Shown here: one piece after another, positions 1-64,000 of the stretch
Numbering within the stretch: the stretch's first letter is position 1
How the letters are laid out: each line of letters opens with the position of its first letter
Assembly (NCBI RefSeq): GCF_024298765.1
Contig: NZ_CP101210.1
DNA: 64,000 nucleotides
Reading direction: 5' to 3' (one strand)
Source of the DNA: Escherichia coli
GTDB taxonomy: Bacteria; Pseudomonadota; Gammaproteobacteria; Enterobacterales; Enterobacteriaceae
Program-made: the position numbers and the translations under genes
Notes under the pieces: generated by a model
What the model was told of the DNA's origin: nothing
Seen by the model: only the letters and a program-made list of their open reading frames with translations
The model's database searches: none

Positions 1-260
1 TCAATTATGAGGCTTTTAATTTAGGTACTGGTCAAGGTTATTCTGTTTTAGAGATTGTAAAAATGTTTGAGATAGTCACTAAAAAGAGTATACCTTTTGC
101 TATTTGTAATAGACGTGAGGGGGATGTTGCTGAGTCATGGGCGTCTGCTGATTTGGCACATGAAAAGCTTTCCTGGAAAGCGGAAAAAAAATTGAAAGAA
201 ATGATCGAAGATGTATGGCGTTGGCAAACAAAAAATCCAAATGGATATAAAAAATAATTT
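1..260 (+). CDS. UDP-sugar 4-epimerase (GalE/Gne-like), 3' partial; gene starts upstream of window
   Basis: C-terminal translation ...AESWASADLAHEKLSWKAEKKLKEMIEDVWRWQTKNPNGYKK closely parallels the C-terminus of the complete epimerase at 12838-13857; stop at 258-260. Confidence 0.7.
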
Positions 261-275
261 TTGGAATTTTGATAT

Positions 276-1292
276 ATGAAAAATGTTGGTTTTATTGTTA
301 CAAAATCAGAAATTGGTGGTGCACAAACATGGGTAAATGAAATATCTAACCTTATTAAAGAGGAATGTAATATATTTCTTATTACATCTGAAGAAGGATG
401 GCTCACACATAAAGATGTCTTTGCTGGAGTTTTTGTCATACCAGGTATTAAAAAATATTTTGACTTCCTTACATTGTTTAAATTGAGAAAAATTTTAAAA
501 GAAAATAATATTTCAACATTAATAGCAAGTTCTGCTAATGCCGGAGTTTATGCTAGGTTAGTTCGATTACTAGTCGACTTTAAATGTATTTATGTTTCGC
601 ATGGATGGTCTTGTTTATATAATGGTGGTCGACTAAAATCAATTTTTTGTATTGTGGAGAAATACCTTTCTTTATTAACTGATGTTATATGGTGTGTTTC
701 CAAAAGTGATGAAAAAAAAGCAATTGAGAAAATTGGTATAAAAGAAACAAAGATAATCACAGTATCGAATTCAGTGCCTCAGATGCCAAGATGTAATAAT
801 AAACCACTCCAGTATAAAGTTCTGTTTGTTGGTAGGTTAACACACCCTAAGCGCCCCGAATTGTTAGCGAATGTAATATCGAAAAAGCCCCAGTATAGCC
901 TCCATGTCGTAGGAGGGGGGGAAAGGTTAGAATCATTGAAGAAACAATTCAGTGAATGTGAAAATATTCATTTTATGGGTGAGGTCAATAATTTTTATAA
1001 CTATCATGAGTATGATTTATTTTCACTGATATCCGATAGTGAAGGTTTGCCTATGTCAGGCCTTGAGGCTCACACAGCTGCAATACCACTCCTTTTAAGT
1101 GATGTGGGCGGATGTTTTGAATTAATTGAGGGTAATGGGGTACTTGTGGAAAATACTGAAGACGACATTGGATATAAATTGGATAAAATATTCGATGACT
1201 ATGAAAATTATCGGGAACAGGCAATTCGTGCCTCCGGAAAATTTGTTATCGAGAACTATGCTTCAGCATATAAAAGCATTATTTTAGGTTGA
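276..1292 (+). CDS. glycosyltransferase, GT4-like (group 1)
   Basis: 338 aa; C-terminal EGLPMSGLEAHTAAIPLL...DVGG resembles the GT4 E-x7-E region; low GC typical of O-antigen genes. Confidence 0.65.
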   Translation: MKNVGFIVTKSEIGGAQTWVNEISNLIKEECNIFLITSEEGWLTHKDVFAGVFVIPGIKKYFDFLTLFKLRKILKENNISTLIASSANAGVYARLVRLLVDFKCIYVSHGWSCLYNGGRLKSIFCIVEKYLSLLTDVIWCVSKSDEKKAIEKIGIKETKIITVSNSVPQMPRCNNKPLQYKVLFVGRLTHPKRPELLANVISKKPQYSLHVVGGGERLESLKKQFSECENIHFMGEVNNFYNYHEYDLFSLISDSEGLPMSGLEAHTAAIPLLLSDVGGCFELIEGNGVLVENTEDDIGYKLDKIFDDYENYREQAIRASGKFVIENYASAYKSIILG

Positions 1293-1318
1293 GTATTTTT
1301 TAGAACAGGAAATGTAAA

Positions 1319-2440
1319 ATGGCTAAAGTCGCTCTCATTACTGGCATAACCGGACAAGACGGTTCTTACCTGGCAGAGTTTCTGCTGGAAAAAGGTTACG
1401 AGGTGCATGGTATTAAGCGTCGTGCATCGTCATTCAACACCGAGCGCGTGGATCACATTTATCAGGATCCGCACACCTGCAACCCGAAATTCCATCTGCA
1501 TTATGGCGACCTGAGTGATACCTCCAACCTGACGCGCATTTTGTGTGAAGTGCAGCCGGATGAAGTGTACAACCTTGGCGCAATGAGTCACGTTGCGGTC
1601 TCTTTTGAGTCACCGGAATATACCGCAGACGTTGATGCGATGGGTACGCTGCGCCTGCTCGAGGCGATCCGCTTCCTCGGTCTGGAAAAGAAAACCCGTT
1701 TCTATCAGGCTTCCACTTCTGAACTGTACGGTCTGGTGCAGGAGATTCCGCAGAAAGAGACCACGCCGTTCTACCCACGCTCTCCGTATGCAGTCGCCAA
1801 ACTGTACGCCTACTGGATCACCGTTAACTACCGCGAATCCTACGGCATGTACGCCTGTAACGGTATTCTCTTTAACCATGAATCCCCGCGCCGCGGCGAA
1901 ACCTTCGTTACCCGCAAAATCACCCGCGCAATCGCCAACATCGCACAGGGGCTGGAGTCGTGCCTGTACCTCGGCAATATGGATTCCCTGCGTGACTGGG
2001 GCCACGCCAAAGACTACGTAAAAATGCAGTGGATGATGCTGCAACAGGAACAGCCGGAAGATTTCGTCATCGCTACCGGCGTTCAGTATTCCGTGCGTCA
2101 GTTCGTGGAAATGGCGGCAGAGCGAGTCGGAATCAAACTGCGTTTTGAAGGCGCAGGTGTAGATGAGAAAGGGATAGTGGTTTCTGTTAATGGTGAGGAT
2201 GCTCCAGCAGTTAAACCTGGAGATGTAATCGTTAAGGTTGACCCGCGTTACTTCCGTCCGGCTGAAGTTGAAACACTGCTCGGCGACCCGACCAAAGCGC
2301 ACGAAAAACTGGGCTGGAAACCGGAAATCACCCTCAGAGAGATGGTGTCTGAAATGGTGGCTAATGACCTCGAAGCGGCGAAAAAACACTCTCTGCTGAA
2401 ATCTCACGGCTACGACGTGGCGATCGCGCTGGAGTCATAA
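1319..2440 (+). CDS. gmd: GDP-mannose 4,6-dehydratase
   Basis: 373 aa; N-terminal Rossmann motif [25 protein letters not shown]; conserved short-chain dehydratase core; high GC. Confidence 0.95.
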
Positions 2441-2442
2441 GC

Positions 2443-3408
2443 ATGAGTAAACAACGCATTTTTATCGCTGGCCATCGTGGGATGGTCGGTTCTGCCATCA
2501 GGCGGCAGCTCAAACAGCGCGGTGATGTGGAACTGGTATTACGCACCCGCGACGAGCTGAACCTGCTGGACAGCCGCGCGGTGCATGATTTCTTTGCCAG
2601 CGAACGCATTGACCAGGTCTATCTGGCGGCGGCGAAAGTGGGCGGCATTGTTGCCAACAACACCTATCCGGCGGATTTCATCTACCAGAACATGATGATT
2701 GAGAGCAACATCATTCACGCCGCGCATCAGAACGACGTGAACAAACTGCTGTTTCTCGGATCGTCCTGTATCTACCCGAAACTGGCAAAACAGCCGATGG
2801 CAGAAAGCGAGTTATTGCAGGGCACGCTGGAGCCGACCAACGAGCCTTACGCCATTGCCAAAATCGCCGGGATCAAACTGTGCGAATCTTACAACCGCCA
2901 GTATGGACGCGATTACCGCTCAGTCATGCCGACCAACCTGTACGGGCCGCACGACAACTTCCACCCGAGTAACTCGCACGTGATCCCTGCATTGCTGCGT
3001 CGCTTCCACGAGGCGACGGCACAGAATGCGCCGGACGTGGTGGTGTGGGGCAGCGGTACACCGATGCGCGAATTTCTGCACGTTGATGATATGGCAGCGG
3101 CGAGCATTCATGTGATGGAGCTGGCGCACGAAGTCTGGCAGGAGAACACCCGGCCGATGCTGTCGCACATTAACGTCGGCACGGGCGTTGACTGCACTAT
3201 CCGTGAGCTGGCGCAAACCATCGCCAAAGTGGTGGGTTACAAAGGTCGGGTGGTTTTTGATGCCAGCAAACCGGATGGTACGCCGCGCAAACTGCTGGAT
3301 GTGACGCGCCTGCATCAGCTTGGCTGGTATCACGAAATCTCACTGGAAGCGGGGCTTGCCAGCACTTACCTGTGGTTCCTTGAGAATCAAGACCGCTTTC
3401 GGGGGTAA
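2443..3408 (+). CDS. fcl: GDP-L-fucose synthase (GDP-4-keto-6-deoxymannose epimerase/reductase)
   Basis: 321 aa; [17 protein letters not shown](P)-binding motif; immediately downstream of gmd. Confidence 0.95.
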
Positions 3409-3911
3409 TGATGTTTTTACGTCAGGAAGACTTTGCCACGGTAGTGCGCTCCACCCCGCTTGTCTCCCTCGACTTTATTGTTGAGAACAGTCGCGGCGAG
3501 TTTCTGCTTGGCAAAAGAACCAACCGCCCGGCGCAGGGTTACTGGTTTGTGCCGGGAGGGCGCGTGCAGAAAGACGAAACGCTGGAAGCCGCATTTGAGC
3601 GGCTGACGCTTGCGGAACTGGGGTTGCGTCTGCCGATAACAGCAGGCCAGTTTTACGGTGTCTGGCAGCACTTTTATGACGATAACTTCTCCGGCTCGGA
3701 TTTCACCACTCACTATGTGGTGCTCGGTTTTCGCATCAGAGTAGCGGAAGAAAAGCTGTTACTGCCGGATGAGCAGCATGACGATTACCGCTGGCTGACG
3801 CCGGACGCGTTGCTCGCCAGTGACAATGTTCACGCTAACAGCCGAGCTTATTTTAATCATGATCCAAGAGCTGTTATTGGTTTAGATAAAAAGGATGTCA
3901 AAAATGTCTGA
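3408..3911 (+). CDS. gmm: GDP-mannose mannosyl hydrolase (Nudix)
   Basis: 167-aa ORF (probable start at second Met, 3411); position after fcl matches the gmd-fcl-gmm order. Confidence 0.85.
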
Positions 3912-5352
3912 TGTACCGTTGATTGCTGTTGTAATGGCTGGTGGTACGGGTAGCCGTCTTTGGCCCCTCTCAAGAGAGCACTATCCGAAGCAATTTCTGC
4001 AATTATCAGGTGAGAATACTTTATTACAGTCAACCTTATTACGACTATCCCCGCTTTCTTGCGAAACTCCATTAGTAATAACAAATGAGCAACATCGCTT
4101 TGTGGTTGCAGAACAATTACGTCAAATTGATCAGTTAAGAGATAATATTATTCTTGAGCCATGTGGAAGAAATACGGCTCCCGCCATAGCTCTTTCAGCA
4201 TTTACAGCTTTGAAGCGTAATGAACAACAGGATCCTATTTTGTTGATTCTCGCAGCTGACCATATTATAAGCAAAGCGGATGTTTTTTGTGACGCTATTC
4301 AAAAATCGAAAACTGTAGCTGAACAGGGGAATATTGTAACCTTTGGGATTATACCTGAATATGCGGAAACAGGTTATGGTTATATAAAAAAAGGAGATCC
4401 TTTTAAAATTTTACCAAATATTACTGATGATAAGTTTTATCATGTCCAACAATTTATTGAAAAACCTAACCATTCGACGGCAGAAGAGTATGTTTCCACA
4501 GGAGAATATCTCTGGAATAGTGGAATGTTTATGTTTAAAGCATCAGTATATTTAGAGGAATTGAAAAAGCACAGGCCTGATATATACGAAATCTGTGAGC
4601 AGACAGCTTCATTATCCTATAACGATCTTGATTTCATACGATTGCCTAAACATATTTTCCAAGATTGTCCGTCGGAATCAATTGATTTTGCGGTTATGGA
4701 AAAAACAAAAAATTGCATTGTTCGTCCAGTAGACATCGGGTGGAGTGATGTAGGCTCTTGGCATTCTTTGTGGGATATTAGTGATAAAACGCAGGATGGA
4801 GATGTCTGTAAAGGTGATATTCTAACTTATAACACTAAAAACAATTATATATATTGTGAATCAGCCCTAGTGGCTGCTGTAGGTGTAGAAGATATAGTTA
4901 TTGTTCAAACAAAAGATGCTATTCTCGTGTCCAAAAAAACTGAGGTTCAGGATGTAAAAAAAATAGTAGAAATGCTTAAGGAACATGAGCGCTCAGAGTA
5001 TATATCGCATCGAGAGGAGTTTCGGCCTTGGGGAAAATTTGATGCGATAGATCAGGGAGAACGATATAAAGTTAAAAAGATAGTTGTGAAACCCGGCGAA
5101 GGACTATCCTTACGAATGCACCATCATCGTTCTGAGCATTGGATTGTTCTTTCCGGCACAGCAAAAGTAACTTTAAACGATAAAACAGTATTGCTTGCTG
5201 CAAATGAATCAATCTACATTCCTCTAGGAGCAACGTATAGTCTTGAAAATCCAGGAATAATCCCTCTGAATCTTATTGAGGTTAGTTCAGGCGATTATTT
5301 AGGTGAGGATGATATTGTACGGCAAAAAGAACGCTACAGAATAGATGACTAA
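3895..5352 (+). CDS. manC: mannose-1-phosphate guanylyltransferase
   Basis: 485-aa ORF; N-terminal [17 protein letters not shown] nucleotidyltransferase motif; C-terminal cupin-like region; exact start uncertain (3895 or 3904). Confidence 0.9.
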
Positions 5353-5355
5353 TAT

Positions 5356-6735
5356 ATGAAAAAATTAACCTGCTTTAAAGCCTATGATATTCGCGGGAAA
5401 TTAGGTGAAGAACTGAATGAAGATATCGCCTGGCGCATTGGTCGCGCCTATGGCGAATTTCTCAAACCGAAAACCATTGTGTTAGGCGGTGATGTCCGCC
5501 TCACCAGCGAAACCTTAAAACTGGCGCTGGCAAAAGGTTTGCAGGATGCGGGCGTCGATGTGCTGGATATTGGTATGTCCGGCACCGAAGAGATCTATTT
5601 CGCCACGTTCCATCTCGGCGTGGATGGCGGCATTGAAGTTACCGCCAGTCATAATCCGATGGATTACAACGGCATGAAACTGGTGCGCGAAGGGGCTCGC
5701 CCGATCAGCGGCGATACCGGACTGCGCGATGTCCAGCGTCTGGCAGAAGCCAACGACTTTCCTCCCGTTGATGAAACCAAACGCGGTCGCTATCAGCAAA
5801 TCAACCTGCGTGACGCTTACGTTGATCACCTGTTCGGTTATATCAGTGTCAAAAACCTTACGCCGCTCAAGCTGGTGATTAACTCCGGGAACGGCGCGGC
5901 GGGTCCGGTGGTGGACGCCATTGAAGCCCGCTTTAAAGCCCTCGGCGCACCGGTGGAATTAATCAAAGTACACAACACGCCGGACGGCAATTTCCCCAAC
6001 GGTATTCCTAACCCGTTGCTGCCGGAATGCCGCGACGACACCCGTCATGCGGTCATCAAACACGGCGCGGATATGGGCATTGCCTTTGATGGCGATTTTG
6101 ACCGCTGTTTCCTGTTTGACGAAAAAGGGCAGTTTATCGAGGGCTACTACATTGTCGGCTTGCTGGCACAAGCGTTCCTCGAAAAAAATCCCGGCGCGAA
6201 GATCATCCACGATCCACGTCTCTCCTGGAACACCGTTGATGTGGTGACTGCCGCAGGCGGCACCCCGGTAATGTCGAAAACCGGACACGCCTTTATTAAA
6301 GAACGGATGCGCAAGGAAGACGCCATCTACGGTGGCGAAATGAGCGCCCACCATTACTTCCGTGATTTTGCTTACTGCGACAGCGGCATGATCCCGTGGC
6401 TGCTGGTCGCCGAACTGGTGTGTCTGAAAGGAAAAACGCTGGGCGAACTGGTGCGCGACCGGATGGCAGCATTTCCGGCAAGCGGTGAGATCAACAGCAA
6501 ACTGGCGGACCCCGTTGAGGCGATTAACCGCGTGGAACAGCATTTTAGCCGTGAGGCGCTGGCGGTGGATCGCACCGATGGCATCAGTATGACCTTTGCC
6601 GACTGGCGCTTTAACCTGCGCTCCTCCAACACCGAACCGGTGGTGCGCCTGAATGTGGAATCGCGCGGTAATATAGCATTAATGAATGAACAGGTTGAAT
6701 TTATTACAAAATTTTTAAACGGTGATGGTTTATGA
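5356..6735 (+). CDS. manB: phosphomannomutase
   Basis: 459 aa; phosphohexomutase active-site region TASHNP; follows manC. Confidence 0.9.
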
Positions 6736-7289
6736 GAATATTAAAAATTATTATAAGTGTATTGTTGTTTATAAAAAAGAAAAGAAAAAAAATACCGGAC
6801 TCAGCAATAATAAACTTAACAAGTCATGTGGATAAACATTCAGTAATTGGAAAGTGTTGTTATATAGGGAAAAATGTATATATAACTAAAAGTATCATTG
6901 GGAATTACACATCTATTGCAAATAATGTCTCAATTGGTCAAGGTGAACATAAGGTTGATGCAGTTAGTACAAGTTCGATGTTCTACGATAATGAATTCGA
7001 AGATTTAACACAAAACGATTGTATTATAGGTAATGATGTGTGGCTCGGTACAGGAGTTACTGTATTACGAGGGGTAAGAATTGGTGATGGTGCTATTATT
7101 GGTGCTAATGCCGTTGTCACAAAAAATATTCCAGATTATTGTATTGCGGTAGGAGTACCTGCGAAAGTAATCAAAAGAAGATTACCAGTAAATGTTACTG
7201 AAAAAATAAAAGAGACTAAATGGTGGAATGATGAATATGAAGTGGCGAAGGATAAAATTATTTGCTTAACAAATGAATTAAAGTTATGA
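6732..7289 (+). CDS. hexapeptide-repeat acetyltransferase (putative O-acetyltransferase)
   Basis: 185 aa; left-handed beta-helix repeats [31 protein letters not shown]; start overlaps manB stop. Confidence 0.75.
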
Positions 7290-8728
7290 ACAAAAAAGAA
7301 ATAATTATCTTGCTTATAGCCAGAATTCTACAGATTCTCATTAGTTTATTCACAATGAGATTGATGACAACGATTTTAAGCAATGAGCAAATGGGGGAGT
7401 ATTATATTTTTTTAGCAATCTATATGTTGGCATCATTGGGTATAATTAATCCAATAGGACAATATGTGAATCGCAACACTTATTTATGGTGGAGAGAGGG
7501 AGTACTAACCCAATATATTGATCGATATATTAATTTTGTTTTGTGTTTTTCGCTTATTTATGTGATTTTGTATGGACTTGGTGAATGTTTGTTTAAAGGA
7601 ATAAATACACCATTTTGGATGTTATTCTGTTATTTATATATAGTATGTTTATCTCTAAACCAATTTCTATTACATACTTTAAATATCTTAAATTTTAAGA
7701 TAGTATTTTCCATTATGACGTTGATGACTTCTGTATTAAGTTTATCAGGGGCATATTTATTTATTGAATATAGCATAGCTAAACAAACTGTTAGTATATA
7801 TTACTGGGTTGCAGGAATCATAATTGGCAATTTTATTTCTTTATGTATATGCGTTGTATATCTGAGATGTAGAAATACGTTCCAAAAATCAATTCCTAAA
7901 TCTATCAATGTAAGCATAAAAGAAGTTTTTAATTTTTGCTGTCCAATTATGATAACAACTTTGTTCATTTGGTTTCAAAGCTCTGGATATCGATTTGCTG
8001 TCGAGCAAATGTTTGGCTTAAAGTTTTTAGGTATACTAGCTGTATGTTTTGCTGTGTCAGGGCAAATAATGTCAGTGATTGAGTCTTTAGTGACACAGAT
8101 ATTTCAACCAACATTATTTAAGCATATGGATAATGTCAAAAATAGAAAGCAACATCTAGATTTTTATATTAATGAAAATATAGCAATTTATGCTAGTGTA
8201 TTATTTTTTTGTACTTTCTTTATGCGCGAAATATTTTTGGTTTTAGTTGACAATAAATATCTTCCTTACTTCTATATAGGTATAATAGCTTTATGGAGTG
8301 AATTTTTTAGGATATCAACCAATACTTTGTCTTTAGTGTTTTTTTGCGAAAAGAAAATGAAGGTGGGAATTTTTCCTTATTTAATTGGCTCATTAAGTCT
8401 GGCTTTTTCGATCGTCTTGTTCAGGTTGTTAAATGTAAATTTGGGTATTTTAATAGCTTTTGCTATTGGGATTGCACAATTGGCCTCCTTTATCGTTTGC
8501 TTAATTACGGTAAAAAAAATCTCTTATTTTAAAATAAATTCCATCTTCTTAATGAAGAGGATAATAATAGTACTACCTTCTGTGTTAATTGCCCATTGCA
8601 TTCCTAAATTTGAAATGATTAATGCTGTCCATTTTATTATCATTTTCGGTGTCGGTTTATTTTACTTAATCTCTTTAGTTACTTCTTTTATGTTTATTAA
8701 ACAACCAGGAGGTGTTTATGGAAGTTAA
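7286..8728 (+). CDS. wzx: O-unit flippase
   Basis: 480 aa, highly hydrophobic multi-span protein, very AT-rich; position in O-antigen cluster. Confidence 0.8.
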   Translation: MNKKEIIILLIARILQILISLFTMRLMTTILSNEQMGEYYIFLAIYMLASLGIINPIGQYVNRNTYLWWREGVLTQYIDRYINFVLCFSLIYVILYGLGECLFKGINTPFWMLFCYLYIVCLSLNQFLLHTLNILNFKIVFSIMTLMTSVLSLSGAYLFIEYSIAKQTVSIYYWVAGIIIGNFISLCICVVYLRCRNTFQKSIPKSINVSIKEVFNFCCPIMITTLFIWFQSSGYRFAVEQMFGLKFLGILAVCFAVSGQIMSVIESLVTQIFQPTLFKHMDNVKNRKQHLDFYINENIAIYASVLFFCTFFMREIFLVLVDNKYLPYFYIGIIALWSEFFRISTNTLSLVFFCEKKMKVGIFPYLIGSLSLAFSIVLFRLLNVNLGILIAFAIGIAQLASFIVCLITVKKISYFKINSIFLMKRIIIVLPSVLIAHCIPKFEMINAVHFIIIFGVGLFYLISLVTSFMFIKQPGGVYGS

Positions 8729-9569
8729 AATTATTGGGGGACTTGGCAATCAGATGTTTCAGTATGCAACTGCATTTGCTATTGCAAAAAGAACTCATCA
8801 AAATTTGACTGTTGATATATCTGATGCAGTAAAATATAAAACTCATCCATTAAGATTAGTTGAATTATCTTGTAGTTCAGAATTTGTAAAAAAAGCATGG
8901 CCATTTGAAAAATACTTATTTTCCGAAAAAATCCCACATTTCATGAAAAAAGAAATGTTCAGAAAGCATTACGTTGAGAAAAGTTTAGAGTATGATCCAG
9001 ATATTGATACTAAAAGTATAAATAAAAAAATCGTCGGTTATTTTCAAACTGAAAAATATTTTAAGGAATTTAGGCATGAGTTGATAAAGGAATTTCAACC
9101 TAAAACTAAGTTTAATAGTTATCAAAATGAATTGCTTAATTTAATTAAAGAAAATGATACTTGTTCATTGCATATTAGAAGAGGTGATTATGTTTCCAGT
9201 AAAATAGCAAATGAAACTCATGGTACATGTAGTGAAAAATATTTTGAACGTGCCATTGATTATTTGATGAATAAAGGTGTTATTAATAACAAAACCCTTC
9301 TCTTCATTTTTTCTGATGATATAAAGTGGTGCAGGGAAAATATATTTTTTAATAATCAAATATGTTTTGTTCAAGGTGATGCTTATCATGTTGAATTAGA
9401 TATGTTGCTTATGAGTAAATGTAAAAATAATATAATTTCAAATAGTTCTTTCAGTTGGTGGGCTGCTTGGTTAAATGAAAATAAAAATAAAACAGTAATT
9501 GCTCCGAGTAAATGGTTTAAGAAAGATATTAAACATGATATTATTCCCGAATCGTGGGTAAAATTATGA
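8712..9569 (+). CDS. alpha-1,2-fucosyltransferase (GT11 family)
   Basis: 285 aa; N-terminal IIGGLGNQMFQYATAFAIAKR and HIRRGDY motif characteristic of GT11 fucosyltransferases. Confidence 0.8.
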   Translation: MFMEVKIIGGLGNQMFQYATAFAIAKRTHQNLTVDISDAVKYKTHPLRLVELSCSSEFVKKAWPFEKYLFSEKIPHFMKKEMFRKHYVEKSLEYDPDIDTKSINKKIVGYFQTEKYFKEFRHELIKEFQPKTKFNSYQNELLNLIKENDTCSLHIRRGDYVSSKIANETHGTCSEKYFERAIDYLMNKGVINNKTLLFIFSDDIKWCRENIFFNNQICFVQGDAYHVELDMLLMSKCKNNIISNSSFSWWAAWLNENKNKTVIAPSKWFKKDIKHDIIPESWVKL

Positions 9570-10432
9570 TGGAAGATACAAAAGAATTAATAACAGTAAT
9601 AATGCCTGTTTATAATGCGGAAAAATACATATATGAATCTATAAAAAGTATTTTGGTGCAGTCATATTCTAATTTTGAGTTCATCATTATTAATGATGGC
9701 TCAAAAGATTCTTCTGGAAAAATTATTGAAAACTTTCTCGATGATACGAGGATACGATATATAAATCGTGAAAATAAAGGTTTGGTCTTCACTCTGAATG
9801 AAGCTATTTCGTTATCAAGAGGAAATTATATTGCTCGAATGGATGCTGATGATATTTCACATCCCCTACGATTAGAAAAGCAACTAAATTTTCTACTAGA
9901 AAATCCAGATATAGCCGTAGTTGGGTGTTCTTCTTTTATTATTGACCAAAATTCTAAGGTTATAAATACGCGAAAACCACCTTTGACACCTTTAGTAAAT
10001 AAAGCATTGCTATTTTTTGGCCCAACATTAACTCATCCATCAGTGATGTTTAATAAAATACTACTTGGAGATCAGCTTTACTACAGTGATAAATATCTTC
10101 ATGTTGAAGATTATGACTTGTGGTTGAGGTTAATTAATCAATACAAAATAGCTAATATCAAAGATGTTCTTTTTTACTATCGAATTAATGAGTCAGGTGT
10201 TTCACAGACTAATTTATTTGAACAAAAAATTAATGCTGCTAAAGCATATAGTGAAATTAAATATGATGGTAAGTATAAAGACTTACTGGAAAAGTTAGAA
10301 GTCATACACCTGAGACATGAAATGGAGAAAAGTAAGGTCTTTCAGGCCGTATTATATATATTATTAAAGTATGAACATGATTCATTATTATTTTTAAAAT
10401 TAGGATATATATTACGATGGTTAATAAAATAA
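9554..10432 (+). CDS. glycosyltransferase family 2
   Basis: 292 aa; ITVIMPVYNAEKYI...IIINDGSKD and ARMDADD (DxD) motifs. Confidence 0.8.
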   Translation: MGKIMMEDTKELITVIMPVYNAEKYIYESIKSILVQSYSNFEFIIINDGSKDSSGKIIENFLDDTRIRYINRENKGLVFTLNEAISLSRGNYIARMDADDISHPLRLEKQLNFLLENPDIAVVGCSSFIIDQNSKVINTRKPPLTPLVNKALLFFGPTLTHPSVMFNKILLGDQLYYSDKYLHVEDYDLWLRLINQYKIANIKDVLFYYRINESGVSQTNLFEQKINAAKAYSEIKYDGKYKDLLEKLEVIHLRHEMEKSKVFQAVLYILLKYEHDSLLFLKLGYILRWLIK

Positions 10433-11316
10433 AAATAGCACTAATAAGTACAGAAAAAGCTAATCTTCCTGAAATTGAAGCCTATAAGGAGTATTTTTCG
10501 GAGCCATTTGATGTCTCTGTTGTTAATAAAAATGATGATTTAAGTTGTTATGATGTTTTATGGTACTTTATGGGGTTTAAAGGTAATAAAATAAACTCTA
10601 AACAGTTCTTGATTCATGAGTTTTCCTCAATTTCAGTACCACCATTTCCAAAAATAAAAAACGTTATCAAGAAATTTATTTTGCCTAAACCTAATTTGAG
10701 GGTTTTTTTAAATAAATCAGTGCAACAACAATTCGATTTTAATGATAGAGTTCCTTTTTGTTACCGAGATATGGGCGTCAATTATAAACCAGTAGTTGAA
10801 AGAAATAATAAAAAATATGATATATTATATGTGGGGGCAATTACTGGTAGAAAACTAGATGATGCATTAAATTTGATTTTGTCATATAAATTAGATTGTA
10901 AAATCGCAATTCTTGGTAAAGTGCCAGAAAAGTTCAAAGAAAAATATAAAAATACTGATGTTATATTTCTTGGGCAAGTTCCTTATAATCGGGTAGCCAC
11001 CATTATTGCAGAATCTAACTTGTGTTTAAATTGGATTCCGAATATTTATCCATATAACATGCAGACATCAACAAAATTCTTAGAGTATCTGGCACAAAAT
11101 AAACAAATAATATCGAATAGCTACCCTTGGGTTGACTCTTATTGTCAACAGCATAATATTGACTATATTAATGTCAATGATTCCAATTCTATTCGACAAG
11201 CATTGAACTCAGTCATAATCCAAAAATCAACACATATCCCCCCAAGTTGGCGAGAGGTTATTATGAATAGCGGGATAGAGAATCACATTAAATCATATTT
11301 TGAGGTAACAAAATGA
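10417..11316 (+). CDS. putative glycosyltransferase
   Basis: 299 aa, low-GC ORF between GT2 gene and wzy, overlapping stop/start junctions; no strong motif identified. Confidence 0.45.
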   Translation: MVNKIKIALISTEKANLPEIEAYKEYFSEPFDVSVVNKNDDLSCYDVLWYFMGFKGNKINSKQFLIHEFSSISVPPFPKIKNVIKKFILPKPNLRVFLNKSVQQQFDFNDRVPFCYRDMGVNYKPVVERNNKKYDILYVGAITGRKLDDALNLILSYKLDCKIAILGKVPEKFKEKYKNTDVIFLGQVPYNRVATIIAESNLCLNWIPNIYPYNMQTSTKFLEYLAQNKQIISNSYPWVDSYCQQHNIDYINVNDSNSIRQALNSVIIQKSTHIPPSWREVIMNSGIENHIKSYFEVTK

Positions 11317-12356
11317 TTTCTTACGGAGTGCTATTTCTCTTCTCTTATATCAATGCTGTACTTCAGAAGAGAGTAACCGTAACGTTACTATTTTTTATAA
11401 TGATAATTGTTTCTTTCTTTAAATATAATATTGGATTTGATTGGGGGAATTATCATGAAATTTACCTTCAGCAAGGAGATGGCTTTTTTTTTAATGAACC
11501 CCTATTTTCTCTCTTAATTATTCTTTCCAATAAGGTTGCATTAGAATATAAATATTTTATATCAATGTGCTCATTAATTACACTGATTGTTTATTATTCT
11601 GGTATGCGGTGTTTTGCAAGAGATATAAAAGAGTTAGCTTTAGCATTAACTTATTTTGTTGTCTCTTATTGCTACTTTGAACACTTTAATATTATTCGAC
11701 AAGCTTTAGCAATCGCTTTATTCTTTTATAGTTGGAAATATATTATTGAGACTAACTTTATAATGTATAGCCTCTTTATTTTTTTTGCATCTATGATTCA
11801 TGCGGCGGCGGTTGTATTGCTCCCATTTTACTTTTTCCTTAGAATTGATAATTTTAAACCTGTATATTATGGTATAGTGGTCTTATTTATTATTATTGTT
11901 GTTAGATTCGATATTAACAGCATCCTTTTAAGTTCACTTAATTTATTTAAAAATTTCGATTTTGTAGCCAGGTATTTAGCAAATTCAACAGATTTGGCTG
12001 ACTTTGCATCAAAAAAATCTGATCTTGGATTAAGTAAGATATACCCAGCAATTATATTTGTTTTCTGTTGTTTTTGGGGAGGGATTAGGTTAGAGTCTCG
12101 AAGAGACTATGTTTTTTTTAATGCTGGCTTTATTGCAATAACTTTACTGCTCTTAAGCTATCAGGTTGATATTTTGTTTAGATTTTTCTCTTTTTTTGAG
12201 ACTTCATTTGTCTTGTTGTACTGCATTATTTTTTCTGGTTTTAATAAAAAAAGTAAAATTATACTGCATATGGTTAATTTAATTGTATATACGGTAATGA
12301 CATTTAACATGTTATCAGTAATGGGCTTGATTCCTTATGAATCATACATTTTCTAA
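11313..12356 (+). CDS. wzy: O-antigen polymerase
   Basis: 347 aa, very hydrophobic multi-span protein with extreme AT bias; no recognisable soluble domain. Confidence 0.65.
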   Translation: MISYGVLFLFSYINAVLQKRVTVTLLFFIMIIVSFFKYNIGFDWGNYHEIYLQQGDGFFFNEPLFSLLIILSNKVALEYKYFISMCSLITLIVYYSGMRCFARDIKELALALTYFVVSYCYFEHFNIIRQALAIALFFYSWKYIIETNFIMYSLFIFFASMIHAAAVVLLPFYFFLRIDNFKPVYYGIVVLFIIIVVRFDINSILLSSLNLFKNFDFVARYLANSTDLADFASKKSDLGLSKIYPAIIFVFCCFWGGIRLESRRDYVFFNAGFIAITLLLLSYQVDILFRFFSFFETSFVLLYCIIFSGFNKKSKIILHMVNLIVYTVMTFNMLSVMGLIPYESYIF

Positions 12357-12730
12357 TAAGCTTCCCTCAGTTGTTTGTTGTATAGTAATATTTTAATATC
12401 ATTGCAGTGTGTAATTATTGTCAATAAGCTAATTTCTGTTATTTGCATGATTAATTCAGTTTGCAATGCTTGATGTAAAAAGATAAAGTGCACCCGTTTA
12501 CACAATGTTTATTTTGGCATGTCAAGTATAAGTTCTAAATAATACGTTTGTAATGTTTAGCATGTAAACATAATAGTTAAATAATATTAAACATGCAACA
12601 TGCCATTTGTTATTCTAATAAAACATATGTGTTGTGTGAATTATTTAATGTGGAAAGTGGTTGCGTATTATAAATTGTTCATATTGACGTTTAAGTCTTT
12701 TATAACTCCATGCTTGCATGTTAAAAACAT

Positions 12731-12752
12731 TTCGCTATATATTCGCTATATA
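12731..12752. repeat. perfect tandem direct repeat 2 x 11 bp (ttcgctatata) within AT-rich intergenic region
   Basis: ttcgctatatattcgctatata read directly; lies in the 480-bp gene-free region 12357-12837. Confidence 0.9.
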
Positions 12753-12837
12753 TTATGGTAGGTGGTTTTTATCTAGGCAGATTTGTCTATTTAACTCTAA
12801 ATCTAAATCGCTTAAGAAAGTATGAGTAGGAGTATTT

Positions 12838-13857
12838 ATGGCTATTCTCGTTACAGGTGGTGCTGGTTATATTGCATCACATACTATACTGAGTTTGATA
12901 GAGCAGGGTAATGAAGTAATTATTATTGATAATTTATCAAATTCATATTATGATTCGTTATTGAAAATAAAAGAGATTACTGGATGTGATTGTCTTTTTT
13001 ATAAAGGAGATATCCTTGACAAAAAACTCTTGCTAAAAATATTTGATGAAAATAATATCACTGCTGTGATGCATTTTGCTGGTGCAAAGTCTGTAAGTGA
13101 ATCTGTTATCAGACCTTTGCAATACTATCGAAATAATGTCTCTGGCACTTTTTCTTTAGTTGAGGCAATGGAGGAGTCTGGTGTAGAAAATTTAATATTT
13201 AGCTCTTCAGCAACTGTCTATGGTGAGCCAAAGATTATTCCTGTGAATGAAAGTTGTGCTATAGGTGGTACTACAAATCCGTATGGAACGTCCAAGTTAT
13301 TTGTAGAGAACTTTTTGCGGGATTATTCTAAGGCATCCCCTAATTTTAAAACTATAGTATTAAGATATTTTAACCCTATCGGTGCTCACTCATCTGGAAA
13401 AATAGGTGAAGATCCTAACGGAATTCCGAATAACTTGATGCCCTTTATATGCCAGGTTGCTATCGGTAAACAAAAAACGCTCAAGATCTACGGAAATGAT
13501 TATCCTACTAAAGATGGTACTGGGATTCGCGATTATATTCATGTTATGGATCTTGCTGAAGGTCATGTTGCTGCATTAAATAATATTAATCAAGGAGCTA
13601 ATTATAGAGTTTACAACCTTGGAACAGGAATTGGATACTCTGTGTTGGAATTATTAGAAGCATTTCAGAAAGTTACAACTCGGAGAGTTCCCTATGTTTT
13701 TACTAAAAGGCGTTCAGGTGATATCGCTGAATGTTGGTCTGATCCTACCAAAGCGTATGAAGAATTAGGATGGAAAGCAAGGCGAGGGTTAGAAGATATG
13801 ATTCGTGATGCATGGAATTGGCAGCAAAAAAATCCAAATGGATTTAAGAAAGTTTAA
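12838..13857 (+). CDS. gne: UDP-GlcNAc/UDP-Glc 4-epimerase
   Basis: 339 aa; N-terminal ILVTGGAGYIASHT NAD-binding motif; C-terminus parallels the partial epimerase at window start. Confidence 0.9.
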   Translation: MAILVTGGAGYIASHTILSLIEQGNEVIIIDNLSNSYYDSLLKIKEITGCDCLFYKGDILDKKLLLKIFDENNITAVMHFAGAKSVSESVIRPLQYYRNNVSGTFSLVEAMEESGVENLIFSSSATVYGEPKIIPVNESCAIGGTTNPYGTSKLFVENFLRDYSKASPNFKTIVLRYFNPIGAHSSGKIGEDPNGIPNNLMPFICQVAIGKQKTLKIYGNDYPTKDGTGIRDYIHVMDLAEGHVAALNNINQGANYRVYNLGTGIGYSVLELLEAFQKVTTRRVPYVFTKRRSGDIAECWSDPTKAYEELGWKARRGLEDMIRDAWNWQQKNPNGFKKV

Positions 13858-13963
13858 TAAAAATGAAACGATATATTAAGTGTTAGCTTGTTTAATTAAT
13901 TTAAAGTTAATATTATTTACATTAATATGTAATGAAAGTGATATTCTATGACAGGAGTAAACA

Positions 13964-15370
13964 ATGTCAAAGCAACAGATCGGCGTAGTCGGTATGGCAG
14001 TGATGGGGCGCAACCTTGCGCTCAACATCGAAAGCCGTGGTTATACCGTCTCTATTTTCAACCGTTCCCGTGAAAAGACGGAAGAAGTGATTGCCGAAAA
14101 TCCAGGCAAGAAACTGGTTCCTTACTATACGGTGAAAGAGTTTGTTGAATCTCTGGAAACGCCTCGTCGCATCCTGTTAATGGTGAAAGCAGGTGCAGGC
14201 ACGGATGCTGCTATTGATTCCCTCAAGCCATACCTCGATAAAGGTGACATCATTATTGATGGTGGTAATACCTTCTTCCAGGATACCATTCGTCGTAACC
14301 GTGAGCTTTCTGCCGAAGGTTTTAACTTCATTGGTACCGGTGTCTCCGGTGGTGAAGAAGGCGCGCTGAAAGGTCCTTCCATCATGCCTGGTGGGCAGAA
14401 AGAAGCCTATGAACTGGTTGCACCGATCCTGACCAAAATCGCCGCCGTTGCTGAAGATGGCGAACCGTGCGTTACCTATATTGCTGCCGATGGCGCGGGT
14501 CACTATGTGAAGATGGTTCACAACGGTATTGAATACGGTGATATGCAACTGATTGCTGAAGCCTATTCTCTCCTGAAAGGCGGCCTGAATCTTTCTAACG
14601 AAGAACTGGCACAGACCTTTACCGAGTGGAATAACGGTGAACTGAGCAGCTACCTGATCGACATCACCAAAGACATCTTCACTAAAAAAGATGAAGACGG
14701 TAACTACCTGGTTGATGTGATCCTGGATGAAGCGGCTAACAAAGGTACCGGTAAATGGACCAGCCAGAGCGCGCTGGATCTCGGAGAACCGCTGTCGCTG
14801 ATTACCGAGTCTGTGTTTGCACGTTATATCTCTTCTCTGAAAGATCAGCGTGTTGCAGCGTCTAAAGTTCTCTCTGGTCCGCAAGCGCAGCCTGCTGGCG
14901 ACAAGGCTGAGTTCATCGAAAAAGTTCGTCGTGCTCTGTATCTGGGCAAAATCGTTTCTTACGCCCAAGGCTTCTCTCAGCTGCGTGCTGCGTCTGAAGA
15001 GTACAACTGGGATCTGAACTACGGCGAAATCGCGAAGATTTTCCGTGCTGGCTGCATCATCCGTGCGCAGTTCCTGCAGAAAATCACCGATGCTTATGCC
15101 GAAAATCCGCAGATCGCTAACCTGCTGCTGGCTCCGTACTTCAAGCAAATTGCCGATGACTACCAGCAGGCGCTGCGTGATGTCGTTGCTTATGCAGTAC
15201 AGAACGGTATCCCGGTTCCGACCTTCGCGGCTGCGGTTGCCTATTATGACAGCTACCGCGCCGCAGTTCTGCCTGCAAACCTGATCCAGGCACAGCGTGA
15301 CTATTTCGGTGCGCATACTTATAAGCGCATTGATAAAGAAGGTGTGTTCCATACTGAATGGCTGGATTAA
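13964..15370 (+). CDS. gnd: 6-phosphogluconate dehydrogenase, decarboxylating
   Basis: 468 aa; N-terminal [17 protein letters not shown]; high GC core-gene composition. Confidence 0.97.
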
Positions 15371-15398
15371 TCTGATTTAACCAACAATAAAATTGAGG

Positions 15399-15430
15399 CC
15401 CGGCGTATATTGCACCGGGCTTTTTTTTGC
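15399..15430 (+). terminator. rho-independent terminator downstream of gnd
   Basis: GC-rich hairpin (gcccggcg...caccgggc) followed by T8 run. Confidence 0.6.
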
Positions 15431-15609
15431 CAAATATCTTATAGACTAAATTTCACTGCTTAATATTAACTTAATAAATATCAGCTATTCTTATAAAGAA
15501 AATCTGAATTGTTTTTCGTTGCGTTGACCATCTGACAACGTAGCGTTAAAACTTTTAACTCTTATCAGGATGCTAAAAACATCATGATTCACAGTTAAGT
15601 TAATTCTGA

Positions 15610-16785
<1,176 letters not shown>

Positions 16786-16793
16786 CATCCTGT

Positions 16794-16826
16794 TATCAGG
16801 GCGATTTTCGCCCTGATTGTCTTTTG
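16794..16826 (+). terminator. putative terminator downstream of ugd
   Basis: inverted repeat atcagggcgattttcgccctgat followed by T-rich tract. Confidence 0.5.
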
Positions 16827-16930
16827 TTACCTCCGCAATAATTCATTATTTTTATCACTTATCCTATAGCATTCACTAGGATTATCGCTAAACTATGCGG
16901 ACTTGGAAATTTCCGTCAGTTAGGGTAATG

Positions 16931-17908
16931 ATGAGAGTAGAAAATAATAATGTTTCTGGGCAAAACCATGACCCGGAACAGATTGATTTGATTGATTTAC
17001 TAGTGCAGTTGTGGCGTGGCAAGATGACAATCATCATTTCCGTCATTGTGGCTATTGCCCTGGCTATTGGATATTTGGCAGTAGCGAAGGAGAAATGGAC
17101 GTCAACAGCAATTATCACTCAGCCCGACGTGGGGCAAATTGCTGGCTATAACAATGCCATGAATGTTATCTATGGTCAGGCTGCACCGAAAGTATCGGAT
17201 TTACAGGAGACGTTAATTGGTCGCTTCAGTTCTGCATTCTCTGCATTAGCAGAAACGCTGGATAATCAGGAAGAACCAGAAAAACTTACCATCGAACCTT
17301 CTGTTAAGAACCAGCAATTACCATTGACAGTTTCTTATGTTGGGCAAACTGCAGAGGGAACACAAATGAAGTTGGCCCAATACATTCAGCAAGTTGATGA
17401 TAAAGTGAATCAAGAGCTAGAAAAGGATCTCAAGGACAACATTGCTCTGGGACGGAAAAACTTGCAGGACTCTTTAAGAACTCAGGAAGTAGTCGCGCAA
17501 GAGCAGAAAGATCTGCGTATCCTTCAGATTCAGGAAGCGTTGCAGTATGCGAATCAGGCGCAGGTGACAAAGCCACAGGTTCAGCAGACTGAAGATGTGA
17601 CACAAGATACGTTGTTCCTTTTGGGGAGCGAAGCGCTGGAGTCGATGATTAAGCATGAGGCGACCCGTCCGTTGGTGTTCTCACCAAACTACTATCAGAC
17701 TCGTCAAAACCTGCTGGATATCGAAAGCTTAAAAGTTGATGATCTTGATATTCATGCTTACCGTTATGTAATGAAACCGACGTTACCTATTCGTCGCGAT
17801 AGTCCGAAAAAGGCAATCACCTTGATTCTGGCGGTGCTACTGGGCGGCATGGTTGGCGCGGGGATTGTGCTGGGGCGTAATGCTCTGCGTAATTACAACG
17901 CGAAATAA
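16931..17908 (+). CDS. wzzB: O-antigen chain-length determinant
   Basis: MRVENNNVSGQNHDPEQIDLIDL... N-terminus, central coiled-coil region and C-terminal TM segment; start trimmed from ORF 16895. Confidence 0.93.
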   Translation: MRVENNNVSGQNHDPEQIDLIDLLVQLWRGKMTIIISVIVAIALAIGYLAVAKEKWTSTAIITQPDVGQIAGYNNAMNVIYGQAAPKVSDLQETLIGRFSSAFSALAETLDNQEEPEKLTIEPSVKNQQLPLTVSYVGQTAEGTQMKLAQYIQQVDDKVNQELEKDLKDNIALGRKNLQDSLRTQEVVAQEQKDLRILQIQEALQYANQAQVTKPQVQQTEDVTQDTLFLLGSEALESMIKHEATRPLVFSPNYYQTRQNLLDIESLKVDDLDIHAYRYVMKPTLPIRRDSPKKAITLILAVLLGGMVGAGIVLGRNALRNYNAK

Positions 17909-17925
17909 TCTTTGCAGTTTTAAAG

Positions 17926-17965
17926 AAAACGGGCAGAGTGGTGACACCTTGCCCGTTTTTTTTTG
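17926..17965 (+). terminator. putative terminator downstream of wzzB
   Basis: hairpin aaacgggca...tgcccgtt followed by T9 run. Confidence 0.5.
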
Positions 17966-18005
17966 CCGGATGCGACTACAACATCGCATCCGGTCAGTCC
18001 GCAAC

Positions 18006-18610
18006 TCACTGATGCCGTTTACGCAGGTTCTCAATCACCGTTGTTAAATCCAGATCCTGATCCTGCAACAATACCAGCAGGTGATACATCAAATCAGATG
18101 CCTCGTTAGTTAGTTCAAAGCGGTCATGTACCGTTGCTGCCAGTGCGGTTTCCACCCCTTCTTCGCCCACTTTCTGCGCAATGCGTTTGGTGCCGCTGGC
18201 ATACAGTTTGGCGGTATAGGAAGTTTCCGGGTCGGCAGATTTGCGTGCGGCGAGCAGTTGTTCCAGTTGATACAGGAACAGCCATTGGTGAGCGGTGTCG
18301 CCGAAGCAGCCGCTGGTGCCTTTGTGGCAGGTTGGTCCGATAGGATTCGCCAGTACCAGTAGCGTGTCGTTGTCGCAATCCGGGACAATACTCACTACGT
18401 TGAGGAAATTGCCCGACATTTCGCCTTTGGTCCACAGCCGTTGTTTAGTGCGCGAGAAGAAGGTGACTTTGCCGCTTTCGATGGTTTTGTCTAAAGCTTC
18501 CGGGTTCATATAGCCCAGCATTAGCACTTCGCCGGATACCGCGTGTTGTACAATCACCGGCATAAGTCCGTCGGTTTTTTCCCAGTCCAGTTCGCGACGT
18601 TGTTGTTCTG

Positions 18611-18617
<7 letters not shown>
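18006..18617 (-). CDS. hisI: bifunctional phosphoribosyl-AMP cyclohydrolase / phosphoribosyl-ATP pyrophosphatase
   Basis: 203 aa; last gene of the his operon. Confidence 0.97.
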
Positions 18618-20695
<2,078 letters not shown>

Positions 20696-20696
<1 letters not shown>

Positions 20697-21762
20697 TACA
20701 GCACTCCTTTCGACGAGGGCAGGGTGTCGCCTTCCACGCGGATGGCCTGGCGCAGGGTGCGACCAAAGGCTTTGAACAGGCTCTCTACACGGTGGTGATC
20801 GTTTTTACCTTTAGTTTTCAGGTGTAGCGTCACGCCCATGGTGTAAGAGAGCGAACGGAAGAAGTGCTCGATCATTTCGGTGCTGAGATCGCCCACGCGT
20901 TGGTAGGTAAACTCGGCTTTATATTCCAGGTGCGGGCGACCAGAGATATCCAGCGCGCAGCGGGCAAGGCATTCGTCCATCGGTAGCACAAAACCAAAGC
21001 GGCAAATACCGCGTTTGTCTCCGAGGGCGATTTTTAGCGCTTCGCCCAGCGCCAGGCCGGTATCTTCGACGGTGTGGTGATCGTCGATATAGAGGTCGCC
21101 TTTGACGTTGATTTCCATGCGGAAACCGCCGTGGGTGGCGATCTGATCCAGCATGTGATCAAAGAAGCCAACACCGGTGTTAATCTTGCTGCCACCTTCG
21201 CGATCCAGCCACACCTGGACGTCAATTTGCGTCTCTTTGGTGTTGCGCACTACATGGGCGTAACGGTCTCGTTTAGTGAGTTGCTCGCCAATCATCGGCC
21301 AGTTCAGGATTTCGCGGTCGTAGCGTAAACCATTAATGCCCATGTTTTCCGCCAGTTGAATGTCGGTCGCGCGATCGCCAATCACATAACTGTTAGCGCG
21401 ATCCATCGCTTGCTCAGCCAGATAACGCTCTACCAGTTTTACTTTCGGCTTACGGCAGTCGCACTCATCGGCGGGCAGGTGCGGACAAATCAGCACTTCA
21501 TCAAACTGCACGCCTTGCGAGGTGAAGATCTGCATCATCAGGTTGTGCGGGCCATCGAAATCCGCCTGCGGGAAACTTTGTGTTCCCAGACCATCCTGAT
21601 TAGTGATCATCACCAGCTTGTAGCCCGCTTTTTGCAGCTTCAGCAGCTGTGGGATCACGCCCGGTTCAAAGGCGAGTTTGTCAAAACGGTCCACCTGAAA
21701 ATCACTCGGCGGTTCGCTAATCAGGGTTCCATCGCGATCGATAAAAAGATACTTCTGACTCA

Positions 21763-21763
<1 letters not shown>
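20696..21763 (-). CDS. hisB: bifunctional histidinol-phosphatase / imidazoleglycerol-phosphate dehydratase
   Basis: 355 aa; [14 protein letters not shown]. Confidence 0.97.
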
Positions 21764-24134
<2,371 letters not shown>

Positions 24135-24139
24135 GGCGA

Positions 24140-25039
24140 TCACTCCATCATCTTCTCAATCGGCAGGACCAGGATTGAACTGGCACCCAGCGCTTTCAGT
24201 TTTTCCATCGTTTCCCAGAACAGGGTTTCGCTACTGACCATGTGCATCGCTACACGCTGTTGGTCACCCGCCAGCGGCAGAATGGTTGGGCGTTCGGCAC
24301 CTGGCAGCAGGGCGATGACTTCATCCAGACGTTCGGTCGGTGCGTGCATCATGATGTATTTTGATTCGCGCGCCTGGATCACACCCTGAATACGGGTCAG
24401 CAGTTTGTCGATCAGTTGCTGTTTGGATTCTTCCATTTCGCCATCGCGCTGGATCAGGCAGGCTTTCGAGCGGTAGATAACTTCGACTTCGCGCAGGCCG
24501 TTTGCTTCCAGCGTGGCACCGGTGGAAACCAGATCGCAAATCGCATCCGCCAGTCCGGCACGCGGGGCGACTTCAACAGAACCGTTCAGTAAGCAGGATT
24601 TAAAAGAGATGCCTTTCTGGTCGAGATAACGCTTGAGCAGGTGAGGATAAGAGGTGGCGATACGTTTACCGTTTAAGGAGAGCGGGCCATCCCAGGCTTC
24701 ATCAACCGGCGTTGCCAGCGAAAGACGGCAGCCGCCGAAATCCAGACGACGCAGGGTAAAGTAGCGTGGATCTTCACCCTGGGCGCGGCGGTTAAGCAGC
24801 TCTTCTTCCAGCACGTTTTCGCCGATAATCCCGAGGTCAACCACGCCGTCCATTACCAGACCGGGAATGTCGTCGTCACGCACGCGCAGAATATCAATCG
24901 GCATGTTTTCTGCCATCGCGATCAGGCGCTGGGTGTGAAGATTGATTTTAATGCCACAGCGCGCCAGCAATTCACGTGAGTCATCACTTAAACGGCCGGA
25001 TTTCTGCATAGCTATGCGTAAACGAGTGTTGTCTGTCAT
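24140..25039 (-). CDS. hisG: ATP phosphoribosyltransferase
   Basis: [17 protein letters not shown]...; start trimmed from ORF 25078. Confidence 0.97.
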
Positions 25040-25084
25040 TTTCTTATTCCTCTTTAAACCTGTCTGAACCGTTATCAACCGCGC

Positions 25085-25120
25085 AATAAAAAAGCCCCCG
25101 GAAGGTGATCTTCCGGGGGC
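25085..25120 (-). terminator. his attenuator terminator hairpin
   Basis: gcccccggaag...cttccgggggc stem followed (minus strand) by U-run, between hisL and hisG. Confidence 0.85.
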
Positions 25121-25184
25121 TTTCTCATGCGTTCATGTACCACTGGAAGATCTGAATGTCTTCCAGCACACATCGCCTGAAAGA

Positions 25185-25235
25185 CTAGTCAGGATGATGG
25201 TGATGATGGTGGTGTTTAAATTGAACGCGTGTCAT
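25185..25235 (-). CDS. hisL: his operon leader peptide
   Basis: minus-strand reading atgacacgcgttcaatttaaacaccaccatcatcaccatcatcctgactag = MTRVQFKHHHHHHHPD* (seven consecutive His codons). Confidence 0.95.
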   Translation of the reverse strand: MTRVQFKHHHHHHHPD

Positions 25236-25484
25236 AAAAGTCTCTGTGAATTTTTATTCAACTGATGTCTTTTAACCTAAACCACTTTCACGTTAGAAAG
25301 CAAGGGCTTTTTTATATATTTTATGGCAATGGATTTGTTTAATGAATGAGCGGGGAAAGGAGGGGGCTAAGAGGACTGTCCTCTAAGCTGACGGCACCAA
25401 AAATAGCGAAGCCTGGATTTTCGTCTCACTGACAATACCTTGATCTACAAACTAATTAATAAATAGTTAATTAACGCCCATCAT

Positions 25485-25502
25485 TGTACAATGAACTGTA
25501 CA
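25485..25502 (+). promoter_or_regulatory. yefM-yoeB operator: two TGTACA cores
   Basis: tgtacaatgaactgtaca immediately upstream of the yefM RBS (aaagaggag). Confidence 0.7.
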
Positions 25503-25517
25503 AAAGAGGAGATTGAC

Positions 25518-25769
25518 ATGCGTACAATTAGCTACAGCGAAGCGCGTCAGAATTTGTCGGCAACAATGATGAAAGCCGTTGAAGATCATGCCCCGATCCT
25601 TATTACTCGTCAGAATGGAGAGGCTTGTGTTCTGATGTCACTCGAAGAATACAACTCGCTGGAAGAGACGGCTTATCTACTGCGCTCCCCCGCTAACGCC
25701 CGGAGATTGATGGACTCAATCGATAGCCTGAAATCAGGCAAAGGAACAGAAAAGGACATTATTGAGTGA
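25518..25769 (+). CDS. yefM: antitoxin YefM
   Basis: [64 protein letters not shown]... Confidence 0.95.
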
Positions 25770-26020
25770 AACTAATCTGGTCTGAGGAATCATGGGATGA
25801 TTATCTGTACTGGCAGGAAACAGATAAGCGAATTGTTAAAAAGATCAATGAACTTATCAAAGATACCCGCAGAACGCCATTTGAATGTAAGGGGAAGCCA
25901 GAACCCCTGAAACATAATTTGTCAGGTTTCTGGTCCCGACGCATTACAGAGGAGCACCGTCTGGTATACGCGGTTACCGACGATTCACTGCTCATTGCAG
26001 CATGTCGTTATCATTATTGA
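25766..26020 (+). CDS. yoeB: toxin YoeB (ribosome-dependent mRNA interferase)
   Basis: 84 aa; start overlaps yefM stop. Confidence 0.95.
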
Positions 26021-26102
26021 ACAGATTCATTCATAGAATGAATTGTCAGTTTTGATACGCTAGCGTAGCCTTATAGATCTAAGGTGTATCAGGAGATAAC
26101 GG

Positions 26103-26927
26103 ATGAAAAAGGTCGCAATTGTCGGGTTAGGGTGGTTAGGCATGCCGCTGGCGATGTCACTTTCAGCGCGAGGCTGGCAAGTCACCGGGAGTAAAACCAC
26201 ACAAGATGGTGTCGAAGCGGCCCGAATGAGTGGCATTGATAGCTATCTGCTTCGCATGGAGCCTGAGTTAGTTTGCGATTCTGACGATCTGGATGCCCTG
26301 ATGGATGTCGATGCGCTGGTCATTACGCTTCCGGCACGTCGTAGCGGCCCCGGCGATGAGTTCTATTTACAAGCGGTACAAGAGTTAGTGGATAGCGCGC
26401 TGGCCCATCGTATTCCCCGCATTATTTTTACCAGCTCAACATCTGTCTATGGCGACGCGCAAGGCACGGTGAAAGAAACTACCCCGCGTAATCCGGTAAC
26501 CAACAGTGGACGAGTATTAGAAGAACTCGAAGACTGGCTGCACAATTTACCCGGTACTTCGGTCGATATTCTGCGTCTTGCGGGGCTGGTCGGACCGGGA
26601 CGTCATCCCGGACGCTTCTTTGCCGGAAAAACCGCGCCTGATGGTGAACATGGTGTTAATTTAGTCCATTTAGAAGATGTTATTGGCGCTATCACTCTGT
26701 TGTTACAGGCACCTAAAGGCGGACACATCTATAATATATGTGCGCCAGCTCACCCTGCGCGTAATGTTTTCTATCCGCAGATGGCCCGTTTACTGGGGCT
26801 GGAGCCTCCGCAGTTCAGAAATAGTCTGGACAGCGGCAAAGGTAAGATTATTGATGGCAGTCGGATTTGTAATGAACTGGGATTTGAATACCAGTATCCC
26901 GATCCGCTGGTAATGCCGCTGGAGTAA
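26103..26927 (+). CDS. yeeZ: NAD-dependent epimerase/dehydratase family protein
   Basis: 274 aa; MKKVAIVGLGWLGMPLA Rossmann N-terminus. Confidence 0.85.
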   Translation: MKKVAIVGLGWLGMPLAMSLSARGWQVTGSKTTQDGVEAARMSGIDSYLLRMEPELVCDSDDLDALMDVDALVITLPARRSGPGDEFYLQAVQELVDSALAHRIPRIIFTSSTSVYGDAQGTVKETTPRNPVTNSGRVLEELEDWLHNLPGTSVDILRLAGLVGPGRHPGRFFAGKTAPDGEHGVNLVHLEDVIGAITLLLQAPKGGHIYNICAPAHPARNVFYPQMARLLGLEPPQFRNSLDSGKGKIIDGSRICNELGFEYQYPDPLVMPLE

Positions 26928-26972
26928 ACGATCACGCCAGCAGGACGCCGCATGCACTGCAAGGGGGCGTGT

Positions 26973-27902
26973 ATGAAACCACTGCTGGATGTGTTGATGA
27001 TCCTCGATGCCTTAGAAAAAGAAGGCAGTTTTGCGGCGGCGTCGGCCAAACTCTATAAGACGCCGTCCGCTCTGAGTTACACCGTTCACAAGCTGGAAAG
27101 CGACCTTAATATTCAATTGCTTGATCGTAGCGGTCACCGCGCTAAATTCACCCGTACCGGAAAAATGTTATTAGAGAAAGGGCGGGAAGTTCTGCATACC
27201 GTGCGAGAACTGGAAAAGCAGGCGATCAAACTGCATGAAGGCTGGGAAAACGAGCTGGTGATTGGCGTGGACGACACGTTTCCTTTTTCTCTGCTTGCGC
27301 CACTGATTGAAGCTTTTTATCAACATCATAGCGTGACGCGCCTGAAGTTTATCAATGGCGTACTCGGTGGTTCCTGGGATGCCCTGACTCAGGGGCGAGC
27401 GGATATTATTGTTGGCGCGATGCATGAGCCACCATCTTCCAGTGAGTTTGGTTTTTCACGGTTGGGCGATCTGGAACAAGTCTTTGCGGTCGCGCCTCAT
27501 CATCCGTTAGCCCTGGAAGAAGAGCCGTTAAACCGTCGTATTATTAAGCGATATCGGGCGATTGTGGTGGGGGATACTGCGCAGGCAGGCGCTTCTACGG
27601 CCTCACAACTTCTCGACGAACAAGAAGCCATTACCGTTTTCGATTTTAAAACCAAGCTGGAGCTGCAAATTAGCGGCCTCGGCTGCGGCTATTTACCCCG
27701 TTATCTGGCACAACGTTTTCTCGATAGTGGCGCGTTAATCGAGAAGAAAGTGGTCGCCCAAACTCTCTTTGAACCCGTCTGGATTGGCTGGAACGAACAG
27801 ACCGCAGGGCTTGCCAGCGGCTGGTGGCGGGATGAAATTTTAGCAAATAGTGCGATCGCCGGTGTTTATGCAAAATCTGATGACGGAAAATCAGCCATTT
27901 AA
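26973..27902 (+). CDS. yeeY: LysR-family transcriptional regulator
   Basis: LysR-type N-terminal HTH (FAAASAKLYKTPSALSYTVHKLE); start trimmed from ORF 26952. Confidence 0.85.
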   Translation: MKPLLDVLMILDALEKEGSFAAASAKLYKTPSALSYTVHKLESDLNIQLLDRSGHRAKFTRTGKMLLEKGREVLHTVRELEKQAIKLHEGWENELVIGVDDTFPFSLLAPLIEAFYQHHSVTRLKFINGVLGGSWDALTQGRADIIVGAMHEPPSSSEFGFSRLGDLEQVFAVAPHHPLALEEEPLNRRIIKRYRAIVVGDTAQAGASTASQLLDEQEAITVFDFKTKLELQISGLGCGYLPRYLAQRFLDSGALIEKKVVAQTLFEPVWIGWNEQTAGLASGWWRDEILANSAIAGVYAKSDDGKSAI

Positions 27903-28168
27903 AGAAAAATTATTATGACAAGCCTCTCATTCTCTTGTCATTTCCCCCCCATTTAGGCACAATGCGCCGCTGTCAAAAAATGACTAAAAACCGACGTTTC
28001 ATCAGCGTCGGTTATTTTTTGCTTCAAACCAATCATTCATACCAAGAGGCCGGGCTTCGTACCGGATAGATATTTACTAAAAATCGACAGTTGTTGTCGC
28101 TGAGGAATCCAAAAAAATGGGGCAATTTTTTGCTTACGCGACGGTTATCACCGTAAAGGAGAATGACC

Positions 28169-29527
28169 ATGTCGCATAACGTTACTCCAAACACCTCTCG
28201 CGTGGAATTGCGTAAAACGCTTACGTTAGTTCCGGTTGTAATGATGGGTCTTGCCTATATGCAGCCGATGACGCTGTTTGATACTTTTGGTATCGTTTCA
28301 GGCCTCACGGATGGTCATGTGCCGACAGCCTATGCGTTCGCATTGATTGCGATCCTGTTTACGGCTCTGAGCTACGGGAAACTGGTTCGCCGCTATCCTT
28401 CTGCTGGCTCTGCATACACTTACGCCCAGAAATCCATTAGCCCGACTGTCGGCTTTATGGTGGGTTGGTCTTCTCTGCTCGACTATCTGTTCGCGCCGAT
28501 GATCAACATTCTGCTGGCGAAAATCTATTTTGAAGCTCTGGTGCCTTCCATCCCATCGTGGATGTTTGTGGTGGCGCTGGTGGCCTTTATGACCGCCTTT
28601 AACCTGCGTAGTCTGAAATCCGTAGCGAACTTCAACACTGTAATCGTCGTGTTGCAGGTAGTGCTGATCGCGGTGATTCTGGGCATGGTTGTTTATGGCG
28701 TATTTGAAGGTGAAGGCGCTGGTACGCTGGCGAGCACTCGTCCGTTCTGGTCTGGCGATGCGCATGTTATCCCGATGATTACCGGGGCGACAATCCTGTG
28801 CTTCTCCTTTACCGGCTTTGACGGCATCAGCAACCTGTCGGAAGAAACCAAAGATGCAGAGCGCGTGATCCCGCGTGCGATTTTCCTGACCGCGCTGATT
28901 GGCGGCATGATCTTCATCTTTGCAACTTACTTCCTGCAGCTGTACTTCCCGGATATCTCTCGCTTTAAAGATCCGGATGCGTCACAGCCTGAAATCATGC
29001 TGTATGTTGCAGGTAAAGCATTCCAGGTTGGTGCGCTGATCTTCTCCACCATTACCGTACTGGCGTCTGGTATGGCGGCGCACGCAGGCGTTGCGCGACT
29101 GATGTACGTAATGGGTCGTGACGGCGTATTCCCGAAAAGCTTCTTCGGTTATGTTCACCCGAAATGGCGTACTCCGGCAATGAACATCATCCTGGTTGGC
29201 GCGATTGCCCTGCTGGCAATCAACTTCGACCTGGTAATGGCTACGGCGCTGATCAACTTTGGTGCGTTGGTGGCGTTCACCTTCGTTAACCTGTCGGTCA
29301 TCTCGCAGTTCTGGATCCGTGAGAAGCGTAACAAGACGCTGAAAGATCACTTCCAGTATCTGTTCCTGCCGATGTGTGGTGCGCTGACCGTTGGTGCGCT
29401 GTGGGTTAACCTGGAAGAAAGCTCAATGGTTCTGGGTCTGATCTGGGCTGCTATCGGTCTGATTTACCTGGCTTGCGTCACCAAGAGCTTCCGTAACCCG
29501 GTTCCGCAGTACGAAGACGTAGCATAA
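28169..29527 (+). CDS. plaP: APC-family putrescine importer
   Basis: about 452 aa, 12-TM amino-acid/polyamine permease. Confidence 0.85.
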
Positions 29528-29552
29528 TCATCTTTTCTAATAATCAACCGGA

Positions 29553-29590
29553 GTCGAATGAATATTTGGCTCCGGTTTTTTTATTCTTTT
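29553..29590 (+). terminator. rho-independent terminator downstream of plaP
   Basis: hairpin ccggag...ctccgg followed by T-run. Confidence 0.6.
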
Positions 29591-29705
29591 TTATCGAAAT
29601 CCTCATTAATAACCATTTGTTCTAATTTAGAGAATTTGGTTATTGGTCTGCATTCCACCAGTCATGAATAATTTCCTCATTAACATTCATCTGGTTAATT
29701 AATTT

Positions 29706-30764
29706 ATGTTTTCAATGATATTAAGCGGGCTAATTTGTGGTGCTCTGCTGGGATTTGTCATGCAGCGTGGGCGTTTTTGCCTGACAGGTGGTTTTCGCGA
29801 TATGTATATCGCGAAAAATAATCGCATGTTTTACGCCTTGCTGATTGCAATTTCGGTACAAAGCGTGGGGGTTTTTGCGTTAATTCAGGCGGGCCTACTG
29901 ACTTACGAAGCCGGGGCGTTCCCGTGGCTTGGTACTGTTATAGGTGGGTATCTTTTCGGGCTGGGAATTGTTCTGGCGGGTGGATGTGCCACCGGGACCT
30001 GGTATCGCGCGGGTGAGGGATTGATCGGCAGTTGGATCGCGCTTTTCACTTATATGGTGATGAGTGCGGTGATGCGTTCTCCACACGCCAGTGGTTTAAA
30101 TCAAACCTTGCAGCACTACACTACTGAACATAACTCTATTGCTGATACTTTTAATTTGTCTGTGTGGCCGTTGGTTGCCGTTTTGCTGGTGATAACGCTC
30201 TGGGTGGTGATGAAAGAGTTGAAGAAGCCAAAACTCAAAGTCGCGACCTTACCGCCGCGCCGAGCCGGGATCGCTCATATTCTGTTTGAAAAACGCTGGC
30301 ATCCCTTTGTCACAGCTGTACTCATCGGTTTGATTGCGCTTTTAGCCTGGCCCCTGAGTGAAGCAACCGGACGTATGTTTGGGTTAGGCATCACTTCCCC
30401 AACGGCCAATATTCTGCAATTTCTGGTCGCGGGTGACGTGAAATACATTAACTGGGGCGTTTTCCTGGTGTTAGGGATCTTCGTGGGGTCATTTATTGCC
30501 GCCAAAGCGAGCCGTGAGTTCCGCGTTCGCGCTGCTGATGCACAAACAACATTACGTAGCGGGTTAGGTGGTGTACTGATGGGCTTCGGTGCCAGCATTG
30601 CAGGTGGTTGCTCTATCGGTAATGGACTGGTCATGACTGCAATGATGACCTGGCAGGGCTGGATTGGCCTTGTATTTATGATTCTCGGAGTCTGGACTGC
30701 GTCCTGGCTTGTGTATGTTCGACCGCAGCGTAAGGCGCGACTGGCAACTGCTGCGGCAAATTAA
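29706..30764 (+). CDS. yeeE: YeeE/YedE family inner-membrane protein (thiosulfate uptake)
   Basis: 352 aa multi-span membrane protein; followed by TusA-like yeeD. Confidence 0.85.
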   Translation: MFSMILSGLICGALLGFVMQRGRFCLTGGFRDMYIAKNNRMFYALLIAISVQSVGVFALIQAGLLTYEAGAFPWLGTVIGGYLFGLGIVLAGGCATGTWYRAGEGLIGSWIALFTYMVMSAVMRSPHASGLNQTLQHYTTEHNSIADTFNLSVWPLVAVLLVITLWVVMKELKKPKLKVATLPPRRAGIAHILFEKRWHPFVTAVLIGLIALLAWPLSEATGRMFGLGITSPTANILQFLVAGDVKYINWGVFLVLGIFVGSFIAAKASREFRVRAADAQTTLRSGLGGVLMGFGASIAGGCSIGNGLVMTAMMTWQGWIGLVFMILGVWTASWLVYVRPQRKARLATAAAN

Positions 30765-30777
30765 GTAAGGTGTAAAG

Positions 30778-31005
30778 ATGGCGATTAAAAAGCTGGATGT
30801 GGTGACGCAGGTCTGTCCGTTTCCACTCATAGAAGCAAAAGCAGCACTGGCAGAAATGGCCAGCGGCGATGAGTTGGTAATTGAGTTTGATTGCACCCAG
30901 GCAACTGAAGCAATCCCACAGTGGGCGGCAGAAGAAGGACATGCCATCACCGATTATCAGCAGATTGGCGATGCAGCGTGGAGCATCACCGTTCAAAAAG
31001 CCTGA
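30778..31005 (+). CDS. yeeD: TusA-like sulfurtransferase
   Basis: 75 aa; CPFP motif (DVVTQVCPFPLIEAK). Confidence 0.9.
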   Translation: MAIKKLDVVTQVCPFPLIEAKAALAEMASGDELVIEFDCTQATEAIPQWAAEEGHAITDYQQIGDAAWSITVQKA

Positions 31006-31015
31006 CTCAACATTG

Positions 31016-31042
31016 TCCTCCGCCGTACCAGCGGCGGAGGCT
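31016..31042. terminator. bidirectional hairpin between convergent yeeD and sbcB
   Basis: cctccgccg...cggcggagg perfect inverted repeat. Confidence 0.6.
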
Positions 31043-31047
31043 TCAAA

Positions 31048-32475
31048 TTAGACGATCTCTTCCGCGTACTGCCAAAGCGCTTTTAACAGCGCCACTTTCT
31101 CTTTGTCATCGGCATACTGTTGTGCCAGCATCTGCAATTCATCAGCGTAGCCCTGCAAAAACTCTGGCGTGAAGACCTGGCGGCGGTGCTCAAGCCAGCG
31201 TTGCTGCTCGGCATAATCCAGCGTCCCCGGGAAGTTGCGCGCCCGATAATTGAACAACAGTTTTTCAATTCGTTTATCAACAAAAGTGATATCCAGTGCC
31301 GGTAAATTACGCGGCTCGGTTTCCAGCACAATTTTCATTGCTGCACGATCGGCGTCACTGAAAAAGCCGTTATAAAGCTGTGCATCCACGTTATCTGAAG
31401 GCGTAAACGGTTCGGCTTCCGCGAATATCGCCACCACTTTTTCACGCACTTGCGGATTTTCACGCAGAATTTTTAGGTTATCGAGGCAATGCTGACGATT
31501 AATTCCCAGTCGGTCGGCATCTTCCGGGCGTAGCGTATTCGCCTGGGCCAGTACCGGACATTTATTGATGTGCACCAGCTTAATCGGAACGGCGGCGTTA
31601 TCGCCAAGATCGGCTTTTGCGGTATATAAACGCTCGCGCAATGTGTCGCTATCCAGCTCCAGTAATGGCGAAATGTCTCCTGCCAAATCCACCATAATTA
31701 CGGCATTGCGATTTTCAGGATGCCACGCCAGCGGTGCCACCCAGCTGGTATTGCCGCGCCATGCCCCAAACATTCCGGAAACGTGAACCAGGGGTTTCAT
31801 CTGCGGAACATCAATCAACGCCATCAGTTTGTGTTTATTACGATGGGTAAAGAGATATTCAAACAGACGTGGCTGACGCGTTTTTACCAGTTTCGCCATC
31901 GCAATAGTGGCGTACACATCAGCCATCGCATCGTGGGCGTTGCTATGTTCAATTCCATTCGCTTTGGTTAAATGCTCAAGGCGAAAGCTCGGTAGACCGT
32001 CATCATTTTCAGGCCAGTTTATTCCTTCCGGGCGCAGGGCATAACAGGCACGCATAACATCCAGTAAATCCCAGCGCGAGTTATCATGCTGCCAGCTCCA
32101 GGCGTAAGGATCGTAGAAATTACGATAAAAAACGTTGCGTGTGACTTCGTCGTCGAAACGCACATTGTTGTAGCCCAGAATACAGGTCTTCGGTACGGTA
32201 AAAAGCGAGTGAATACGGGCGGCAAACGCGGCTTCGTTTTCTCCTTTCGCCCGTGCTTCCTGCGGGGTAATACCTGTAATTAATACGGCTCCAGGCTGGG
32301 GTAAATAGTCATCCGCGGGCTTGCAGTAAAAGACTTCGGGTTCGCCGATGACATTGAATTCGCTATCGGTGCGAATGGCTGCGAACTGTGCAGGGCGATC
32401 TAACGCGGGGTGCGTGCCAAAGGTTTCGTAATCGTGAAACAAAAAGGTAGATTGTTGCTTACCGTCATTCATCAT
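31048..32475 (-). CDS. sbcB: exodeoxyribonuclease I
   Basis: MMNDGKQQSTFLFHDYETFG... DnaQ-like exonuclease N-terminus; start trimmed from ORF. Confidence 0.95.
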   Translation of the reverse strand: MMNDGKQQSTFLFHDYETFGTHPALDRPAQFAAIRTDSEFNVIGEPEVFYCKPADDYLPQPGAVLITGITPQEARAKGENEAAFAARIHSLFTVPKTCILGYNNVRFDDEVTRNVFYRNFYDPYAWSWQHDNSRWDLLDVMRACYALRPEGINWPENDDGLPSFRLEHLTKANGIEHSNAHDAMADVYATIAMAKLVKTRQPRLFEYLFTHRNKHKLMALIDVPQMKPLVHVSGMFGAWRGNTSWVAPLAWHPENRNAVIMVDLAGDISPLLELDSDTLRERLYTAKADLGDNAAVPIKLVHINKCPVLAQANTLRPEDADRLGINRQHCLDNLKILRENPQVREKVVAIFAEAEPFTPSDNVDAQLYNGFFSDADRAAMKIVLETEPRNLPALDITFVDKRIEKLLFNYRARNFPGTLDYAEQQRWLEHRRQVFTPEFLQGYADELQMLAQQYADDKEKVALLKALWQYAEEIV

Positions 32476-32677
32476 TAGGTTAAATCCGTTATTTCTGCTG
32501 TCTGCCAGAGTATCAAATATCACCGTGCTAATCAGCTTTAGCGCGACAATTTGACAGCGAGTAGCAACAGATCATGTCAGATGAAAATGAGAGGGTAGTC
32601 ACATTTTCTTGCACTTTATTCCAGCCAGTTCATAAGTATTTCCGTAAAAAGAACAGCTATTTGAAACTCCTGAGGGT

Positions 32678-33850
32678 TTGCTGTTGAAACGCCGTCTTAT
32701 TATTGCTGCTTCTTTGTTCGTTTTTAACTTATCGTCTGGTTTTGCGGCGGAAAACATTCCTTTTTCACCTCAGCCTCCAGAGATTCATGCCGGGTCCTGG
32801 GTACTGATGGATTACACCACCGGACAGATCCTCACCGCGGGTAATGAGCATCAACAGCGCAATCCCGCCAGCCTGACAAAGCTGATGACGGGCTATGTCG
32901 TGGATCGCGCTATCGATAGTCATCGCATTACGCCAGACGATATTGTCACCGTGGGGCGCGATGCGTGGGCGAAAGATAATCCGGTGTTTGTCGGTTCTTC
33001 ACTGATGTTTTTGAAAGAGGGCGATCGCGTATCGGTACGTGATTTAAGCCGTGGTTTAATTGTGGATTCCGGAAATGACGCTTGTGTTGCATTGGCTGAC
33101 TATATTGCCGGTGGGCAACGGCAGTTTGTTGAAATGATGAACAACTATGCCGAGAAGTTGCATCTCAAGGATACGCATTTTGAAACAGTGCATGGTCTGG
33201 ATGCACCTGGCCAGCATAGCTCGGCTTATGATTTAGCTGTGCTTTCTCGCGCTATCATCCACGGCGAGCCCGAGTTTTATCATATGTACAGTGAGAAAAG
33301 TCTCACCTGGAACGGTATCACCCAGCAAAACCGTAACGGGTTGTTGTGGGATAAAACCATGAATGTTGACGGCCTGAAAACGGGTCATACTTCTGGTGCC
33401 GGGTTTAATCTCATTGCTTCGGCTGTAGATGGGCAGCGTCGTCTCATTGCAGTGGTAATGGGGGCTGACAGTGCAAAAGGTCGTGAGGAAGAGGCAAGAA
33501 AATTACTGCGTTGGGGGCAACAAAACTTTACTACGGTGCAAATTTTGCACCGTGGGAAAAAGGTCGGAACGGAACGCATCTGGTATGGCGATAAAGAAAA
33601 TATCGACCTGGGAACGGAACAAGAGTTCTGGATGGTGCTACCGAAAGCCGAAATTCCACATATCAAAGCCAAATATACCCTTGATGGTAAAGAGCTCACC
33701 GCGCCAATTAGCGCCCATCAGCGGGTAGGGGAAATTGAACTTTACGACCGTGATAAACAGGTGGCGCACTGGCCGCTGGTTACCCTGGAATCTGTCGGGG
33801 AAGGCAGCATGTTTTCTCGCCTGAGTGATTATTTCCACCATAAGGCCTGA
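32678..33850 (+). CDS. dacD: D-alanyl-D-alanine carboxypeptidase (PBP6b)
   Basis: signal peptide, SLTK active-site motif (PASLTKLMT), SGN motif; no ATG at the N-terminus, apparent TTG start at 32678 or 32684 preceded by tgaggg RBS. Confidence 0.9.
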   Translation: MLLKRRLIIAASLFVFNLSSGFAAENIPFSPQPPEIHAGSWVLMDYTTGQILTAGNEHQQRNPASLTKLMTGYVVDRAIDSHRITPDDIVTVGRDAWAKDNPVFVGSSLMFLKEGDRVSVRDLSRGLIVDSGNDACVALADYIAGGQRQFVEMMNNYAEKLHLKDTHFETVHGLDAPGQHSSAYDLAVLSRAIIHGEPEFYHMYSEKSLTWNGITQQNRNGLLWDKTMNVDGLKTGHTSGAGFNLIASAVDGQRRLIAVVMGADSAKGREEEARKLLRWGQQNFTTVQILHRGKKVGTERIWYGDKENIDLGTEQEFWMVLPKAEIPHIKAKYTLDGKELTAPISAHQRVGEIELYDRDKQVAHWPLVTLESVGEGSMFSRLSDYFHHKA

Positions 33851-33936
33851 CCTTTCTTTTGCAGCAGACTGGCAGGAGTGCGAGTCTGCTCGCATAATCA
33901 ACACTCATTCCTTGTGGTTTTAATTTTGCAACTATA

Positions 33937-33952
33937 CTGTATATAAAAACAG
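33937..33952 (+). promoter_or_regulatory. LexA (SOS) box upstream of sbmC
   Basis: ctgtatataaaaacag = CTGT-N8-ACAG, 17 bp upstream of the sbmC start. Confidence 0.8.
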
Positions 33953-33968
33953 CATCAATGGAGGCGTC

Positions 33969-34442
33969 ATGAACTACGAGATTAAGCAGGAAGAGAAACG
34001 TACCGTTGCAGGTTTCCATCTCGTTGGCCCGTGGGAACAGACGGTAAAGAAAGGTTTTGAGCAGTTGATGATGTGGGTAGATAGCAAAAATATTGTGCCG
34101 AAGGAGTGGGTTGCTGTCTATTACGACAATCCGGATGAAACACCCGCCGAAAAATTACGCTGCGACACCGTCGTGACGGTACCGAATAACTTTACGCTCC
34201 CCGAAAACAGTGAGGGCGTCATTCTGACAGAAATTTCAGGTGGTCAATATGCGGTGGCGGTGGCTCGTGTAGTCGGTGATGATTTTGCTAAACCCTGGTA
34301 TCAGTTCTTTAATAGCCTCTTGCAGGACAGTGCTTATGAAATGTTACCAAAGCCCTGCTTCGAGGTTTACTTGAACAATGGCGCGGAAGATGGGTACTGG
34401 GATATCGAAATGTATGTTGCGGTGCAGCCAAAACATCACTAA
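33969..34442 (+). CDS. sbmC: DNA gyrase inhibitor
   Basis: 157 aa; GyrI-like fold protein, SOS-box upstream. Confidence 0.9.
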
Positions 34443-34639
34443 TTCATCTCAGGGCGGTGTGTTAACGCGAAGACCACTCTTTTTTTGAAAGCGAAAAGAG
34501 TAAGATGCGCCTTTCAAATTTTTCGCTCCTGCCGGGAAATTACACTGTTCCCGGTATGTCCGTCGGATAACTCAGAGGCGCGCCTTCTGGCCGACAGATG
34601 TGTTATGAGCGCTTTTCATCTTCATTACGGAGTTTCTGA

Positions 34640-35698
34640 GTGCGTGCCGATAAGTCATTAAGCCCGTTTGAAATCCGGGTATACCGCCATTACCGCATTG
34701 TGCATGGTACTCGGGTCGCGCTGGCATTCCTGCTCACTTTTCTCATTATCCGCCTGTTTACTATCCCGGAAAGCACCTGGCCGCTGGTCACCATGGTGGT
34801 GATTATGGGGCCAATCTCGTTCTGGGGGAACGTTGTCCCTCGTGCCTTCGAACGTATTGGCGGTACGGTGTTGGGGTCGATTTTAGGTCTTATCGCTCTG
34901 CAACTGGAGTTAATTTCGTTACCGCTGATGTTAGTCTGGTGCGCGGCGGCGATGTTTCTTTGCGGTTGGCTGGCGCTGGGCAAGAAACCGTATCAAGGAT
35001 TATTGATTGGGGTGACGCTGGCAATTGTTGTGGGTTCCCCGACAGGTGAAATTGATACGGCGTTATGGCGAAGCGGCGATGTGATCCTCGGCTCTTTACT
35101 GGCAATGTTGTTTACCGGTATCTGGCCACAACGGGCGTTCATCCACTGGCGCATTCAACTGGCGAAAAGTCTGACCGAGTATAATCGGGTCTATCAATCT
35201 GCATTCTCACCGAACTTACTCGAACGCCCACGTCTGGAAAGCCATCTACAAAAACTGCTGACCGATGCCGTGAAAATGCGTGGGCTGATTGCGCCCGCCA
35301 GCAAAGAAACCCGTATTCCCAAATCGATATATGAAGGTATCCAGACCATTAACCGCAATCTGGTTTGTATGCTGGAGTTGCAAATCAATGCGTACTGGGC
35401 CACGCGCCCCAGCCATTTCGTGTTATTGAACGCGCAAAAACTTCGTGATACCCAGCACATGATGCAGCAAATACTGCTGAGCCTTGTTCATGCGCTGTAC
35501 GAAGGTAATCCGCAGCCGGTTTTTGCCAATACGGAAAAATTGAACGATGCTGTGGAAGAGCTGCGTCAGTTGCTCGATAACCACCATGACCTGAAGGTTG
35601 TGGAAACACCAATCTATGGTTATGTGTGGCTGAACATGGAAACGGCACATCAGCTTGAGTTGCTATCGAATCTGATTTGCCGGGCCTTGCGCAAATAA
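34640..35698 (+). CDS. yeeA: inner-membrane protein YeeA (FUSC-like)
   Basis: 352 aa; N-terminal TM helices followed by soluble helical domain. Confidence 0.8.
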   Translation: MRADKSLSPFEIRVYRHYRIVHGTRVALAFLLTFLIIRLFTIPESTWPLVTMVVIMGPISFWGNVVPRAFERIGGTVLGSILGLIALQLELISLPLMLVWCAAAMFLCGWLALGKKPYQGLLIGVTLAIVVGSPTGEIDTALWRSGDVILGSLLAMLFTGIWPQRAFIHWRIQLAKSLTEYNRVYQSAFSPNLLERPRLESHLQKLLTDAVKMRGLIAPASKETRIPKSIYEGIQTINRNLVCMLELQINAYWATRPSHFVLLNAQKLRDTQHMMQQILLSLVHALYEGNPQPVFANTEKLNDAVEELRQLLDNHHDLKVVETPIYGYVWLNMETAHQLELLSNLICRALRK

Positions 35699-35869
35699 TT
35701 CCTGAACTTCAGAATCATCTTGCTGCTGCTTCGATTCAGCAAGGATAAAGGGTATGATAGTGAAAAGGGATAAAAGCATTGTCATCTGCGGCAGCTATGA
35801 GTAATGTTGGCCCTAACGAATAGCGGTTGCTTAAACGAATCCGACTCTCACATTATCAGGGGTATAAAA

Positions 35870-36199
35870 ATGGAAACTACCAAGCCTTCATTCCAGGACG
35901 TACTGGAATTTGTTCGTCTGTTCCGTCGTAAGAACAAACTGCAACGTGAAATTCAGGACGTTGAGAAAAAGATCCGTGACAACCAGAAGCGCGTCCTGTT
36001 GCTGGACAACCTGAGCGATTACATCAAGCCAGGGATGAGCGTTGAAGCAATCCAGGGCATCATCGCCAGCATGAAAGGTGACTATGAAGATCGCGTTGAC
36101 GATTACATCATCAAAAATGCCGAGCTCTCCAAAGAACGCCGCGATATCTCCAAAAAGCTGAAAGCTATGGGCGAAATGAAAAACGGCGAAGCGAAGTAA
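35870..36199 (+). CDS. yeeX: DUF496 family protein YeeX
   Basis: [49 protein letters not shown]...; start trimmed from ORF 35804. Confidence 0.9.
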
Positions 36200-36299
36200 T
36201 TCCCGTTTTATTCAATGAGGGTTGCCCGGTAACCCTCATTGCTCATTGATTCTTATCTGTGTATCACCGTCATCATTCTCATCTGAGAACCAATCGAAA

Positions 36300-36530
36300 T
36301 TAACAACAGCCTTCTTCTGTATGCAGCAAGGCAAAAAGTTCTGTAACTCCATTGTTATTAACTGCACTGGTTACTAACACGTTGTGCGCTCCAGCTTCCC
36401 GTAACCAACTTTTCACCAAAGATATTTGTTCCATGCTGGCTAAATCTGCTTTGGTTACTACTCCAATGACCGGGTGATTCATGGCCCGGTAGGGCGTTTT
36501 TACCTCTAATTCCTGCTTCAGCGCTGAGAT
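36300..36530 (-). pseudogene. YeeP/YfjP-family GTPase, C-terminal fragment truncated by IS66-family remnant
   Basis: translation ...HPVIGVVTKADLASMEQISLVKSWLREAGAHNVLVTSAVNNNGVTELFALLH matches only the C-terminal third of the intact paralog at 46401-47312. Confidence 0.6.
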
Positions 36531-36534
36531 TCCT

Positions 36535-36712
36535 GCTTGTTGCCGGAAAAGCAGGCACCTGCCGTCTGAACGGTATCGATCCGGAAGCGTATCTGCGCCA
36601 TATTCTGAGCATACTGCCGGAATGGCCCTCCAACCGTGTTGACGAACTCCTGCCATGGAACGTAGTTCTCACCAATAAATAAGCGTCAATACGGTGCTCC
36701 GTTGACGCTTAC
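36535..36712 (+). mobile_element. IS66-family element, 3' terminal fragment (TnpC C-terminus plus right IR)
   Basis: plus-strand translation ...AGTCRLNGIDPEAYLRHILSILPEWPSNRVDELLPWNVVLTNK* parallels the C-terminus of the IS66 TnpC at 50853-52388; ends with cgcttac (GTAAGCG IR). Confidence 0.7.
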
Positions 36713-37096
36713 TTTAATCCGTTTTCTGAGCTTAGATTTTTCTGTTCCTACCCAGACCGTGGATTTGGAATTCATTTTTTGTCAGGTCAATGCTAATCGT
36801 TAAAACGGCCATAACGCACCTCCACTGGAAGGTTTATCAGTAATATCCTACCGTTGCTTCATGGTCGGGGCGTCCATTCCATTATTATCGGTTTTCCTTT
36901 CTGTTTATAAATGAAAACGCCAGCTGTATTCAGGCTGGCGTCAGGGGAAATGAAGCCTGTTGAGTGAGATTCACCGGTTCTGGTGCAGAAGCTGCAGATG
37001 GCGCAGGGTAAGGACATCTTCTCTTGCCTGCTTAATACAGGACAACAGTGCTGTTTCTGTGGTTAATGGCACTATACCCTGCATCACTGCATTGTC

Positions 37097-37291
37097 TTAC
37101 AGCAACTGGTGAGGGCTGGCATAAGTTGCCGGTGTTTCGGTAGAGTCACGGTCATCCACCACGCGGAGTGAATAACCGTTTTCAGCGGCCTTATTAATCA
37201 GTTCAGTGATATTAACACCATCAATGTCAACGACAATGTGCCCCATATCCAGCGCCTGTACGTTAACGCTGTCGGCTTCCAGTGTCATCAT
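37097..37291 (-). CDS. yeeW: CP4-44-type prophage protein YeeW-like
   Basis: 64 aa, directly downstream of the cbtA-like gene. Confidence 0.6.
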   Translation of the reverse strand: MMTLEADSVNVQALDMGHIVVDIDGVNITELINKAAENGYSLRVVDDRDSTETPATYASPHQLL

Positions 37292-37661
37292 TTCGCCTCC
37301 GGATACTTACCCAGGGTAATGTTATTTACCGTTCTGTAATTGTCGCGGGTCATCAGGCCGGTCGCCCTGCGAGCCCGGAGGATATCGATGCTGTTTATTA
37401 ACTGAGAGCGGGTACAGGCGCTGAATCCCGGCTGGTCGGTAGCACCAGCGCGTATTTTTCCACGAGAAAGTTCACCGCATCACACAGTGAAATGCCTGCC
37501 TCAATATGCTGCTCAATCACACGTTCATCGGCAAAAGGTGTGTCATTCAGTGTGAGGCCATAGTGCTGGTCCAGCAGTCGGGACAGCAGTATCTGCCAGA
37601 TTTCAACAGGAGACGGGCGAGAACTGGCCGCCTGCCCGGGTAATACAGGTAATGTTTTCAT
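37288..37661 (-). pseudogene. cbtA: CbtA-type toxin (cytoskeleton-binding), apparent 1-bp frameshift
   Basis: N-terminal [73 protein letters not shown] then premature stop; the conserved tail ...[51 protein letters not shown] resumes in another frame; span is 374 nt. Confidence 0.65.
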
Positions 37662-37749
37662 ACTGAAGATTTTCCTGATATGCAGATATAAAAATGGAAA
37701 AGTGGCGTGGTGAAAACACCAGGCCGTAGCAGAAGGCTATTCTGGAGAG

Positions 37750-38118
37750 TTAATTTTTCATTTCGGGCGTCGGATAAACAGCCAGATAAACGTAACCACA
37801 ACTGCTGAGGGTATCGGCTTTGCAGGTCAGCCCTTTTGCATACAGCGTGACGGTATGCTGATGGCGGGGATTCAGTTCACCGCTGGTGAGCATGAGTTCC
37901 AGTTGTTTCATCAGCAGCGGAAAGGCCTGGTCCAGGTGGTACGCATCTGCATCGCTGAACAGGCCTCTGATACCGGCGCGGTCGGCAAGGTAATGCAACC
38001 GGTTACCCTCCTGCACCAGACGTGCCCCGAAACAGGGCGTCACGGTGCAGGGCAGCCCCCACCAGGGGCGGTCGTGATTGTCGTCGGGAAGTGTTGTCCC
38101 GGGGAGTGTGTCTGACAC
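37750..38118 (-). CDS. cbeA: CbeA-type antitoxin
   Basis: 122 aa; MSDTLPGTTLPDDNHDRPWWGLPCTVTPCFGARLVQEGNRLHYLADRAGIRG... Confidence 0.9.
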   Translation of the reverse strand: MSDTLPGTTLPDDNHDRPWWGLPCTVTPCFGARLVQEGNRLHYLADRAGIRGLFSDADAYHLDQAFPLLMKQLELMLTSGELNPRHQHTVTLYAKGLTCKADTLSSCGYVYLAVYPTPEMKN

Positions 38119-38197
38119 GATAAAATCCTTACAGAAAATCGGTTAAGAACGGTCCGGTAATGGCGATAATTCTGCTCATCAGAATGCCCTTACTGAC

Positions 38198-38419
38198 TCA
38201 GTTCAGAGTGACGCTCATCAGCCGGACATACGGGCCAAAACTGTCCTTACGGCGTTCAGCAAACACGGCCAGCACACCGGGAATATCCTGCACTTCACGA
38301 CCGGTATACGTTTCAGTGCTGCCGTGCCAGCGGTATTTGCCGGTACAGAACGGAAAAAGACGGGATGCAGGATGCTGTTGGTGAATACGCATGGCTTCAC
38401 CACGGGTGATGATTTTCAT
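38198..38419 (-). CDS. yeeT: DUF987 family protein YeeT-like
   Basis: 73 aa; conserved position between radC-like and antitoxin genes. Confidence 0.8.
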   Translation of the reverse strand: MKIITRGEAMRIHQQHPASRLFPFCTGKYRWHGSTETYTGREVQDIPGVLAVFAERRKDSFGPYVRLMSVTLN

Positions 38420-38481
38420 AATGGGATACCTCTGAAGACAGAAGATAAAAGTGAAAACAGGTGTGATGTGGTTGTGACGGG

Positions 38482-38958
38482 TTAAAGCAGACCATGTTCG
38501 GCAAAGGAGAAAACCTGGCTGCCACCGACTATCAGATGGTCCGGCACCCGGATATCCACCAGGCCCAGTGCCTGTACCAGACGTTCCGTGATAAGGCGGT
38601 CTGCCTTGCTGGGTGTGACTTCACCGGACGGGTGATTGTGCGCCAGCACCACGGCAGCGGCATTGTGGTACAGGGCGCGTTTAATCACTTCCCGGGGATG
38701 GACTTCCGTGCGGTTGATGGTGCCGGTGAAGAGGGTTTCACCGGCAATCAGCTGATTCTGGTTATTCAGATACAGTACCCGGAATTCTTCACGCTCCAGT
38801 CCCGCCATGTTCAGAATCAGCCATTCCCGTGCCGCACGGGTGGAGGTGAAGGCCACGCCGGGTTCATGAAGATGACGGTCCAGGGTTTTCAGGGCCCGCT
38901 GAATAAGGCTGCGCTCGCCGGGCGTCATCGCTCCGGGCAGAAAGGAAAGCTGTTGCAT
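38482..38958 (-). CDS. yeeS: RadC-like JAB-domain protein
   Basis: 158 aa; HNHPSGEVTPSKADRLITERL JAMM motif. Confidence 0.85.
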   Translation of the reverse strand: MQQLSFLPGAMTPGERSLIQRALKTLDRHLHEPGVAFTSTRAAREWLILNMAGLEREEFRVLYLNNQNQLIAGETLFTGTINRTEVHPREVIKRALYHNAAAVVLAHNHPSGEVTPSKADRLITERLVQALGLVDIRVPDHLIVGGSQVFSFAEHGLL

Positions 38959-38969
38959 GGCCTCTCTCC

Positions 38970-39449
38970 TCAGTCAATGATGCGCATAATGGCGCTGCAT
39001 TCCGGATGCTGCAGGGCGTAATCCCGCAGCCGGTAATAATGGACCGTCATGGCATAACACTCCGTACGACAGGCGTGATGACTGTACGTCATCAGACAGG
39101 CAGCAATGCCGGCGGCTTCCGGGCTCATTTCAGCGCGGTTACCGTTCATGGCACTGAACAGTACCCATGTTTCGTCATCATCGTCATCCGGTTCGGGTGC
39201 CATAAATGCGCCACCGTTGTTCAGGGTGTACAGATTCCAGATACCCCCGCAGTAGTCTTCACACAGACGGTCCATCCAGCCGAAGATACGGGGCTCCAGG
39301 GTCACCCACTGTGGAATGAGGCCAAAATGCTGCGGCCAGAAGCTGATGCGCTGTTCATCAGGGACGAGGCTGGCAACCAGCTGAGGCGGATTATTCTCTG
39401 GTGTTGTAGCTGAATAAATTGTGGGGGTATTCTGAGAAACGGTCTTCAT
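38970..39449 (-). CDS. antirestriction protein (KlcA/ArdB/YfjX-like)
   Basis: 159 aa with acidic stretch EPDDDDDETW; position upstream of radC-like gene as in CP4-type islands. Confidence 0.7.
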   Translation of the reverse strand: MKTVSQNTPTIYSATTPENNPPQLVASLVPDEQRISFWPQHFGLIPQWVTLEPRIFGWMDRLCEDYCGGIWNLYTLNNGGAFMAPEPDDDDDETWVLFSAMNGNRAEMSPEAAGIAACLMTYSHHACRTECYAMTVHYYRLRDYALQHPECSAIMRIID

Positions 39450-39530
39450 GAGATAACTCCTTAAATAACAAATAAATGTGTGTTTTTCAGGAACGAAAGC
39501 TGAATGATTCCCTCACTCAGGGAAACGGCA

Positions 39531-40352
39531 TCAGCGCAGGCTCTCCAGCATCGTTTCTGCCATCACCCACAATGCGCGGTTGAGCTTAATGTCGGTATCA
39601 ATGCTGTGAATGGCCCGGGTATGGATACGTTTTCCTCTGGCACTGCGCCCGGAAATCCCGCCTTTCAGCATATTCTCCTGGATGGTCTGATAAGCACTCC
39701 ACAGGTCCTTACCGTAATCCTCCCGGCGTCGTGGTGTCAGAATGTCGGCGGTGGTGACGGGCTGATGTTCGTCACCATAACGGTAAGTCAGCGCCGCCTG
39801 TGCCAGCGCCTGGCGTGCCGGTGGCGGCAGGACCAGCGACTGCATGGCATCACGCTTCTCCTCTATCCGGTCAAACACGCCCACCACCTCGTAAGCCCCT
39901 TCAATGACTCTGTCCACCACATTTCCCCGGTGCGGAACACGTACTTCCCCCAGAGACTGACCACAGACGCAGCCGTTCTGGCAGACGAACCTGAAGTACC
40001 CCGGCAGCATCTGGTAGCTGGAGGTACCGTCATGAGAGTTGAGCAGAATAATTTCAGGGACATGTTCTCCGTTTATCTCTCCGGCCCGCCGCAGACGCAG
40101 CATGTGTTTTGTGTATCCCCGGCGGCCCGGGTCGCGCACACGGGTCTGGCAGGCGAAGAACGGCTGAAAGCCTTCCCGCTGCAGATTTTCCAGGACGGTA
40201 ATGGTGGGAATGTACGCATACCGTTCACTGCGGGAGGTGTGCCGGTCTTCCCCAAAAATACTGGGTACATGGCGTATCAGTTCTTCATGTGTCAGCGGAC
40301 GGTCACGGCGTATCTGGTTTGCAGCATAACCAAAACGACTTGCTAATCGCAT
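39531..40352 (-). CDS. DUF932-family protein (YfjQ/YafZ-like)
   Basis: 273 aa; conserved member of the CP4-type island backbone. Confidence 0.65.
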   Translation of the reverse strand: MRLASRFGYAANQIRRDRPLTHEELIRHVPSIFGEDRHTSRSERYAYIPTITVLENLQREGFQPFFACQTRVRDPGRRGYTKHMLRLRRAGEINGEHVPEIILLNSHDGTSSYQMLPGYFRFVCQNGCVCGQSLGEVRVPHRGNVVDRVIEGAYEVVGVFDRIEEKRDAMQSLVLPPPARQALAQAALTYRYGDEHQPVTTADILTPRRREDYGKDLWSAYQTIQENMLKGGISGRSARGKRIHTRAIHSIDTDIKLNRALWVMAETMLESLR

Positions 40353-40572
40353 ACTTTGCTCCTTATCGGTGGTTAAGATTTACTGGTGCAATAAATGAAA
40401 AAAGCCGCGTCTCCCGGAGAAGACGCGGCCTGACGGGTGAAATGAATAAGGTTTATTGTCTGAGAGGCCTTTCACTGGCGAGCCACGCATTAAGCGGCTT
40501 TCCGGTAACAATGGCTGGGGCTGTATTTACCTTTGATATTAATAATGTGCAGAGAAACGCATGGTTTACTCC

Positions 40573-40983
40573 TTAGATTTTAAGTTTGTCCTGGGCTACA
40601 ACGACAGGTTTTCCGGATGTGTCGATGACTCCTACCGTCGGTACGCCATTTTTGATTTCGAAGAACGGTTTGTTGCTACCTGAGCACAGTTGATTGTCCC
40701 CGTATTCAATCATTTGTGCTTTCCCGGTTTTCAGGTTAACTACCGAGACAGTGTAGTCGTAGCACCAGGCACCACCACGTTCAAGCACGAAAACATAGCT
40801 GTTATCTTTATAGTTGAACTGATTCTTTGTCTGGCAATTCATACCGTCAATTTCGGTACAGGAAAACGCTTCTGTAGTATTAACGTATTTGATGTTATTT
40901 GGCAGTTTTACTTGTTTCGCAGTAGCGAAGACAGAGAACAGAATAGTTACAGCAACGAGTAAAGTTTTGATAAAAGTTTTCAT
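40573..40983 (-). CDS. small secreted protein, unknown function
   Basis: 136 aa; N-terminal signal peptide MKTFIKTLLVAVTILFSVFATA; 4 Cys in mature part; hairpin plus T-run terminator at about 40401-40440. Confidence 0.6.
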   Translation of the reverse strand: MKTFIKTLLVAVTILFSVFATAKQVKLPNNIKYVNTTEAFSCTEIDGMNCQTKNQFNYKDNSYVFVLERGGAWCYDYTVSVVNLKTGKAQMIEYGDNQLCSGSNKPFFEIKNGVPTVGVIDTSGKPVVVAQDKLKI

Positions 40984-40998
40984 GATAGACTCCTTAAA

Positions 40999-41487
40999 TT
41001 AGTTAACCGCAGCTACGTAGTTTTTCACCAGATACGCGAATTCATGCACGCCAATTTCACCGAACCAAACCAGGTAGGCCGGGTCATCTAAACCAAAGTA
41101 ACGGTAGCCAACAACTTCATGGGTTTTTGGGTTATAGAGTGTTACGATAAAGTCCCAGCCGCAGGTATTGGCTTTGCAACCGTCGCCCTGGAACCAGACT
41201 GTACCGTTAATGTTTACTGGCGTGATACCTCCACCAGGGCCATCCATATAGCCGCCTTTACCGAACATGCCGCTCAGTCCGACCGGTTTTAATGCTTTGT
41301 CGATAGCGGCTTTGTAGGTAGCGTCACCTTCGTACAACTCGTACGTTGATGGACACGCTCCAGGTTGTTCAGCCCAGGCTTCCGGGTTACAACTAAGAGC
41401 TTGTTTTACGGTAGCCGCTTCTGCGTTAAAGTTAAAGCCCGTGAACAGAACCGCCAGAAATAACATAAGGGTATGTAAACGTTTCAT
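40999..41487 (-). CDS. secreted protein, unknown function
   Basis: about 163 aa from internal Met of ORF 40999-41790; signal peptide MKRLHTLMLFLAVLFTGFNFNAEA; Cys-containing motifs GACPST and DGCKANTCGWD. Confidence 0.55.
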   Translation of the reverse strand: MKRLHTLMLFLAVLFTGFNFNAEAATVKQALSCNPEAWAEQPGACPSTYELYEGDATYKAAIDKALKPVGLSGMFGKGGYMDGPGGGITPVNINGTVWFQGDGCKANTCGWDFIVTLYNPKTHEVVGYRYFGLDDPAYLVWFGEIGVHEFAYLVKNYVAAVN

Positions 41488-41817
41488 TGTAAATATTCTT
41501 CCGTTGTAAATGGCGCTGGAAAATTTCTCATCAGTGAAACCTTCCGGAAGTTTCCCCCCCTTGTATGATGTATATCGCCAGTATTTTATTTCATCCCGGC
41601 TGTAATTTTTATATTCCCCGGCACGTGCAATAACGCTGACCAGAGATATAAGGCTCATTAATAACTTTACAGGTAATTTCATAATTAAATTTCCAGTGAG
41701 TGAATTGACAGGTGAGGGGTAAAACTTTCTCTCAGGTAATATATATATGAAAATATTTTCAATAACACCAGACAGGAAAAACACCACCACAGGCGGTGGC
41801 GTTTCTTTGGGGCGTCT

Positions 41818-42888
41818 TTATTTAATCCGGGCCATCGCGTTTCTCAGTGCCAAATCTGCCTCTTCCGTTATATCCAGGCTTTTCTGCAATACCGCCTCTG
41901 ACCGGGTCAGTGCCTGACGTGCTGCCAGCGGTTTCCGGATATGCTCCATCGCCAGCATCGTGTCTTCATAGCCCTGCTGACGCCAGGCGTCGGTATGTGC
42001 CGATGTAAAACTGAGCAGACCGCCGCTGTTGCCACCATCACCTGCATATTTCAGCCTTTTCCGGGGACGGATCTCAAGGATTGTGGTGTCCGGAAAAGCC
42101 TGGCGATCCCATAAAGAACCCTCACTCAGATGCGTCACAATCACCATATTGCATCCGGCATCGACCAGAGGCGTCACAGGGGTATTTCCCTGCATATTTC
42201 GCCATCCTCCCATACCACCATCACCGAACATTGTCCCCTGAACCTCACGGGGACGGAACAGCAGGGGCAGCGCGGCTGACGCAAGCAGAGCCTCTTTCTG
42301 CTGTCCGCGGGGCAGGCTCTGGATATGCTGAAAAACGGCGTTTTTCGTGGTTCCGACACCCAGTTCAGCACGAATGCAGTCAATAATATCCTGCATGCCC
42401 CCTTCTGTGGGGTACAGCGACACATACAGCGGTAGCCCGTCTGCCAGAGCATCAGTATCAAGATAATGATCCATCAGCGCTGTCAGGGGCTCATCTGACA
42501 ACAACGGCTGAGCCATCAGATTGTCAAACCCGTTGATTGTCGATATATGGCGAAGAAGCGTCGTAAGCAGTGCTCCTGCACGTCCGGGGATCTGGCAGAG
42601 GTTCATTGCCTGGAACAATTTTTTCAGCAATGAAAAGTAAACCAATCTGTTTACCGACAGCACCTGATTATTCCCCAGATGATCCCAGAGCGCCTCCAGG
42701 CGTACGGCAGCTTCTGACAGATCGGGAGAGGCCGCGATAATGGCACCATTGAATGCGCCAATGCTGGCCCCTGAAACCATGCTGATCTGTGTACCACACT
42801 CTGCCAGTGCCTTAACCACTCCCGCCTGATAAGCGCCCACCGCCCCGCCACCGGACAGCACCAGCCCCGTTTTCATTTCTGTACTCAT
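41818..42888 (-). CDS. patatin-like phospholipase
   Basis: 356 aa; oxyanion-hole SGGGAVGAYQAG, nucleophile elbow GASIG, catalytic Asp motif FGDGGM; start codon overlaps upstream gene stop. Confidence 0.85.
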   Translation of the reverse strand: MSTEMKTGLVLSGGGAVGAYQAGVVKALAECGTQISMVSGASIGAFNGAIIAASPDLSEAAVRLEALWDHLGNNQVLSVNRLVYFSLLKKLFQAMNLCQIPGRAGALLTTLLRHISTINGFDNLMAQPLLSDEPLTALMDHYLDTDALADGLPLYVSLYPTEGGMQDIIDCIRAELGVGTTKNAVFQHIQSLPRGQQKEALLASAALPLLFRPREVQGTMFGDGGMGGWRNMQGNTPVTPLVDAGCNMVIVTHLSEGSLWDRQAFPDTTILEIRPRKRLKYAGDGGNSGGLLSFTSAHTDAWRQQGYEDTMLAMEHIRKPLAARQALTRSEAVLQKSLDITEEADLALRNAMARIK

Positions 42889-43790
42889 GCAGCCCCCTTC
42901 TGAAATATTTCATCGACCATACTTTCAGAGAGGCGTTCTGCAGAGCAGAGGCGAGGCATGCGAACCGGTAAGTGTTCTGCAGCCTGCGTGGTTGACCAGA
43001 TCACCGGATGCTGCTCTTCACTGCACCAGTCTCCCAGCCAGTTAATCGCGTCATGCCACTCGTTATCTGCCTGCTCCCGGCCCTGACCACCAAGCCAGTC
43101 CAGAGTGTTCAGACGCACGGTTGCACTACCGCCACTCTCCTGTGCCATCTGCGTTAATGCTTTATGTCTGAGAATATCCAGTAGCTGGTTAACCTGGCCT
43201 GTTTCGCTCTGACGTATCACATCACCAAACGCGCCCCAGCGAAGCTCTTCAAGTGCCACATAACAACGTCCGGCAGGGGAAAATGACGCATATCGCCCGG
43301 CGCTCCACCATGAGAATATCTGCTCAAGATGTAACTGCGCCCGCTGAACCTGGTCAACACGGTGGAGTTTTTCTTCAAGATGATTCAGTTTATGGTGAAC
43401 CTGATCGGCCAGGGTGAGTAACTGCTCCCGCGTATCTGCGGAATAATGCGCCAGCCTGGCTGTATCACTGACCAGTGAACTGACCCTGTCGTTTACCCGG
43501 GTAATCGCGTAGTTTGTGGTGGCAAGTGACGTTGTCAGCTCCGTCAGCCAGCGCAGGGATGCCTCAACGCCCTGTGCAAGCGAAGCATTGATGGCATTCT
43601 GCCGTGCAGCACCTTCGCCGCTCAGCCCCTCTTTTAACCGCCGGAAGAACGTGCGCTCTCCGGCCGTGCGGATATGCTCCTGTGCAACATCGATACCGTT
43701 TGCGAAATCAACCACAAATTTTTCAGGAAGACAGGTGAGTACCTGACATACCCGGTTATCAGCAATTTGTTGAATAAATGGTGAAGTCAC
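42885..43790 (-). CDS. coiled-coil protein, possible YjcZ-like partner of dynamin-like GTPase
   Basis: 301 aa, helical/coiled-coil character, no enzymatic motif seen; overlapping stop/start junctions with both flanking genes. Confidence 0.5.
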   Translation of the reverse strand: MTSPFIQQIADNRVCQVLTCLPEKFVVDFANGIDVAQEHIRTAGERTFFRRLKEGLSGEGAARQNAINASLAQGVEASLRWLTELTTSLATTNYAITRVNDRVSSLVSDTARLAHYSADTREQLLTLADQVHHKLNHLEEKLHRVDQVQRAQLHLEQIFSWWSAGRYASFSPAGRCYVALEELRWGAFGDVIRQSETGQVNQLLDILRHKALTQMAQESGGSATVRLNTLDWLGGQGREQADNEWHDAINWLGDWCSEEQHPVIWSTTQAAEHLPVRMPRLCSAERLSESMVDEIFQKGAA

Positions 43791-46183
43791 AGCATTGTCT
43801 CCAGTTCTTCCCTTAACGCCTTACTGTCAGTAATGAGCTCAGGAACTCTTTCATTTAACGCCTGAAGACGCCCGGTCAGCCGTTCCTGCGCCTGCTGATC
43901 GCGTTTATGATCTTCAGAGCTCTGAATCAGCGTGTTACGCAGCTGTTCAACTTTCTCCCTGAATGTACAGAAAAAGGCATCGATTTCCTGGCGGACGGGC
44001 TGGTTAATATCCTGCTCAATGGATGCCTGCAGCTCCCCGAAATATGCCCGGGTCAGTGACATCACCTCCTTCCTGACCTTGTTGATATTGATAACACTGC
44101 GGCTCACATCCACGTTATAGTTTTCCCATCCCCATTCTTTGGTGCCAATCCATCCACAAATCTTTCCAATGAAGCTATCCTTCCGACGGCGACGGGTGAC
44201 TGTCTCCGTTCTTTCCTCCATAAGCGCACTCAGATTTGTTTTTACCGCGAGCCGGGTCTGTAACTGACTGACTGCCGGAAAACTGATTTTTACAGTGAAG
44301 CCCTCATCCGCCAGGCGGGCATTGATACGTCCGGCGATGTTTTCTGTCGCATACAGGGCCGTACCACGAAAACCTGTTTCAATCCCGCTGACGATTTTCT
44401 CCAGCTCAGGCCGGAACTGTGCCTCAGCCTCACTGTGCAGGCTGGTCACGGTCGATTCGATTTGCGTCATCAGTTCAAGGGCTTCCCTGCGATTATTTAA
44501 TGTTATCTCGGGGTTTTCCGGATCAAAGACTCGTATCCTGTCATCCTCCCAGCCCGGGTTATTGATACCGGACCATCGATAAATCTTTCCCCATAATCCG
44601 GACCGGGACCTTCGTTGTTCTGTGTCTTCTTCCTCCAGCATTTGCTGTTCTTTGCGTTTACCGGTTCTGAAATAGTCATTCAGTTCCTCTTCCAGTGAGG
44701 TGCAGACCCCCGTGAGTAATTCCCGGGTTCTGGCATCGATCTCCTCCATGGCCATTCTGACATCAGCGGTCACCTGCTCCTGACAGTCCGCGATTTCCCG
44801 GATATCCGCAAGCAGGCTGGTGATATGCGCCTGCAGTGACTGAATGCTTTGCTGTAGCCCCTGATGGCGTAATGACAGATATTCGCTGACATTTTCCGCA
44901 TTCTGCATCAGTTTTGCGGCGGCAGAATCAACCGCCAGTGCCGCCGCTCTGGAATGGGAACTCTGTATGACTTCCGTTATCAGTTGATCGATAAGTGAGC
45001 CTTCCCACAGGTCTGTTGCCCCTTCAGTTGCCAGTTCGCTGTCTTTACAGACGTAATCTTTTTTCATGCGACCGAAAGCTTCCCTGACAAAATCATCGAC
45101 CCAGGCTTCATCAACAGGAAGGGTTCCGTTTTTCCGTAACTCATGAAGCGCACGGTTAGCCAGGTATGCCTGGCGTGAGGATCCGGGATAAACGCGGGAG
45201 GCGGGCAGCACATCGCTGTTCAGCATTGCCGGAACTTTCTGGCGTACGGCATCTGCCCCATCGCCATTGCGGTCTTTCTCATCAAATTTATTGACCAGCA
45301 CAAACAGGCGGCCAACTGATACGTCCGCAATGGCATTAAGCTCTTTACGGACGTCTTCATCCGCTTTTGAGTTCATCTGGGTGTAATCCATCACTGCCAG
45401 AACCGCAGAAGCTTTCTGCAGTTGATCCCGCATCATCACTTCCATCTGCGGCTGGCCGGCTTCATTAGGGCCGGGGGTATCCAGCAGTGTGAGTGTTCCC
45501 TGGCATGCATCCATCCCCACCAGATGGCTGAATTCCACGTCGATCACCGGCAGTTTCTGCACTTCTGCGTATTCATCAAAAGGAAACTCACTCCCCATTG
45601 CCGCAGCAAGACGAACCAGATCGTTTAACGATGCCAGTCCGGTAAAGATTTCCTCCTCCCCGTGGTATTCATTTTTGAGCCAGCCATCATCCGTCAGAAT
45701 ATCCAGCAGTTCACGGGTATCCCCGGTTTGCAGCAGGGTCTGTGCGACTTGCTGTCCTGCCGGGGTGGCGAGTTTTTCCTGCAGTGTGATTAATAAATTG
45801 CGGACAGGCTGAATATGTTCCAGATGGAGGACCGGCTCAGTTTTTCCGGGAACGTGGCGGATGAGTGTCGGTACAGAGGTCATGGGGCGGTTACGGTTAG
45901 GCAGAATTTCCTGCCCCACAATGGCGTTGATGGTGGTTGATTTGCCTGCTTTCATCGTGCCGACAACAGCCAGCACCATCTCCCTGCGGGCGGTTTTGAT
46001 TTGTTCGCCCTCCAGCTCCTCAATTCTTTTCAGCGCTTTCCGTTTATCAAAAAGCAGCCCGTTTTCGTTCTTACTGTCAGATAACACATCCGGCTCATCA
46101 ACCATTTGCCGGAGCAGATTGATATTCAGTTGCAAAAGCCGGTCGGCTTCATCACAAAGCAGGGCGATGTTCTTTTCGTGCAT
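43787..46183 (-). CDS. bacterial dynamin-like GTPase (CrfC/YjdA/LeoA-like)
   Basis: 798 aa; G1 GTMKAGKST, G3 DTPG, G4 NKFD in N-terminal third; long helical stalk C-terminally; RBS aggaagg upstream. Confidence 0.8.
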   Translation of the reverse strand: MHEKNIALLCDEADRLLQLNINLLRQMVDEPDVLSDSKNENGLLFDKRKALKRIEELEGEQIKTARREMVLAVVGTMKAGKSTTINAIVGQEILPNRNRPMTSVPTLIRHVPGKTEPVLHLEHIQPVRNLLITLQEKLATPAGQQVAQTLLQTGDTRELLDILTDDGWLKNEYHGEEEIFTGLASLNDLVRLAAAMGSEFPFDEYAEVQKLPVIDVEFSHLVGMDACQGTLTLLDTPGPNEAGQPQMEVMMRDQLQKASAVLAVMDYTQMNSKADEDVRKELNAIADVSVGRLFVLVNKFDEKDRNGDGADAVRQKVPAMLNSDVLPASRVYPGSSRQAYLANRALHELRKNGTLPVDEAWVDDFVREAFGRMKKDYVCKDSELATEGATDLWEGSLIDQLITEVIQSSHSRAAALAVDSAAAKLMQNAENVSEYLSLRHQGLQQSIQSLQAHITSLLADIREIADCQEQVTADVRMAMEEIDARTRELLTGVCTSLEEELNDYFRTGKRKEQQMLEEEDTEQRRSRSGLWGKIYRWSGINNPGWEDDRIRVFDPENPEITLNNRREALELMTQIESTVTSLHSEAEAQFRPELEKIVSGIETGFRGTALYATENIAGRINARLADEGFTVKISFPAVSQLQTRLAVKTNLSALMEERTETVTRRRRKDSFIGKICGWIGTKEWGWENYNVDVSRSVININKVRKEVMSLTRAYFGELQASIEQDINQPVRQEIDAFFCTFREKVEQLRNTLIQSSEDHKRDQQAQERLTGRLQALNERVPELITDSKALREELETML

Positions 46184-46244
46184 TATTTAACCTTCCTAAG
46201 ACGCATTTTCATGACAACCACGGAGGAGGTCATTTACTACAAAT

Positions 46245-46279
46245 GATCGTTTATAACGATCGATATGATAGTAACGATC
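46245..46279. promoter_or_regulatory. cluster of three GATC (Dam) sites in 5' region of the dynamin-like operon
   Basis: GATC at 46245, 46258 and 46276; aacgatcgat occurs twice 18 bp apart; 62-96 bp upstream of the GTPase start codon. Confidence 0.5.
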
Positions 46280-46400
46280 GATGTATTCTATTAACTTGAG
46301 AAACACAACGCAAGGGGACAACCCGGGTATGGCTGCGTTTGCATAGTGTTTTCATGGAGTTAAAAATCTGTAACAACAGCCTGGTACATCACCACCGGGT

Positions 46401-47312
46401 TCAGAAGAAAATCCAGTTCCATACCACGCGGGCAACAGAGACCACCGAGTCACGGACGGCGCGCAGAACCGTGCGTGCAACAGAGGCAATGCAGACGCTC
46501 TCCGCCGTGTCAAATATCCGGTCCACCGCACCGGTAAACTGTTCACGGGCCTGAGACCGGACAGACTCCGTGCGCAGCTCGTCCTGCAGGCGGGTCATCA
46601 GGGGACTGGCGGCATGGTCGGGAAGTGCTGTCATGAGCGCACTGACCAGCGTATCCAGTTCCCAGCCGGTGCGGGCCGATACGGCAACAACCCGATGTAC
46701 GGGCCGGAACAGACGGAATACCGCCTCCGTTTTTTCGCGAATGTTCTGTGCCTGTGCGGGAGAAGGCTGAATACCGGCCATATCCCATTCATGGCAGGGC
46801 TCCGTTTTATCGGCCTGCATCACCACAAACAGTACCCGCTGATGTCCCCGGTGCAGGATGTGTCGCCAGAAATACTCATCCACAGACAGGGCACGGTCAT
46901 CGGCTTTAATCAGCCACAGTACCAGGTCCAGTTCGAGCAGAATGTCACGGTACAGGGCTTCATACTCTGCATCCCTGTCCCGGCTCTCGCCCACCCCGGG
47001 CAGGTCAGTGATAACCATGCTGTGACCATGGCCATTCAGACGGAAGCGCTGCACTTCCCGGGGGCCGGCGTGAACATCACTGACCGGGGTGACCTCCCCC
47101 TGAAACAGCGCATTACAGAGTGAGGATTTACCGGCCCCGCTTTTACCCATAATGCCAGGCACGGGTTCGTGACTGGTGAGTTTGCGCAGATGTTCCAGGA
47201 TGTGACGGGAAAGTGAGTAAGGCAGGGAGGAGAGCGGTTTTTCAATTGCCTCAATGGCATCAGACGGATTCATACATGTATTCCCGGTGAAAAAAGACAA
47301 AACCCCGCGCAC
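46401..47312 (-). CDS. YeeP/YfjP/YkfA-family GTPase, apparently intact
   Basis: P-loop GIMGKSGAGKSSL, DLPG, VMQADK motifs; possible start at internal MNPSDAIE (47273). Confidence 0.8.
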   Translation of the reverse strand: MRGVLSFFTGNTCMNPSDAIEAIEKPLSSLPYSLSRHILEHLRKLTSHEPVPGIMGKSGAGKSSLCNALFQGEVTPVSDVHAGPREVQRFRLNGHGHSMVITDLPGVGESRDRDAEYEALYRDILLELDLVLWLIKADDRALSVDEYFWRHILHRGHQRVLFVVMQADKTEPCHEWDMAGIQPSPAQAQNIREKTEAVFRLFRPVHRVVAVSARTGWELDTLVSALMTALPDHAASPLMTRLQDELRTESVRSQAREQFTGAVDRIFDTAESVCIASVARTVLRAVRDSVVSVARVVWNWIFF

Positions 47313-47356
47313 CGGAAAGGTGGCGGGGGATTCACGGAAATAATATCTGTCTGAAA

Positions 47357-48520
47357 TTATCTGGAATCGATTTGGCTGTTCTGCCTGGTTGCCACCAAAT
47401 CATGGTACGCCTGCTCAATCATTTCATTCAGCAGTTTTTTTGGGAGGACACCACGACTTCGGGCAATACTTTCAAGCTGTTTGTGGATTTTTCCGGACAG
47501 TTTCAGAGGGACGGAACCATCAGCACGTTCATCACGCCTTTTTTGTTGCTCCCGGGCACTTTTCAGCTCATCAAGAAGAATCGCTTTATGCTGAATCCTG
47601 GGGGCCTGGAAGGAGACCTGCGTAAACTTCGCTCTGTTCCGTCTGGGATTACTTTCCAGTAAAAACTGTACCTGTTGCTCATTCCAGCCCTCCCAGTTAT
47701 CAAACGTGGCGCAGGCAAACCAGTATTTCTGCTCCGGGGTAAGGGGATTCAGCGGGGTTCCCACACACCGGACCTGCATGGCGTTCCATAACCAGTCACA
47801 CTGTTCACTGTCCCTGCTGTCCACCCACGAAAAGGGGGAGGGGTAATCATTGTTTATGCTGGCCCATTCAGAGAATACTGAGTTGATAATCGTCCTCGTA
47901 GCCTCTGGTCCGGATTTCAGCAGGTAACTGGAGCAGAACCATATAATTTCACGGTAGATTTTATCCGGATGCACGGTGCGCATCGGCTTTTCTCTGGGAC
48001 CGGCAATCTTCGGTTGCGATGGAAACCCCGTGGCAAACCGCAGATGTTCCGGGGGCATTCCTGAACGTTTTTCAGGAATGGGTGTGAGTCCTGCGTTTCT
48101 GGTCTTTTCCGCTTGTCCGGTATTGCCTCCGGCCGGAGTGTTGTCGGGAGTATCTTCCGGAGGCGAGGTGTTTTCATTAGTTGGGGGAACAACAGCAGAA
48201 CTGTCCATCTCCGGAATGGGTTGAGGGGCATAATCACTGTGGTAGCCAGGGGAAAGCGTTAAGTCCCGAAGGATGACATCAGGTTCCGGGCAGTGAGTGC
48301 CACCGGGAGTGAACGGGAGTTGTTGCTTTTGGGAGAAAAATGTATTGTGAATGCGGGTATACAGCTGGAACAGAAAAAAATAAGATGCCCGTGGTTCTTT
48401 TTTTAACCACTGTGTATATTCCTCTATGGCACCGAGCTGTTGTTTGTGCCGTTTTACAGCATCGATATACGGACAGCTGGTGCAGATATCATCCAGTTCC
48501 TTTCCCACAATACACCTCAC
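47357..48520 (-). CDS. hypothetical island protein with low-complexity Pro/Thr-rich linker
   Basis: 387-aa ORF; central PPTNENTSPPEDTPDNTPAGGNTGQ region; C-terminal helical segment; no recognised catalytic motif. Confidence 0.45.
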   Translation of the reverse strand: MRCIVGKELDDICTSCPYIDAVKRHKQQLGAIEEYTQWLKKEPRASYFFLFQLYTRIHNTFFSQKQQLPFTPGGTHCPEPDVILRDLTLSPGYHSDYAPQPIPEMDSSAVVPPTNENTSPPEDTPDNTPAGGNTGQAEKTRNAGLTPIPEKRSGMPPEHLRFATGFPSQPKIAGPREKPMRTVHPDKIYREIIWFCSSYLLKSGPEATRTIINSVFSEWASINNDYPSPFSWVDSRDSEQCDWLWNAMQVRCVGTPLNPLTPEQKYWFACATFDNWEGWNEQQVQFLLESNPRRNRAKFTQVSFQAPRIQHKAILLDELKSAREQQKRRDERADGSVPLKLSGKIHKQLESIARSRGVLPKKLLNEMIEQAYHDLVATRQNSQIDSR

Positions 48521-49984
48521 CTGCTTTTCTCACATTTGCAGATTTTAAAAAAGCAAACAAAAACCTCCGTACATGATGTACAGAACAATCTACCAGGTAG
48601 TGGCGTCAGAAAACCTCCGGGCCGCCTGCACTTTCCGGAATGCGCCGGTTATGAAAAACCGGAAATTCAGTCTCTGTTGTAAGATGTACCCTCTGATACT
48701 ACGTTTTCTCTGTGTATTTAACTCACTGTATTTATTGTCTTTTTAAGCTTGACTGATATTCTCCGGTCATAGTGTGCCGGATATACATCCCGTAAACTTC
48801 TCATTTTTATATAAAAATACTTGCACTCTCTTCAGCGCATCTGTCTCCTTTAAGTAAAAAATGTTTTCACGTATTGCTGTAAATTCATTTTAAATCAGTA
48901 TATTACCTTGATATTGCTGTCTCCTGGTTTGATGCGTAATCGTTCTGCCTTTCTGGATGATTCTGGTGCTTCCGGGTGCATTCTCCTCTGCACATGCAAC
49001 AGTTCGTCATCGCCACGCTCCCAAAAAGCATATAAAAACGAATCGAATTTGATATTTTTTTCAATCGTTTTTCATAGGAATTTCGTAGGGTATTCTCCGC
49101 TATAACCTCCATATTTGCTGTCTTTTTCTTCATAAATCGTATGCAATATAGCCTGTCTGTCAAGACCTCTTCTCTGCTGTTGAGGAGACGATCTCATTTT
49201 TGGTCTTTTCCGGGAGAGAGGCTGTCAGATGAGCGAGCCGGATATACTGTCAGAGGTACACCCCGTAGCAGACCTGTGCTCCCATTTCCGCGATCCGGAA
49301 CCAACAACACCCTACGGTTAATACCATTTGAAGCGTCAGGTACTGCAGGAAGTTCCCCCCTGCGCGGACATCGGTTCCTGCCGACATCTCACAATACGGC
49401 CAGACTGTCATGCAGTAACACCCGCATGCGGTCTGCGGTTTTAAGCGCACTCTCCCGTTTTCAGTGCACCGATAATGCGTCATAGTAAGTCTGGGGGAAG
49501 TTACGGAATGCCTGTTAAGTGGTGCCGTGGGTGGAGACAGCTTACTTTTCTACAGCAACTGCAGTCATTCAGGATGATCAGGAGATATTCTGTCAATGTC
49601 ACGATCCTGCCATTTTCGTACCCGCTAAGATACTTCCGTTACTGATGCTGTCCGCTTTTCACCATTTCATCCTCACTGACAGGCGTTGCGTTTTGGGTCA
49701 TCACCACAGCTTTACGTTTCTCTTTTAACCGGTAACGCTCTCCTTTGATATTCAGCGTGGTTGAGTGATGCAGCAGTCAATCCAGGAGCGCTGTTGTCCG
49801 GCAACCACCATATCAACTTCTTCCCGGGTGTGGCGGAGAGGTGGTATCCTGGCTGAGTTTCGAAGCGAACCGTTCTTTTTGACGGGCGCATTTTACGTCC
49901 GGGCTGAATGTAGTAACGCGGCATGGAACGTCGGCCCGTATACCATTGCCTTAATCTCCGCAAAGATAACCTCGTCATTCCGGA

Positions 49985-49992
49985 CATTCTCT
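49985..49992. repeat. 8-bp target-site duplication (left) of IS66-family insertion
   Basis: cattctct identical to 52430-52437. Confidence 0.85.
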
Positions 49993-50075
49993 GTAAGCGT
50001 CGTCTGAGTACCGTCTGGTCCCGAATCCAGGATCCTGTAACTTAAGCACCCACTTATTTTGCAGGTGGACACCTC

Positions 50076-50459
50076 ATGCGCGCTAAAGAAAGACTTCCCC
50101 GGAAACACTATTCCCCTGAATTCAAAATGGAACTGGTCAGGCTGGCTCTTGAAGAAGAAGGCAGTATTGCCGCACTGGCCCGGAAACATGACGTCAATGA
50201 TAACCTGCTCTTTAAATGGATAAGGCTCTGGCAGCGTGAAGGGCGGGTCTGTCGGCCCCGAAAAAACTCATCGTCGCTTCCTGCCCTGATACCCGTGCAG
50301 CTTCAGGCGGGCTCTTCTCTCCCAACCTTCGAACTACCATCCTGCTCTCCTCCCGCTACCTGCCACATAAAATGTCGGGGAGGAGAAATAACACTGACTC
50401 ATCCCTCTGCTGAACTCATGAGCACTGTCCTGCGCGAACTGATGCGGGGGCCTGTATGA
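50076..50459 (+). CDS. IS66 family accessory protein (orf1/TnpA)
   Basis: 127 aa; HTH-like N-terminus; first ORF of IS66 element. Confidence 0.8.
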   Translation: MRAKERLPRKHYSPEFKMELVRLALEEEGSIAALARKHDVNDNLLFKWIRLWQREGRVCRPRKNSSSLPALIPVQLQAGSSLPTFELPSCSPPATCHIKCRGGEITLTHPSAELMSTVLRELMRGPV

Positions 50460-50803
50460 TAAATCTTCCCGCAGGCACAAAAATCTGGCTGGTTGCCGGT
50501 ATCACCGATATGCGCAACGGCTTCAATGGCCTCGCCGCAAAGGTGCAGACCGCGCTGAAAGATGACCCGATGTCCGGCCACGTCTTCATCTTCCGGGGAC
50601 GCAGCGGCAGTCAGGTAAAACTGCTCTGGTCCACCGGCGATGGTCTGTGCCTGCTGACAAAGCGACTGGAACGTGGTCGCTTCGCCTGGCCCTCAGCCCG
50701 CGATGGCAAAGTGTTCCTGACGCCGGCGCAACTGGCGATGCTGATGGAAGGTATCGACTGGCGACAGCCAAAGCGGTTACTGACATCCCTGACCATGTTG
50801 TAG
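50456..50803 (+). CDS. IS66 family accessory protein (orf2/TnpB)
   Basis: 115 aa; overlapping start with orf1 stop; typical IS66 organisation. Confidence 0.8.
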   Translation: MINLPAGTKIWLVAGITDMRNGFNGLAAKVQTALKDDPMSGHVFIFRGRSGSQVKLLWSTGDGLCLLTKRLERGRFAWPSARDGKVFLTPAQLAMLMEGIDWRQPKRLLTSLTML

Positions 50804-50852
50804 CGCTCTTTATCCTGGTTGTCGCAGAATAAGCCTGGTAAAATACAGGCTT

Positions 50853-52388
50853 ATGAACGACACCTCTTCTGACGACATCCTTCTGCTGAAACAGCGCCTG
50901 GCCGAACAGGAAGCGTTGATCCACGCCCTGCAGGAAAAGCTGAGCAACCGGGAACGCGAAATAGACCATCTGCAGGCGCAACTGGATAAGCTGCGCCGGA
51001 TGAACTTCGGCAGTCGTTCCGAAAAGGTATCCCGCCGTATCGCGCAAATGGAAGCTGACCTGAACCTGCTGCAGCAGGAAAGCGATACGCTGACCGGCCG
51101 GGTGGATGACCCGGCAGTGCAGCGCCCGCTGCGTCAGACCCGCACCCGCAAACCGTTCCCTGAGTCACTCCCACGGGATGAGAAGCGGCTGCTGCCGACT
51201 GAGCCGTGTTGCCCGGAGTGCGGTGGTTCGCTGAGTTACCTGGGTGAGGATGCCGCCGAACAGCTGGAGCTGATGCGCAGCGCCTTCCGGGTTATCCGGA
51301 CAGTCCGTGAAAAGCATGCCTGCCGTCGGTGCGATCGCATCGTTCAGGCCCCGGCTCCTTCGCGCCCCATCGAACGGGGGATCGCCGGACCGGGGCTGCT
51401 GGCCCGAGTGCTGACCTCAAAGTATGCAGAGCACACACCGCTGTATCGCCAGTCGGAGATCTATGCCCGCCAGGGTGTAGTGTTGAGTCGTTCTGTACTG
51501 TCGGGCTGGGTGGATGCGTGTTGTCGTCTGCTGGCACCGCTGGATGAAGCCCTTCAGCACTATGTCCTGACCGACGGCAAACTCCATGCTGACGATACGC
51601 CTGTCCCGGTGCTGTTGCCAGGCAATAAGAAGACGAAGACCGGGCGCTTATGGACGTACGTTCGAGACGACCGCAACGCCGGATCAGCGCTGGCCCCCGC
51701 AGTGTGGTTCGCTTACAGCCCGGACAGAAAAGGTATCCACCCTCAGACCCATCTTGCAGGCTTCAGTGGCGTACTGCAGGCTGATGCCTACGCCGGGTTC
51801 AACGAGCTCTACCGCGACGGCCATATAAAGGAAGCCGCGTGCTGGGCCCATGCCCGCCGAAAAATCCACGATGTTCACGTCCGTACCCCGTCAGCCCTGA
51901 CGGAGGAGGCGCTGAAACGGATCGGCGAGCTGTATGCCATCGAGTCGGAGCTCAGAGGTAAAAGAGCAGAGGAACGGCAGGCAGTCCGGCACCAAAAAGT
52001 GCTGCCGCTGCTGGCGTCACTGGAGGGGTGGCTGCGGGAGAAACAGAAAACCCTCTCAAGGCACTCAGAACTGGCGAAGGCGTTCGGGTATGCGCTGAAC
52101 CAGTGGCCGGCGCTGACCCGCTATGCAGAAGATGGCTGGGTGGAGGTGGATAATAACATTGCCGAAAACGCCCTACGACTGGTCAGTCTGGGGAGAAAAA
52201 ACTGGCTGTTCTTCGGCTCGGATCATGGTGGTGAGCGCGGTGCGTCACTGTACAGTCTTATCGGGACGTGCAAATTAAACGGCGTGGATCCGGAACGCTA
52301 TCTGCATCATGTACTTGATGTCATCGCCGACTGGCCTGTGAACCGGGTGGGTGCTCTGCTCCCGTGGCGGGTTACTCTGCCCGCCTGA
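50853..52388 (+). CDS. IS66 family transposase (orf3/TnpC)
   Basis: 511 aa; N-terminal leucine zipper, CPECGG...CRRCD zinc motif, DDE region. Confidence 0.9.
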   Translation: MNDTSSDDILLLKQRLAEQEALIHALQEKLSNREREIDHLQAQLDKLRRMNFGSRSEKVSRRIAQMEADLNLLQQESDTLTGRVDDPAVQRPLRQTRTRKPFPESLPRDEKRLLPTEPCCPECGGSLSYLGEDAAEQLELMRSAFRVIRTVREKHACRRCDRIVQAPAPSRPIERGIAGPGLLARVLTSKYAEHTPLYRQSEIYARQGVVLSRSVLSGWVDACCRLLAPLDEALQHYVLTDGKLHADDTPVPVLLPGNKKTKTGRLWTYVRDDRNAGSALAPAVWFAYSPDRKGIHPQTHLAGFSGVLQADAYAGFNELYRDGHIKEAACWAHARRKIHDVHVRTPSALTEEALKRIGELYAIESELRGKRAEERQAVRHQKVLPLLASLEGWLREKQKTLSRHSELAKAFGYALNQWPALTRYAEDGWVEVDNNIAENALRLVSLGRKNWLFFGSDHGGERGASLYSLIGTCKLNGVDPERYLHHVLDVIADWPVNRVGALLPWRVTLPA

Positions 52389-52429
52389 CCAGCTTCACTT
52401 CGTCAATACGGTTCTCACTGCACGCTTAC

Positions 52430-52437
52430 CATTCTCT
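52430..52437. repeat. 8-bp target-site duplication (right) of IS66-family insertion
   Basis: cattctct. Confidence 0.85.
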
Positions 52438-53346
52438 GCCAGGCATATGTCGATGTAATCCATAAACGATTTCAGCTTACCCCTTTTGTGGCCAGTCTTT
52501 CTGGCTGGCGGTTCAGGGGATGTTTTCTGGTTATCGTGTACCACAAAGCAGGGATATTGCCCCGATAGTCACATTTCAGATTGATCGCGGTCTGAAGATG
52601 TGGCACTGAGGTAACGTGCTGGTGTCACTGGTATTGCTGAAGTTATGGTTTTTCGGGGTCAGGTGAGCCTGTTGTGTGTATGCTTTTTGTTCAGGTCAGA
52701 GGGGGACTGTGTGGACAGCGGCTTTTGTCTCCGGGCATTCACGCCTGAACGATGAATGCGATTTTCAGCAATATTTGTCTTTGTGACACTCTCTGGTTGA
52801 GAAGCTAATGCGCGCCCCTGTTTCCACAGAGAATGAGGCTTGCCATCAGCCGAAACATCAGTATTCCACGCCATACAGACGGCGCCTGACCATGTGCTGA
52901 TGCAGGTAAAATGTTTCACTACAACTGTTCGGGTTGCTATGCAACGAAACAGCGATTCTCACGATCTTTAACTGCAACGTTTTTCCGCCTGAAAGCTGAC
53001 TGCCTCCTGCTGAGGTGGGAGGCTATGATTCAGTGCGTTTATAGTCTCCGGGGTATGCATGTACCGGAGCATACCATTTCTGGTGGATAACAAGCCGGCA
53101 CATTCAGACTGCAGTGAAGATGGAGGCACCTGGTTGTGAAGAACGTTTCTGCCCGTGGCTGCTTCGCATCATCAATGGTATTCATACCCGCTCAGAAATG
53201 ACCGGGTGCTGAAGCCCTCCGTTATCGCGCAGTATAATGACGTATATGATCTGTGGACGAGTGAGCGGCGTGCCTGATGTACGCCGCTATTACTGTATTT
53301 TACCACAGGGCTGGTTTTCTGCTGCCAGCCCTGTGGTTCTCAGACA

Positions 53347-53964
53347 TCAACTGTGAGCGGCATCAACCGATGTACGGTATGCCATAAGCACGTACTGATC
53401 CATCAGATTTGTCAGTGGTTCACTCTGACCCTGACGTGCAATGATCCATTGCTCCAGATCTTTTTCTGATTTGTGTTTCAGGTTTTTCGTCCAGTCGTCA
53501 AGGCTGTTTCCGGTCATTAAGTCAAGCCAGCAGAGCCAGACCAGTTTGAGACGTAACTCCGTGCCGCCAAACTGACGGAAGAGGCTGATCAGTTTGTTTG
53601 CCAGAGAATGTTGCTTCAGGCGCTCACATTCAGACAGCAGGATCCCTTCCAGCATCGGATGATGAACCAGCAGGTGTTCGCTGGTGCATAAATTCACCAC
53701 CAGATCATCATCCAGGGACGGGGAGCTCCGTTTGTCCGGACCATAAATCAGCCGGTGCAGACTCTGGGGAACGATGGCAATCTCCGGTTTTTCGCCATTG
53801 AATGACACCCACCCGGGCGTCAGATTATGGAAATAGTAGATATTCGGATGACACACGCCCCATGATACGGCGTGCCGGGTGAAGCCGGTCAGCCATTTCT
53901 GGTAGTTTTCATGGAGCAGCTCGTAACGGGTCTGATACTGTTGTTTCATTTTCATATTCCTCAC
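53347..53964 (-). CDS. hypothetical prophage-island protein
   Basis: 205-aa ORF co-oriented with and downstream of alpA; no motif recognised. Confidence 0.4.
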   Translation of the reverse strand: MRNMKMKQQYQTRYELLHENYQKWLTGFTRHAVSWGVCHPNIYYFHNLTPGWVSFNGEKPEIAIVPQSLHRLIYGPDKRSSPSLDDDLVVNLCTSEHLLVHHPMLEGILLSECERLKQHSLANKLISLFRQFGGTELRLKLVWLCWLDLMTGNSLDDWTKNLKHKSEKDLEQWIIARQGQSEPLTNLMDQYVLMAYRTSVDAAHS

Positions 53965-54042
53965 GGGGGATAACAGGCAGCAGAGCGCCGCCGGCAGGCC
54001 GGAGATTGCGTCTGCTGTGGGCGAAGGGTTAGTGGTTAAAAA

Positions 54043-54249
54043 TTACAGACGGGACTGTGCAATACGCGCCTGCAGCCAGGCTTCCACTTCACTTTTCAGC
54101 CAGCGGGAGCTGCGCCCCATTTTGATGGGCGCAGGAAAGCCCCCATCTTTGATGAGTTTGTCAAACCACTTATCGGTAAGGCCGGTCAGTTGAGTGATAA
54201 ACGCCATGTCGACCATCTGGTCATCCATCAGCGAAACTGGGGTAGCCAT
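54043..54249 (-). CDS. alpA: AlpA-family prophage transcriptional regulator
   Basis: 68 aa from MATPVSLMDDQMVDMAFITQLTGLTDKWFDKLIKDGGFPAPIKMGRSSRWLKSEVEAWL; start trimmed from ORF 54447. Confidence 0.8.
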   Translation of the reverse strand: MATPVSLMDDQMVDMAFITQLTGLTDKWFDKLIKDGGFPAPIKMGRSSRWLKSEVEAWLQARIAQSRL

Positions 54250-54413
54250 GAGAATGTTCCTCCGGATGTTGTTAAACCAGCCGGTGTGGTCATGAAAACA
54301 GCGCGCCACCTTCACCGGCATAACAACCGGGGAGAAACGTAAAAAATAATCGGGAATGTGGCTGTCCGGAGATAAACGGGGGGATTGCGATGGCAGAGCC
54401 GTAGCGGAATCCC

Positions 54414-54425
54414 GGGGGGGGGGGG
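54414..54425. repeat. G12 homopolymer tract
   Basis: 12 consecutive G read directly, about 165 bp upstream of alpA start. Confidence 0.9.
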
Positions 54426-55376
54426 TTGCGAAAAGATGCTTCCGCACGCACGCGCGATAAAGAGGGGATAGTTTTCGTGAGGACAGGGAGAGAAGCAGGC
54501 GTTCTGATAATTGCAGAGTTGTTTTCGGAGGTGGTTACAGTGAGTCAGCCCGTTCCTGGCGAGCAGGAGACTGATATCACCGATGGGATAAGGTTGTCTG
54601 ATTGGTATTATAAATATAAGAAGTCATCAGAGAGTAACGTAAAGGATTTGCCAGAATAACCTAAGAGAGTAAATCTCTCCGGTAACAGAGCGCTGTGAAG
54701 CATTCTGTATCAGAGTGCAGATACATGAACGCTGATGCGTAAAATCAGCAGTGACACGCCAGCTCCCCCTATGCCCATTCCTGTATAAGACATGAACTGA
54801 GTGTATTAATGCTTCTGCCCTGAGACTGAGCCGGTGAGTGAGGGGCTGAGAAATCCCTCTTGACACAGCTCTAACCAGAAATACTTCCCCGGTTGTTGCG
54901 GTGCGTCCGGATCCCCGATAACGGAACACTAAGGCTGTATTGCGGGACACCGGGTAAGTAGCAGCCCGTAAGGCGTTCTGTCAACGCCAGAAAAAATGAT
55001 TTCCCACACGCGTTATAGACTCACTCCTGTGGACCTGGAAGCCCGTAACTCTGCGGTTGCCCACTGACTGACGGAACTGACCGCAAATTTTACGAGTGCG
55101 TGCTGGGCTTCAGTCTGGTCACCTGAGCGTTCGGTAACGGAGGCGCGGGCGGTAATAGGCTGATTTTCAGGTATTACCGGCTTACAGCGTGTGGTTGATA
55201 TTGAGGGGCTGTGAGTTTCGCGTATTTGTCAGAAACCCAGACGAGTTTTCCTGTATGGGACGAAATAAGGCAGCGGCAATACCTGGAAAAATTTAATATG
55301 GTATGAAGGAGAACCTGTCGGTTACGCTTAATATACCCGGTACACTGTCAGCTCAGGGGATACATGAACCGTTATC

Positions 55377-55580
55377 TCACCAGCTACACAGTATATACAC
55401 ACTGACGCTGACAGTAGTCAGCAGGACCACAATAATCAGTGCCAGCAGTATGGTAACGATACGGTCTGTATTCCGGTAATAGCCGAAGGGGTCGACAGAA
55501 CCACAATACGGGCAACACACTGTATTATGAGTAATCGCGTTTCCACAGTCCCTGCACTTCTTTTTGCGTATCACCATCAC
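55377..55580 (-). CDS. small zinc-ribbon membrane protein
   Basis: 67 aa; CRDCG...CCPYCG followed by C-terminal TM helix IVTILLALIIVVLLTTVSVSVYIL. Confidence 0.45.
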   Translation of the reverse strand: MMVIRKKKCRDCGNAITHNTVCCPYCGSVDPFGYYRNTDRIVTILLALIIVVLLTTVSVSVYILCSW

Positions 55581-55740
55581 TCCCTCCTCACAGCCTTACC
55601 CGTAACCGGTTTTTTACATTAAAAAAACAACGCTGAAAATTCAACCGTCAGTCCGGAGACGACCGTTCGGGTTATCACAGAGTGCCTGAGACAGTGTCCT
55701 GCCGGAGGTCACTTCAGGGACTCTGCGCATTTTTTACGAC

Positions 55741-56346
55741 GTGGCTATTCCGTATGAACCATACGGAGATTTAACCATGACCTACAAATACAACCCCTTC
55801 TGGCAGCAACGTATTCGTGAGACGGTGCGGCACGCACTGAATGTTCATCCCCGCCTGACGGCATTGCGGGTTGACCTGCGTTTCCCGGATGTACCGGCAG
55901 CAACGGACGCAGCTGTGATATCCCGCTTCATCAATGCCCTGAAAGCCCGAATCGACGCTTACCAGAAACGTAAGCATCGGGAAGGTAAACGCGTGCATCC
56001 CACAACCCTGCATTACGTCTGGGCCCGGGAGTTTGGGGAGTGCAAAGGTAAAAAACACTATCACCTGATGCTGCTGGTTAACCGGGATACCTGGTGTCGT
56101 GCCGGTGATTACCGTGCTCCGGGATCACTGGCCGGGATGATTAAACAGGCGTGGTGCAGTGCCCTGGGAGTGGATGTCGGGTGCCATGCCACGCTGGTGC
56201 ATTTCCCGGCCTGGCCGGCGGTGTGGCTGGAACGCGATGATGACACTGGCTTTCAGCAGGTGCTGGAACGTGCTGACTATCTGGCGAAGGAACATACCAA
56301 AGCTCACTGCACCGGTGAGCGCAATTTTGGCTGTAGCCGGAGTTGA
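55741..56346 (+). CDS. hypothetical prophage protein (possibly YfjJ/YagK-like)
   Basis: 201-aa ORF; His/Cys-rich (HYHLMLLVNRD...); family assignment from memory only. Confidence 0.4.
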   Translation: MAIPYEPYGDLTMTYKYNPFWQQRIRETVRHALNVHPRLTALRVDLRFPDVPAATDAAVISRFINALKARIDAYQKRKHREGKRVHPTTLHYVWAREFGECKGKKHYHLMLLVNRDTWCRAGDYRAPGSLAGMIKQAWCSALGVDVGCHATLVHFPAWPAVWLERDDDTGFQQVLERADYLAKEHTKAHCTGERNFGCSRS

Positions 56347-56599
56347 GCACGACTGGCGCGCCAATACCCGGCAAACCAAAAGTATGGGTTGTTGTCTGGC
56401 GGCAACGATGTATCCACTCGCCCACTGACTGTTTTTTACGTCAGTGTTCCATTGTGTGACAACCACAGTGCTGTAACAGCAACCAGCCTGCTTTACCCAA
56501 ACTCCAGTCCAGATTTTAACTGAACCGCCATTCACACCCTGACCACGCTGCCCGTACCGGGACGGCTGTTGCCTGCGTGTCGTCTGGCGGCTGAGGAAT

Positions 56600-57007
56600 A
56601 TGACTATGTACGCAAAATCCTTTATCGCTCTTGATGGCAACGGACGTCTGACGGGCGCCCGTACTGCACAGGCCGCACCTTATGCTAACTACACCTGCCA
56701 CTTGTGTGGCAGTGCACTCAGATACCATCCGCAATACGACACTGAACTTCCCTGGTTTGAACACACTGACGACAGGCTGACAGAGCACGGTCAACAGTGC
56801 CCTTATGTCAGGCCGGAGCGCAGAGAAATACAGTTGATTAAACGTCTGCAGCAATTCGTACCGGATGCCTTACCCGTGGTGCGTAAAGCCAGCTGGCACT
56901 GCAGACAATGTCACCACGATTATTATGGGGAGCGGTACTGCACACACTGCCAGACCGGAGGATTCAGTATTCCCCGGACAACTCAGGAGGAAATATGCGA
57001 ATTCTGA
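56600..57007 (+). CDS. CoiA-like zinc-finger domain protein, paralog 1
   Basis: 135 aa; CHLCGSAL...PWFEH and WHCRQCHH...CTHCQTGG motifs. Confidence 0.55.
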   Translation: MTMYAKSFIALDGNGRLTGARTAQAAPYANYTCHLCGSALRYHPQYDTELPWFEHTDDRLTEHGQQCPYVRPERREIQLIKRLQQFVPDALPVVRKASWHCRQCHHDYYGERYCTHCQTGGFSIPRTTQEEICEF

Positions 57008-57402
57008 ACTGTTATATGGCGAATGACAGCAAAGGCCATTTTGTTACGGCGAAAGAAGCAGCGAAGCACAACCGCCAGGACGTTTTGTGCTGTGTGTCCT
57101 GTGGATGCCCGTTAACACTTCAGCGGGGCAATGACGGACAACCACCGTGGTTTGAACATGACCAGATGACTGTCGCTGAGAAAATCCTGCTGCGATGCAC
57201 CTGGCTTGACCCGGCAGAGAAAGAGGCCCGTCGTTTGCATCTGCAGGGTATGACGGTTCCGGATTATACGGTGAAGGTGAGAAAGTGGTTTTGTGTGATG
57301 TGTGACGAAAATTATGAGGGGGAAAAGTGCTGCCCGAGTTGTGGTACCGGGGTATACAGCAGGGAGGGGGGGCAGGAGGGCAACTGGAAGGATAGGAACT
57401 GA
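56995..57402 (+). CDS. CoiA-like zinc-finger domain protein, paralog 2
   Basis: 135 aa from ATG 56995 preceded by aggagg; CVSCGCPL...PWFEH and WFCVMCDE...CPSCGTGV motifs; overlaps paralog 1 by 13 nt. Confidence 0.55.
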   Translation: MRILNCYMANDSKGHFVTAKEAAKHNRQDVLCCVSCGCPLTLQRGNDGQPPWFEHDQMTVAEKILLRCTWLDPAEKEARRLHLQGMTVPDYTVKVRKWFCVMCDENYEGEKCCPSCGTGVYSREGGQEGNWKDRN

Positions 57403-57685
57403 GCGGTTCAGTCGCGGAAATCAGTTGCAGAGCTGTAATGATATCTCCGGGAGTGCTGCGTTGGTAGGGGCATCCCGGGATAGAGAAATTTTAGCACTTT
57501 GCCCTGAATGATTGTAGACGTCCCGAGTACTCGTACCGGTCTGAGTTATTACAGTTAGATATTCACTTTTTCTCCCGCATACTTCACATCTGTCAACGAC
57601 GGATGAAAAGTGGTTCTTCCGCAACCTGGGTGGAAGAAAATGGATGAAACTTTCTGGCGAACAAGGATCTAAGCTGTTTTAAGTT

Positions 57686-59310
57686 ATGGGCAACGCAATG
57701 CACTCTCTTAAGACACTTCTACAGTTACCTTGCGGATGGCGATGCAGTCGACAAATTATTAGCTCTGACGGTATAACCCTCCATCTCCACGGAAAACGCA
57801 AAACAGCACAATGTCCTGAATGCTTTAAGCGTAGCGACTCTGTTCATAGTTGTCGTCGGCGCCGGATACAGCATCTACCCTGCTCAGGGCAGACGCTATG
57901 GCTTGTATTTTCCGTCCGCCACTGGTACTGCCGTAACCCGGCTTGTTCACGTAAAATTTTTGCCGAGTCGCTTGCTCCCTTCGCCAGTTCACACCAGCAG
58001 TCTTCACAGGCGTTACAAAATTAACAACGTCAACTGGGATTAATAGCTGGAGGTGAGGCTGGAAAACGGGCTGCAACGGCAGTGGGTCTCCGTTGCAGTG
58101 CTGATACTCTTCTTCGCAGGCTTATCAATACCCCGGAGACGAAACAGTCAGGCGCGCCTCATGTCGGTATTGATGAGTGGGCGTGGCATCGGGGCCACTG
58201 CTGCGGTATGTTAATAGTCAATCCTGATACTCACCGTCCCCTCGTCCTGCTTCCCGGCCGTGATCAGCGTACGCTGGCGACCTGGTTCAGAAAATATCCG
58301 GAAATACAGGTTGTCTCGCGTGATCGCAGTGGAGTCTATGCGACAGCAGCACGTGAAGGTGCACCTCAGGCCAGACAGGTGGCCGATCGATGGCACCTGC
58401 TAAAAAATATTGGTGATGAGCCTGAACGAATGATGTACAGACATATGCCTCTGATACGTCTTGTTGTCAGAGAGTTATCACTGAAGAAATCACCTGAGCC
58501 AGAAATATCTGTGCCTGTAGCATCGCTCCGTCGTCTGGAACGCCTTAAACAGCACATCCGCAAAAAACGGCATCAGCGTTGGACAGAGGTTATGGCCCTG
58601 CATAACAAGGGATGTAGTTTCAGGGAAATATCCCGTATTACAGGCCTGTCGCGAGTGACAGTCAGTCGCTGGGTGAGTTCAGGAACATTCCCTGAAATGT
58701 CAACCAGGCCTCCAAAGCGAGGGCTTCTGGACCCATGGAGGGAGTGGTTAAAAGAGCAACGAGAATGTGGTAATTATAACTCCGGCCGGATATGGCGGGA
58801 AATGGTGGCCAGGGGGGTTACAGGCAGTGAAACCATCGTCAGGGATGCTGTTGCCAAATGGCATAAAGGCTGGATCCCACCGGTTACTACTGCCGCAAGA
58901 CTTCCTTCAGTGTCACGGGTAAGCCGCTGGTTGATGCCCTGGAGAATAATCAGGGGTGAAGAAAATTATGCTTTCCGATTTATTAGTCTGATGTGTGAAA
59001 AAGAACCGGAGTTGAAAATAGCGCAGCAACTGGTACTCGAGTTCTACCGTATTCTGAAAACCTAAAATAAATCACAGCTAAGCAGCTGGTTCACTCGGGT
59101 CCACGAAAGCGGCTCAGCAGAACTTCGGTGCGTAGCTGCGGGGATGGAAGCTGATGCTGCGGCTATATGTGAGGCAATCAGCAGTCGCTGGAGTACTGGT
59201 GTTGTCGAAGGTCATGTAAATCGCCTGAAGGTGCTGATACGCCAGATGTATGGTCGAGCCGGACTTGAACTACTTAGGCGGAGGGTAATGAGTCCACTGG
59301 CATGAAAATC
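57686..59310 (+). mobile_element. ISL3-family transposase gene, disrupted (at least three frames)
   Basis: N-terminal zinc-ribbon ORF 57686-58024, DDE-like ORF 58082-59065 (GIDEWAWHRGH..., DRWHLLKN), C-terminal ...WSTGVVEGHVNRLKVLIRQMYGRAGLELLRRRVM in a third frame. Confidence 0.6.
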
Positions 59311-59348
59311 TTCACCCAGGTTGAGGAAGAGCCACTTTTGCACTGTTC

Positions 59349-59677
59349 GTGACAGTATGGCCTTTATGTACTCACTTTGTTACCGGTAGCTGGATCATCA
59401 CTACCGTGCCGCAAATGGTGGTGAACAGCATCAATTGTGGAATGAATGTTGCCGAAGCGACCAATGCGCCTCGTTTCCACCATCAGTGGTTGCCGGACGA
59501 GCTGCGTGTTGAAAAGGGTTTAGTCCGGATACGCTCAAGCTGCTGGAAGCAAAAGGTCAGAAAGTGGCGCTGAATGAGGCGATGGGCAGCACGCAAAGCA
59601 TTATGGTTGGGTCGGATGGTGAGTTGTACGGCGCATCCGACTCGCGCTTGGTGGATGATTTAACGGCGGGGTATTAA
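59349..59677 (+). pseudogene. ggt: gamma-glutamyltranspeptidase 3' fragment, frameshifted
   Basis: ...IITTVPQMVVNSINCGMNVAEATNAPRFHHQWLPDELRVEKG then 1-bp shift to FSPDTLKLLEAKGQKVALNEAMGSTQSIMVGSDGELYGASDSRLVDDLTAGY*; only the C-terminal ~110 codons present. Confidence 0.75.
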
Positions 59678-59716
59678 TTGACATCCCCCGGCGCAATGTG
59701 CCGGGGGATAATGGTT

Positions 59717-60751
59717 TTATGCGGTCAATAATCGTCCGGGATTATCGATACAGAGTTTTTTGAGGATCGTTTTATCGACGCCGCGCTCCGCCAGATAGGC
59801 CAGAAAAACATCTGGAACAAATCCCCAGCCATTACCGCCATTTTTAGCCCACATTTGTTTAAGGAAGACATCGTGGCTGAGAACAAGCTGATCGGCGTAT
59901 CCCAACTCAATGAGATGAGCGACGGCATCGGCAGTCTCCTGCACCCCTGGCGCTATTCCCTCTTTCGGGAAGGTAATGTCTAGGCCAATCATGTCGAATT
60001 CCAGCCAGACACCTTTATCAAGCATTTTCCGCTGATACGCCACGTCTTTTCCTGACGGATCCGAGTGTGCGAGAGAGACTTTATTTGGCGAGACGCCCAT
60101 TTCACCTAACACAATGTCGAGTACTTCATCACCGCGACGAAGCCAGCCCGGCATGTGAATATTCATCGCCACATGAGGATTGTTAATCTGTGCCAGCGAG
60201 GCAGCCCGCAAGCTGTTATGCTCGGCTTCGGTAAATGTCGGTGAGACACCTATTTCACCGATCATTCCGGCACGAATATCCGTATCGCCAATCCCTTGAT
60301 TCAATTCTTTATCGATCGTTGTCGCTAGTTCATCAACCGTTTTATGAATTCTCTGGCTTTCAAATTTTTCCAGGTAGGGACCGGAGGAAGCAACAATATT
60401 CAGACCTGTTTTTAATGCGACTTCTCGTAATGCCTGCGCATCTCGTCCGATAGACTCAGACCCTGTGGCATCAACAATGGTGCGACCACCGAGCGAGATA
60501 AAGTTATTAATTTCGAAGATCACATCTTCAATAGGTTTGCGGTCCATATTATCAGCGCAGCAATAAGGATCGTGTTTTAATGCCCACTGGATTTCTGCCG
60601 TGACTTTTTTATCAACAAGCTGTTGTGAAAAAGGATAGCAAGGAGCATCCACAACAGAGGAAAGATCGTTGAACAGATGTTCATGAGGAAGTGTTAGCCC
60701 CATATCTTCACGGGCGACGGGGCCCGTCACAGTTTGTAGATAATCTTTCAT
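59717..60751 (-). CDS. phosphotriesterase-family (PHP-like) metal hydrolase
   Basis: 344 aa; N-terminal GLTLPHEHLF metal-binding motif. Confidence 0.8.
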   Translation of the reverse strand: MKDYLQTVTGPVAREDMGLTLPHEHLFNDLSSVVDAPCYPFSQQLVDKKVTAEIQWALKHDPYCCADNMDRKPIEDVIFEINNFISLGGRTIVDATGSESIGRDAQALREVALKTGLNIVASSGPYLEKFESQRIHKTVDELATTIDKELNQGIGDTDIRAGMIGEIGVSPTFTEAEHNSLRAASLAQINNPHVAMNIHMPGWLRRGDEVLDIVLGEMGVSPNKVSLAHSDPSGKDVAYQRKMLDKGVWLEFDMIGLDITFPKEGIAPGVQETADAVAHLIELGYADQLVLSHDVFLKQMWAKNGGNGWGFVPDVFLAYLAERGVDKTILKKLCIDNPGRLLTA

Positions 60752-60753
60752 GA

Positions 60754-61718
60754 TTATACCTCCATTTTCTTCATTGTTTTCGAGGCTCTGTATTCCGGAA
60801 TAGTGGTAACAATTGCACCGACCAGTGCAAACAGTGTTCCGATGATCGTGACCAGATAAACGGTATTGCCCAGCGATGGAATTAATACGTCAATCAATAC
60901 TGATCCCAGTAACTGGCCCGCCGTTGAAGCAACCCCCAGCATCAGTAACCCCAGACCTCTGACCAAAATGGCCATTAAACCGATAGACATTAGTCCAAGC
61001 GGGCCGCCAAGATACATCCACCAGACATCTGGTAATTGAACAGTGACGTGCCCTAATGCGACACGAATAGCTAGCGCTGTGCCTAAAACACAAAATCCAA
61101 CGATGAAATTCTAGGTGATTGAAACCAGCATGATCCCGTAGCTTCAGCTACTTTTGCATTTCCAGCGGGCTGCCATCCTGCAAGCAAACCAGCTAAGAAC
61201 GGAAGAATGGCAAGTAAGATGAAAGAGGTAGAATGCCACTGAGGTGACACAACAAAAATCGTAGCAATAACCGCAAATAATGCACCGATGATGCGATAAG
61301 GGGTAAAGTATTTTTTCTCGTCGACACCGATACCAAAGCGATCGCAAAGTAAACCAGACAGCAATAGCGCGGAGATCAGTGCGGTCTGAAACGTTGCGAC
61401 CCCGAGTGCGCTGGCTGATGCGCCTTCAGAAAATACCACCATCGCTCCACAGAGACCGGCAAACCAGTTCCAGAGAGGAACTTTTCGGTTTTTAATCAGA
61501 GAAGGAATTGCCGCAAATTGTTGCCGGGTTTCTTTTCGCGCCATAATAATAAAAAACATCACGACTAAACCACTGGCAAAGGAGATAACTGCGCATGCAT
61601 TACCATCCTGTAACCAGTGACCTAATTGACCATTCACCGCTGATTGCATAGGGGAGAGCATACCCGCAAGAATCGTGGCAAGCATCCATAAGGGAGTTGA
61701 GTACTTATTCTTTTTCAT
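60754..61718 (-). pseudogene. membrane transporter, split into two ORFs by frameshift
   Basis: hydrophobic ORFs 61083-61718 and 60754-61017 in different frames; second frame is open across the junction (…NFIVGFCVLGTALAIRVALG…). Confidence 0.5.
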
Positions 61719-61774
61719 ACATCAATCCTTCTATTATAGTAAATGGAGTAACTGGAGTTACCCCATTATTATTA

Positions 61775-62532
61775 TTATCTTGCAATATGAGTCAGTATAT
61801 TTACCCACAACGCGGTATAGAACGGCCAGGACATAAACTGCTGTGTACCCCAGTGCGGTGAACAGTCACTCATAAAGCAGGCTATTTTCCCGTTGTGATA
61901 GTTACCAAAGACCAGTAATGGAGCGTTGTTTATTGTTAATACCACCTCAGCATTTTCTTTAGCGATCGCCCGGTTATAACCTAGGAAAAAAGGATATTCA
62001 GAGAACCCTTTAATAACTGGATGTTCAGGTTGTGATGGCTGTGCAATAACACCCTCTGGTTTTTCGACACGATCGTCACCATCTAACATCGTAACCGGGA
62101 GCACATCAGCCAGAACTGTATTTTTATAATTGGCTTTTGCTTCAATTCCCATGAATGAGAGATAGCCGCCAATCATCAATAACCCACCACCGTTATTCAC
62201 ATATTCTTTAATCAGTTCGAGAGCGTTTGGTTTTATGCGAAGCTGATAAAAAGTATCATTTTGTAGCAGGAAAGTATTACTACCAATATCACTAATAACG
62301 ATGGCATCATATTGTTCTAACTGTGCCACATCTTCAGGGAAGGCAATTTGTACCGTATGTGCTGGCATATAGGTGACATCTACCTGACTATTTTTCAGAC
62401 ACTGGAGTAACCAGGTGCACCTTCTTCATATTTACTTGAGGTAAAACTGTCATATCCTTTTGAATGAATCATATGAATATGCCAGGATTCCCCAATAAAG
62501 AGCACTTTTAGTGATTTTTTGGTGTTATTCAT
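61775..62532 (-). pseudogene. class-I glutamine amidotransferase-like fold protein, frameshifted near N-terminus
   Basis: ORF 61775-62368 plus upstream MNNTKKSLKVLFIGESWHIHMIHSKGYDSFTSSKYEEGA in another frame. Confidence 0.4.
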
Positions 62533-62643
62533 TCTCTGTCCTTTCTTAATGCGTAAAAATAGTTTGCTGATAATGTATACTCTGAATTCGATGTATCACA
62601 GATTCATGTTCAGGCATGTCGGAAGCATTGCTTGTCTCCACCG

Positions 62644-63755
62644 CTAGGGATGCAAAGGCGCTGGCATAACACAGTGCTGATTCCAGTGATTTTCCTTTCG
62701 CAAGTCCTGATGCCAGAGAGCCGTTAAACGCATCCCCGGCTCCTGCCGTATTTTTAACGACCGCTGGAAACGCTGGCGAATGAATTTTTTGCCATCAAAT
62801 GCGAGCGAGCCCTTGCTACCGAGCGTGATAACCGTGTTTTTTACCCCTTTATTGTGGATAGCTTCTGCAGCTCGTTTAGCTGATTCAAGATCGTGTACGT
62901 CTATGCCGGACAGTAAACCAGCTTCTGTTTCATTGGGGGTGATATAATCAACATCCTGAATAAGTTCGTTGACGATATCATTATAGGGTGCCGGGTTAAT
63001 AATGACCGGGATACTGTTTTTTTGCGCCAATGTGATCGCTTGTTGCAGAGCGGTATAATTTGTTTCGAGCTGCAGAAGTATGACATCAGAATTAATAATC
63101 GCTTCTTTCTGAATAGTTATTTCATCGGACGACATTGTCATGTTGGCACCGGGATAGATCGCAATAACATTATCGCCAGTACCTTCATTAACAAGGATCG
63201 TGGCAGTTCCGGTTTGCGTTTCTTTCGTTTGATAAATTATACTTTTATAAATCTTAGACGAATTCATAAAGTTGATCGCATAATCACTAAAGTGATCTGT
63301 ACCTACTTTTGTTATGAAATAAACATCAGTATCGGCAAAGCTTGCTGCCAGCGCCTGGTTACAGCCTTTTCCCCCGGTGAAAATATAAAATTACTTGCCA
63401 GAAGCGATTCTCCGATAGTGGGAAGCCTCGGCAAATAACTGATGATATCAACATTAAACGAACCAATAACGCATACTTGACTTTTCATAGTTGAGTGGCC
63501 TTTTTTTATTCCCTGGGCTGTATCATAATTTTCAAGCGCATAAGCGATTTCATTTTTCGCAATAGTATCAAGCGAGTCTAGGACGATAAAAGCACCGCCA
63601 TGACATCGAGTCAGATAGCCAAGCCTGGCAAGTTCATTAAGATCTGAACGAATAGTTTCTTTCGTTACATTGAGGCTATTGGACAGATCGGATACTTTTA
63701 CAGAACCGAATTTACTGAGTCGTTTCAATATTTCATGATGGCGTTCAAATTTCAT
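62644..63755 (-). pseudogene. DeoR-type HTH fused or adjacent to PfkB/ribokinase-like sugar kinase, at least two frameshifts
   Basis: N-terminal HTH; kinase region VCVIGSFNVDII...; frame breaks at C5 run (about 63365) and A6 run (about 62790); C-terminal TAGAGDAFNG motif only in shifted frame. Confidence 0.55.
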
Positions 63756-63863
63756 GCTTCACCTCACTTCAGTTACGTTAATATCTGTCGATGTATATTG
63801 ATGTGATAATCACCATAAAGTGGCGGGGAAAAGCAAAAAAAAGCAAAAATAGCCTGAGAAAAG

Positions 63864-64000
63864 GTAAGCGTTAATGGAGAATCATATTGATGCTTATTTA
63901 TTGGTGAGAACTACGTTCCATGGCAGGAGTTCATCAATACGGTTGGAAGGTTATTCCGGCAGTACGCTCAGGATATGGCGCAGATACGCTTCCGGATCAA
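63864..64000 (-). mobile_element. IS66-family element, 3' end (continues beyond window)
   Basis: gtaagcgttaatgg terminal IR at 63864; minus-strand translation ...ELLPWNVVLTNK* parallels the fragment at 36535-36712. Confidence 0.7.

Follow-up and report, generated by a model that had tools for sequence, protein, structure and literature searches.

The window, a stretch of 64,000 nucleotides of Escherichia coli DNA, begins with a group of genes (positions 1-13857) that we read as a Wzx/Wzy-dependent O-antigen gene cluster. We assign this cluster, with a probability of about 0.85, to serogroup O128, in a recombinant form that has an O127/O86-type front end. The fucose-containing O-antigen system of O128 is already known; the window holds a recombinant version of it. 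A preliminary description of this DNA had recognized an O-antigen cluster, and all of the genes that it named were found, on the + strand and with strong family matches in Pfam searches. The GDP-fucose genes that it mentioned are present as gmd, fcl, gmm, manC and manB, with Pfam support. The cluster adjoins gnd, on the upstream side of that gene, and is complete in the window except for the first 255 codons of gne copy 1. Both a Wzx flippase and a Wzy polymerase are encoded, and their RefSeq names are those of O128-family proteins. There are four glycosyltransferases (GT4, GT11, GT2 and WbsL). Clusters of this type have one glycosyltransferase fewer than there are sugars in the O-unit, the first sugar being the work of WecA; the O128 unit is reportedly a pentasaccharide, with which the count of four agrees.

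Table 1. Features of the O-antigen cluster and its right-hand boundary; positions are counted from the first nucleotide of the window.
Feature	Position	Strand	Basis or remark
gne/galE copy 1, 3' end (84 codons + stop)	3..257	+	cut by window start; translation
wbnH-type GT4 glycosyltransferase, first complete ORF	276..1292	+	Pfam Glycos_transf_1, Glyco_transf_4
gmd	1319..2440	+	Pfam PF16363 E=1.4e-156; O127/O86-type at informative sites
fcl, GDP-L-fucose synthase	2443..3408	+	Pfam Epimerase E=2.5e-64; annotated fcl in matching genomes
gmm, GDP-mannose mannosyl hydrolase (NUDIX)	3408..3911	+	Pfam NUDIX E=1.4e-21; annotation in matching genomes
manC, mannose-1-phosphate guanylyltransferase, holds recombination junction	3895..5352	+	Pfam NTP_transferase, MannoseP_isomer
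crossover interval, O127/O86/O90-type left, classical O128 right	4060..4082	.	informative sites
manB, phosphomannomutase	5356..6735	+	all four PGM_PMM domains
putative hexapeptide-repeat O-acetyltransferase (CatB/Vat-like)	6732..7289	+	Pfam Hexapep E=2.8e-17
wzx, O-unit flippase	7286..8728	+	Pfam Polysacc_synt_3 24.7 bits, just over cut-off 23; 'O128 family O-antigen flippase' in 22/22 matching genomes
wbsJ, predicted GT11 alpha-1,2-fucosyltransferase	8718..9569	+	Pfam Glyco_transf_11 (PF01531) E=3.7e-33
wbsK, GT2 glycosyltransferase	9566..10432	+	Pfam Glycos_transf_2 E=1.6e-33
wbsL, glycosyltransferase of no curated family	10417..11316	+	weak GT-B matches only
wzy, O-antigen polymerase	11313..12356	+	Pfam EpsG E=8.8e-40; 'O128 family O-antigen polymerase'
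AT-rich non-coding spacer, wzy to gne copy 2	12357..12837	.	no ORF >53 aa
gne/galE copy 2, complete, 339 aa	12838..13857	+	NCBIfam galE 458 bits vs cut-off 262; exactly UniProt Q6XQ49
gnd, right-hand locus boundary, outside cluster	13964..15370	+	Pfam 6PGD E=1.2e-135

The cluster has the galF-gnd placement: gnd is inside the window, and in the nine genomes that share this arrangement galF always directly precedes gne copy 1. In each of these nine complete genomes a full galE of 339 amino acids directly follows galF and the ops element GGCGGTAG. In the O128:H27 genome this JUMPstart/ops element is located 49 bp upstream of gne copy 1 (L001:4490), at a position outside the window. This order indicates that the 5' epimerase belongs to the cluster and not to a neighbouring locus, an origin which the preliminary description had considered. 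The epimerase is only a fragment here because the window starts inside the gene; the fragment matches the terminal part of the 339-aa galE from the O128:H27 strain 90-9281 with 100% identity. The same description had placed epimerase genes at both ends of the cluster. The pair is real, but the first complete ORF (276-1292) was rejected as an epimerase, as it has GT4 Pfam domains, and the 5' epimerase is represented only by its last 84 codons. Related genomes contain a third 4-epimerase gene, gnu, upstream of galF.

The serogroup was assigned by comparison with complete genomes. From wzx to galE2 the sequence is 99.7-99.8% identical to ten genomes with 'O128 family' wzx and wzy, including that of the O128:H27 strain 90-9281; an initial guess of O127, O86 or O128 is thereby resolved to O128. 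At the nucleotide level wzx and wzy are 99.3-99.8% identical to those of all 22 complete E. coli genomes in which wzx is annotated as 'O128 family'. When wzx, the glycosyltransferases and wzy were compared with the complete E. coli genomes, no serogroup other than O128 matched, and no match to a fucose-less serogroup turned up. The Wzy protein falls into a UniProt cluster that includes Q6XQ50 of AY217096, and the cluster of the strain recorded as O128:H27 is built like that of the window.

Informative sites divide the cluster into two parts. Sites up to 4059 are of the O127/O86/O90 type and sites from 4083 onwards are of the classical O128 type; the crossover between these two positions falls inside manC. 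To the left of the junction almost all sites are O127/O86-type, for example 31 of 32 in the interval 2250-2499, and to the right 216 of the 217 sites in 4250-5499 are O128-type. The centre of manB (5500-6500) gives a mixed signal, which we attribute to exchange with the colanic-acid gene cpsG. The alignments divide in the same way. Positions 1-1318 are 96-99.6% identical to O127:H6 strain E2348/69 and cannot be aligned with O128ac:H12 strain AW1.7, while from about 4100 onwards the identity is 99.5-100% to AW1.7 and only 74-83% to O127. Upstream of the cluster, 3.2 kb of strain 90-9281 (wcaM, gnu, galF) are ~100% identical to E2348/69. To the left of the crossover lie the 3' end of gne copy 1, wbnH, gmd, fcl, gmm and ~165 bp from the start of manC; to its right follow the remainder of manC, manB, the acetyltransferase gene, wzx, wbsJ, wbsK, wbsL, wzy and gne copy 2. 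These data show that the cluster consists of an O127/O90/O86-type left part and a classical O128 right part, joined by a single crossover. The same mosaic architecture occurs in 9 complete genomes.

The two gne genes are 55% identical, a value which indicates that they are not duplicates and which answers a comparison proposed in the preliminary description. They occur in one cluster because each parental type brought its own copy, which lies 5' in the O127/O86 type and 3' in classical O128. Among 5,426 complete E. coli genomes the 3' epimerase is found in 22, the 5' galE-GT4 module in 110 and both in only 9. Bracketing by two epimerases is rare among complete E. coli genomes; it had been called unusual before, and the combination of O127/O86/O90 and O128 modules explains it. 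In an alignment with K-12 GalE, the column of Tyr299 is occupied by Ser in copy 1 (Ser300, inside the fragment 3-257) and by Cys in copy 2. The catalytic residues S124, Y149 and K153 are invariant across the epimerases; the part of copy 1 in the window is the C-terminal one, with the Ser. A small residue at this position of GalE goes along with the use of UDP-GlcNAc/GalNAc, as known from the Y299C mutant of E. coli GalE and from Cys307 of human GALE. Judged by this gatekeeper, both copies would be epimerases of the UDP-GlcNAc/GalNAc type, in agreement with the earlier proposal of UDP-GalNAc-type enzymes. The O86 orthologue of copy 1 is reported to have epimerase activity on UDP-GlcNAc. A scan of the spacer in front of copy 2 revealed neither ORFs above 53 aa nor terminator-like sites. 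An 11-bp stretch of the spacer is duplicated in tandem at ~12731-12752. The spacer is confined to the 22 O128 genomes, in which it measures 470 bp and lacks the duplication.

The first glycosyltransferase of the window, a GT4 enzyme, is 98% identical to WbnH of O86 over all 338 residues and matches PDB entry 4XYW at E=2e-225. PMC4506291 names H109, K192, E256 and E264 as conserved residues, and each of them is present in the window enzyme. WbnH has been crystallised and is a GalNAc-alpha1,3-GalNAc-PP-Und synthase (PMC4506291). By orthology the window enzyme would be an alpha-1,3-GalNAc transferase acting on GalNAc-PP-undecaprenol. The WbsH protein of classical O128 (373 aa) is only 25% identical to this WbnH (338 aa). 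Its best relatives in the PDB are WbnH and PglA, both of them alpha-1,3 transferases that act on a PP-Und-linked first sugar, which suggests that WbsH and WbnH work at the same step of the pathway.

The downstream glycosyltransferases differ by no more than 2 residues between the two O128 forms. The motif HIRRGDY (HxRRxD) can be read directly in the GT11 enzyme, and a role of this motif has been described for GT11 enzymes (PMC4202792). WbsJ of O128, a GT11 enzyme, is an alpha-1,2-fucosyltransferase that transfers Fuc from GDP-Fuc to O-2 of beta-Gal (Li et al. 2008, as related in PMC4202792). The window protein has a single substitution, G79E, relative to the allele that is common to both O128 forms and annotated as alpha-1,2-fucosyltransferase. 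This supports the prediction that the wbsJ product is an alpha-1,2-fucosyltransferase, and with it the L-Fuc-alpha-1,2 linkage that the preliminary description had postulated. WbsK shares 38% identity with the O86 glycosyltransferase in the position of WbnJ, a beta-1,3-galactosyltransferase, and we infer the same activity for WbsK. WbsL has no Pfam match above threshold and only weak GT-B similarity, and a sequence search gave no relative in the PDB. Its homologues are GT-B proteins of roughly 300 aa; the allele of the classical form is exactly UniProt Q6XQ51. By elimination WbsL would be the beta-1,4-GalNAc transferase. It is weakly similar to GT1/GT4-type domains, and if it were a retaining enzyme the assignment of the steps would need revising. 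The acetyltransferase matches the Vat, CatB and WbbJ families of NCBIfam, in each case under the cut-off; it is exactly Q6XQ55 ('putative O-acetyltransferase') and identical in both O128 forms.

From these assignments the following pathway can be proposed. GalNAc-PP-Und would be made by WecA and Gnu, whose genes are outside the window. To this WbnH would add an alpha-1,3-GalNAc, where classical O128 would have alpha-1,3-Gal added by WbsH, an unrelated GT4 enzyme. WbsL would then add beta-1,4-GalNAc, WbsK beta-1,3-Gal and WbsJ alpha-1,2-Fuc, with GDP-fucose supplied by ManB, ManC, Gmd and Fcl. After O-acetylation by the hexapeptide transferase, the unit would be flipped by Wzx and polymerised by Wzy via a beta-GalNAc-(1->6)-Gal bond. 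The hybrid O128 unit probably has alpha-GalNAc in place of alpha-Gal, and the swap would change the predicted ratio of Fuc:Gal:GalNAc from 1:2:2 to 1:1:3. The published O128 structure reportedly has alpha-Gal where WbnH would place GalNAc. A mass-spectrometry preprint from 2026 describes O-acetylated O128 strains of two types, distinguished by an N-acetyl group in place of a hydroxyl (Hex to HexNAc). There are two O-acetyl groups per unit in one type and one in the other; the acetylated units agree with the O-acetylation predicted in the preliminary description. We infer that the HexNAc-containing variant, for which the preprint gives no strain genotypes, is the one made with WbnH.

Other explanations of the mosaic were considered. 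A junction of this kind could be an assembly chimera of reads from two strains. We rejected this, and leave it next to no probability, since 9 genomes that were closed independently, and that come from different countries and hosts, have the same arrangement, and the exact protein alleles of the window are found on about 100 or more public contigs. The direction of the change could be the opposite one, if the two-epimerase form were the ancestral O128 and the published one-epimerase form arose when wbsH replaced gne-wbnH. Divergence is similarly low on both sides of the junction (~0.3-1.5%), so that identity alone gives no direction. However, gne-wbnH-gmd-fcl-gmm is an established module that is common to O86, O90 and O127 and occurs in 110 genomes, these three serogroups share their first seven genes according to a review (PMC7685785), and the hybrid is flanked upstream by sequence with ~100% identity to that of an O127 genome. 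Two gne genes are also most simply the sum of two one-gne parents, and we therefore regard an ancestral two-epimerase form as quite improbable. The epimerase pair could be a passive by-product of recombination between the two cluster types or a selected division of labour, either in the supply of UDP-Gal and UDP-GalNAc or for the higher UDP-GalNAc demand of a unit with three GalNAc. It is consistent with selection that the copies are divergent and each intact, that their gatekeepers differ, that the 9 complete genomes and hundreds of assemblies keep both, and that the predicted hybrid unit would require more UDP-GalNAc. Selection is nevertheless unlikely: classical O128 builds an antigen of Gal and GalNAc with copy 2 alone, copy 1 alone suffices for the O86 and O127 antigens, both have the small gatekeeper of bifunctional epimerases, and the sharp crossover explains their co-occurrence without it.

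The predicted sugar swap has an alternative as well. WbsH might also use UDP-GalNAc, as its closest solved relatives, WbnH and PglA, transfer this sugar. The two enzymes would then be interchangeable or promiscuous, both O128 forms could give the same polymer, and the Hex/HexNAc heterogeneity in mass spectrometry would have another cause. It fits this idea that both forms are typed as O128 and that their downstream glycosyltransferases are nearly the same. An identity of merely 25% between WbsH and WbnH argues against it, as do the alpha-Gal that the O128 structure reportedly has at the GalNAc position of WbnH and the preprint's two compositions, which fit the two O128 genotypes. Furthermore, WbnH orthologues in O86, O90 and O127 make GalNAc-alpha1,3-GalNAc (PMC4506291, PMC7685785). 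A common polymer is on balance rather doubtful, and a change of the second sugar is the reading that we prefer.

The closest known system is the O128:B12 cluster, GenBank AY217096 (Shao et al. 2003, FEBS Lett 553:99, as cited in PMC5643014). From ~4083 in manC to galE2 its gene content and gene order agree with those of the window, at 99.3-100% identity of the nucleotide sequence. The acetyltransferase (Q6XQ55) and GalE2 (Q6XQ49) show no difference between the two clusters; WbsJ, WbsK, WbsL and Wzy of the window are 1-3 residues off. In contrast, AY217096 starts with galF-wbsH (373-aa GT4, Q6XQ61), has no 5' epimerase and carries a single gne/galE at the 3' end, whereas the window has gne copy 1, wbnH (338-aa GT4) and O127-type gmd, fcl and gmm. 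WbsH and WbsL of AW1.7 are exactly Q6XQ61 and Q6XQ51, from the accession series of AY217096 that also includes WbsJ (Q6XQ53); this series has no slot for a 5' galE. The window departs from the classical O128 architecture in that wbsH is not the first gene and in having two gne genes instead of one.

The first seven genes are common to the O86, O90 and O127 clusters, whose relationship is ascribed to replacement of the downstream part by recombination (Feng et al. 2005, summarised in PMC7685785); O128 is not placed with them in the review's list of related groups. The window resembles them in its 5' module gne-wbnH-gmd-fcl-gmm (97-99% identity; 98% for the WbnH protein) and in diversification by homologous exchange inside shared GDP-fucose genes. 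It differs in that the shared block ends within manC, while theirs ends after manB, in a second gne and in O128-specific downstream genes (<=30-40% protein identity to the O86/O127 counterparts). The pair O107/O117 also consists of related clusters with five-sugar units that differ by a hexose and an N-acetylhexosamine at one position; there GlcNAc replaces Glc through three amino-acid substitutions in one glycosyltransferase (PMC7685785), while in the O128 pair a whole unrelated GT4 gene was exchanged together with an epimerase gene. EAOg8 of Escherichia albertii, which combines O128 and O55 clusters (PMC6927306), is a further mosaic found in nature in which a portion of the O128 cluster has been put to use again. 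E. albertii carries an 89% homologue of WbsL and a homologue of WbsJ. EAOg8 belongs to another species, and the exchange there is of colitose for fucose and not of the second sugar of the unit.

The O-antigen cluster that the preliminary description placed at 1-13857 is real. ORFs on the plus strand form an unbroken run across the region with strong family assignments, and the genes listed in that description are present with family matches (see the table). One reading had to be corrected: the first ORF had been called an epimerase, but the first complete ORF has a GT4 family match, which rejects an epimerase identity for it, and the window holds only a fragment of the 5' epimerase. The cluster is followed downstream by gnd, ugd, wzzB and the his operon. 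Its G+C content is 27-30% in the serogroup-specific genes versus 53-57% in gmd, fcl, gmm and mid-manB; a mosaic of this kind is usual for O-antigen clusters.

Features of the O-antigen cluster in window coordinates
Feature	Position	Strand	Basis or remark
GalE-family epimerase (gne copy 1), last 84 codons	3-257	+	window begins inside gene
GT4 glycosyltransferase (wbnH)	276-1292	+	family match
gmd	1319-2440	+	family match
fcl	2443-3408	+	family match
gmm, NUDIX	3408-3911	+	family match
manC	3895-5352	+	family match
manB	5356-6735	+	family match
hexapeptide acetyltransferase	6732-7289	+	family match
wzx	7286-8728	+	family match
GT11 fucosyltransferase (wbsJ)	8718-9569	+	family match; HIRRGDY read in sequence
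GT2 (wbsK)	9566-10432	+	family match
glycosyltransferase without curated family (wbsL)	10417-11316	+	
wzy, EpsG-type	11313-12356	+	family match
AT-rich gap, 481 bp	12357-12837		
galE-family gene, complete (copy 2, galE2)	12838-13857	+	family match

A search of 5,426 complete E. coli genomes with the segment from wzx to galE2 (6700-13900) gave 22 that matched across 97% or more of its length, with 99.2-99.8% identity; beyond these 22 there was only a weak galE match. The wzx gene is annotated as 'O128 family' in all 22, which include strains named O128:H27 and O128ac:H12. The acetyltransferase and GalE2 are exactly UniProt Q6XQ55 and Q6XQ49, both from the AY217096 series (the published O128:B12 cluster). 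Q6XQ50 falls in the UniProt cluster of the window's Wzy, and Q6XQ53 is WbsJ of AY217096. These matches and identities therefore assign the serogroup to O128, so that the earlier guess of O127, O86 or O128 is now narrowed to one. Because NCBIfam has no serogroup-specific HMM that matches wzx or wzy, the call depends on how closely the nucleotide sequence matches annotated genomes. The cluster is the already known O128 O-antigen cluster; the main text of Iguchi 2015 does not mention O128.

A 25-kb search divided the O128 genomes into two kinds: the match starts at window base 1 in nine and at ~1319 in the rest. AW1.7 (O128ac:H12) has the order galF, a 373-aa GT4, gmd ... galE, gnd, with no 5' epimerase. 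Its GT4 (WbsH) is exactly Q6XQ61 and its WbsL exactly Q6XQ51, and hence the published reference cluster has the single-epimerase, or classical, form, which is found in 11 complete genomes. The form in the window, called hybrid here, is common in public data, its exact WbnH sequence occurring on 325 contigs. The only serological labels are O128:H27 for the hybrid form and O128ac:H12, whose basis is unstated, for the classical form.

The 5' end of the window matches the O127:H6 genome E2348/69 and O86 genomes, where the order is galF, galE, a 338-aa GT4 and gmd; this O127/O86-type module of galE and 338-aa GT4 was present in 110 genomes. Window 1-1318 is 96-99.6% identical to O127 and unalignable with classical O128, while ~4100-5250 is 74-89% identical to O127 and 95.6-100% identical to classical O128. 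At informative sites, where O127 and O86 agree and classical O128 differs, the window is almost wholly of the O127/O86 type up to 4059 and of the classical O128 type from 4083 on (216 of 217 sites in 4250-5499). This switch places a single crossover within manC, at 4060-4082. The signal is mixed in the centre of manB (5500-6500), which we attribute to exchange with colanic-acid cpsG. Upstream of gne copy 1, an O128:H27 genome is ~100% identical to E2348/69 over 3.2 kb. Each parental type has one gne, at opposite ends of the cluster, and hence a recombinant carries both; an O127/O86/O90-type left module joined in manC to a classical O128 right module would produce the two-gne cluster. The pair of epimerases that had seemed unusual, with its 5' member cut short in the window, has its explanation in recombination with an O127/O86/O90-type cluster.

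Copy 1 is a full 339-aa gene in genomes of the same arrangement, and its position directly after galF and the ops element makes it part of the cluster. In an alignment with K-12 GalE both copies keep the catalytic Ser124, Tyr149 and Lys153; the column of the Tyr299 'gatekeeper' contains Ser in copy 1 and Cys in copy 2. A small residue at this position lets N-acetylated substrates in, as in the Y299C mutant of E. coli GalE and with Cys307 of human GALE; on this basis both copies are predicted to be Gne-type epimerases. A third 4-epimerase gene, gnu, is located upstream of galF in related genomes; the substrate of Gnu is GlcNAc-PP-Und.

The two forms carry different second-step glycosyltransferases. 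The GT4 of the window is 98% identical to O86 WbnH, matches the WbnH crystal structure (PDB 4XYW, E=2e-225) and has the four conserved substrate-binding residues of WbnH intact. The product of WbnH is GalNAc-alpha1,3-GalNAc, built on the undecaprenyl-diphosphate carrier (PMC4506291), and according to a 2020 review WbnH orthologues account for this linkage in O86, O90 and O127 (PMC7685785). In the classical form, WbsH shares just 25% identity with WbnH. Among proteins of solved structure the best relatives of WbsH are nevertheless WbnH and PglA, each of which attaches a sugar in alpha-1,3 linkage to the first sugar on PP-Und; WbsH and WbnH therefore occupy the same pathway step. The O128 unit published by Sengupta in 1995 and Ali in 2008 reportedly contains alpha-Gal-(1->3)-GalNAc, from which we infer a Gal-adding WbsH and, in the hybrid O-unit, GalNAc in place of this alpha-Gal. 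Downstream, no glycosyltransferase has more than two residue differences between the forms; Wzy has three and Wzx seven.

The remaining steps can be assigned provisionally. The GT2, WbsK, shares 38% identity with the O86 glycosyltransferase that occupies the WbnJ position and is a putative beta-1,3-galactosyltransferase. WbsJ would add fucose, which leaves WbsL, by elimination, as a putative beta-1,4-GalNAc transferase. WbsL (299 aa) had no Pfam match above threshold and no PDB relative by sequence; its homologues are GT-B proteins of ~300 aa, from Citrobacter to Firmicutes, including an 89% homologue in Escherichia albertii. Relative to the O128:H27 reference the window has WbsJ G79E, GT2 M165I, Wzx K196R, Wzy A117V and T131A, and GalE2 K109E. 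The WbsJ, GT2 and Wzy alleles recur on ~95-115 public contigs and are therefore lineage markers, not sequencing errors.

[quoted passage not shown] The former difference lends independent support to the Gal to GalNAc swap, and the latter bears out the O-acetylation predicted in the preliminary description, whose interpretation is supported overall. We put at roughly three in ten the chance that the exchange of wbsH for gne plus wbnH is the genetic basis of the O128 structural split (alpha-Gal with two O-acetyl groups versus alpha-GalNAc with one). If the acetyltransferase normally targets O-2 of the alpha-Gal, an N-acetyl there would explain why the variant has one O-acetyl fewer. The O128ab/O128ac subgroups, and with them the O128-like antigen of the enteroaggregative strain 87/D2, may reflect this split. 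Among the papers open to search, none linked the two O128 cluster architectures to the two chemotypes; this genetic basis could be so far undescribed, a modest novel reading of a known cluster.

Other explanations were considered. An assembly chimera is excluded by the same arrangement in nine closed genomes, and a recent duplication of the epimerase is rejected because the copies are only 55% identical in protein and ~65% in DNA. A selected division of labour between the two epimerases is possible, but one gne is enough for each parental cluster, so no such division has to be invoked. The exchange may also have run in reverse, from an ancestral two-epimerase form; identities alone do not fix its direction, and this order of events is the less parsimonious one. 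That WbsH and WbnH give the same polymer is a real possibility, and would compete directly with a swap of Gal for GalNAc.

The 481-bp wzy-galE2 spacer contains no ORF, terminator-like site or Rfam family and has no similarity outside O128 clusters. It includes an 11-bp tandem duplication (TTCGCTATATA x2) at 12731-12752, ~85-105 bp upstream of the galE2 start codon; in all 22 complete O128 genomes the spacer is 470 bp without the duplication. Insertion sequences break the galF-galE-wbnH stretch (4230-6619 in L001, the genome of O128:H27 strain 90-9281) in three genomes: LHM10-1 and CP52E, both O128 strains, carry IS3 there, and MB22 carries ISKpn26. These insertions may affect O-antigen expression in the three strains. 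Elsewhere in the 64-kb window, a CP4-44-like island with cbtA/cbeA, yeeS/yeeT, an antirestriction gene and IS66/ISL3 remnants carries four adjacent minus-strand genes (41818-47312) for a patatin-like phospholipase (356 aa), a YjcZ/RdcB-like protein (301 aa), an intact dynamin-family protein (798 aa) and a YeeP-like GTPase (303 aa); WS4437A-1, the closest complete genome, has a truncated copy of the dynamin-family gene. The window has only two Rfam matches, the histidine operon leader (25086-25209, minus strand) and the enterobacterial sRNA STnc240 (27948-28022, plus strand), and no tRNA genes were found in it.

Enterotoxigenic, enteropathogenic and Shiga-toxin-producing E. coli are all represented among O128 strains, whose O-antigen is a mimic of human H blood-group structures. 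Both forms come out as 'O128' in wzx/wzy typing despite their different second-step glycosyltransferases and, probably, different displayed sugars. This difference matters for serology, for the design of glycoconjugate vaccines and diagnostics, and for recognition by phages or lectins. The cluster leaves knowledge of how O-antigens are made unchanged; it is a clean case of shared GDP-fucose genes serving as recombination sites that reshuffle O-antigen modules.

In E. coli E41 (L005, NZ_CP069707.1; locus 6679-8374) the gene next to wcaF is an O-antigen-type gmd, with fcl, gmm, manC, manB and the O128-specific genes after it; the stretch that would run from the cps fucose genes by way of wcaM, gnu and galF to the 5' galE and the GT4 is missing. 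The pattern suggests that recombination between the two gmd copies deleted this stretch. E41 probably cannot build a normal O-unit, and as a deletion derivative with wcaF fused to the O-antigen gmd it was rejected as a representative of the classical form. The deletion resembles the O14 manB-manB deletion mentioned in the 2020 review (PMC7685785). That review does not list O128 with O86, O90 and O127, and the mode of diversification that it describes for these three is the one seen in the window.

Follow-up and report, generated by a model that had tools for sequence, protein, structure and literature searches.

The window, a 64,000-nt stretch of the Escherichia coli contig NZ_CP101210.1, is 99.5 to 99.8% identical over positions 1 to 13900 to nine complete genomes with wzx/wzy annotated as the O128 family, including one O128:H27. 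By this identity it carries the O128-specific wzx and wzy that mark the cluster located between galF and gnd, with gnd, ugd, wzz, and the his operon after them, and on this sequence evidence it holds the E. coli O128 O-antigen gene cluster, O128ab-like. All five proteins of its GDP-L-fucose module score above their NCBIfam cut-offs: gmd (588.7 versus 415), fcl (549.9 versus 500), gmm (313.3 versus 146), manC (TIGR01479; 754.4 versus 373), and manB (CpsG subfamily; 1035 versus 801). Rfam and tRNA scans over 1319 to 6735 gave no match. The segments of the module and its neighbors are listed below, with "native" and "wca-derived" as the probable origins argued for in this study.

276–1292, + strand: GT4-family glycosyltransferase gene, putatively native low-GC, directly left of the mosaic; weak glycosyltransferase matches only
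1319–1346, + strand: putative native gmd 5' end; 6 mismatches in 28 bp versus wca gmd
1347–2120, + strand: probable wca-derived tract 1, within gmd; 97.5% identical to LHM10-1 wca gmd
2121–2236, + strand: probable native, unconverted gmd patch; 68% identical to wca gmd, low GC3
2237–3854, + strand: probable wca-derived tract 2; gmd 3' end, whole fcl (2443–3408), and gmm to 3854; GC 0.56
3855–3911, + strand: putative native low-GC gmm tail, holding the ribosome-binding region and the overlapping manC start
3895–5352, + strand: manC, native low-GC and probably never converted, with a GC-silent crossover inside
5356–6669, + strand: probable wca-derived tract 3, from the manB ATG to 66 bp before the stop; 96.0% identical to LHM10-1 cpsG
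6670–6735, + strand: putative native low-GC manB tail; ~40% identical to the cpsG end
6732–7289, + strand: hexapeptide-repeat O-acetyltransferase gene, putatively native low-GC, right of the mosaic; acetyltransferase family matches

The manC start at 3895 is the first in-frame start, and the PGAP annotation of strain LHM10-1 places it at 3904. The glycosyltransferase gene is shared at 96 to 100% with the O90/O127 and O86 clusters, and at the other end the manB stop overlaps (ATGA) the start of the O-acetyltransferase gene at 6732.

Base composition across the five genes is far from uniform, as an earlier note made from the letters alone had proposed. Sliding GC is 0.23 to 0.39 up to ~1300, 0.48 to 0.61 over 1300 to 3800, 0.32 to 0.42 over 4000 to 5400, 0.51 to 0.59 over 5400 to 6700, and 0.23 to 0.37 thereafter. 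By segment, GC and GC3 reach 0.539 and 0.647 in gmd (1347–2120), 0.566 and 0.699 in fcl, 0.548 and 0.631 in gmm (3408–3854), and 0.551 and 0.632 in manB (5356–6669); the published GC of wca genes, 55 to 56%, matches these blocks (PMC5359238). The corresponding values are 0.376 and 0.270 in manC (3912–5352), 0.316 and 0.158 in the gmm tail, 0.242 and 0.136 in the manB tail, and 0.335 and 0.248 in the upstream glycosyltransferase gene, and the GC of the O-acetyltransferase gene is 0.307. Pooled, GC3 is 805/1235 (0.65) in the GC-rich blocks versus 398/1566 (0.25) in the remainder, i.e., manC, the gene tails, and the flanking O-antigen genes (Fisher P = 7.6e-101). The gnd gene has a GC3 of 0.52. 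Both measures thus bear out the GC-rich gmd, fcl, and most of gmm and the AT-rich gmm 3' end and manC that the earlier note described. Its AT-rich manB end is also there, although it spans 66 bp (6670–6735) rather than about 80 bp, and gmd, GC-rich for the most part, contains an overlooked patch of 116 bp (2121–2236) with a GC of 0.457 and a GC3 of 0.28, versus 0.64 in the remaining gmd (P = 2e-5).

The window starts within the O-antigen cluster and is without wca genes, so the reference was the colanic-acid (wca) cluster of LHM10-1, a strain 99.8% identical to the window in its O128 cluster; the comparison of donor and recipient thus ran between close relatives, not inside the window strain's own genome. 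The elevated identity to colanic-acid paralogs anticipated from composition was found, with 97.5% for gmd 1347–2120, 97.3% for 2237–3854 (gmd end, fcl, gmm), and 96.0% between manB 5356–6669 and cpsG. In contrast, manC reaches just 59% identity with cpsB, and exact matches between the two extend to 11 bp at most. The gmm tail matches the end of wca gmm at 42% identity but O127 at 100% and O86 at 96.5%. Against wca, the block edges are resolved to a few bases, between blocks of 96 to 97.5% and remnants of 40 to 68% identity. The GC steps match these edges exactly, since the blocks lie inside the between-strain range of wca alleles (96 to 98%) and manC and the tails far below it. The junctions fall at 1346/1347, 3854/3855, 5355/5356, and 6669/6670, so that the switches previously placed near 3840, 5356, and 6660 are correct to ≤15 bp; that list stands for its three entries but was incomplete, missing the gmd patch and a crossover at 4059–4083 in manC. 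Among the sampled cpsG alleles, there was no exact donor for the window manB, the best non-O128 allele being 97.5% identical over the manB interior. In LHM10-1, the O-antigen copies are at least as close to the wca copies of other strains as to those of LHM10-1, which argues for episodic rather than continuous conversion.

Related clusters differ in where the blocks end. The manB tract stops at ~6470–6480 in O86, which keeps a low-GC manB 3' end of ~250 bp, at ~6630 in O90/O127, and at 6669 in O128. In O128ac, the left gmd junction lies ~14 bp earlier than in the window, and a low-GC gmd/fcl junction lost in the window type is retained (27 differences in 2401–2460). Window and O128ac differ at 2 positions in 1273 bp of manC and 0 in 520 bp downstream, versus 47 in 1075 bp of the manB interior (5356–6430); this divergent interior between near-identical flanks argues that manB was re-converted after the two lineages split. 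Strain 4012 is 85% identical to the window in the glycosyltransferase gene and 95 to 100% in gmd-gmm. Hence, in the manB interior, in strain 4012, and at the tract ends, converted blocks and native flanks have discordant histories. The manC crossover is silent in GC: the left side belongs with the O90/O127 module and the right side with the O128ac cluster, at 281 of 282 informative sites. A fully low-GC, unconverted gmd-fcl-gmm was found in none of the clusters sharing manC or the patch (O86, O90/O127, O128ac, strain 4012), all of which are converted.

The gmd patch is in frame and alters about 10 of 39 residues compared with wca Gmd. Its boundaries are unchanged across the O128ab, O128ac, O90/O127, O86, and strain-4012 clusters, between which the patch diverges by 13 to 18%, similar to the native glycosyltransferase gene and manC. 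At ≥80% identity it occurs, in any copy, in ~141 of 4792 genomes, and its carriers are only genomes with fucose-type O-antigen clusters. We rejected the idea of an ordinary wca polymorphism, as the standard wca sequence, ~74% identical to the query, is found in ~97% of genomes.

Exchange between the two loci is directly visible, as one recent conversion, within a genome of a relative, FHI_NMBU_11, rather than in the window strain. Over 632 bp (1616–2247), its wca gmd matches its O-antigen gmd at every position, where other genomes show 48 to 51 differences over 1640–2240, and its wca copy has the O-antigen patch. The patch is present in both gmd copies in 4 of the 11 genomes that have it. In one lineage, these sequences show a transfer that ran in reverse, from the O-antigen copy to wca. 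In every complete relative examined, the wca paralogs lie on the same chromosome in direct orientation, 18.4 to 19.7 kb apart; the window opens too late in the O-antigen cluster to include this upstream region. In strains E41 and OkiPb01675, wcaF runs straight into a hybrid gmd, with the O-antigen fcl next, and both crossovers lie between 2269/2275 and 2407/2457, a stretch of ~130 to 180 bp after the gmd patch. The joints show two natural deletions of ~18 kb attributable to crossover between both gmd copies, a frequency of 2 in 23 sequenced O128 genomes. The flanking galE/gne genes were rejected as a second recombining repeat pair (66% nucleotide and 55% protein identity). Judged from the related genomes, the exchange is recurrent and still happening.

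Altogether, it is very probable that four of the five fucose genes have been largely overwritten in place by the neighboring wca copies through recurrent homologous recombination. The recombination with the colanic-acid locus suggested by the earlier note is thus supported by the steps in wca identity and by recurrent exchange in related genomes. Its picture of junctions between an imported cluster and resident wca-type genes is refined in one respect, as native remnants point to overwriting in place rather than simple borrowing. We propose a model in which gmd-fcl-gmm-manC-manB would at the start have been low-GC, like the rest of the O128 cluster, with GC-rich paralogs of all five genes present as direct repeats in the wca cluster 18 to 20 kb upstream. 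Homologous recombination, probably RecA dependent and acting as nonreciprocal gene conversion, would then have put wca sequence in place of the O-antigen copies at 1347–2120, 2237–3854, and 5356–6669. The tracts would end where homology or selection ends, i.e., at the first 28 bp of gmd, the 116-bp gmd patch, the gmm tail holding the manC start, the manB ATG, and the manB tail overlapping the start of the next gene; we infer that selection on translational-coupling signals set these endpoints. By minimum-homology reasoning, manC presumably escaped because its exact matches to cpsB do not exceed 11 bp. Recurrent and occasionally reversed, this exchange removes all DNA between the repeats when it takes the form of a reciprocal crossover.

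The main alternative is that gmd-fcl-gmm and cpsG were duplicated into the cluster from wca at its assembly, with manC from elsewhere, and that low-GC versions never existed. The GC-rich blocks are indeed wca-like over nearly whole genes, and none of the clusters examined has a fully low-GC gmd-fcl-gmm. Nevertheless, the in-frame low-GC remnants at gene ends and inside gmd encode homologous residues, and wca intergenic or wcaI sequence was not brought along. The low-GC manB end of O86, the low-GC gmd/fcl junction of O128ac, and the native-like divergence of the patch between lineages also speak against such a capture, which we regard as improbable.

Still less probable is an origin without any wca exchange, either from an unrelated GC-rich donor or by amelioration or codon-usage selection on highly expressed genes. 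The GC and GC3 of the blocks do resemble those of E. coli core genes such as gnd (GC3 0.52), but nucleotide identity to wca alleles reaches 96 to 100%, synonymous sites included, and the block edges are sharp on the scale of a few bases. Together with the 632 bp of perfect paralog identity inside one genome, this effectively refutes such an origin. Short-read mapping between both loci is known to be unreliable (PMC8550085), and wca reads collapsed into the O-antigen copies could give chimeric genes. This artefact is the least credible explanation of all, given that the mosaic recurs, with both loci present separately, in 22 complete genomes that are independent and cover ≥80% of the cluster, as well as in O90/O127 and O86 genomes, and given the private substitutions of the O-antigen copies.

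Beyond overwriting in place, there is a slim chance that the two-locus repeats are more than a passive by-product, with the patch kept by selection and the hotspot after it possibly adaptive. The boundaries of the patch have stayed fixed in five or more cluster lineages despite repeated homogenization of both flanks, and selection could hold it. Its selected role could be a specialization of the O-antigen Gmd (a surface segment with ~10 altered residues) or a barrier to recombination, and the stretch of perfect identity just after it could act as a hotspot giving irreversible loss of O antigen and colanic acid. If true, hotspot deletion would be a path, repeatedly taken and perhaps adaptive, to rough, acapsular variants.

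The phenomenon itself is already known from O157 manB, O14 strains, and Lenski's lines, to which the window adds a well-resolved example; current understanding is unchanged by the O128 mosaic. In O157, the colanic-acid cpsG copy took the place of the O-antigen manB (Samuel et al. 2004, cited in and extended by PMC3158064). Within one genome, this manB and cpsG are >95% identical, and the excess divergence of manB among strains was ascribed to gene conversion with the wca paralog (PMC3158064). The window resembles O157 in the probable conversion by a wca paralog, and its complete relatives share the chromosomal arrangement. It differs in that gmd, fcl, and gmm were probably converted too and in that the remnants and the gmd patch make the tracts mappable, and the O128-type module differs further in the reverse transfer to wca in one lineage. 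In Salmonella enterica, Jensen and Reeves reportedly described in Microbiology in 2001 GC-rich colanic-acid-like and low-GC classes of O-antigen GDP-mannose genes, among them colanic-acid-like manB and manC, with chimeric genes at the junctions. That case concerns another species, and the window manC is not of the colanic-acid type. In O14, the O-antigen cluster was deleted by recombination between its two manB genes (Jensen and Reeves 2004, cited in PMC7685785), and in Lenski's long-term evolution experiment manB and cpsG recombined seven times, each event contributing to a deletion of the manB-cpsG region (PMC4173774). As in these systems, direct wca/O-antigen repeats recombine in the relatives studied here and the intervening DNA is lost, but in E41 and OkiPb01675 the crossover took place in gmd instead of manB/cpsG. 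According to Feng et al. 2005, as summarized in PMC7685785, the first seven genes of O86 and O90/O127 (gne, GT, gmd, fcl, gmm, manC, manB) are >96% identical, and these clusters diversified by replacement of the downstream part through recombination. The window shares this module only up to 4059–4083 in manC, and a statement linking O128 to the O86/O90/O127 5' module was not found in the literature searched.

The mosaic explains the discordance of GC and phylogeny inside the O128 O-antigen cluster and ties the evolution of O-antigen sugar-pathway genes to that of the colanic-acid locus. It makes gmd, fcl, gmm, and manB unsafe for molecular serotyping of O128/O86/O127, SNP typing, and short-read mapping. 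Moreover, the direct repeats leave the region prone to deletions of ~18 kb, through which both O antigen and colanic acid should be lost.

The region 1-13900 corresponds to the E. coli O128 O-antigen gene cluster, matching nine complete genomes with O128-family wzx/wzy annotation over its full length at 99.5-99.8% identity, one of them labelled O128:H27. As the window starts inside this cluster, at the 3' end of the upstream galE/gne, it contains no wca genes. The five GDP-fucose pathway genes all scored above the curated NCBIfam cut-offs and, with the gene that follows the cluster, are arranged as below:

1319-2440, gmd
2443-3408, fcl
3408/3411-3911, gmm
3895/3904-5352, manC
5356-6735, manB
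13964-15370, gnd, then ugd, wzz and the his operon, strands as expected

The two galE-family genes flanking the O128 cluster share only 66% nucleotide identity, and a very AT-rich non-coding gap of 481 bp (12357-12837, GC 0.28) separates wzy from the downstream galE/gne. Further along, a CP4-44-like island occupies ~37000-64000, downstream of sbcB-dacD-sbmC-yeeA, as inferred from an annotated genome with 99.7% identity. It carries cbtA/cbeA, yeeS/yeeT, antirestriction, dynamin-family, GTPase, patatin-like and RdcB-family genes, degraded IS66 and ISL3 elements, and a carbohydrate kinase/amidotransferase/DMT transporter/phosphotriesterase block. No tRNA gene was found in the whole 64-kb window, and Rfam searches returned two RNA elements:

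25086-25209, minus strand, His_leader, 131.7 bits
27948-28022, plus strand, STnc240, an enterobacterial sRNA, 68.2 bits

In 200-bp windows, GC content was ~0.3-0.39 before 1300, rose to 0.48-0.61 over gmd, fcl and the greater part of gmm, and was 0.32-0.42 in manC and 0.51-0.59 in manB, before falling to 0.23 within 100 bp of 6670. Third-position GC (GC3) followed the same blocks, at 0.62-0.70 in the GC-rich ones and only 0.14-0.28 in manC, the flanking genes and the tails of gmm and manB (pooled, 805/1235 versus 398/1566; Fisher P = 7.6e-101). The GC mosaic proposed in the earlier note is thus borne out, its three switch points (3840, 5356 and 6660) being accurate to ~15 bp. The note had also proposed recombination with the colanic-acid locus, which we examined by aligning the window to the wca cluster of LHM10-1, the closest complete relative, in place of the window strain's own wca.

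Identity of window segments to colanic-acid paralogs of LHM10-1
gmd, 1347-2120: 97.5% to wca gmd
gmd patch, 2121-2236: 68% to wca gmd
gmd end, fcl and gmm, 2237-3854: 97.3% to wca gmd-fcl-gmm
gmm tail, 3855-3911: 42% to the wca gmm end
manC: 59% to cpsB
manB, 5356-6669: 96.0% to cpsG
manB tail, 6670-6735: ~40% to the cpsG end

This block-wise identity means that the steps in GC are steps in identity to the colanic-acid genes, and the 96-97.5% of the GC-rich blocks against 59% in manC supports the proposed recombination. The alignment places the junctions exactly at 1346/1347, 3854/3855, 5355/5356 (the manB ATG) and 6669/6670. Alleles of wca from different strains share 96-98% identity, and that of the blocks to wca is no lower. 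The O-antigen copies of LHM10-1 are no closer to its own wca than to that of other strains. For wca gmd, fcl, gmm, cpsB and cpsG, a GC of 55-56% has been published, in agreement with the GC-rich blocks (PMC5359238). An exact donor allele for the manB interior was not found, the best non-O128 match being 97.5%.

The best-supported reading of these sequences is that O-antigen genes were overwritten by wca sequence, rather than borrowed from wca. The stretches unlike wca preserve the reading frame, code for homologous residues and share the low GC3 of the native cluster. These putative native remnants comprise 28 bp at the start of gmd, the 116-bp gmd patch (2121-2236; GC3 0.28, ~10 of 39 residues changed), the final 57 bp of gmm, which include the overlapping manC start, and the final 66 bp of manB, a gene with a stop codon that overlaps the ATG of the one following it. 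That the patch is a normal wca polymorphism was considered and rejected: a copy with at least 80% identity occurs in only ~141 of the 4792 genomes with a match, and the others carry the standard wca sequence, ~74% identical to the patch.

The 5' module (galE, GT4, gmd, fcl, gmm, manC, manB) recurs in several other clusters:

O90/O127 cluster, strain EcPF16
O86 cluster, strain 47258
second O128 type, labelled O128ac, strain AW1.7
a further cluster, strain 4012

All four have a wca-like gmd-fcl-gmm and the gmd patch with identical boundaries. The strain 4012 cluster (positions 6134-18008 of its own locus, L011) is of the fucose type with galE, GT, gmd, fcl and gmm; IS and retron-type reverse-transcriptase fragments lie where manC and manB would be expected, GDP-mannose presumably being supplied by cpsB and cpsG. 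The end of the wca-like manB varies, from ~6470-6480 in O86 to ~6630 in O90/O127 and 6669 in O128. In O128ac, the left junction lies ~14 bp earlier than in the window, and the gmd/fcl junction is still low-GC, differing from wca 27 times in 2401-2460; the window type no longer has this low-GC junction. Between the window and O128ac, we counted 2 differences in the 1273 bp of the manC core, 47 in the 1075 bp of the manB interior (5356-6430) and 0 in the next 520 bp. As the manB interior diverged while its flanks are near-identical, manB must have been overwritten a further time, from another cpsG allele, after the two O128 lineages last shared this arm. Strain BUCT2930 (H133), of O128ac type by its left end, is another manB mosaic, with an interior 99.0% identical to the window type, compared with ~95.6% in other O128ac strains. 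A further crossover, silent in GC, lies in manC, where the window equals the O90/O127 module left of 4059 (100%) and O128ac right of 4083 (100%), a breakpoint backed by 281 of 282 informative sites. The window's O128 variant is therefore a recombinant of two low-GC clusters.

Exchange was also visible within single genomes. Strain FHI_NMBU_11, of O128ac type, has an O-antigen gmd identical to its own wca gmd over 632 bp (1616-2247; copies at 3987-5108 and 21693-22817 of its locus, L005), and in five other genomes a comparison of the two copies over 1640-2240 gives 48-51 differences. Both copies are of wca type in the left part of the tract, hence a transfer of wca sequence to the O-antigen gmd; on the right both hold the O-antigen patch, hence a transfer from the O-antigen cluster to wca. 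The wca gmd of this strain is thus a case of reverse conversion, into a housekeeping-like locus. Its patch variant occurs in 11 genomes, 4 of which carry it at both loci; these four, FHI_NMBU_11 and three other large-genome strains with the O-antigen-type patch in the colanic-acid gmd, all have genomes of 5.3-5.5 Mb and may represent one lineage.

Two of the 23 O128 genomes, E41 (window-type cluster; L006 11427-14593) and OkiPb01675 (O128ac type; L012 5421-8585, both in locus coordinates), carry independent natural deletions of ~18 kb by gmd x gmd crossover. In both, wcaF directly abuts a hybrid wca/O-antigen gmd followed by O-antigen-type fcl, gmm, manC and manB, and both have lost galF, the first glycosyltransferase and the remainder of wca. 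On the evidence of informative sites, each crossover maps between window-equivalent positions 2269/2275 and 2407/2457, directly after the gmd patch, in one of the longest perfect-identity stretches between the paralogs.

Altogether, the mechanism best supported is homologous recombination that recurs between paralogous direct repeats lying 18-20 kb from each other. Non-reciprocal conversions from wca to the O-antigen cluster make up most events; some are conversions in the opposite direction, and some are crossovers with deletion. The pattern of identity, the varying tract ends, the identical copies within one genome and the deletions are all demonstrated here, and the exchange is probably RecA dependent. 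Homologous recombination in E. coli has minimum homology requirements. The longest exact match between manC and cpsB is 11 bp, which would leave manC without a foothold for recombination and probably spared it through this homology threshold. Selection on overlapping start signals could explain why tracts end before gene ends.

Exchange between colanic-acid and O-antigen loci is an established kind of event. In Salmonella, Jensen and Reeves (2001) reportedly found manB/manC genes that were chimeric or colanic-acid-like, and a 2003 paper on the O128 cluster probably gave GC gene by gene. Replacement of the O157 manB by the colanic-acid gene, and its variation by gene conversion, are reported in PMC3158064, and PMC7685785 describes both the loss of the O14 type strain's O-antigen cluster by recombination between its two manB genes and the 5' module common to O86, O90 and O127. 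In the long-term evolution experiment, seven rearrangements arose by recombination of manB with cpsG, its 96%-identical counterpart, and the manB-cpsG region was lost in 10 populations (PMC4173774). All five genes were noted in both loci, with few SNPs, in Salmonella O13 (PMC8550085). Four points may be previously undescribed: the persistence of the gmd patch, conversion of wca by O-antigen sequence, the hotspot for gmd x gmd deletions, and the crossover in manC tying O128 to the O90/O127 module. These possibly new items are details inside this known framework.

Follow-up and report, generated by a model that had tools for sequence, protein, structure and literature searches.

A non-coding spacer upstream of gne2 in the Escherichia coli O128 O-antigen cluster: a plausible neutral module junction with an apparently strain-private 11-bp duplication

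In a gene cluster whose members overlap or nearly abut, a long stretch of DNA without a gene raises the question of whether that stretch regulates the gene that follows it, encodes something that annotation has missed, or simply marks a place where the cluster was joined. Such a stretch lies between wzy and gne2 in the window analyzed here (the whole 64,000-nucleotide piece of E. coli DNA), which holds the E. coli O128 O-antigen gene cluster, as judged from open reading frame (ORF) lists and from the RefSeq annotation of the homologous locus of strain 90-9281. In this cluster, the first listed gene encodes a glycosyltransferase; gmd, fcl, gmm, manC, and manB follow, and then an acetyltransferase gene, wzx, three glycosyltransferase genes, and wzy, the last gene of the tightly packed serotype-specific part, whose stop codon ends at position 12356. 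The final gene before gnd is gne2, the cluster's second GalE/Gne-type epimerase gene. The genes ugd and wzz come after gnd, followed by the his operon on the opposite strand. The features on which the analysis turns are as follows.

276-1292: glycosyltransferase gene, first in the listed O128 cluster order
11313-12356, + strand: wzy, encoding the O128 O-antigen polymerase, 347 amino acids (ORF list; RefSeq "O128 family O-antigen polymerase" on homologous loci)
12357-12837, + strand: non-coding spacer, 481 bp (470 bp in all other O128 sequences), with no annotated feature and no Pfam or Rfam match
12828-12832, + strand: Shine-Dalgarno sequence AGGAG, 5 nt upstream of the gne2 ATG and kept in Escherichia albertii
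12838-13857, + strand: gne2, encoding a GalE/Gne-type 4-epimerase, 339 amino acids (ORF list; RefSeq "UDP-glucose 4-epimerase GalE")
13964-15370: gnd, downstream of gne2

All 12 genes upstream of the spacer overlap or lie at most 26 bp apart, and the 481-bp gap is therefore a real exception. The initial annotation had described a gene-free block of 480 bp between wzy and gne, within a cluster whose genes are otherwise packed or overlapping; both points hold, with the size amended to 481 bp on the basis of the wzy stop at 12356 and the ORF start at 12838. No feature is annotated in the homologue of the block in 22 RefSeq genomes. The block had also been singled out as AT rich. Its GC content is indeed 0.28 (72% A+T), but this value is not distinctive, as the flanking wzy and glycosyltransferase genes range from 0.25 to 0.31; AT-richness is a property of the whole low-GC part of the cluster and no local anomaly of the spacer. 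The cluster itself is a strong GC mosaic, in which genes of the GDP-fucose/mannose pathway reach 0.52 to 0.58 and the serotype-specific genes 0.25 to 0.31 (positions 1-7000 vs 7000-13900); low-GC stretches are also found within window positions 1-7000, at 4001-5000 and around 6501-7000. On the - strand, gnd and gmd contain long antisense ORFs of 391 amino acids (14177-15352) and 265 amino acids (1610-2407), respectively.

Searches for recognizable content in the spacer were negative. An Rfam scan (E ≤ 10) gave no match within it, with the best E values (2.6 to 9.5) all falling outside the block, and Pfam analysis of the six-frame spacer peptides returned 0 families at E ≤ 10. When the six frames were concatenated into a pseudo-protein and compared by HMMER to 1.84 billion representative proteins (E ≤ 0.001), the only sequence retrieved was the locus's own orphan ORF. 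No intrinsic terminator was predicted in the spacer; the sole terminator-like site, at 12094-12108, lies within wzy. The ops element GGCGGTAGCGTG (core GGCGGTAG(CGTG)) is absent from 12357-12837 when up to 2 mismatches are allowed, and the six ops-like matches found in the window at this tolerance, against 3.8 expected by chance, are all located outside the spacer. For annotation purposes, the O128 gap is real non-coding DNA with no missed gene.

The spacer is also confined to a single serotype. Among 5,426 complete E. coli genomes, spacer and gne2 are restricted to O128: blastn detected no spacer copies beyond 22 O128 loci, all matches with a named serotype are O128, and five loci that were fetched carry the O128 wzy. 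No match was obtained in plasmids or phages. Exact-pattern scans of species-representative genomes yielded only one 20-nt chance match, in a Porphyromonadaceae metagenome-assembled genome (MAG), and all spacer matches in metagenomes proved to be O128 loci. As far as these searches reach, the spacer does not appear to be a mobile element.

In all 22 matching genomes, the block match spans 470 bp, not 481. Alignment with five O128 genomes attributed the difference to one copy of an 11-mer and revealed, in addition, a single private SNP at 12616. The 11-mer occurs in the window as follows.

12731-12752, + strand: perfect 2 x 11-bp tandem of TTCGCTATATA (units 12731-12741 and 12742-12752; 2.2 copies)

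The perfect tandem of an 11-mer that had been noted at this position was thus verified as two head-to-tail copies of TTCGCTATATA. Its TRF score of 48 is the highest in the 64-kb window (the next ones are 46 and 44), and the TT after the second copy corresponds to the first two bases of the unit, a 2-nt microhomology. A single 11-mer is also found in three further assembly loci (L009-L011) and in three metagenome contigs (L024-L026). Two copies were observed in the window only; all 22 complete genomes, as well as the 3 assembly and 3 metagenome contigs, have one, and no copy-number variation was seen among these other strains. Because every other locus examined holds one copy, the duplication would be a strain-private allele, apparently recent and not a feature of the locus. 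The comparison identifies it as a mutational event, an insertion of 11 bp relative to all other copies of the locus examined. The head-to-tail arrangement and the 2-nt microhomology give it the form that replication slippage would be expected to leave, and it may also be an assembly artefact. A phase-variable (contingency) repeat was considered and rejected, since copy number is constant (one) in all other strains examined. Together with the private SNP at 12616, the duplication offers a strain marker for typing and nothing more.

The duplication does alter one reading frame. The single-copy allele encodes a hydrophobic-looking ORF of 72 amino acids, running from 12600 to about 12825 and ending 12 nt before the gne2 start (about 14244-14462 in O128 locus L001). 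In the window, the additional 11 bp frameshift this ORF to 53 amino acids, a product of the two-copy allele with no database record. Some gene callers predict the 72-aa product, which only the single-copy allele can encode, in roughly 230 public contigs. Among its variants on record are Pro6 replaced by Gln or Ser, Thr30Met, and Gly51Val; in the window, residue 6 is Leu.

The most informative comparison for the spacer as a whole comes from E. albertii, in which many genomes contain a wzy-gne2 locus homologous to that of O128. In the syntenic E. albertii cluster, whose proteins match E. albertii entries exactly and whose wzy product is 86% identical at the amino acid level, the wzy-gne2 gap measures 293 to 294 bp. 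From the synteny and from the colitose-type genes downstream of gnd, we took this locus to be the EAOg8 (EAO8) cluster; EAOg8 is related to E. coli O128 and O55 (PMC6927306). Alignment of the two gaps divides the O128 spacer into three parts.

12357-12476, + strand: 5' part, common to E. albertii EAOg8, about 73% identity
12477-12652, + strand: central segment of 176 bp that O128 has and E. albertii lacks
12653-12837, + strand: 3' part, about 72% identical to its E. albertii counterpart, with several small indels

The central segment is flanked by an imperfect direct repeat, ATGTaaAAAG / ATGTggAAAG (8/10), and the 176-bp difference would be explained equally well by a loss between these repeats in E. 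albertii and by a gain in O128. Several elements that might otherwise attract attention, namely, the near-palindrome, four of the seven GCATG motifs, and both + strand promoter-like matches, are contained in these 176 bp.

Outside the central segment, the spacer shows rapid divergence. Between O128 and E. albertii, nucleotide identity is 88.6% for wzy (79% at third codon positions), 91.3% for the upstream glycosyltransferase gene (86%), and 93.9% for gne2 (86.5%), whereas the aligned parts of the gap are 72 to 73% identical. Since this value falls below that of third positions in all three genes (79 to 86.5%), the spacer changes no more slowly than sites that are largely synonymous. Of a few short islands that are conserved, the best, 12429-12454 in the 5' part, is identical at 25 of 26 positions and, by our estimate, is not significant once multiple windows are allowed for. 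Within O128, segregating sites amount to 2.3% in the spacer, 1.4% in wzy, and 0.4% in gne2, making the spacer the most polymorphic part of the cluster among those compared upstream of gnd. This assessment of constraint draws on two deep lineages (O128 and E. albertii), a depth of sampling at which weak constraint on short elements is possible.

Several further observations on diversity were made at the same loci. Over the 5' 374 bp of gnd (13964-14337), 4.5% of sites segregate among six O128 sequences, and 16 of the 17 codons that vary do so synonymously; with 0.4% in gne2 and no segregating site in the 106 bp between gne2 and gnd, diversity rises sharply where gnd begins. Among six EAOg8 gap sequences, there is one SNP, and a T6/T7 run after the wzy stop is the only length difference (9708-9745 in locus L018 and 1774-1812 in locus L012). 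A fragment of a Y1 transposase (IS200-like) is located downstream in E. albertii locus L018, at 15185-15382.

Repeats and secondary structure within the spacer were gauged against shuffled sequence. The most prominent inverted repeat is given below.

12553-12571, no strand assigned: near-palindrome ATGTTTA-GCATG-TAAACAT, with core gtttagcatgtaaac at 12555-12569

Near-palindromes had been listed among the block's peculiarities, and gtttagcatgtaaac is present as described; it nevertheless carries no signal, as this best inverted repeat of the spacer was equalled or beaten in 40 of 60 dinucleotide shuffles. The near-palindromes are therefore at chance level and without demonstrable significance. 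The best direct repeat was likewise equalled or beaten in 12 of 60 shuffles. Folding did not exceed that of shuffles for the whole spacer (z scores of +0.33 and +0.01) or for the central 176-bp segment (z scores of -1.07 as DNA and +0.43 as RNA).

One short motif does stand out from its surroundings. GCATG/CATGC occurs 7 times in the spacer, against about 1.2 expected, and 4 times in 5 kb of neighboring low-GC coding DNA; no other 481-bp stretch of the window reaches this count. The CATG positions are 12446, 12518, 12561, 12592, 12599, 12709, and 12717 (within 12446-12721), and the motif often takes the form TT(G/A)GCATGT, overlapping -35-like hexamers. The extended form GCATGT is present 5 times, against 0.48 expected. 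Taken as a single k-mer, the GCATG enrichment was matched in 0 of 2000 shuffles, which becomes a family-wise p of about 0.03 when all 5-mers are considered (86/3000); for GCATGT among 6-mers, the family-wise p is 0.06. Only 1 of the 7 GCATG sites is conserved in E. albertii. Internal degenerate repeats were examined as a source of the enrichment and set aside, since shuffles yield self-alignments, direct and inverted, that are as good as the best ones of the spacer. Viewed in this way, the enrichment appears weak and would not amount to evidence of function.

The wider distribution of gne2 places the spacer in the history of the cluster. The gne2 product is 56% identical to the cluster's first epimerase, whose gene adjoins galF just outside the window start (882-1901 in locus L001). 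Its closest relatives elsewhere (67 to 75% amino acid identity) are also encoded by terminal genes adjoining gnd, in otherwise unrelated clusters. Comparison with these other clusters carrying a related gne, which the initial annotation had envisaged, gave upstream gaps of 26, 30, and 243 bp, none with similarity to the spacer. A search with wzy further retrieved a Citrobacter werkmanii cluster whose wzy product is 56% identical at the amino acid level and which is syntenic with O128 from gmm through wzy; it holds gmm, manC, manB, an acetyltransferase gene, wzx, an alpha-1,2-fucosyltransferase gene, two glycosyltransferase genes, and wzy. In this cluster, wzy is followed by 151 bp and then by gnd, with neither spacer nor gne2 (8001-10605 in locus L015 and 4720-7324 in locus L016). 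Since C. werkmanii is without both, block and gne2 behave as an add-on module, one that E. coli O128 has in common with E. albertii EAOg8. The suggestion that the block is a scar from cluster assembly is supported by this pattern, in which the spacer forms the left junction of the module, by the like position of the closest gne2 relatives next to gnd, and further by the divergence of the spacer, at least equal to that of third codon positions, and its tolerance of a 176-bp indel. C. werkmanii also has a different epimerase-family gene between ugd and wzz, on the opposite strand. Many NCBI entries in the gne2 protein cluster are labeled partial (229 to 302 amino acids), and draft O128 assemblies therefore seem often to break inside or next to gne2.

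Taken together, these observations show the spacer to be non-coding, indel-prone, and without detected constraint, at the junction between the serotype-specific core and the accessory gne2, and we consider it somewhat probable that it is neutral DNA, crossed by read-through transcription, with gne2 translated independently. Under this reading, the spacer would already have been present when the O128 version of the cluster in E. coli and the EAOg8 version in E. albertii diverged. From then on, it would have drifted without detectable constraint, accumulating substitutions, small indels, and one 176-bp indel bounded by a direct repeat, and in the source strain alone it would have gained 11 bp by replication slippage. 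RNA polymerase modified by RfaH, coming from a JUMPstart/ops leader upstream of the cluster and outside the window, would presumably read through the spacer, in which no predicted intrinsic terminator would stop it. With respect to Rho loading sites, a transcript with more G than C is a poor Rho substrate; the spacer transcript is richer in G than in C (79 vs 55 bases), and it would likewise be poorly suited to Rho. Translation of gne2 would then begin independently, from its own strong and conserved Shine-Dalgarno sequence. Three observations sit less easily with neutrality: a long gap has been kept in two species, not deleted, which could hint at function; the island at 12429-12454 is almost identical between them; and the GCATG motif is in excess at a family-wise p of about 0.03.

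The foremost alternative is that transcription of gne2 starts at a sigma-70 promoter within the spacer, possibly accompanied by regulator sites, and is independent of the main O-antigen promoter. The spacer is long, AT rich, and untranslated, and the gene immediately after it has a Shine-Dalgarno sequence of its own; one relative's terminal gne also follows an AT-rich gap (that of 243 bp). O-antigen operons are bound by H-NS and depend on RfaH, and cryptic promoters are common in AT-rich, H-NS-bound DNA acquired horizontally (PMC9765446). Candidate sites were defined as -35 and -10 hexamers at 16- to 18-bp spacing and were weighed by whether they occur above chance and/or are conserved in homologues. 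Two such sites lie on the + strand of the spacer, TTGGCA-18-AATAAT at 12514-12543 and TTAGCA-17-AATAAT at 12557-12585, and a third candidate, TTGCAT-18-TATATT at 12714-12743, recognized by eye, begins just before the duplicated 11-mer and runs into it. The density of consensus-like sites nevertheless equals expectation, with 10 found against 8.3 +/- 2.7 in shuffles. Both + strand sites fall inside the 176 bp missing from E. albertii, whose gap holds no + strand promoter-like site, and the -35 hexamer of the candidate at 12714 changes from TTGCAT in O128 to TTATAT in E. albertii. The closest gne2 relatives need only 26 to 30 bp upstream, and the divergence of the spacer exceeds that of third codon positions overall. 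The proposal that the block is an internal promoter or regulatory region for gne, made in the initial annotation, thus gained no positive support, and we regard an internal promoter as possible but doubtful. If shown experimentally, such a promoter would offer a modest case of differential expression inside an operon that depends on RfaH.

Resemblances to regulator sites add little to this case. A sequence that we take to be PhoP-box-like, cGTTTAcacaaTGTTTA at 12494-12510, and TTAGCATGTAAA, which presumably resembles the SlyA site TTAGCAAGCTAA, are both partial matches in the segment that E. albertii dispenses with; the 11-mer, in the 3' part common to E. albertii, bears what we assume to be a partial likeness to the H-NS nucleation motif. 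As partial matches in DNA of 72% A+T, none of the three was relied on.

A second alternative holds that a gene once stood between wzy and gne2, perhaps one for a glycosyltransferase, and has decayed into the spacer. A GT4-family glycosyltransferase gene is found immediately upstream in the nearest gne2 relatives, and the composition of the spacer equals that of the neighboring coding DNA. However, blastn and blastx searches of the spacer against the genes upstream of gne2 relatives showed no similarity (E > 4 by blastx against glycosyltransferases), and the Pfam and six-frame homology searches described above, at E ≤ 10 and E ≤ 0.001, respectively, returned nothing except the spacer's own ORF. 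We consider a gene remnant improbable.

More improbable again is the reading in which the central 176 bp are a small inserted mobile or regulatory element, with the direct repeat as its target-site duplication and the GCATG(T) sites as a protein-binding array. Both junctions do carry an imperfect 10-bp direct repeat, and the segment contains four GCATG motifs, from an enrichment with a family-wise p of about 0.03, as well as three collinear short inverted repeats. Against this, the genome, plasmid, and phage searches uncovered no other copy, the metagenome matches were all O128 loci, and the species-representative genomes gave the single 20-nt chance match; terminal inverted repeats are lacking, and the fold energy is no better than that of shuffles. 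A deletion between these repeats on the E. albertii side would explain the pattern equally well, and of the GCATG sites outside the segment, most are not conserved (1 of 3 is).

An elaboration of this idea, in which the central 176 bp are an O128-specific regulatory insertion, a promoter or binding-site array that uncouples the second epimerase from the operon, and the 11-bp duplication is a regulatory variant, seems to us very unlikely. Were it true, the GCATG(T) motifs that overlap the -35-like hexamers TTGGCA, TTAGCA, and TTGCAT would point to a putative DNA-binding protein, and the 11-bp duplication would alter the length of the gne2 leader or promoter. Finally, a real small hydrophobic protein is the least credible reading of all, and the 72-aa ORF is almost certainly spurious: although it is intact in the public contigs and predicted by gene callers, it is an orphan forming one cluster among the 1.84 billion representatives, is unannotated by RefSeq/PGAP in all 22 genomes, has its start in the segment that E. 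albertii is without (where the frame is also broken), shows by eye roughly 39% protein identity to E. albertii over the approximately 28 overlapping codons against about 72% DNA identity, has mostly amino acid-altering SNPs by our reading of their positions, and is frameshifted in the source strain with no evident consequence.

The 11-bp duplication resembles slipped-strand tandem duplications in being a perfect head-to-tail copy of a short unit with 2-nt microhomology, located about 85 bp upstream of a start codon. Contingency (phase-variable) repeats, by contrast, are multi-copy, hypervariable tracts, whereas the O128 spacer has two copies only of an 11-bp unit. The spacer shares with cryptic promoters in H-NS-bound DNA its 72% A+T and several consensus-like hexamer pairs on both strands, but it differs in that its site density is not above that of shuffles and its sites are not conserved in E. 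albertii. Like the JUMPstart/ops leader of RfaH-dependent operons, it is long, untranslated, and followed by polysaccharide gene content; that leader lies 5' of the operon, however, and the O128 spacer is operon-internal and without ops. Its direct homologue is the wzy-gne spacer of EAOg8, which is syntenic, has the same Shine-Dalgarno sequence, and can be aligned at both ends, although it measures 293 to 294 bp instead of 470 to 481 bp, has only one of the seven GCATG motifs, and lacks both the central 176 bp and the 11-bp duplication. Remnants of insertion sequences or mobile elements often mark O-antigen module junctions, and in this respect the O128 spacer is unlike such junctions, as none was detected in it. 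O-antigen clusters between galF and gnd are low-GC and horizontally assembled (reviewed in PMC7685785). In its position at a module boundary, its low GC content, its variable length, and the fact that no function is assigned to it, the spacer resembles the module junctions of enterobacterial O-antigen clusters; sequence of this kind is known, the O128 example is an ordinary one, and it matters little.

Follow-up and report, generated by a model that had tools for sequence, protein, structure and literature searches.

Where does translation of dacD begin in the Escherichia coli DNA analysed here, and is the codon at that place intact? The window, that is, the whole stretch of 64,000 nucleotides under analysis, carries TTG, CTG and TTG as consecutive in-frame codons (32678-32686) ahead of the conserved N-terminus of the dacD product, as the initial annotation had described. 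That annotation placed the start on TTG and considered the codon to be either a non-canonical start or a mutated one. Our analysis indicates that dacD, encoding the periplasmic DD-carboxypeptidase PBP6b (a low-molecular-weight class C PBP of peptidase family S11), is very probably translated from the UUG at 32684. On comparative grounds, this UUG is the ancestral dacD start throughout the Enterobacteriaceae, and neither a strain-specific lesion nor a mutated ATG.

The dacD coding sequence, 388 codons followed by TGA, occupies 32684-33850 on the plus strand, as defined by the open reading frame, Pfam, PDB entry 5FSR and RefSeq. Its product contains the Pfam domains Peptidase_S11 (PF00768, residues 27-262, at 9.3e-105) and PBP5_C (PF07943, residues 282-372, at 1.5e-21), and all catalytic motifs are kept, with SLTK at 63, SGN at 129 and KTG at 232. 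Residues 22-374, as aligned, are identical to the DacD chain of 5FSR, to which the protein aligns with 815 bits, compared to 381-395 bits for DacA and DacC entries. The gene is flanked by sbcB (minus strand, annotated at 31048-32475) and sbmC, in the syntenic order sbcB-dacD-sbmC.

Inspection of the DacD N-terminus shows basic residues (KRR) in the N-region, then a hydrophobic core, then GFA ahead of AE. The presumed signal peptide coding region spans the 21 codons at 32684-32746 (plus strand) and specifies MKRRLIIAASLFVFNLSSGFA, with cleavage expected before AENIPF. A signal peptide of 21 residues has been described for PBP6b, with Glu as residue 2 of the mature protein, implying Ala1 as its first residue (Peters et al., 2016). 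In the alignment with 5FSR, the DacD sequence likewise starts at A22, after tag residues. The signal peptide length, the mature Glu2 numbering and the 5FSR alignment all fit a precursor counted from 32684. The paralogues dacA (PBP5) and dacC (PBP6) resemble dacD in belonging to the Peptidase_S11/PBP5_C family and have cleaved signal peptides, as DacD presumably does, but both have ATG starts in MG1655, whereas dacD has TTG. If the 21-residue signal peptide is removed as described, the N-terminal proteomics that had been proposed as a check would see only the mature protein and could not reveal the start.

Direct reading of the window gives ctGAGGgt TTG CTG TTG AAA CGC CGT CTT A at 32670-32699, and the sequence directly 5' of TTG CTG TTG AAA CGC CGT CTT ATT is aaactcctGAGGgt. 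The nearest upstream in-frame stop, which closes the frame 5' of the TTGs, is a TAA at 32645-32647 (plus strand). Between this stop and the TTGs, an in-frame scan found neither ATG nor GTG, and only TTG, CTG and TTG are present as possible starts. In the other direction, the earliest in-frame ATG is codon 42, within the mature enzyme. The initial annotation was thus correct that there is no in-frame ATG nearby, and the upstream ATG that it had allowed for on re-inspection does not exist. It was also correct about the Shine-Dalgarno sequence, GAGGG at 32672-32676, which leaves a gap of 7 nt to TTG 32684. The core GAGG (32672-32675, plus strand), assigned from the anti-Shine-Dalgarno duplex, conservation and spacing, leaves a spacer of 8 nt, and the strongest anti-Shine-Dalgarno duplex at the dacD start is -6.1 kcal/mol. 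The TTG assigned as initiation codon from the RefSeq CDS start and conservation, and presumably read as fMet, lies at 32684-32686 (plus strand) and is followed by codon 2, AAA (Lys), at 32687-32689 (plus strand). The in-frame TTG at 32678-32680 and CTG at 32681-32683 (plus strand) are alternative candidates, neither of which we judge to be the main start.

Comparison with reference strains gave the same picture. In K-12 MG1655, the RefSeq dacD coding sequence (b2010, NP_416514.4, 1167 nt, 388 aa) starts at the position of window 32684. The same start, with codon TTG, is found in all six intact E. coli RefSeq records examined (MG1655, DH5alpha, an O157:H7 strain, clone D i14, LD91-1 and ECCHD184), although agreement among RefSeq annotations is partly circular, as one pipeline propagates one model. 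At the nucleotide level, -60 to +3 is identical between the window and all six records, and in MG1655 identity to the window covers -60 to +33, leaving the initiation region without differences. The window strain itself is not K-12: its dacD 5' region is 100% identical to that of ECCHD184, and the 24-kb neighbourhood of its dacD is 99.7% identical to strain 2017.13.01CC. The annotation of ECCHD184, which is collinear only around the centre, was dropped for the window as a whole, and 2017.13.01CC was used for context. Around dacD in the latter strain (99.7% identical), 50 intact annotated coding sequences start with ATG (44), GTG (5) or TTG (1), the single TTG being that of dacD. The initial annotation had held that the same TTG in reference strains would make the feature unremarkable; MG1655 and the others do have it, and the feature is unremarkable in that sense.

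A wider sample of the species was equally uniform. Of 5426 complete E. coli genomes, 5415 contain the 421-nt dacD 5' region, annotated as dacD. The 33-nt stretch at 32669-32701, which takes in the Shine-Dalgarno sequence, the two TTGs and codons 2-6, recurs without any change in 5281 of the 5426. In 67 further genomes codon 4 carries a synonymous CGT to CGA change, and in 2 further genomes GAGGA replaces GAGGG, with both TTGs unchanged in either group; the remaining 65 genomes (5415 minus 5281, 67 and 2) differ otherwise within the 33-nt stretch. None of the complete E. coli genomes matched synthetic 33-mers in which 32684 had been changed to ATG or GTG, or 32678 to ATG. The most frequent nearby polymorphism in E. 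coli is a T to A change at 32668, 5' of the Shine-Dalgarno sequence.

Two oddities appeared in the same survey. In one E. coli genome, the dacD 5' region is found again on a plasmid, as a second copy (1 of 5459 places). In E. coli E1624 (NZ_CM173935.1, L007:3242-4544), an IS2 element lies inside the first codons of dacD, and the gene is still called as an intact 387-aa protein starting from an ATT in IS-derived sequence (IQGASLAASLFVF...). This 387-aa DacD call is almost certainly an artefact.

Conservation beyond E. coli carries most of the argument for 32684. A scan with one genome per species yielded 80 dacD loci among the matches listed, with 94 further relatives outside this set. It covered Escherichia, Salmonella, Citrobacter, Enterobacter, Lelliottia, Leclercia, Kluyvera, Klebsiella, Raoultella, Kosakonia, Trabulsiella, Pluralibacter, Franconibacter and other genera, with DacD identities to the window protein of 80-99%. 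At the position homologous to 32684, all 80 species have TTG, and the codon following it is AAA, again in 80 of 80. Upstream, at offsets -12 to -9, AGG is present in every species and the G leading it in 79 of 80, and positions -8 to -1 vary freely. A ribosome binding site would be expected to leave just such a pattern, an invariant AGG with a near-invariant G followed by variable positions -8 to -1.

As a control for conservation of the amino acid alone, we aligned by codon the 81 genes formed by the 80 species and the window. Invariant leucine occurs at 24 columns of this alignment, and column 1 is the only one of them written with a single codon. The other 23 use three to six synonymous codons each, the commonest codon reaching at most 71 of 81 sequences. 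When all 192 invariant columns with degenerate codons are considered, just three of them, codons 1 (TTG), 2 (AAA) and 147 (CAG), are written in one way only. Synonymous sites are thus thoroughly randomised in this gene set, which argues that selection acts on the nucleotides of the TTG and not just on the residue. AAA is likewise invariant at nucleotide level (81 of 81 sequences). This comparison sets the TTG at 32684 apart from a leucine codon that happens by chance to be TTG. Codon 147 (Gln, 33122-33124) is the sole single-codon column outside the start region in the 81 sequences; its invariance may be due to chance, as Gln has just two codons.

These data bear directly on the suggestion that an original ATG start was mutated in this strain or its lineage, leaving dacD poorly expressed or decaying. 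The dacD start region does lack an ATG, and the ATG that E. albertii, Salmonella and Citrobacter have at 32678 has become TTG in E. coli. Yet the TTG at 32684 is the codon that never varies among the 80 species and that sits in an identical context in 5281 E. coli genomes, the open reading frame is intact with its catalytic motifs, and K-12, with an identical initiation region, makes active and functionally important PBP6b (Peters et al., 2016). We therefore regard the probability of a mutated start as close to nil. The idea retains something of its substance at 32678 only, where E. albertii, Salmonella, most Citrobacter and Klebsiella have ATG, and this codon is probably the functional start in none of them. 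The alternative of a non-canonical start also stood in part: TTG is used, but UUG, read by initiator tRNA and starting about 3% of E. coli genes, belongs to the three start codons that are standard in bacteria.

A different question is whether translation might begin two codons upstream, at TTG 32678, yielding a 390-residue precursor with the N-terminus MLLKRR.... This is the earliest start-capable codon of the open reading frame, and the longer N-terminus would still be valid as a signal-peptide N-region. Among the 80 species, the homologous codon is ATG in 37 (in E. albertii, Salmonella, most Citrobacter, Klebsiella and Raoultella), ATA in 19, TTG in 7, TTA in 7, ATT in 4 and ACA in 2, with ACG, GTT, TTT and CTG in one species each. 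ATG and TTG together could be read as favouring initiation there, but in 36 of the 80 species the codon is a non-standard start (ATA, TTA, ATT, ACA, ACG, GTT, TTT or CTG). Moreover, a start at 32678 would make the TTG at 32684 an ordinary leucine codon and leave its invariance in 81 of 81 sequences unexplained. The codon homologous to 32681 is similarly inconstant, being CTG in 37 species, CCG in 35 and others in 8.

Spacing was evaluated with the DtoStart metric of a 2022 NAR study (PMC9841429). In that work the optimum was about 13-14, and reporters spanned 10-16; since they carried the Shine-Dalgarno sequence UAAGGAGG, DtoStart equals the spacer plus 8. At DtoStart 10 or 11, even AUG was unused in reporters and toeprints, as short aligned spacing physically keeps the codon out of the P site, and GUG at DtoStart 14 or more performed like AUG (PMC9841429). 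In the GAGG register of E. coli, DtoStart is 16 for 32684, 13 for 32681 and 10 for 32678; in the UGAGGA register of the other species, the corresponding values are 13, 10 and 7. The TTG at 32684 thus lies within the tested range in either register, although against it, the strongest register of the E. coli GAGGG places it at 16, the long end of that range, with CTG 32681 at 13. The TTG at 32678 follows GAGG after a spacer of only 2 nt, at a DtoStart (10, or 7 in the other register) at or below that at which AUG is unused. The registers differ because of position 32676 (offset -8), where E. coli has GAGGG and 79 of the 80 species representatives have GAGGA. This single difference shifts the strongest anti-Shine-Dalgarno register and moves the start from DtoStart 13 to 16.

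The E. coli register is also what could recommend CTG 32681 as the initiation codon, or as one sharing initiation with its neighbours, as DtoStart 13 is nominally optimal. CUG supports initiation at approximately 1-2% of AUG, far more weakly than UUG, and no annotation uses CTG 32681. With a non-start codon, CCG or another, at the homologous position in 43 of 80 species, initiation at 32681 appears highly improbable.

Public databases hold both 388- and 390-aa forms of DacD for every species looked up, which might be taken to speak for 32678. For the E. coli window protein, the 388-aa form is found in at least 1000 contigs and the 390-aa form in 7. The corresponding counts are 85 and 2 for E. 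albertii, 465 and 226 for C. braakii, and 231 and 7 for K. oxytoca, and in S. enterica diarizonae the longer form is the commoner one (921 contigs vs. 824). The dacD genes of Salmonella, Citrobacter and Klebsiella have the same invariant TTG-AAA and the same Shine-Dalgarno position as E. coli. They differ in carrying at -6 an ATG, absent from E. coli, from which the 390-aa form is annotated. Being only 2 nt from the Shine-Dalgarno sequence and poorly conserved, this ATG is unlikely to be the main start in Salmonella and the others, and it probably represents a mis-called start (for example, at loci L014, L017, L086 and L012). If ATG is unlikely to serve at this position, the TTG of E. coli at 32678 is still less likely to do so, and we consider translation from 32678 improbable. 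The 388/390-aa ambiguity is a matter of annotation and not of biology. In practical terms, dacD orthologues are annotated inconsistently in Salmonella, Citrobacter, Klebsiella and E. albertii, and the evidence favours 388 aa everywhere.

The start of dacD at TTG 32684 is thus the reading on which the RefSeq record of MG1655, all intact records examined, conservation and spacing agree. Under it, the 30S subunit would be positioned by the GAGG at 32672-32675, and initiator tRNA would read the UUG at 32684 as fMet. The resulting precursor of 388 residues would lose its first 21, a Sec signal peptide, on export. We infer that ribosomes initiate at 32684, and that this weak start may help to keep basal PBP6b synthesis low. 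In the part of the supplementary data available from a tetracycline ribosome-profiling start-site paper (PMC4909307), dacD, b2010 and P33013 were not found, nor were they in the corresponding part from the TRAINSPOTTER nascent N-terminomics paper. This absence is in keeping with how weakly dacD is expressed under standard conditions. Text searches of the literature on dacD returned nothing on its start codon, the TTG matches being mostly primers or tabulated sites.

The TTG start of dacD is already known, as it is the reference annotation and is evolutionarily fixed, and taken by itself it has very little biological weight. In having a standard alternative start codon preceded by a Shine-Dalgarno sequence, dacD is like other UUG-initiated E. 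coli genes, and it is slightly notable among them only in the retention of TTG without exception across 80 species. UUG belongs to the top tier of start codons in reporters, where it initiates at 10-100% of AUG, and GTG and TTG starts were reported to lower expression 8-12-fold in a paper on the lacI start codon. The case of lacI is similar to that of dacD in that different genera have kept a weak start codon. The difference is that experiments demonstrated a fitness effect of the lacI start codon, in a paper that does not mention dacD.

The abundance of PBP6b gives this conservation a possible context. At pH 7.5 there are 6-30 copies of PBP6b per cell, compared to 800-4000 copies of PBP5 (dacA). 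At pH 5 the estimate for PBP6b is 200-800 copies, and in K-12 it is induced 30- to 100-fold (Peters et al., 2016). For dacD at pH 5, induction is also put at 25- to 40-fold. The scarcity of PBP6b fits a weak start codon. It is conceivable, though rather doubtful, that TTG is actively maintained because selection holds dacD translation weak, keeping PBP6b scarce at neutral pH until acid-induced transcription. ATG and GTG are each one step away from TTG and would still work as starts, yet they are seen in none of the 80 species, and the variants carrying them matched no complete E. coli genome, which is the argument for a weak start kept by selection. Complete family-wide retention of a weak start would fit selection that limits expression of a cell-wall enzyme made in small amounts and induced by acid. 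If so, translation of dacD may be sensitive to IF3 or to growth state.

No RNA family, stable fold or conserved structure was detected that would support a structural cause for the invariant TTG-AAA. Rfam gave no match at E<=1 in 32300-34100, the fold of 32640-32730 was no better than that of shuffled sequences (z = 0.19), and RNAalifold predicted zero pairs around the dacD start in 21 genera.

Upstream of the gene, an alignment of 14 genera revealed two conserved blocks within 32598-32654 (plus strand), the presumed promoter or regulatory region of dacD. These are GTCACATTTTCTTGCAMTTTAT at 32598-32619 and TTCCGTAAAAAGRAC at 32640-32654; the rest of the sbcB-dacD intergenic region is not conserved across these genera. 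Acid induction of dacD may act through these blocks, as promoter or regulator sites. A promoter scan found no sigma-70-like site on the plus strand of the sbcB-dacD intergenic region. Judged by eye, the first block is similar to a CRP-type site (TGAGA-N6-TCACATTTT, 32588-32603) in Salmonella and Citrobacter as well as in E. coli.

Within the gene, ACGGTGCAAATTTTGCA at 33533-33549 (plus strand) is an exact match to the intragenic sigma-54 site IS25 (Bonocora et al., 2015; PMC4591121), listed there for dacD and located 427 nt upstream of sbmC. The site is nearly palindromic, and the minus strand matches it with one mismatch. Further along the window, at approximately 36300-50000 and downstream of tmaR, the match to the 99.7% identical strain points to a CP4-44-like island. 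In that best-matching strain, the island includes cbtA (frameshifted), cbeA, yeeS/T/W, an antirestriction protein, a patatin-like phospholipase, genes of the RdcB, dynamin and GTPase families, and IS66 remnants.

Follow-up and report, generated by a model that had tools for sequence, protein, structure and literature searches.

The tmaR-cobU region of the Escherichia coli chromosome is a known hotspot of horizontal transfer, described as an 'HGT hotspot after cobU' with pdu as an alternative path (bioRxiv 10.1101/2025.11.17.686825). In K-12 this site is occupied by the cryptic prophage CP4-44, which lacks an integrase and whose excision went undetected (PMC3105296); its gene order is yeeP'-isrC-flu-yeeR-yeeS-yeeT-cbeA-cbtA-yeeW-yoeD-yoeF. 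In ExPEC, the same interval holds the mosaic PAI-cobU (e.g., the 43-kb PAI-CFT073-cobU). PAI-cobU has been recorded for CFT073, 536, UTI89 and others, and its name comes from a flanking gene that is not a tRNA gene, whereas most other entries of the same table go by tRNA sites (PMC7545054). CP4-57 of K-12 has the order intA-yfjH-alpA-yfjI-yfjJ-...-yfjP-yfjQ-...-yfjX-yfjY-ypjJ-yfjZ-ypjF, with intA beside ssrA, and is able to excise. The island at serW (tRNA-Ser) of O157:H7 keeps a complete distal end, with full DUF5983, DUF957, DUF4942 and tRNA-Ser.

The 64,000-nucleotide stretch of E. coli chromosome analyzed here (the window) runs from his through sbcB-dacD-sbmC-yeeA-tmaR/yeeX into the tmaR-cobU variable region (Table 1). 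Very probably, this region carries a single P4-integrase-type island (a 'yee module') in a state of decay, the orthologue of CP4-44 that goes by PAI-cobU in uropathogenic strains, next to a chromosomal relic of pduV. A first-pass annotation had listed island genes from yeeW to alpA after yeeX, an order borne out by Pfam, by tblastn with CP4-57 proteins and by the RefSeq gene calls in a complete genome of 99.6% identity. It had also suggested a locus that repeatedly acquires cargo; alleles do differ between strains, which carry the pdu operon, an empty site, IS debris, the K-12 flu/yeeR version or the window version. The same island is found in SMS-3-5 at 98.3% identity, with an identical cbtA frameshift.

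The window and CP4-44 share the site, the junction tmaR / yoeF (the pduV stub) / yoeD (the IS66 fragment) and the order tmaR-yoeF-yoeD-yeeW-cbtA-cbeA-yeeT-yeeS. Nucleotide identity is 98.8% from tmaR through yeeS (35001-38934), homology stopping within yeeS at 38934, and an integrase is absent from both. In contrast, flu, isrC and yeeR fill the cargo slot of K-12, whose cbtA is intact. Its yeeP' aligns to just 46398-46953, being truncated at the equivalent of 46953, and the whole stretch between that point and the yoeA region is missing from K-12. Present in the window but not in K-12 are the antirestriction and DUF932 genes, two small proteins, the patatin/YjcZ/dynamin genes, a full-length YeeP-type GTPase gene and the alpA region. 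The likeness to PAI-cobU lies in the shared interval and the mosaic make-up; a TonB-dependent receptor and other segments that lie past the window in AP027813 belong to PAI-cobU, while the window lacks the virulence cargo listed for it (Hma, Fbp). With CP4-57, the window shares the backbone order from GTPase to toxin, at protein identities of 36-78% (YfjJ 36, YfjP 49, YfjQ 74, YfjX 69, YfjY 78, YpjJ 64, YfjZ 67), but it has neither integrase nor att site.

Table 1. Features of the variable region, in window coordinates.
Feature	Position	Strand	Basis or remark
tmaR (yeeX)	35870-36199	+	Last core gene ahead of variable region; RefSeq annotation of 99.6%-identical genome
pduV 3' stub	36300-36482	-	Last 60 of 147 codons, without P-loop; part of K-12 yoeF
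IS110-family remnant, one end (70 bp)	36483-36553	.	Continuous with FDAARGOS_433 element
IS66-family (ISEc23-like) 3' fragment	36554-36712	+	Equivalent to K-12 yoeD
IS110-family remnant, other end	36713-36869	-	Degenerate transposase N-terminus at 36713-36812
Truncated distal backbone end	36884-37063	-	DUF957 fragment at 36971-37063; DUF4942 and att site missing
yeeW	37097-37291	-	64 aa, DUF5983 N-terminal domain only; Pfam DUF5983_N, E 2e-29
cbtA toxin pseudogene	37288-37661	-	1-nt deletion
cbeA antitoxin, intact	37750-38118	-	Pfam CbeA_antitoxin, E 4e-53
yeeT	38198-38419	-	Pfam DUF987, E 4e-39
yeeS, RadC-like JAB protein	38482-38958	-	Pfam RadC, E 1e-44
Antirestriction protein	38970-39449	-	Pfam Antirestrict, E 5e-37; 69% identity to K-12 YfjX
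DUF932 protein (YfjQ-like)	39531-40352	-	Pfam DUF932, E 5e-52; 74% identity to YfjQ
Two hypothetical proteins, 136 aa and 227 aa	40573-41682	-	
Patatin-like phospholipase, cargo gene 3	41818-42888	-	Pfam Patatin, E 3e-24
YjcZ/RdcB-like protein, cargo gene 2	42885-43790	-	Pfam YjcZ, E 4e-70
Dynamin-like GTPase, CrfC/YjdA/RdcA paralogue, cargo gene 1	43787-46183	-	Pfam Dynamin_N, E 8e-18
YeeP/YfjP-type GTPase, full length	46401-47273	-	MMR_HSR1; 49% identity to YfjP over 287 aa
Hypothetical, 383 aa, upstream of GTPase	47357-48508	-	Conserved in AP027813 and SMS-3-5
Intact IS66-family element (tnpA, tnpB, 511-aa tnpC)	49993-52429	+	Pfam DDE_Tnp_IS66, E 2e-105
200-aa hypothetical and AlpA-like HTH regulator	53347-54249	-	RefSeq annotation
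YagK/YfjJ-family protein and two tandem DUF7828/zinc-ribbon proteins	55777-57402	+	Integrase-proximal island part
ISL3-family transposase pseudogene	57686-59305	+	Pfam DDE_Tnp_ISL3; RefSeq 'internal stop'
Phosphotriesterase-related / DMT transporter / amidotransferase / PfkB kinase cluster	59717-63755	-	Pfam
Second IS66-family 3' fragment	63861-64000	-	Runs past window edge

At the toxin-antitoxin end, all 374 aligned bases of cbtA are identical to those of K-12, the sole difference being one deleted G at position 221; the frameshift is also annotated in two other genomes. The CbtA-family toxin of the O157:H7 serW island, whose backbone is 85-91% identical to the window at the nucleotide level, is intact. 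Homology to that island ends at 36884, the start of its DUF4942 gene, while the serW island continues onward with DUF957-DUF4942-tRNA-Ser. In the window, the end of the island is cut off by nested debris of IS110- and IS66-family elements. An IS66 remnant had already been noted beside the short ORF that adjoins tmaR; it matches DDE_Tnp_IS66_C (E 5e-16), with the C-terminus of tnpC at 36545-36682, and is 96-97% identical to the tnpC of plasmid IS66/ISEc23. It ends at 36712 in a true terminal inverted repeat, whose terminal 29 nt match the end of the intact IS66 element. The IS110 segment that follows is 98.7% identical to FDAARGOS_433, where it lies inside an annotated IS110-family pseudogene element of ~1.5 kb, and its transposase N-terminus translates as MAVLTISIDLTKNEFQIHG... 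before a stop. An IS110-family element abutting the pduV stub would have come first; an IS66-family element may later have inserted into it, and a deletion would then have spared just the last 159 bp of the IS66 fragment.

The second IS66 fragment is inverted relative to 36578-36715 (138 nt, 90% complementary), so that two inverted IS66-family 3' ends, with terminal repeats facing inward, bracket the ~27-kb segment 36713-63860. This arrangement might suggest that the island and the php-like cluster entered the pdu operon together as an IS66-family composite transposon, of which the inverted ends are remnants. Such an origin is unlikely, since at only 88-90% identity the fragments are either two distinct elements or copies of great age. 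Moreover, the left one sits within an IS110-family element and not at the edge of the island, both outer IS66 ends are missing, hence no target duplication to read, and these genomes are rich in copies of the IS66 family (for a 301-bp query containing the left fragment, the number of matching places per genome has a median of 2 and a maximum of 43).

The single decayed island favored here extends on its alpA side beyond the backbone GTPase gene. The 383-aa hypothetical protein gave no family match in Pfam, NCBIfam or PADLOC, and the AlpA-like gene (54043-54249) scores 23.1 bits against Phage_AlpA, for a cut-off of 21. The intact IS66 element is a recent insertion, with both junctions read and an 8-bp target duplication, CATTCTCT; SMS-3-5 has the empty site. 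The YagK/YfjJ-family protein (Pfam YagK_YfjJ_C, E 1e-47; 36% identity to YfjJ) is encoded next to the tandem pair, which matches DUF7828 and Zn_ribbon_11. This YfjJ-like gene is out of CP4-57 order, lying beyond alpA on the opposite strand, and a second island remnant might conceivably be fused at this end. The ISL3 pseudogene occupies the position where the integrase end is expected, and in the phosphotriesterase-type cluster the last three genes are frameshifted (indels relative to AP027813).

Neither an integrase nor a tRNA attachment site had been seen in the window initially, and dedicated searches agree. No tRNA gene or tRNA-Asn 3' end was found in it, and no Rfam family was found across 35-64 kb. 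By tblastn, IntA gave no window match at E <= 1e-3, and three other tyrosine integrases reached at best E = 0.58 over the whole window, nothing significant. In the 99.6%-identical genome, in which the far end of the interval was read, tmaR-cobU is likewise free of integrase and tRNA genes, and the closest integrase gene is that of another element, which sits at tRNA-Asn past the core genes cobUST-ldtA. At the end opposite the toxin-antitoxin genes no integrase survives, and the sequence continues with elements of the IS66 and ISL3 families and with gene clusters of other kinds. Lacking both an integrase and att sites, the element is probably unable to excise and passed on vertically, and the 98% identity and identical junction across phylogroups also argue for vertical descent. 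A median of 5 matches per genome to a region-spanning query is consistent with several related islands, and AlpA-type regulators can induce CP4-57 excision (K-12 knowledge; methods of PMC3105296), which raises the idea of an island that can still move, with the integrases of sister islands in the same genome excising it in trans. This is very unlikely, given the lack of att repeats, the truncation of both island ends, the undetected excision of CP4-44 in K-12 and the signs of vertical descent.

The short ORF by yeeX is, judged from its sequence, a chromosomal relic of the destroyed propanediol-utilization gene pduV. The first-pass annotation had taken it for a truncated second copy of the backbone GTPase gene at 36300-36530. 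Beyond 36482, however, the 118-codon ORF is read-through of IS debris, and the true stub is 36300-36482. The ORF matches PF10662 PduV-EutP at profile positions 86-142 of 143 (E 5.9e-13) as well as TIGR02528 EutP, and it shows no similarity by BLASTP to the 303-aa YeeP-like protein (E = 23). In pdu-positive E. coli, pduV is the final gene of the pdu operon and directly adjoins tmaR. In KFu019 the order is tmaR / full pduV / pduU...pduA / pduF / pocR / cobalamin riboswitch / cbi stub / cobUST, and the 183-bp stub is collinear with the 3' end of full-length pduV at equal distance from tmaR; the window retains no other pdu gene. The stub is more diverged from the KFu019 allele (95.6% identity) than is tmaR (98.5%).

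Strain A16, which is free of the island, has tmaR / pduV' / cobU and nothing more. A 346-bp query made of the stub and the tmaR-proximal intergenic sequence found a match in 5,417 of 5,426 complete E. coli genomes, 5,001 of them at >=80% coverage, which places the stub in at least 92%. An exact match to the pduV'/IS junction was found in 3,333 genomes, K-12 and O157:H7 included, while the pdu operon is absent from most E. coli, pdu genes being present in 645-832 genomes (roughly 12% of strains). The pduV identity of the stub and its presence in an island-free strain therefore point to a single island, decayed, immobile and vertically inherited.

Because the annotated CP4-44 feature of K-12 reaches into yoeF, the pduV fragment could be viewed as part of a mobile island with which it arrived. 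There is very little probability of this: nearly every E. coli genome has a single stub, equally far from tmaR in each, and it is present also where the island is absent, where just IS debris remains and as the 3' end of an intact pdu operon; paralogous islands at other loci finish with DUF957-DUF4942-tRNA, without a pduV piece. That two CP4-type islands, tandem or rearranged, supplied the backbone GTPase gene twice is extremely unlikely, for although a truncated ORF of a P-loop GTPase family abuts yeeX beside an IS66 remnant and the alpA-distal part departs from canonical order, that ORF is of the PduV/EutP and not the YeeP/YfjP family, is collinear with pduV and persists without the island, and YfjP as tblastn query matches the window once (46407-47273), no backbone gene being duplicated. 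As the stub has no relationship to the YeeP-type GTPase, nothing speaks for tandem or duplicated copies of the island, and the gene order is largely that of one CP4-57-like island, with the YfjJ-like gene as the exception. Of the original description, the CP4-type backbone without an integrase therefore stands and the doubled GTPase gene does not. As an island the locus is ordinary, the integrase loss having been published for CP4-44 (PMC3105296) and the supposed second GTPase copy being the tail of pduV.

What merits pursuit is the cargo triad alone, a conserved dynamin-like/YjcZ/patatin module within a block that spans 40573-46183 on the minus strand. Between yeeS and the YeeP-type GTPase gene, K-12 has flu-yeeR where the window has antirestriction-DUF932-two small proteins-patatin-YjcZ-dynamin, a difference best explained by replacement or deletion of modules between conserved backbone genes. 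Paralogous islands at other sites of the genome were probably the recombination partners in this exchange. The O157:H7 serW island has the same patatin-YjcZ-dynamin cargo (94.6%) beside its YeeP-type GTPase gene (95.9%). There, cah separates the dynamin gene from the GTPase gene, and the two small hypotheticals, which gave no match in Pfam, NCBIfam or PADLOC, are absent. As a point against the recombination route, the backbone identity of this paralogue (85-91%) is just moderately below that of its cargo.

In K-12, the RdcA/RdcB (YjdA/YjcZ) GTPase system activates the diguanylate cyclase DgcE (PMC6510439). As in that system, the cargo encodes first a dynamin-like GTPase and then a YjcZ-family protein, and its dynamin aligns end to end with the CrfC/YjdA model, scoring 558 bits against NF007368 CrfC, far under the equivalog cut-off of 1146 bits. 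Unlike RdcA/RdcB, the cargo pair always has a patatin phospholipase gene next to it, and mobile islands of several genera carry the module. Three motifs of the patatin, namely the GGG oxyanion motif, the GASIG nucleophile elbow and the DGG motif, are invariant in 8 homologues of 47-64% identity.

Downstream of tmaR (yeeX), the last core gene before the tmaR-cobU variable region, lies a remnant of the CP4-44/PAI-cobU type; both this type and the locus are already known. When positions 34000-50000 were compared by megablast with 5,426 complete E. coli genomes, full-length matches of up to 99.6% identity were obtained, and at least 80% of the segment was found at a single place in 1,668 genomes. 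In the best match, NZ_AP027813.1 (hereafter AP027813), the annotated left flank runs from the his operon to sbcB, dacD, sbmC, yeeA and tmaR, after which come a short 'EutP/PduV family' ORF, a transposase fragment, a DUF957 fragment, yeeW, a frameshifted cbtA, cbeA, yeeT and yeeS. They are followed by genes for antirestriction and DUF932 proteins, two hypothetical proteins, patatin, RdcB-family and dynamin-family proteins, a GTPase family protein and another hypothetical protein, and farther on by IS66, an HTH regulator, an 'inovirus Gp2 family' protein, zinc-ribbon proteins, ISL3 and a phosphotriesterase-related cluster. The features of the window itself are collected in the table.

Features of the tmaR-proximal region, the island and its far side (window positions)
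Feature	Position	Strand	Remark
tmaR (yeeX)	35870-36199	+	last core gene
118-codon ORF (K-12 yoeF)	36300-36656	-	contains the pduV stub
pduV stub	36300-36482	-	PduV residues 88-147
IS110-family element, first end	36483-36553		
IS66-family (ISEc23-like) 3' end	36554-36712		
IS110-family element, second end	36713-36869		
Start of homology to the O157:H7 serW island	36884		
cbtA	37288-37661	-	frameshifted
Patatin-like phospholipase gene	41818-42888	-	cargo triad
YjcZ/RdcB-family gene	42885-43790	-	cargo triad
Dynamin-like GTPase gene	43787-46183	-	cargo triad; 798 aa
YeeP/YfjP-type GTPase gene	46401-47273	-	backbone
IS66-family element	49993-52429	+	intact
AlpA-type regulator gene	54043-54249		weak match
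DUF7828 + Zn_ribbon_11 gene pair	56600-57402	+	overlapping paralogues
Inverted IS66-family 3' ends	36578-36715 and 63861-63998		bracket 27 kb

Pfam searches recovered the backbone order GTPase - DUF932 - antirestriction - RadC-like - DUF987 - CbeA - CbtA - YeeW, and proteins of K-12 CP4-57 used as tblastn queries gave one match each, collinear with CP4-57, at 49-78% identity, so that the gene list of the first-pass annotation holds for every backbone gene. A 'yee module' is recognized as common to tRNA islands (PMC11537424). The AlpA-type regulator scores 23.1 bits with Phage_AlpA (cut-off 21), and K-12 AlpA as a tblastn query found no match in the window. The island partly conforms to the P4-integrase type of CP4-57, CP4-6 and CP4-44, agreeing with it in backbone order and AlpA and departing from it in integrase and tRNA/att site.

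Alignment with K-12 is limited to 35001-38934, a segment of 98.8% identity that includes yoeF and yoeD, and to 46398-46953. Between yeeS and yeeP, CP4-44 of K-12 carries yeeR, flu and isrC, whereas the window has the antirestriction and DUF932 genes, two small proteins and the patatin/YjcZ/dynamin genes; isrC, absent in an Rfam search of 35-64 kb, is missing because the flu segment is missing. Moreover, yeeP of K-12 is a shortened copy, while its counterpart here is full-length. Strain SMS-3-5 harbors the window's version of the island at 98.3% identity over 14 kb, the main difference being one IS. The common chromosomal junction and the near-identical backbone argue that the island is an orthologue of K-12 CP4-44, and the strain pattern is consistent with a remnant that is old, fixed and vertically inherited, accompanied by lineage-specific IS activity and module replacement. 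Repeated site-specific integration does not fit the K-12 and SMS-3-5 comparison. For uropathogenic strains and their relatives, the interval has been listed as PAI-cobU (PMC7545054), and a pangenome-graph study has described a hotspot of horizontal transfer after cobU, with propanediol utilization as an alternative path (bioRxiv 10.1101/2025.11.17.686825).

The absence of an integrase and of a tRNA attachment site from the window, reported in the first-pass annotation, was borne out by all searches. IntA gave nothing in tblastn at E <= 1e-3, three further tyrosine integrases reached at best an insignificant E of 0.58, ARAGORN found no tRNA in the 64 kb, and no Rfam family was detected in 35-64 kb. 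A search of the window for the tRNA-Asn 3' end, which is the att core in the neighboring asn-tRNA islands, yielded nothing but one chance 16-mer with up to three mismatches allowed, and the direct repeats present in 35.8-64 kb were IS66 termini and chance pairs, none of them att-like. An integrase and att repeats bounding a single simple island might have been located in the flanking sequence. However, no integrase is annotated in AP027813 between tmaR and cobU, an interval of 58.6 kb; the part beyond the window contains IS fragments, Asp/Asn and C4-dicarboxylate gene clusters, clbP/clbQ fragments and a broken gene for a TonB-dependent receptor. The nearest integrase, part of a different element, adjoins tRNA-Asn on the other side of the core genes cobU-cobS-cobT-ldtA. 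CP4-44 is known to lack an integrase and not to excise (PMC3105296); that K-12 has a CP4-44 without an integrase at yeeX is textbook knowledge, and tmaR-cobU is a published hotspot. Outside the window, AP027813 carries fragments of clbP and of a thioesterase gene (clbQ-like) of the colibactin island together with ibrA/ibrB-like genes (locus L002, 24434-27259), pieces of the tmaR-cobU mosaic that may be debris of islands usually found at asn tRNA genes.

The short ORF next to tmaR had been taken for a truncated second copy of the backbone GTPase gene, at 36300-36530, and this duplication for a sign of tandem or rearranged islands. Compared with the 303-aa YeeP-like GTPase of the island, the ORF gives a BLASTP E-value of 23, and the YfjP match by tblastn is confined to 46407-47273, with no second one in the window. 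Its C-terminal 56 residues match instead positions 86-142 of 143 of PF10662 (PduV-EutP; E 5.9e-13, 49.3 bits, cut-off 21). With TIGR02528, the ORF (E 4.9e-11) does not reach the cut-off set for the whole protein, since no more than 40% of its length is left. The GPSQCGKTS (P-loop) and DTPGE motifs of full-length PduV are missing, and the stub is a pseudogene fragment devoid of an intact G domain. In strain KFu019, the gene directly after tmaR is a complete pduV of 147 aa. Next come pduU, T, S, Q, P, O, N, M, L, K, J, H, G, E, D, C and B, and then pduA, pduF, pocR, a cobalamin riboswitch, remains of cbi and cobUST; DNA identity to KFu019 is 95.6% for the stub and 98.5% for tmaR. In the island-free strain A16 (locus L005, 8001-8458), the order is tmaR, pduV', cobU, with the stub joined almost directly to cobU. 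A 346-bp query composed of the tmaR-proximal intergenic region and the stub matched 5,417 of the 5,426 genomes, once in each, and part of these matches, that of KFu019 included, end at 36482. Because a complete pduV occupies the same place in KFu019, the stub persists in island-free A16 and the single match is nearly universal, the stub is a relic left in the chromosome by the pdu operon and belongs to no island. The proposed duplication is therefore refuted, the supposed copy being a pduV remnant collinear with pduV of KFu019. Thus, the observations of the first-pass annotation stand as to gene content and to the missing integrase and att site, and its interpretation is only in part supported. 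P-loop motifs alone are an unsafe basis for inferring island duplication. The relic marks where a propanediol operon formerly ended; most E. coli genomes now lack this operon, pdu genes being found in 645-832 genomes, and the island sits in the scar of that operon, not at a tRNA or tmRNA gene.

Between the stub and the island lies IS debris. The translation of the IS66-family fragment matches DDE_Tnp_IS66_C, and its DNA is 96-97% identical to plasmid tnpC genes. Since its last 29 nt are those of the terminus of the window's intact IS66, 36712 is a true IS end. The sequences on its two sides are the two ends of one IS110-family element, which is unbroken in FDAARGOS_433 (about 1.5 kb, pseudogenized) and whose degenerate transposase start is kept in the window. 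A chance coincidence of the IS110 boundaries in FDAARGOS_433 with the IS66 boundaries in the window was rejected, as the window flanks are the ends of that very IS110, the middle of which was lost after IS66 insertion. The likely order is that pduV was cut at the IS110-family element, that an IS66-family element then inserted into the latter, and that most of both would subsequently have been deleted. The 'YoeF' ORF of K-12 (118-119 codons), where the counterpart of the stub is annotated yoeF and adjoins yoeD, is a chimera across pduV, IS110 and IS66 debris; literature searches for 'yoeF' returned gene lists only. The exact stub/IS junction is common to 3,333 of the 5,426 genomes, K-12 and O157:H7 included, and is therefore old. 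In FDAARGOS_433 (locus L010), about 4.5 kb of IS110, IS30, IS1 and IS4 debris separates the stub from a cbi fragment; this locus and that of A16 show large IS-associated deletions at the tmaR-cobU site.

Beyond this debris, homology begins to the paralogous island at tRNA-Ser (serW) of O157:H7. Outward, the latter continues with a full DUF5983 gene, DUF957, DUF4942 and the tRNA, whereas in the window this end is reduced to a yeeW of 64 aa and a DUF957 fragment of 93 bp, and has neither DUF4942 nor an att site. The sole difference between cbtA and its K-12 counterpart is one deleted G (G221 of K-12 cbtA), and the identical frameshift is annotated in AP027813 and SMS-3-5; the cbeA antitoxin gene is intact. 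The island is thus eroded at either end, and the toxin gene is dead.

On the far side of the island, the intact IS66-family element (tnpA, tnpB and a 511-aa tnpC) is flanked by an 8-bp target duplication, CATTCTCT. SMS-3-5 has an empty site at its insertion point, and the AP027813 copy has a frameshifted tnpC; the element is a recent insertion. The 27-kb segment comprising the island and a php-like cluster is bracketed by inverted IS66-family 3' ends that are 90% complementary, an arrangement that would be expected had an IS66-family composite transposon brought it in. This is possible but unlikely, as both flanking copies are 3' fragments rather than complete elements, are too diverged, with 88-90% identity between them, and the left copy lies within the IS110-family element. 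Near the right end, the window differs from AP027813 by three 1-nt deletions and one 4-nt deletion (at ~61131, ~62416, ~62777 and ~63370), which break the genes for a DMT transporter, a glutamine amidotransferase and a PfkB kinase. AP027813 and SMS-3-5 have intact copies of these genes, and the deletions may reflect either genuine decay or faulty assembly. The DUF7828 + Zn_ribbon_11 genes adjoin a YagK/YfjJ-family gene and are encoded in the opposite orientation to the remaining backbone of the island.

While the island is ordinary, its cargo may not be, and the dynamin/YjcZ/patatin triad is the only element at the locus that could repay experiments, the rest of the finding mattering little. 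Its three genes overlap in one operon (Dynamin_N, E 8e-18; YjcZ, E 4e-70). A dynamin-like GTPase with a YjcZ-family partner recalls the core paralogues RdcA/RdcB of K-12, which activate the diguanylate cyclase DgcE via GTP hydrolysis (PMC6510439). The similarity stays below equivalog level, the GTPase aligning end to end with the CrfC/YjdA model NF007368 at 558 bits against a cut-off of 1146. PADLOC recognized no defence system among eight island proteins. Eleos (LeoA/LeoBC), an anti-phage system with a dynamin-like component, was rejected, the LeoBC matches being weak and partial (E 2.7e-5 and 1.5e-5, over short stretches) and LeoA unmatched, and literature searches found no paper on such a triad. 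Its DNA is present in about half of the complete E. coli genomes (2,710 of 5,426), in up to five places per genome and also at other loci, e.g. serW in O157:H7. Homologues of the patatin (45-64% identity) occur in Pectobacterium, Pseudomonas fluorescens, Vibrio vulnificus, Plesiomonas and a metagenome contig, and the triad was contiguous and co-oriented in all five loci examined around them (L012, L013, L015, L017 and L018). Their neighbors include WYL/BrxR regulators, BREX genes, an McrB-like ATPase, a PD-(D/E)XK nuclease, and integrases or the CbtA/CbeA backbone. One tentative possibility is that the triad represents an uncharacterized, horizontally mobile conflict system, acting for instance in abortive infection against phages, in which a GTPase switch of the RdcA/RdcB type would control a membrane-degrading phospholipase rather than a diguanylate cyclase. 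Control of the phospholipase by the GTPase pair in a mobile conflict system would be a plausible role. The GGG, GxSxG and DGG motifs of the patatin are invariant across the homologues.

Follow-up and report, generated by a model that had tools for sequence, protein, structure and literature searches.

A single-base deletion makes a pseudogene of the type IV toxin gene cbtA beside an intact cbeA in a CP4-44-like island of Escherichia coli

The stretch of Escherichia coli DNA analysed here, 64,000 nt in full length and referred to below as the window, very probably carries a CbtA/CbeA type IV module of a CP4-44-like island in which the toxin gene has become a pseudogene through the loss of one G from codon 74, with the antitoxin gene cbeA as its leftover. 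The K-12 toxin CbtA is an inhibitor of FtsZ and MreB, and its toxicity is relieved by CbeA (PMC5624674, PMC5371832). The locus in the window has the family homology, the gene order and the synteny of such a module, and it departs from one only in lacking an intact toxin reading frame. Because a 1-nt deletion leads to a stop after 87 codons, this cbtA is a pseudogene member of the CbtA/CbeA module rather than a functional one, and, judged from its sequence, the module probably no longer makes active toxin. The features of the locus, with positions counted along the window, are the following.

37661..37288, minus strand: cbtA (yeeV) pseudogene, 374 nt against 375 in K-12
37398..37661, minus strand: leftover frame-0 open reading frame of cbtA, 87 aa (ORF list and Pfam)
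37441..37442, minus strand: deletion site in cbtA, where the G of codon 74 (CGT in K-12) is absent (alignment column 678)
37288..37440, minus strand: C-terminal remnant of cbtA, residues 75-124 plus TGA, in the -1 frame, untranslated
37662..37749, minus strand: cbeA-cbtA spacer, 88 nt, 100% identical to K-12 (alignment columns 370-457)
38118..37750, minus strand: cbeA (yeeU), intact type IV antitoxin gene, 122 aa, GTG start (ORF and Pfam)
37097..37291, minus strand: yeeW, 64 aa, identical to K-12 (PF25638 DUF5983_N, E 2e-29)

The cbeA-cbtA-yeeW block of the window was aligned to K-12 MG1655, and over 1023 columns the two differ at only two places, the G lost from cbtA codon 74 and one SNP in cbeA. 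The initial annotation had described a toxin frame that breaks after about 73 conserved residues, a conserved C-terminus that runs on in another frame and a span of 374 nt that fits a single-base deletion, and it had proposed alignment to an intact cbtA as the check. The K-12 allele bears out this description and makes it exact. Frame 0 encodes precisely 73 residues identical to K-12 CbtA, followed by 14 out-of-frame residues and a TAA stop at 37400..37398, and residues 75-124 are encoded in the -1 frame at 100% identity to K-12, ending in a TGA at 37290..37288. The one missing base lies inside the interval suggested for inspection, 37430-37460. The same break appears in a tblastn search with K-12 CbtA, in which matches in two frames (E 3.9e-66) stop at 37443 and restart at 37440. 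Against the 112 positions of the PF06755 CbtA_toxin profile, the 87-aa open reading frame aligns over positions 1-73 (E 1.3e-37), and the gene with the G put back aligns over all of them, 1-112 (E 3.1e-58). Where an uninterrupted frame of about 124-125 codons was looked for, a stop was found after 87. The cbtA lesion is an unambiguous single-base deletion rather than a chance pattern.

Translation from the normal cbtA start would yield 73 native residues, 14 unrelated ones and a stop, so that the last 51 residues of CbtA would be lost, including a conserved block made up of R74-T75-D76 and S91-L103. A separately translated C-terminal fragment was considered and rejected: the first start codon in the -1 frame gives only about 21 aa, and no open reading frame of at least 30 aa is listed there. 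At window positions 37431-37449, a 6-bp inverted repeat (GCTGGT / ACCAGC, coding strand) holds the missing G in its loop; this may be coincidence, or the repeat may have promoted the deletion.

The arrangement of the two frames also invites another explanation, in which a -1 ribosomal frameshift or transcriptional slippage near GAA-AAA-T supplies near-full-length toxin at a low, regulated level. The -1 frame is open from about codon 60, and a slip made before the frame-0 stop rejoins the C-terminal sequence; moreover, five consecutive A stand 13 nt upstream of the deletion, with the 6-bp inverted repeat after them. However, reading through the frame overlap reveals no X XXY YYZ slippery heptamer, only GAA-AAA-T, and an A-run of this length is short for slippage. 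The minimum free energy of the folded 91-nt region, -24.2 kcal/mol, hardly differs from the average of shuffled sequences, -23.9 (z -0.11), and the region contains only the 6-bp hairpin. The two-frame arrangement is not conserved, since 24 of 24 full-length homologues are single-frame, and one lineage carrying the deletion has gained a second frameshift. Because the A-run and the hairpin are both present in the intact allele as well, they are not adaptations to the deletion. Heptamer, stimulatory RNA structure and conserved two-frame layout, the three marks of programmed -1 frameshifting, are all missing here. Recoding is very improbable, and the pseudogene reading is retained.

The deletion allele, called delta-G below, is common among sequenced strains. 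An exact 80-mer across the deletion is found at 100% identity and full length in 1486 of the 5426 complete E. coli genomes (~27%), and the matching intact 81-mer, by the same measure, in 1776 complete E. coli genomes. The 80-mer occurs, among others, in O157:H7, O104:H4, E. coli C and SMS-3-5, strains of phylogroups E, B1, A and F, respectively. The whole 831-nt cbeA-cbtA stretch is 100% identical in at least 40 complete genomes among the matches listed, O104:H4, O145, E. coli C and WG5 being some of them, and the closest relative over window positions 30000-54000, at 99.7% identity, has the same cbtA pseudogene. PGAP labels cbtA as 'frameshifted' in all 14 delta-G RefSeq genomes inspected. 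Additionally, the exact 87-aa product is recorded on at least 1000 contigs, and NCBI and UniRef call it CbtA or YeeV toxin.

These figures bear directly on the alternative, left standing by the initial annotation, that the frameshift is an assembly or sequencing error and that the strain truly has an intact 124-codon cbtA, that is, GTGCGTACC at the site. Single-base indels are the commonest type of assembly error, the initial annotation had singled out this site, and nothing else favours this explanation. The identical deletion, on the other hand, occurs in 1486 complete genomes that many laboratories produced independently on many platforms, its context (GTGC/TACC, the slash marking the deletion) lies outside any homopolymer, the closest relatives of the window all share it, and the delta-G haplotype has derived SNP sub-lineages of its own as well as a secondary frameshift. 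The 1486 genomes with the same 80-mer, the 14 PGAP labels and the derived sub-lineages together exclude an error for practical purposes, leaving it a negligible chance. Since derived SNPs of its own and a second frameshift are possible only for an allele that is real and inherited, delta-G is such an allele, and because the deletion is a widespread inherited one, resequencing is not expected to bring back a frame of 124 codons. The delta-G allele is old, inherited and widely circulating in E. coli, and no sequencing artefact. It is also an already known, widespread pseudogene allele in the sense that public annotation records it in over a thousand genomes; a literature search for papers on the cbtA delta-G allele found none.

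The direction of the change was read from a family alignment of 24 full-length CbtA homologues, those with a named source coming from Escherichia, Klebsiella, Citrobacter, Enterobacter, Serratia and Raoultella, in which a total of 47 invariant columns were counted. Because all 24 homologues are in a single frame, the intact cbtA is ancestral and delta-G is derived; R74-T75-D76 is invariant throughout. Residues 74-124, which are no longer translated, hold 20 of the 47 invariant columns.

Further change has accumulated in what remains of the gene. Eleven delta-G alleles were sampled, each differing from the window at one site or more, and the SNPs that they offer are few. The substitutions found in their cbtA are A12T, L38Q, R47C and A62V, all of them nonsynonymous, and L38 and A62 are invariant columns of the family alignment. 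In this small sample, cbtA has 0 synonymous and 4 nonsynonymous changes, and cbeA has 2 synonymous and 2 nonsynonymous. Variants of the 87-aa protein comprise D40N (418 contigs), V19I, L38M and R15H, with D40 and V19 again being invariant columns. Strain T16R (NZ_CP046716.1, 601-976) carries delta-G together with a second 1-nt deletion in a CCCGGGC run at codons 8-9, and its cbtA further shows A12T and A62V, together with a recombinant 3' end that encodes another C-terminal tail; the strain represents one more stage of decay on the same delta-G allele. The sampled changes, few in number, point to relaxed constraint on cbtA. Because nonsynonymous changes have arisen at otherwise invariant positions, and a second frameshift in at least one strain, delta-G cbtA is regarded as decaying and the truncated gene as drifting. 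The suggestion of the initial annotation that toxin loss with antitoxin retention is a form of toxin-antitoxin decay suits this locus well, where a broken and further drifting cbtA stands beside a whole cbeA.

It may be asked whether the 87-aa product keeps any function. In CbtA, the substitution R15C abolishes MreB binding and F65S abolishes FtsZ binding (PMC5624674), and R15 and F65 both lie within the 73 retained residues. No solved structure of any CbtA relative was found, the best PDB match having an E value of 0.12. An AlphaFold model of CbtA built on the 24-sequence alignment has a mean pLDDT of 61. Its only moderately confident part consists of the helices at residues 18-34, 46-54 and 59-69 (pLDDT 73-87), all of which are retained, and residues 75-124 are mostly below a pLDDT of 50. 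Because the confidence of the model is low, misfolding of truncated CbtA cannot be argued from structure.

On these grounds it could be proposed that the 87-aa product is functional, attenuated or re-purposed as a weak toxin, decoy or regulator, and that the allele has become common through selection. The contact residues for MreB (R15) and FtsZ (F65) are retained (PMC5624674), the confidence of the AlphaFold model is best for residues 12-72, and the allele reaches a frequency of about 27% across several phylogroups. In the 2011 work by Tan and colleagues, C-terminal truncations of YeeV, when overexpressed, reportedly still gave cell elongation. Yet derived nonsynonymous changes have arisen at invariant columns (L38Q, D40N, A62V, V19I) and at R15 itself (R15H), the frameshift of one lineage at codons 8-9 destroys the open reading frame, 20 of the 47 invariant family positions are gone, and a neutral or mildly beneficial toxin loss predicts a high frequency equally well. 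A functional product is consequently improbable. The narrower proposal, that the product is made and works either as a toxin of reduced strength or as a decoy competing with paralogous CbtA-family toxins, and that the frequency of about 27% reflects selection rather than drift, is distinctly improbable as well. The preferred interpretation of the toxin gene thus remains that of a pseudogene.

The antitoxin gene, by comparison, is whole. As the initial annotation had it, cbeA is intact: its 122-aa open reading frame spans nearly the full PF06154 CbeA_antitoxin profile (positions 1-100 of 101, E 4.3e-53). Codon 108 (window 37796) encodes G108 here against D108 in K-12; G108 CbeA is the widespread form, and the D108 form of K-12, used in published experiments, is a minority variant. 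The CbeA of the window is RefSeq WP_001285585.1, which adjoins both intact and frameshifted cbtA and accompanies the intact gene in strains STB20-1 and A1_136. Because the same protein also sits beside intact cbtA, the CbeA allele has no special link to toxin loss, and the idea of a cbeA variant specially tied to that loss was rejected. The gene is presumably still expressed, now as an antitoxin without its toxin.

Two accounts of its persistence were compared. K-12 CbeA neutralises YkfI and YpjF besides CbtA (PMC5371832), and a role against related toxins that newly arrive, described as anti-addiction, has been proposed for orphan antitoxins (PMC7354431). We infer that cbeA persists simply as a harmless leftover, possibly helped by its neutralisation of the paralogues YkfI and YpjF. 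Alternatively, and compatibly with the pseudogene reading of cbtA, cbeA may be kept by selection as an orphan antitoxin against CbtA-family toxins encoded elsewhere or arriving on related islands. This account is consistent with the published cross-neutralisation of YkfI and YpjF (PMC5371832), with the reviewed anti-addiction concept (PMC7354431) and with the several such loci that most E. coli genomes carry, the median being 3 places per genome. The substitutions tallied above, 2 synonymous to 2 nonsynonymous in cbeA against 0 to 4 in cbtA, lean the same way, in counts far below what a selection test would need. By megablast, delta-G genomes have from 1 to 5 related places each; against selection, several delta-G genomes, among them E. 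coli C, WG5, S1 and WAT, show only this locus at megablast sensitivity and so have no paralogous toxin for CbeA to counter, and a second copy of the module is absent from the window. Because several delta-G genomes are single-locus and the window has no second copy, inertia is sufficient to account for the persistence of cbeA. Selected retention is a possible but doubtful addition to it, and cbeA is best seen as a leftover of the module.

The surroundings of the module place it in the island. Upstream of it lies a block spanning 38198..40352, followed by further cargo, as listed below.

38198-38419, minus strand: yeeT (DUF987; Pfam)
38482-38958, minus strand: yeeS (RadC/JAB; Pfam)
38970-39449, minus strand: antirestriction protein (Pfam)
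39531-40352, minus strand: DUF932 protein (Pfam)
41818-42888, minus strand: patatin-like phospholipase
42885-43790, minus strand: YjcZ/RdcB-like protein
43787-46183, minus strand: dynamin-family GTPase, 798 aa
46401-47312, minus strand: small GTPase

The gene of the PF06154 family stands directly upstream of cbtA, on the same strand and 88 nt away, and the order yeeS-yeeT-cbeA-cbtA-yeeW beside tmaR-yeeA-sbmC is that of a CP4-44-type island, by comparison with the K-12 annotation and with the closest relative. The order of the upstream block (yeeT, yeeS, antirestriction, DUF932) is likewise the same as in K-12 CP4-44 and in other genomes. A promoter and terminator scan of 36600-40700 gave promoter counts no better than shuffled sequence and nothing informative for an operon.

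Downstream, the start of yeeW overlaps the original cbtA stop (ATGA). With the deletion, the termination of cbtA is uncoupled from the start of yeeW, to which the distance from the new stop is 107 nt; yeeW retains its own GGAGG four bases upstream of the ATG. The match of the yeeW product to DUF5983 is confined to the N-terminal domain. The entire distal end of the island is degraded, beyond cbtA alone.

Several other observations were made along the way. In related genomes, the region downstream of yeeW (window 36300-37096) is annotated with fragments of DUF957 and of a transposase and with a short remnant of the EutP/PduV family, and in the window a 118-aa open reading frame at 36300-36656 matches only the last third of PF10662. 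PADLOC returned only weak matches, to LeoBC at E values of about 1e-5, in the island cargo at 41818-47312, and gave no matches for CbeA and CbtA, so a defence-system role for the pair was dropped. Pfam gave no match for the open reading frames at 40573-40983, 40999-41790, 47357-48520 and 53347-53964. An IS66-family tnpC at 50853-52388 (plus strand) is an uninterrupted 511-aa open reading frame, which PGAP calls 'frameshifted' in the closest relative, NZ_AP027813.1. A yefM-yoeB type II toxin-antitoxin pair at 25491-26020 (plus strand), with overlapping genes of 92 and 84 aa beside the his operon, is apparently intact, in contrast to the decayed type IV cbtA/cbeA module 11 kb away. Window positions 1-24000 contain an O-antigen cluster of the O128 family (with a wzx of that family), genes for GDP-mannose, gnd and the his operon. 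Coverage of at least 80% of this part is reached in only 22 of 5426 genomes, the best being 99.0% identical. To judge from these genes, the source strain is an O128-type E. coli. The only Rfam matches at the gathering threshold in the window are the His operon leader at 25086-25209 (minus strand, 131.7 bits) and the STnc240 sRNA at 27948-28022 (plus strand, 68.2 bits).

For annotation, the frameshift in the cbtA of the window is genuine, and the gene should be entered as a pseudogene and not "corrected". About 27% of complete E. coli genomes, O157:H7 and O104:H4 included, would be without a functional CP4-44 CbtA, and results obtained with CbtA/CbeA of K-12 on stress tolerance, biofilm and cell shape should not be assumed to hold for delta-G strains. 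The allele matters when the presence or absence of cbtA is scored in pangenome or toxin-antitoxin surveys, and it offers a clean natural example of the toxin-first decay of a type IV module. The finding is real but ordinary, with little import beyond correct annotation.

Among known systems, the nearest is the CbtA/CbeA pair of the K-12 MG1655 CP4-44 island (b2005/b2004), which occupies the same locus as an orthologous allele. Both islands share yeeS-yeeT upstream and yeeW, the yoeD/yoeF remnants, tmaR, yeeA and sbmC downstream. They differ in that CbtA has 87 aa here, not 124, and CbeA has G108, not D108, and in the upstream cargo, which comprises DUF932, antirestriction, patatin-like, YjcZ-like and dynamin-family proteins in the window and flu and yeeR in K-12 CP4-44. 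The genes annotated by PGAP as 'cbtA, frameshifted' in E. coli C, O104:H4, O157:H7 and SMS-3-5 have the same deletion and show no substantive difference from the one described here, although some genomes with this label have additional SNPs (A12T, L38Q, R47C) or are frameshifted a second time. The modules YkfI/YafW (CP4-6) and YpjF/YfjZ (CP4-57) share with cbeA-cbtA both Pfam families and the placing of the antitoxin gene before the toxin gene, and the antitoxins of the CbtA, YkfI and YpjF modules are interchangeable in neutralisation assays (PMC5371832); however, they are separate loci with diverged sequences, and neither is in the window. Finally, orphan-antitoxin loci surveyed in Klebsiella, Mycobacterium and Acinetobacter (PMC7354431) resemble the present one in that the toxin is inactivated and the antitoxin open reading frame is kept. 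Those surveys cover mostly type II systems, in which the antitoxin binds the toxin, whereas CbeA is a type IV antitoxin, reported to act on the targets FtsZ and MreB.
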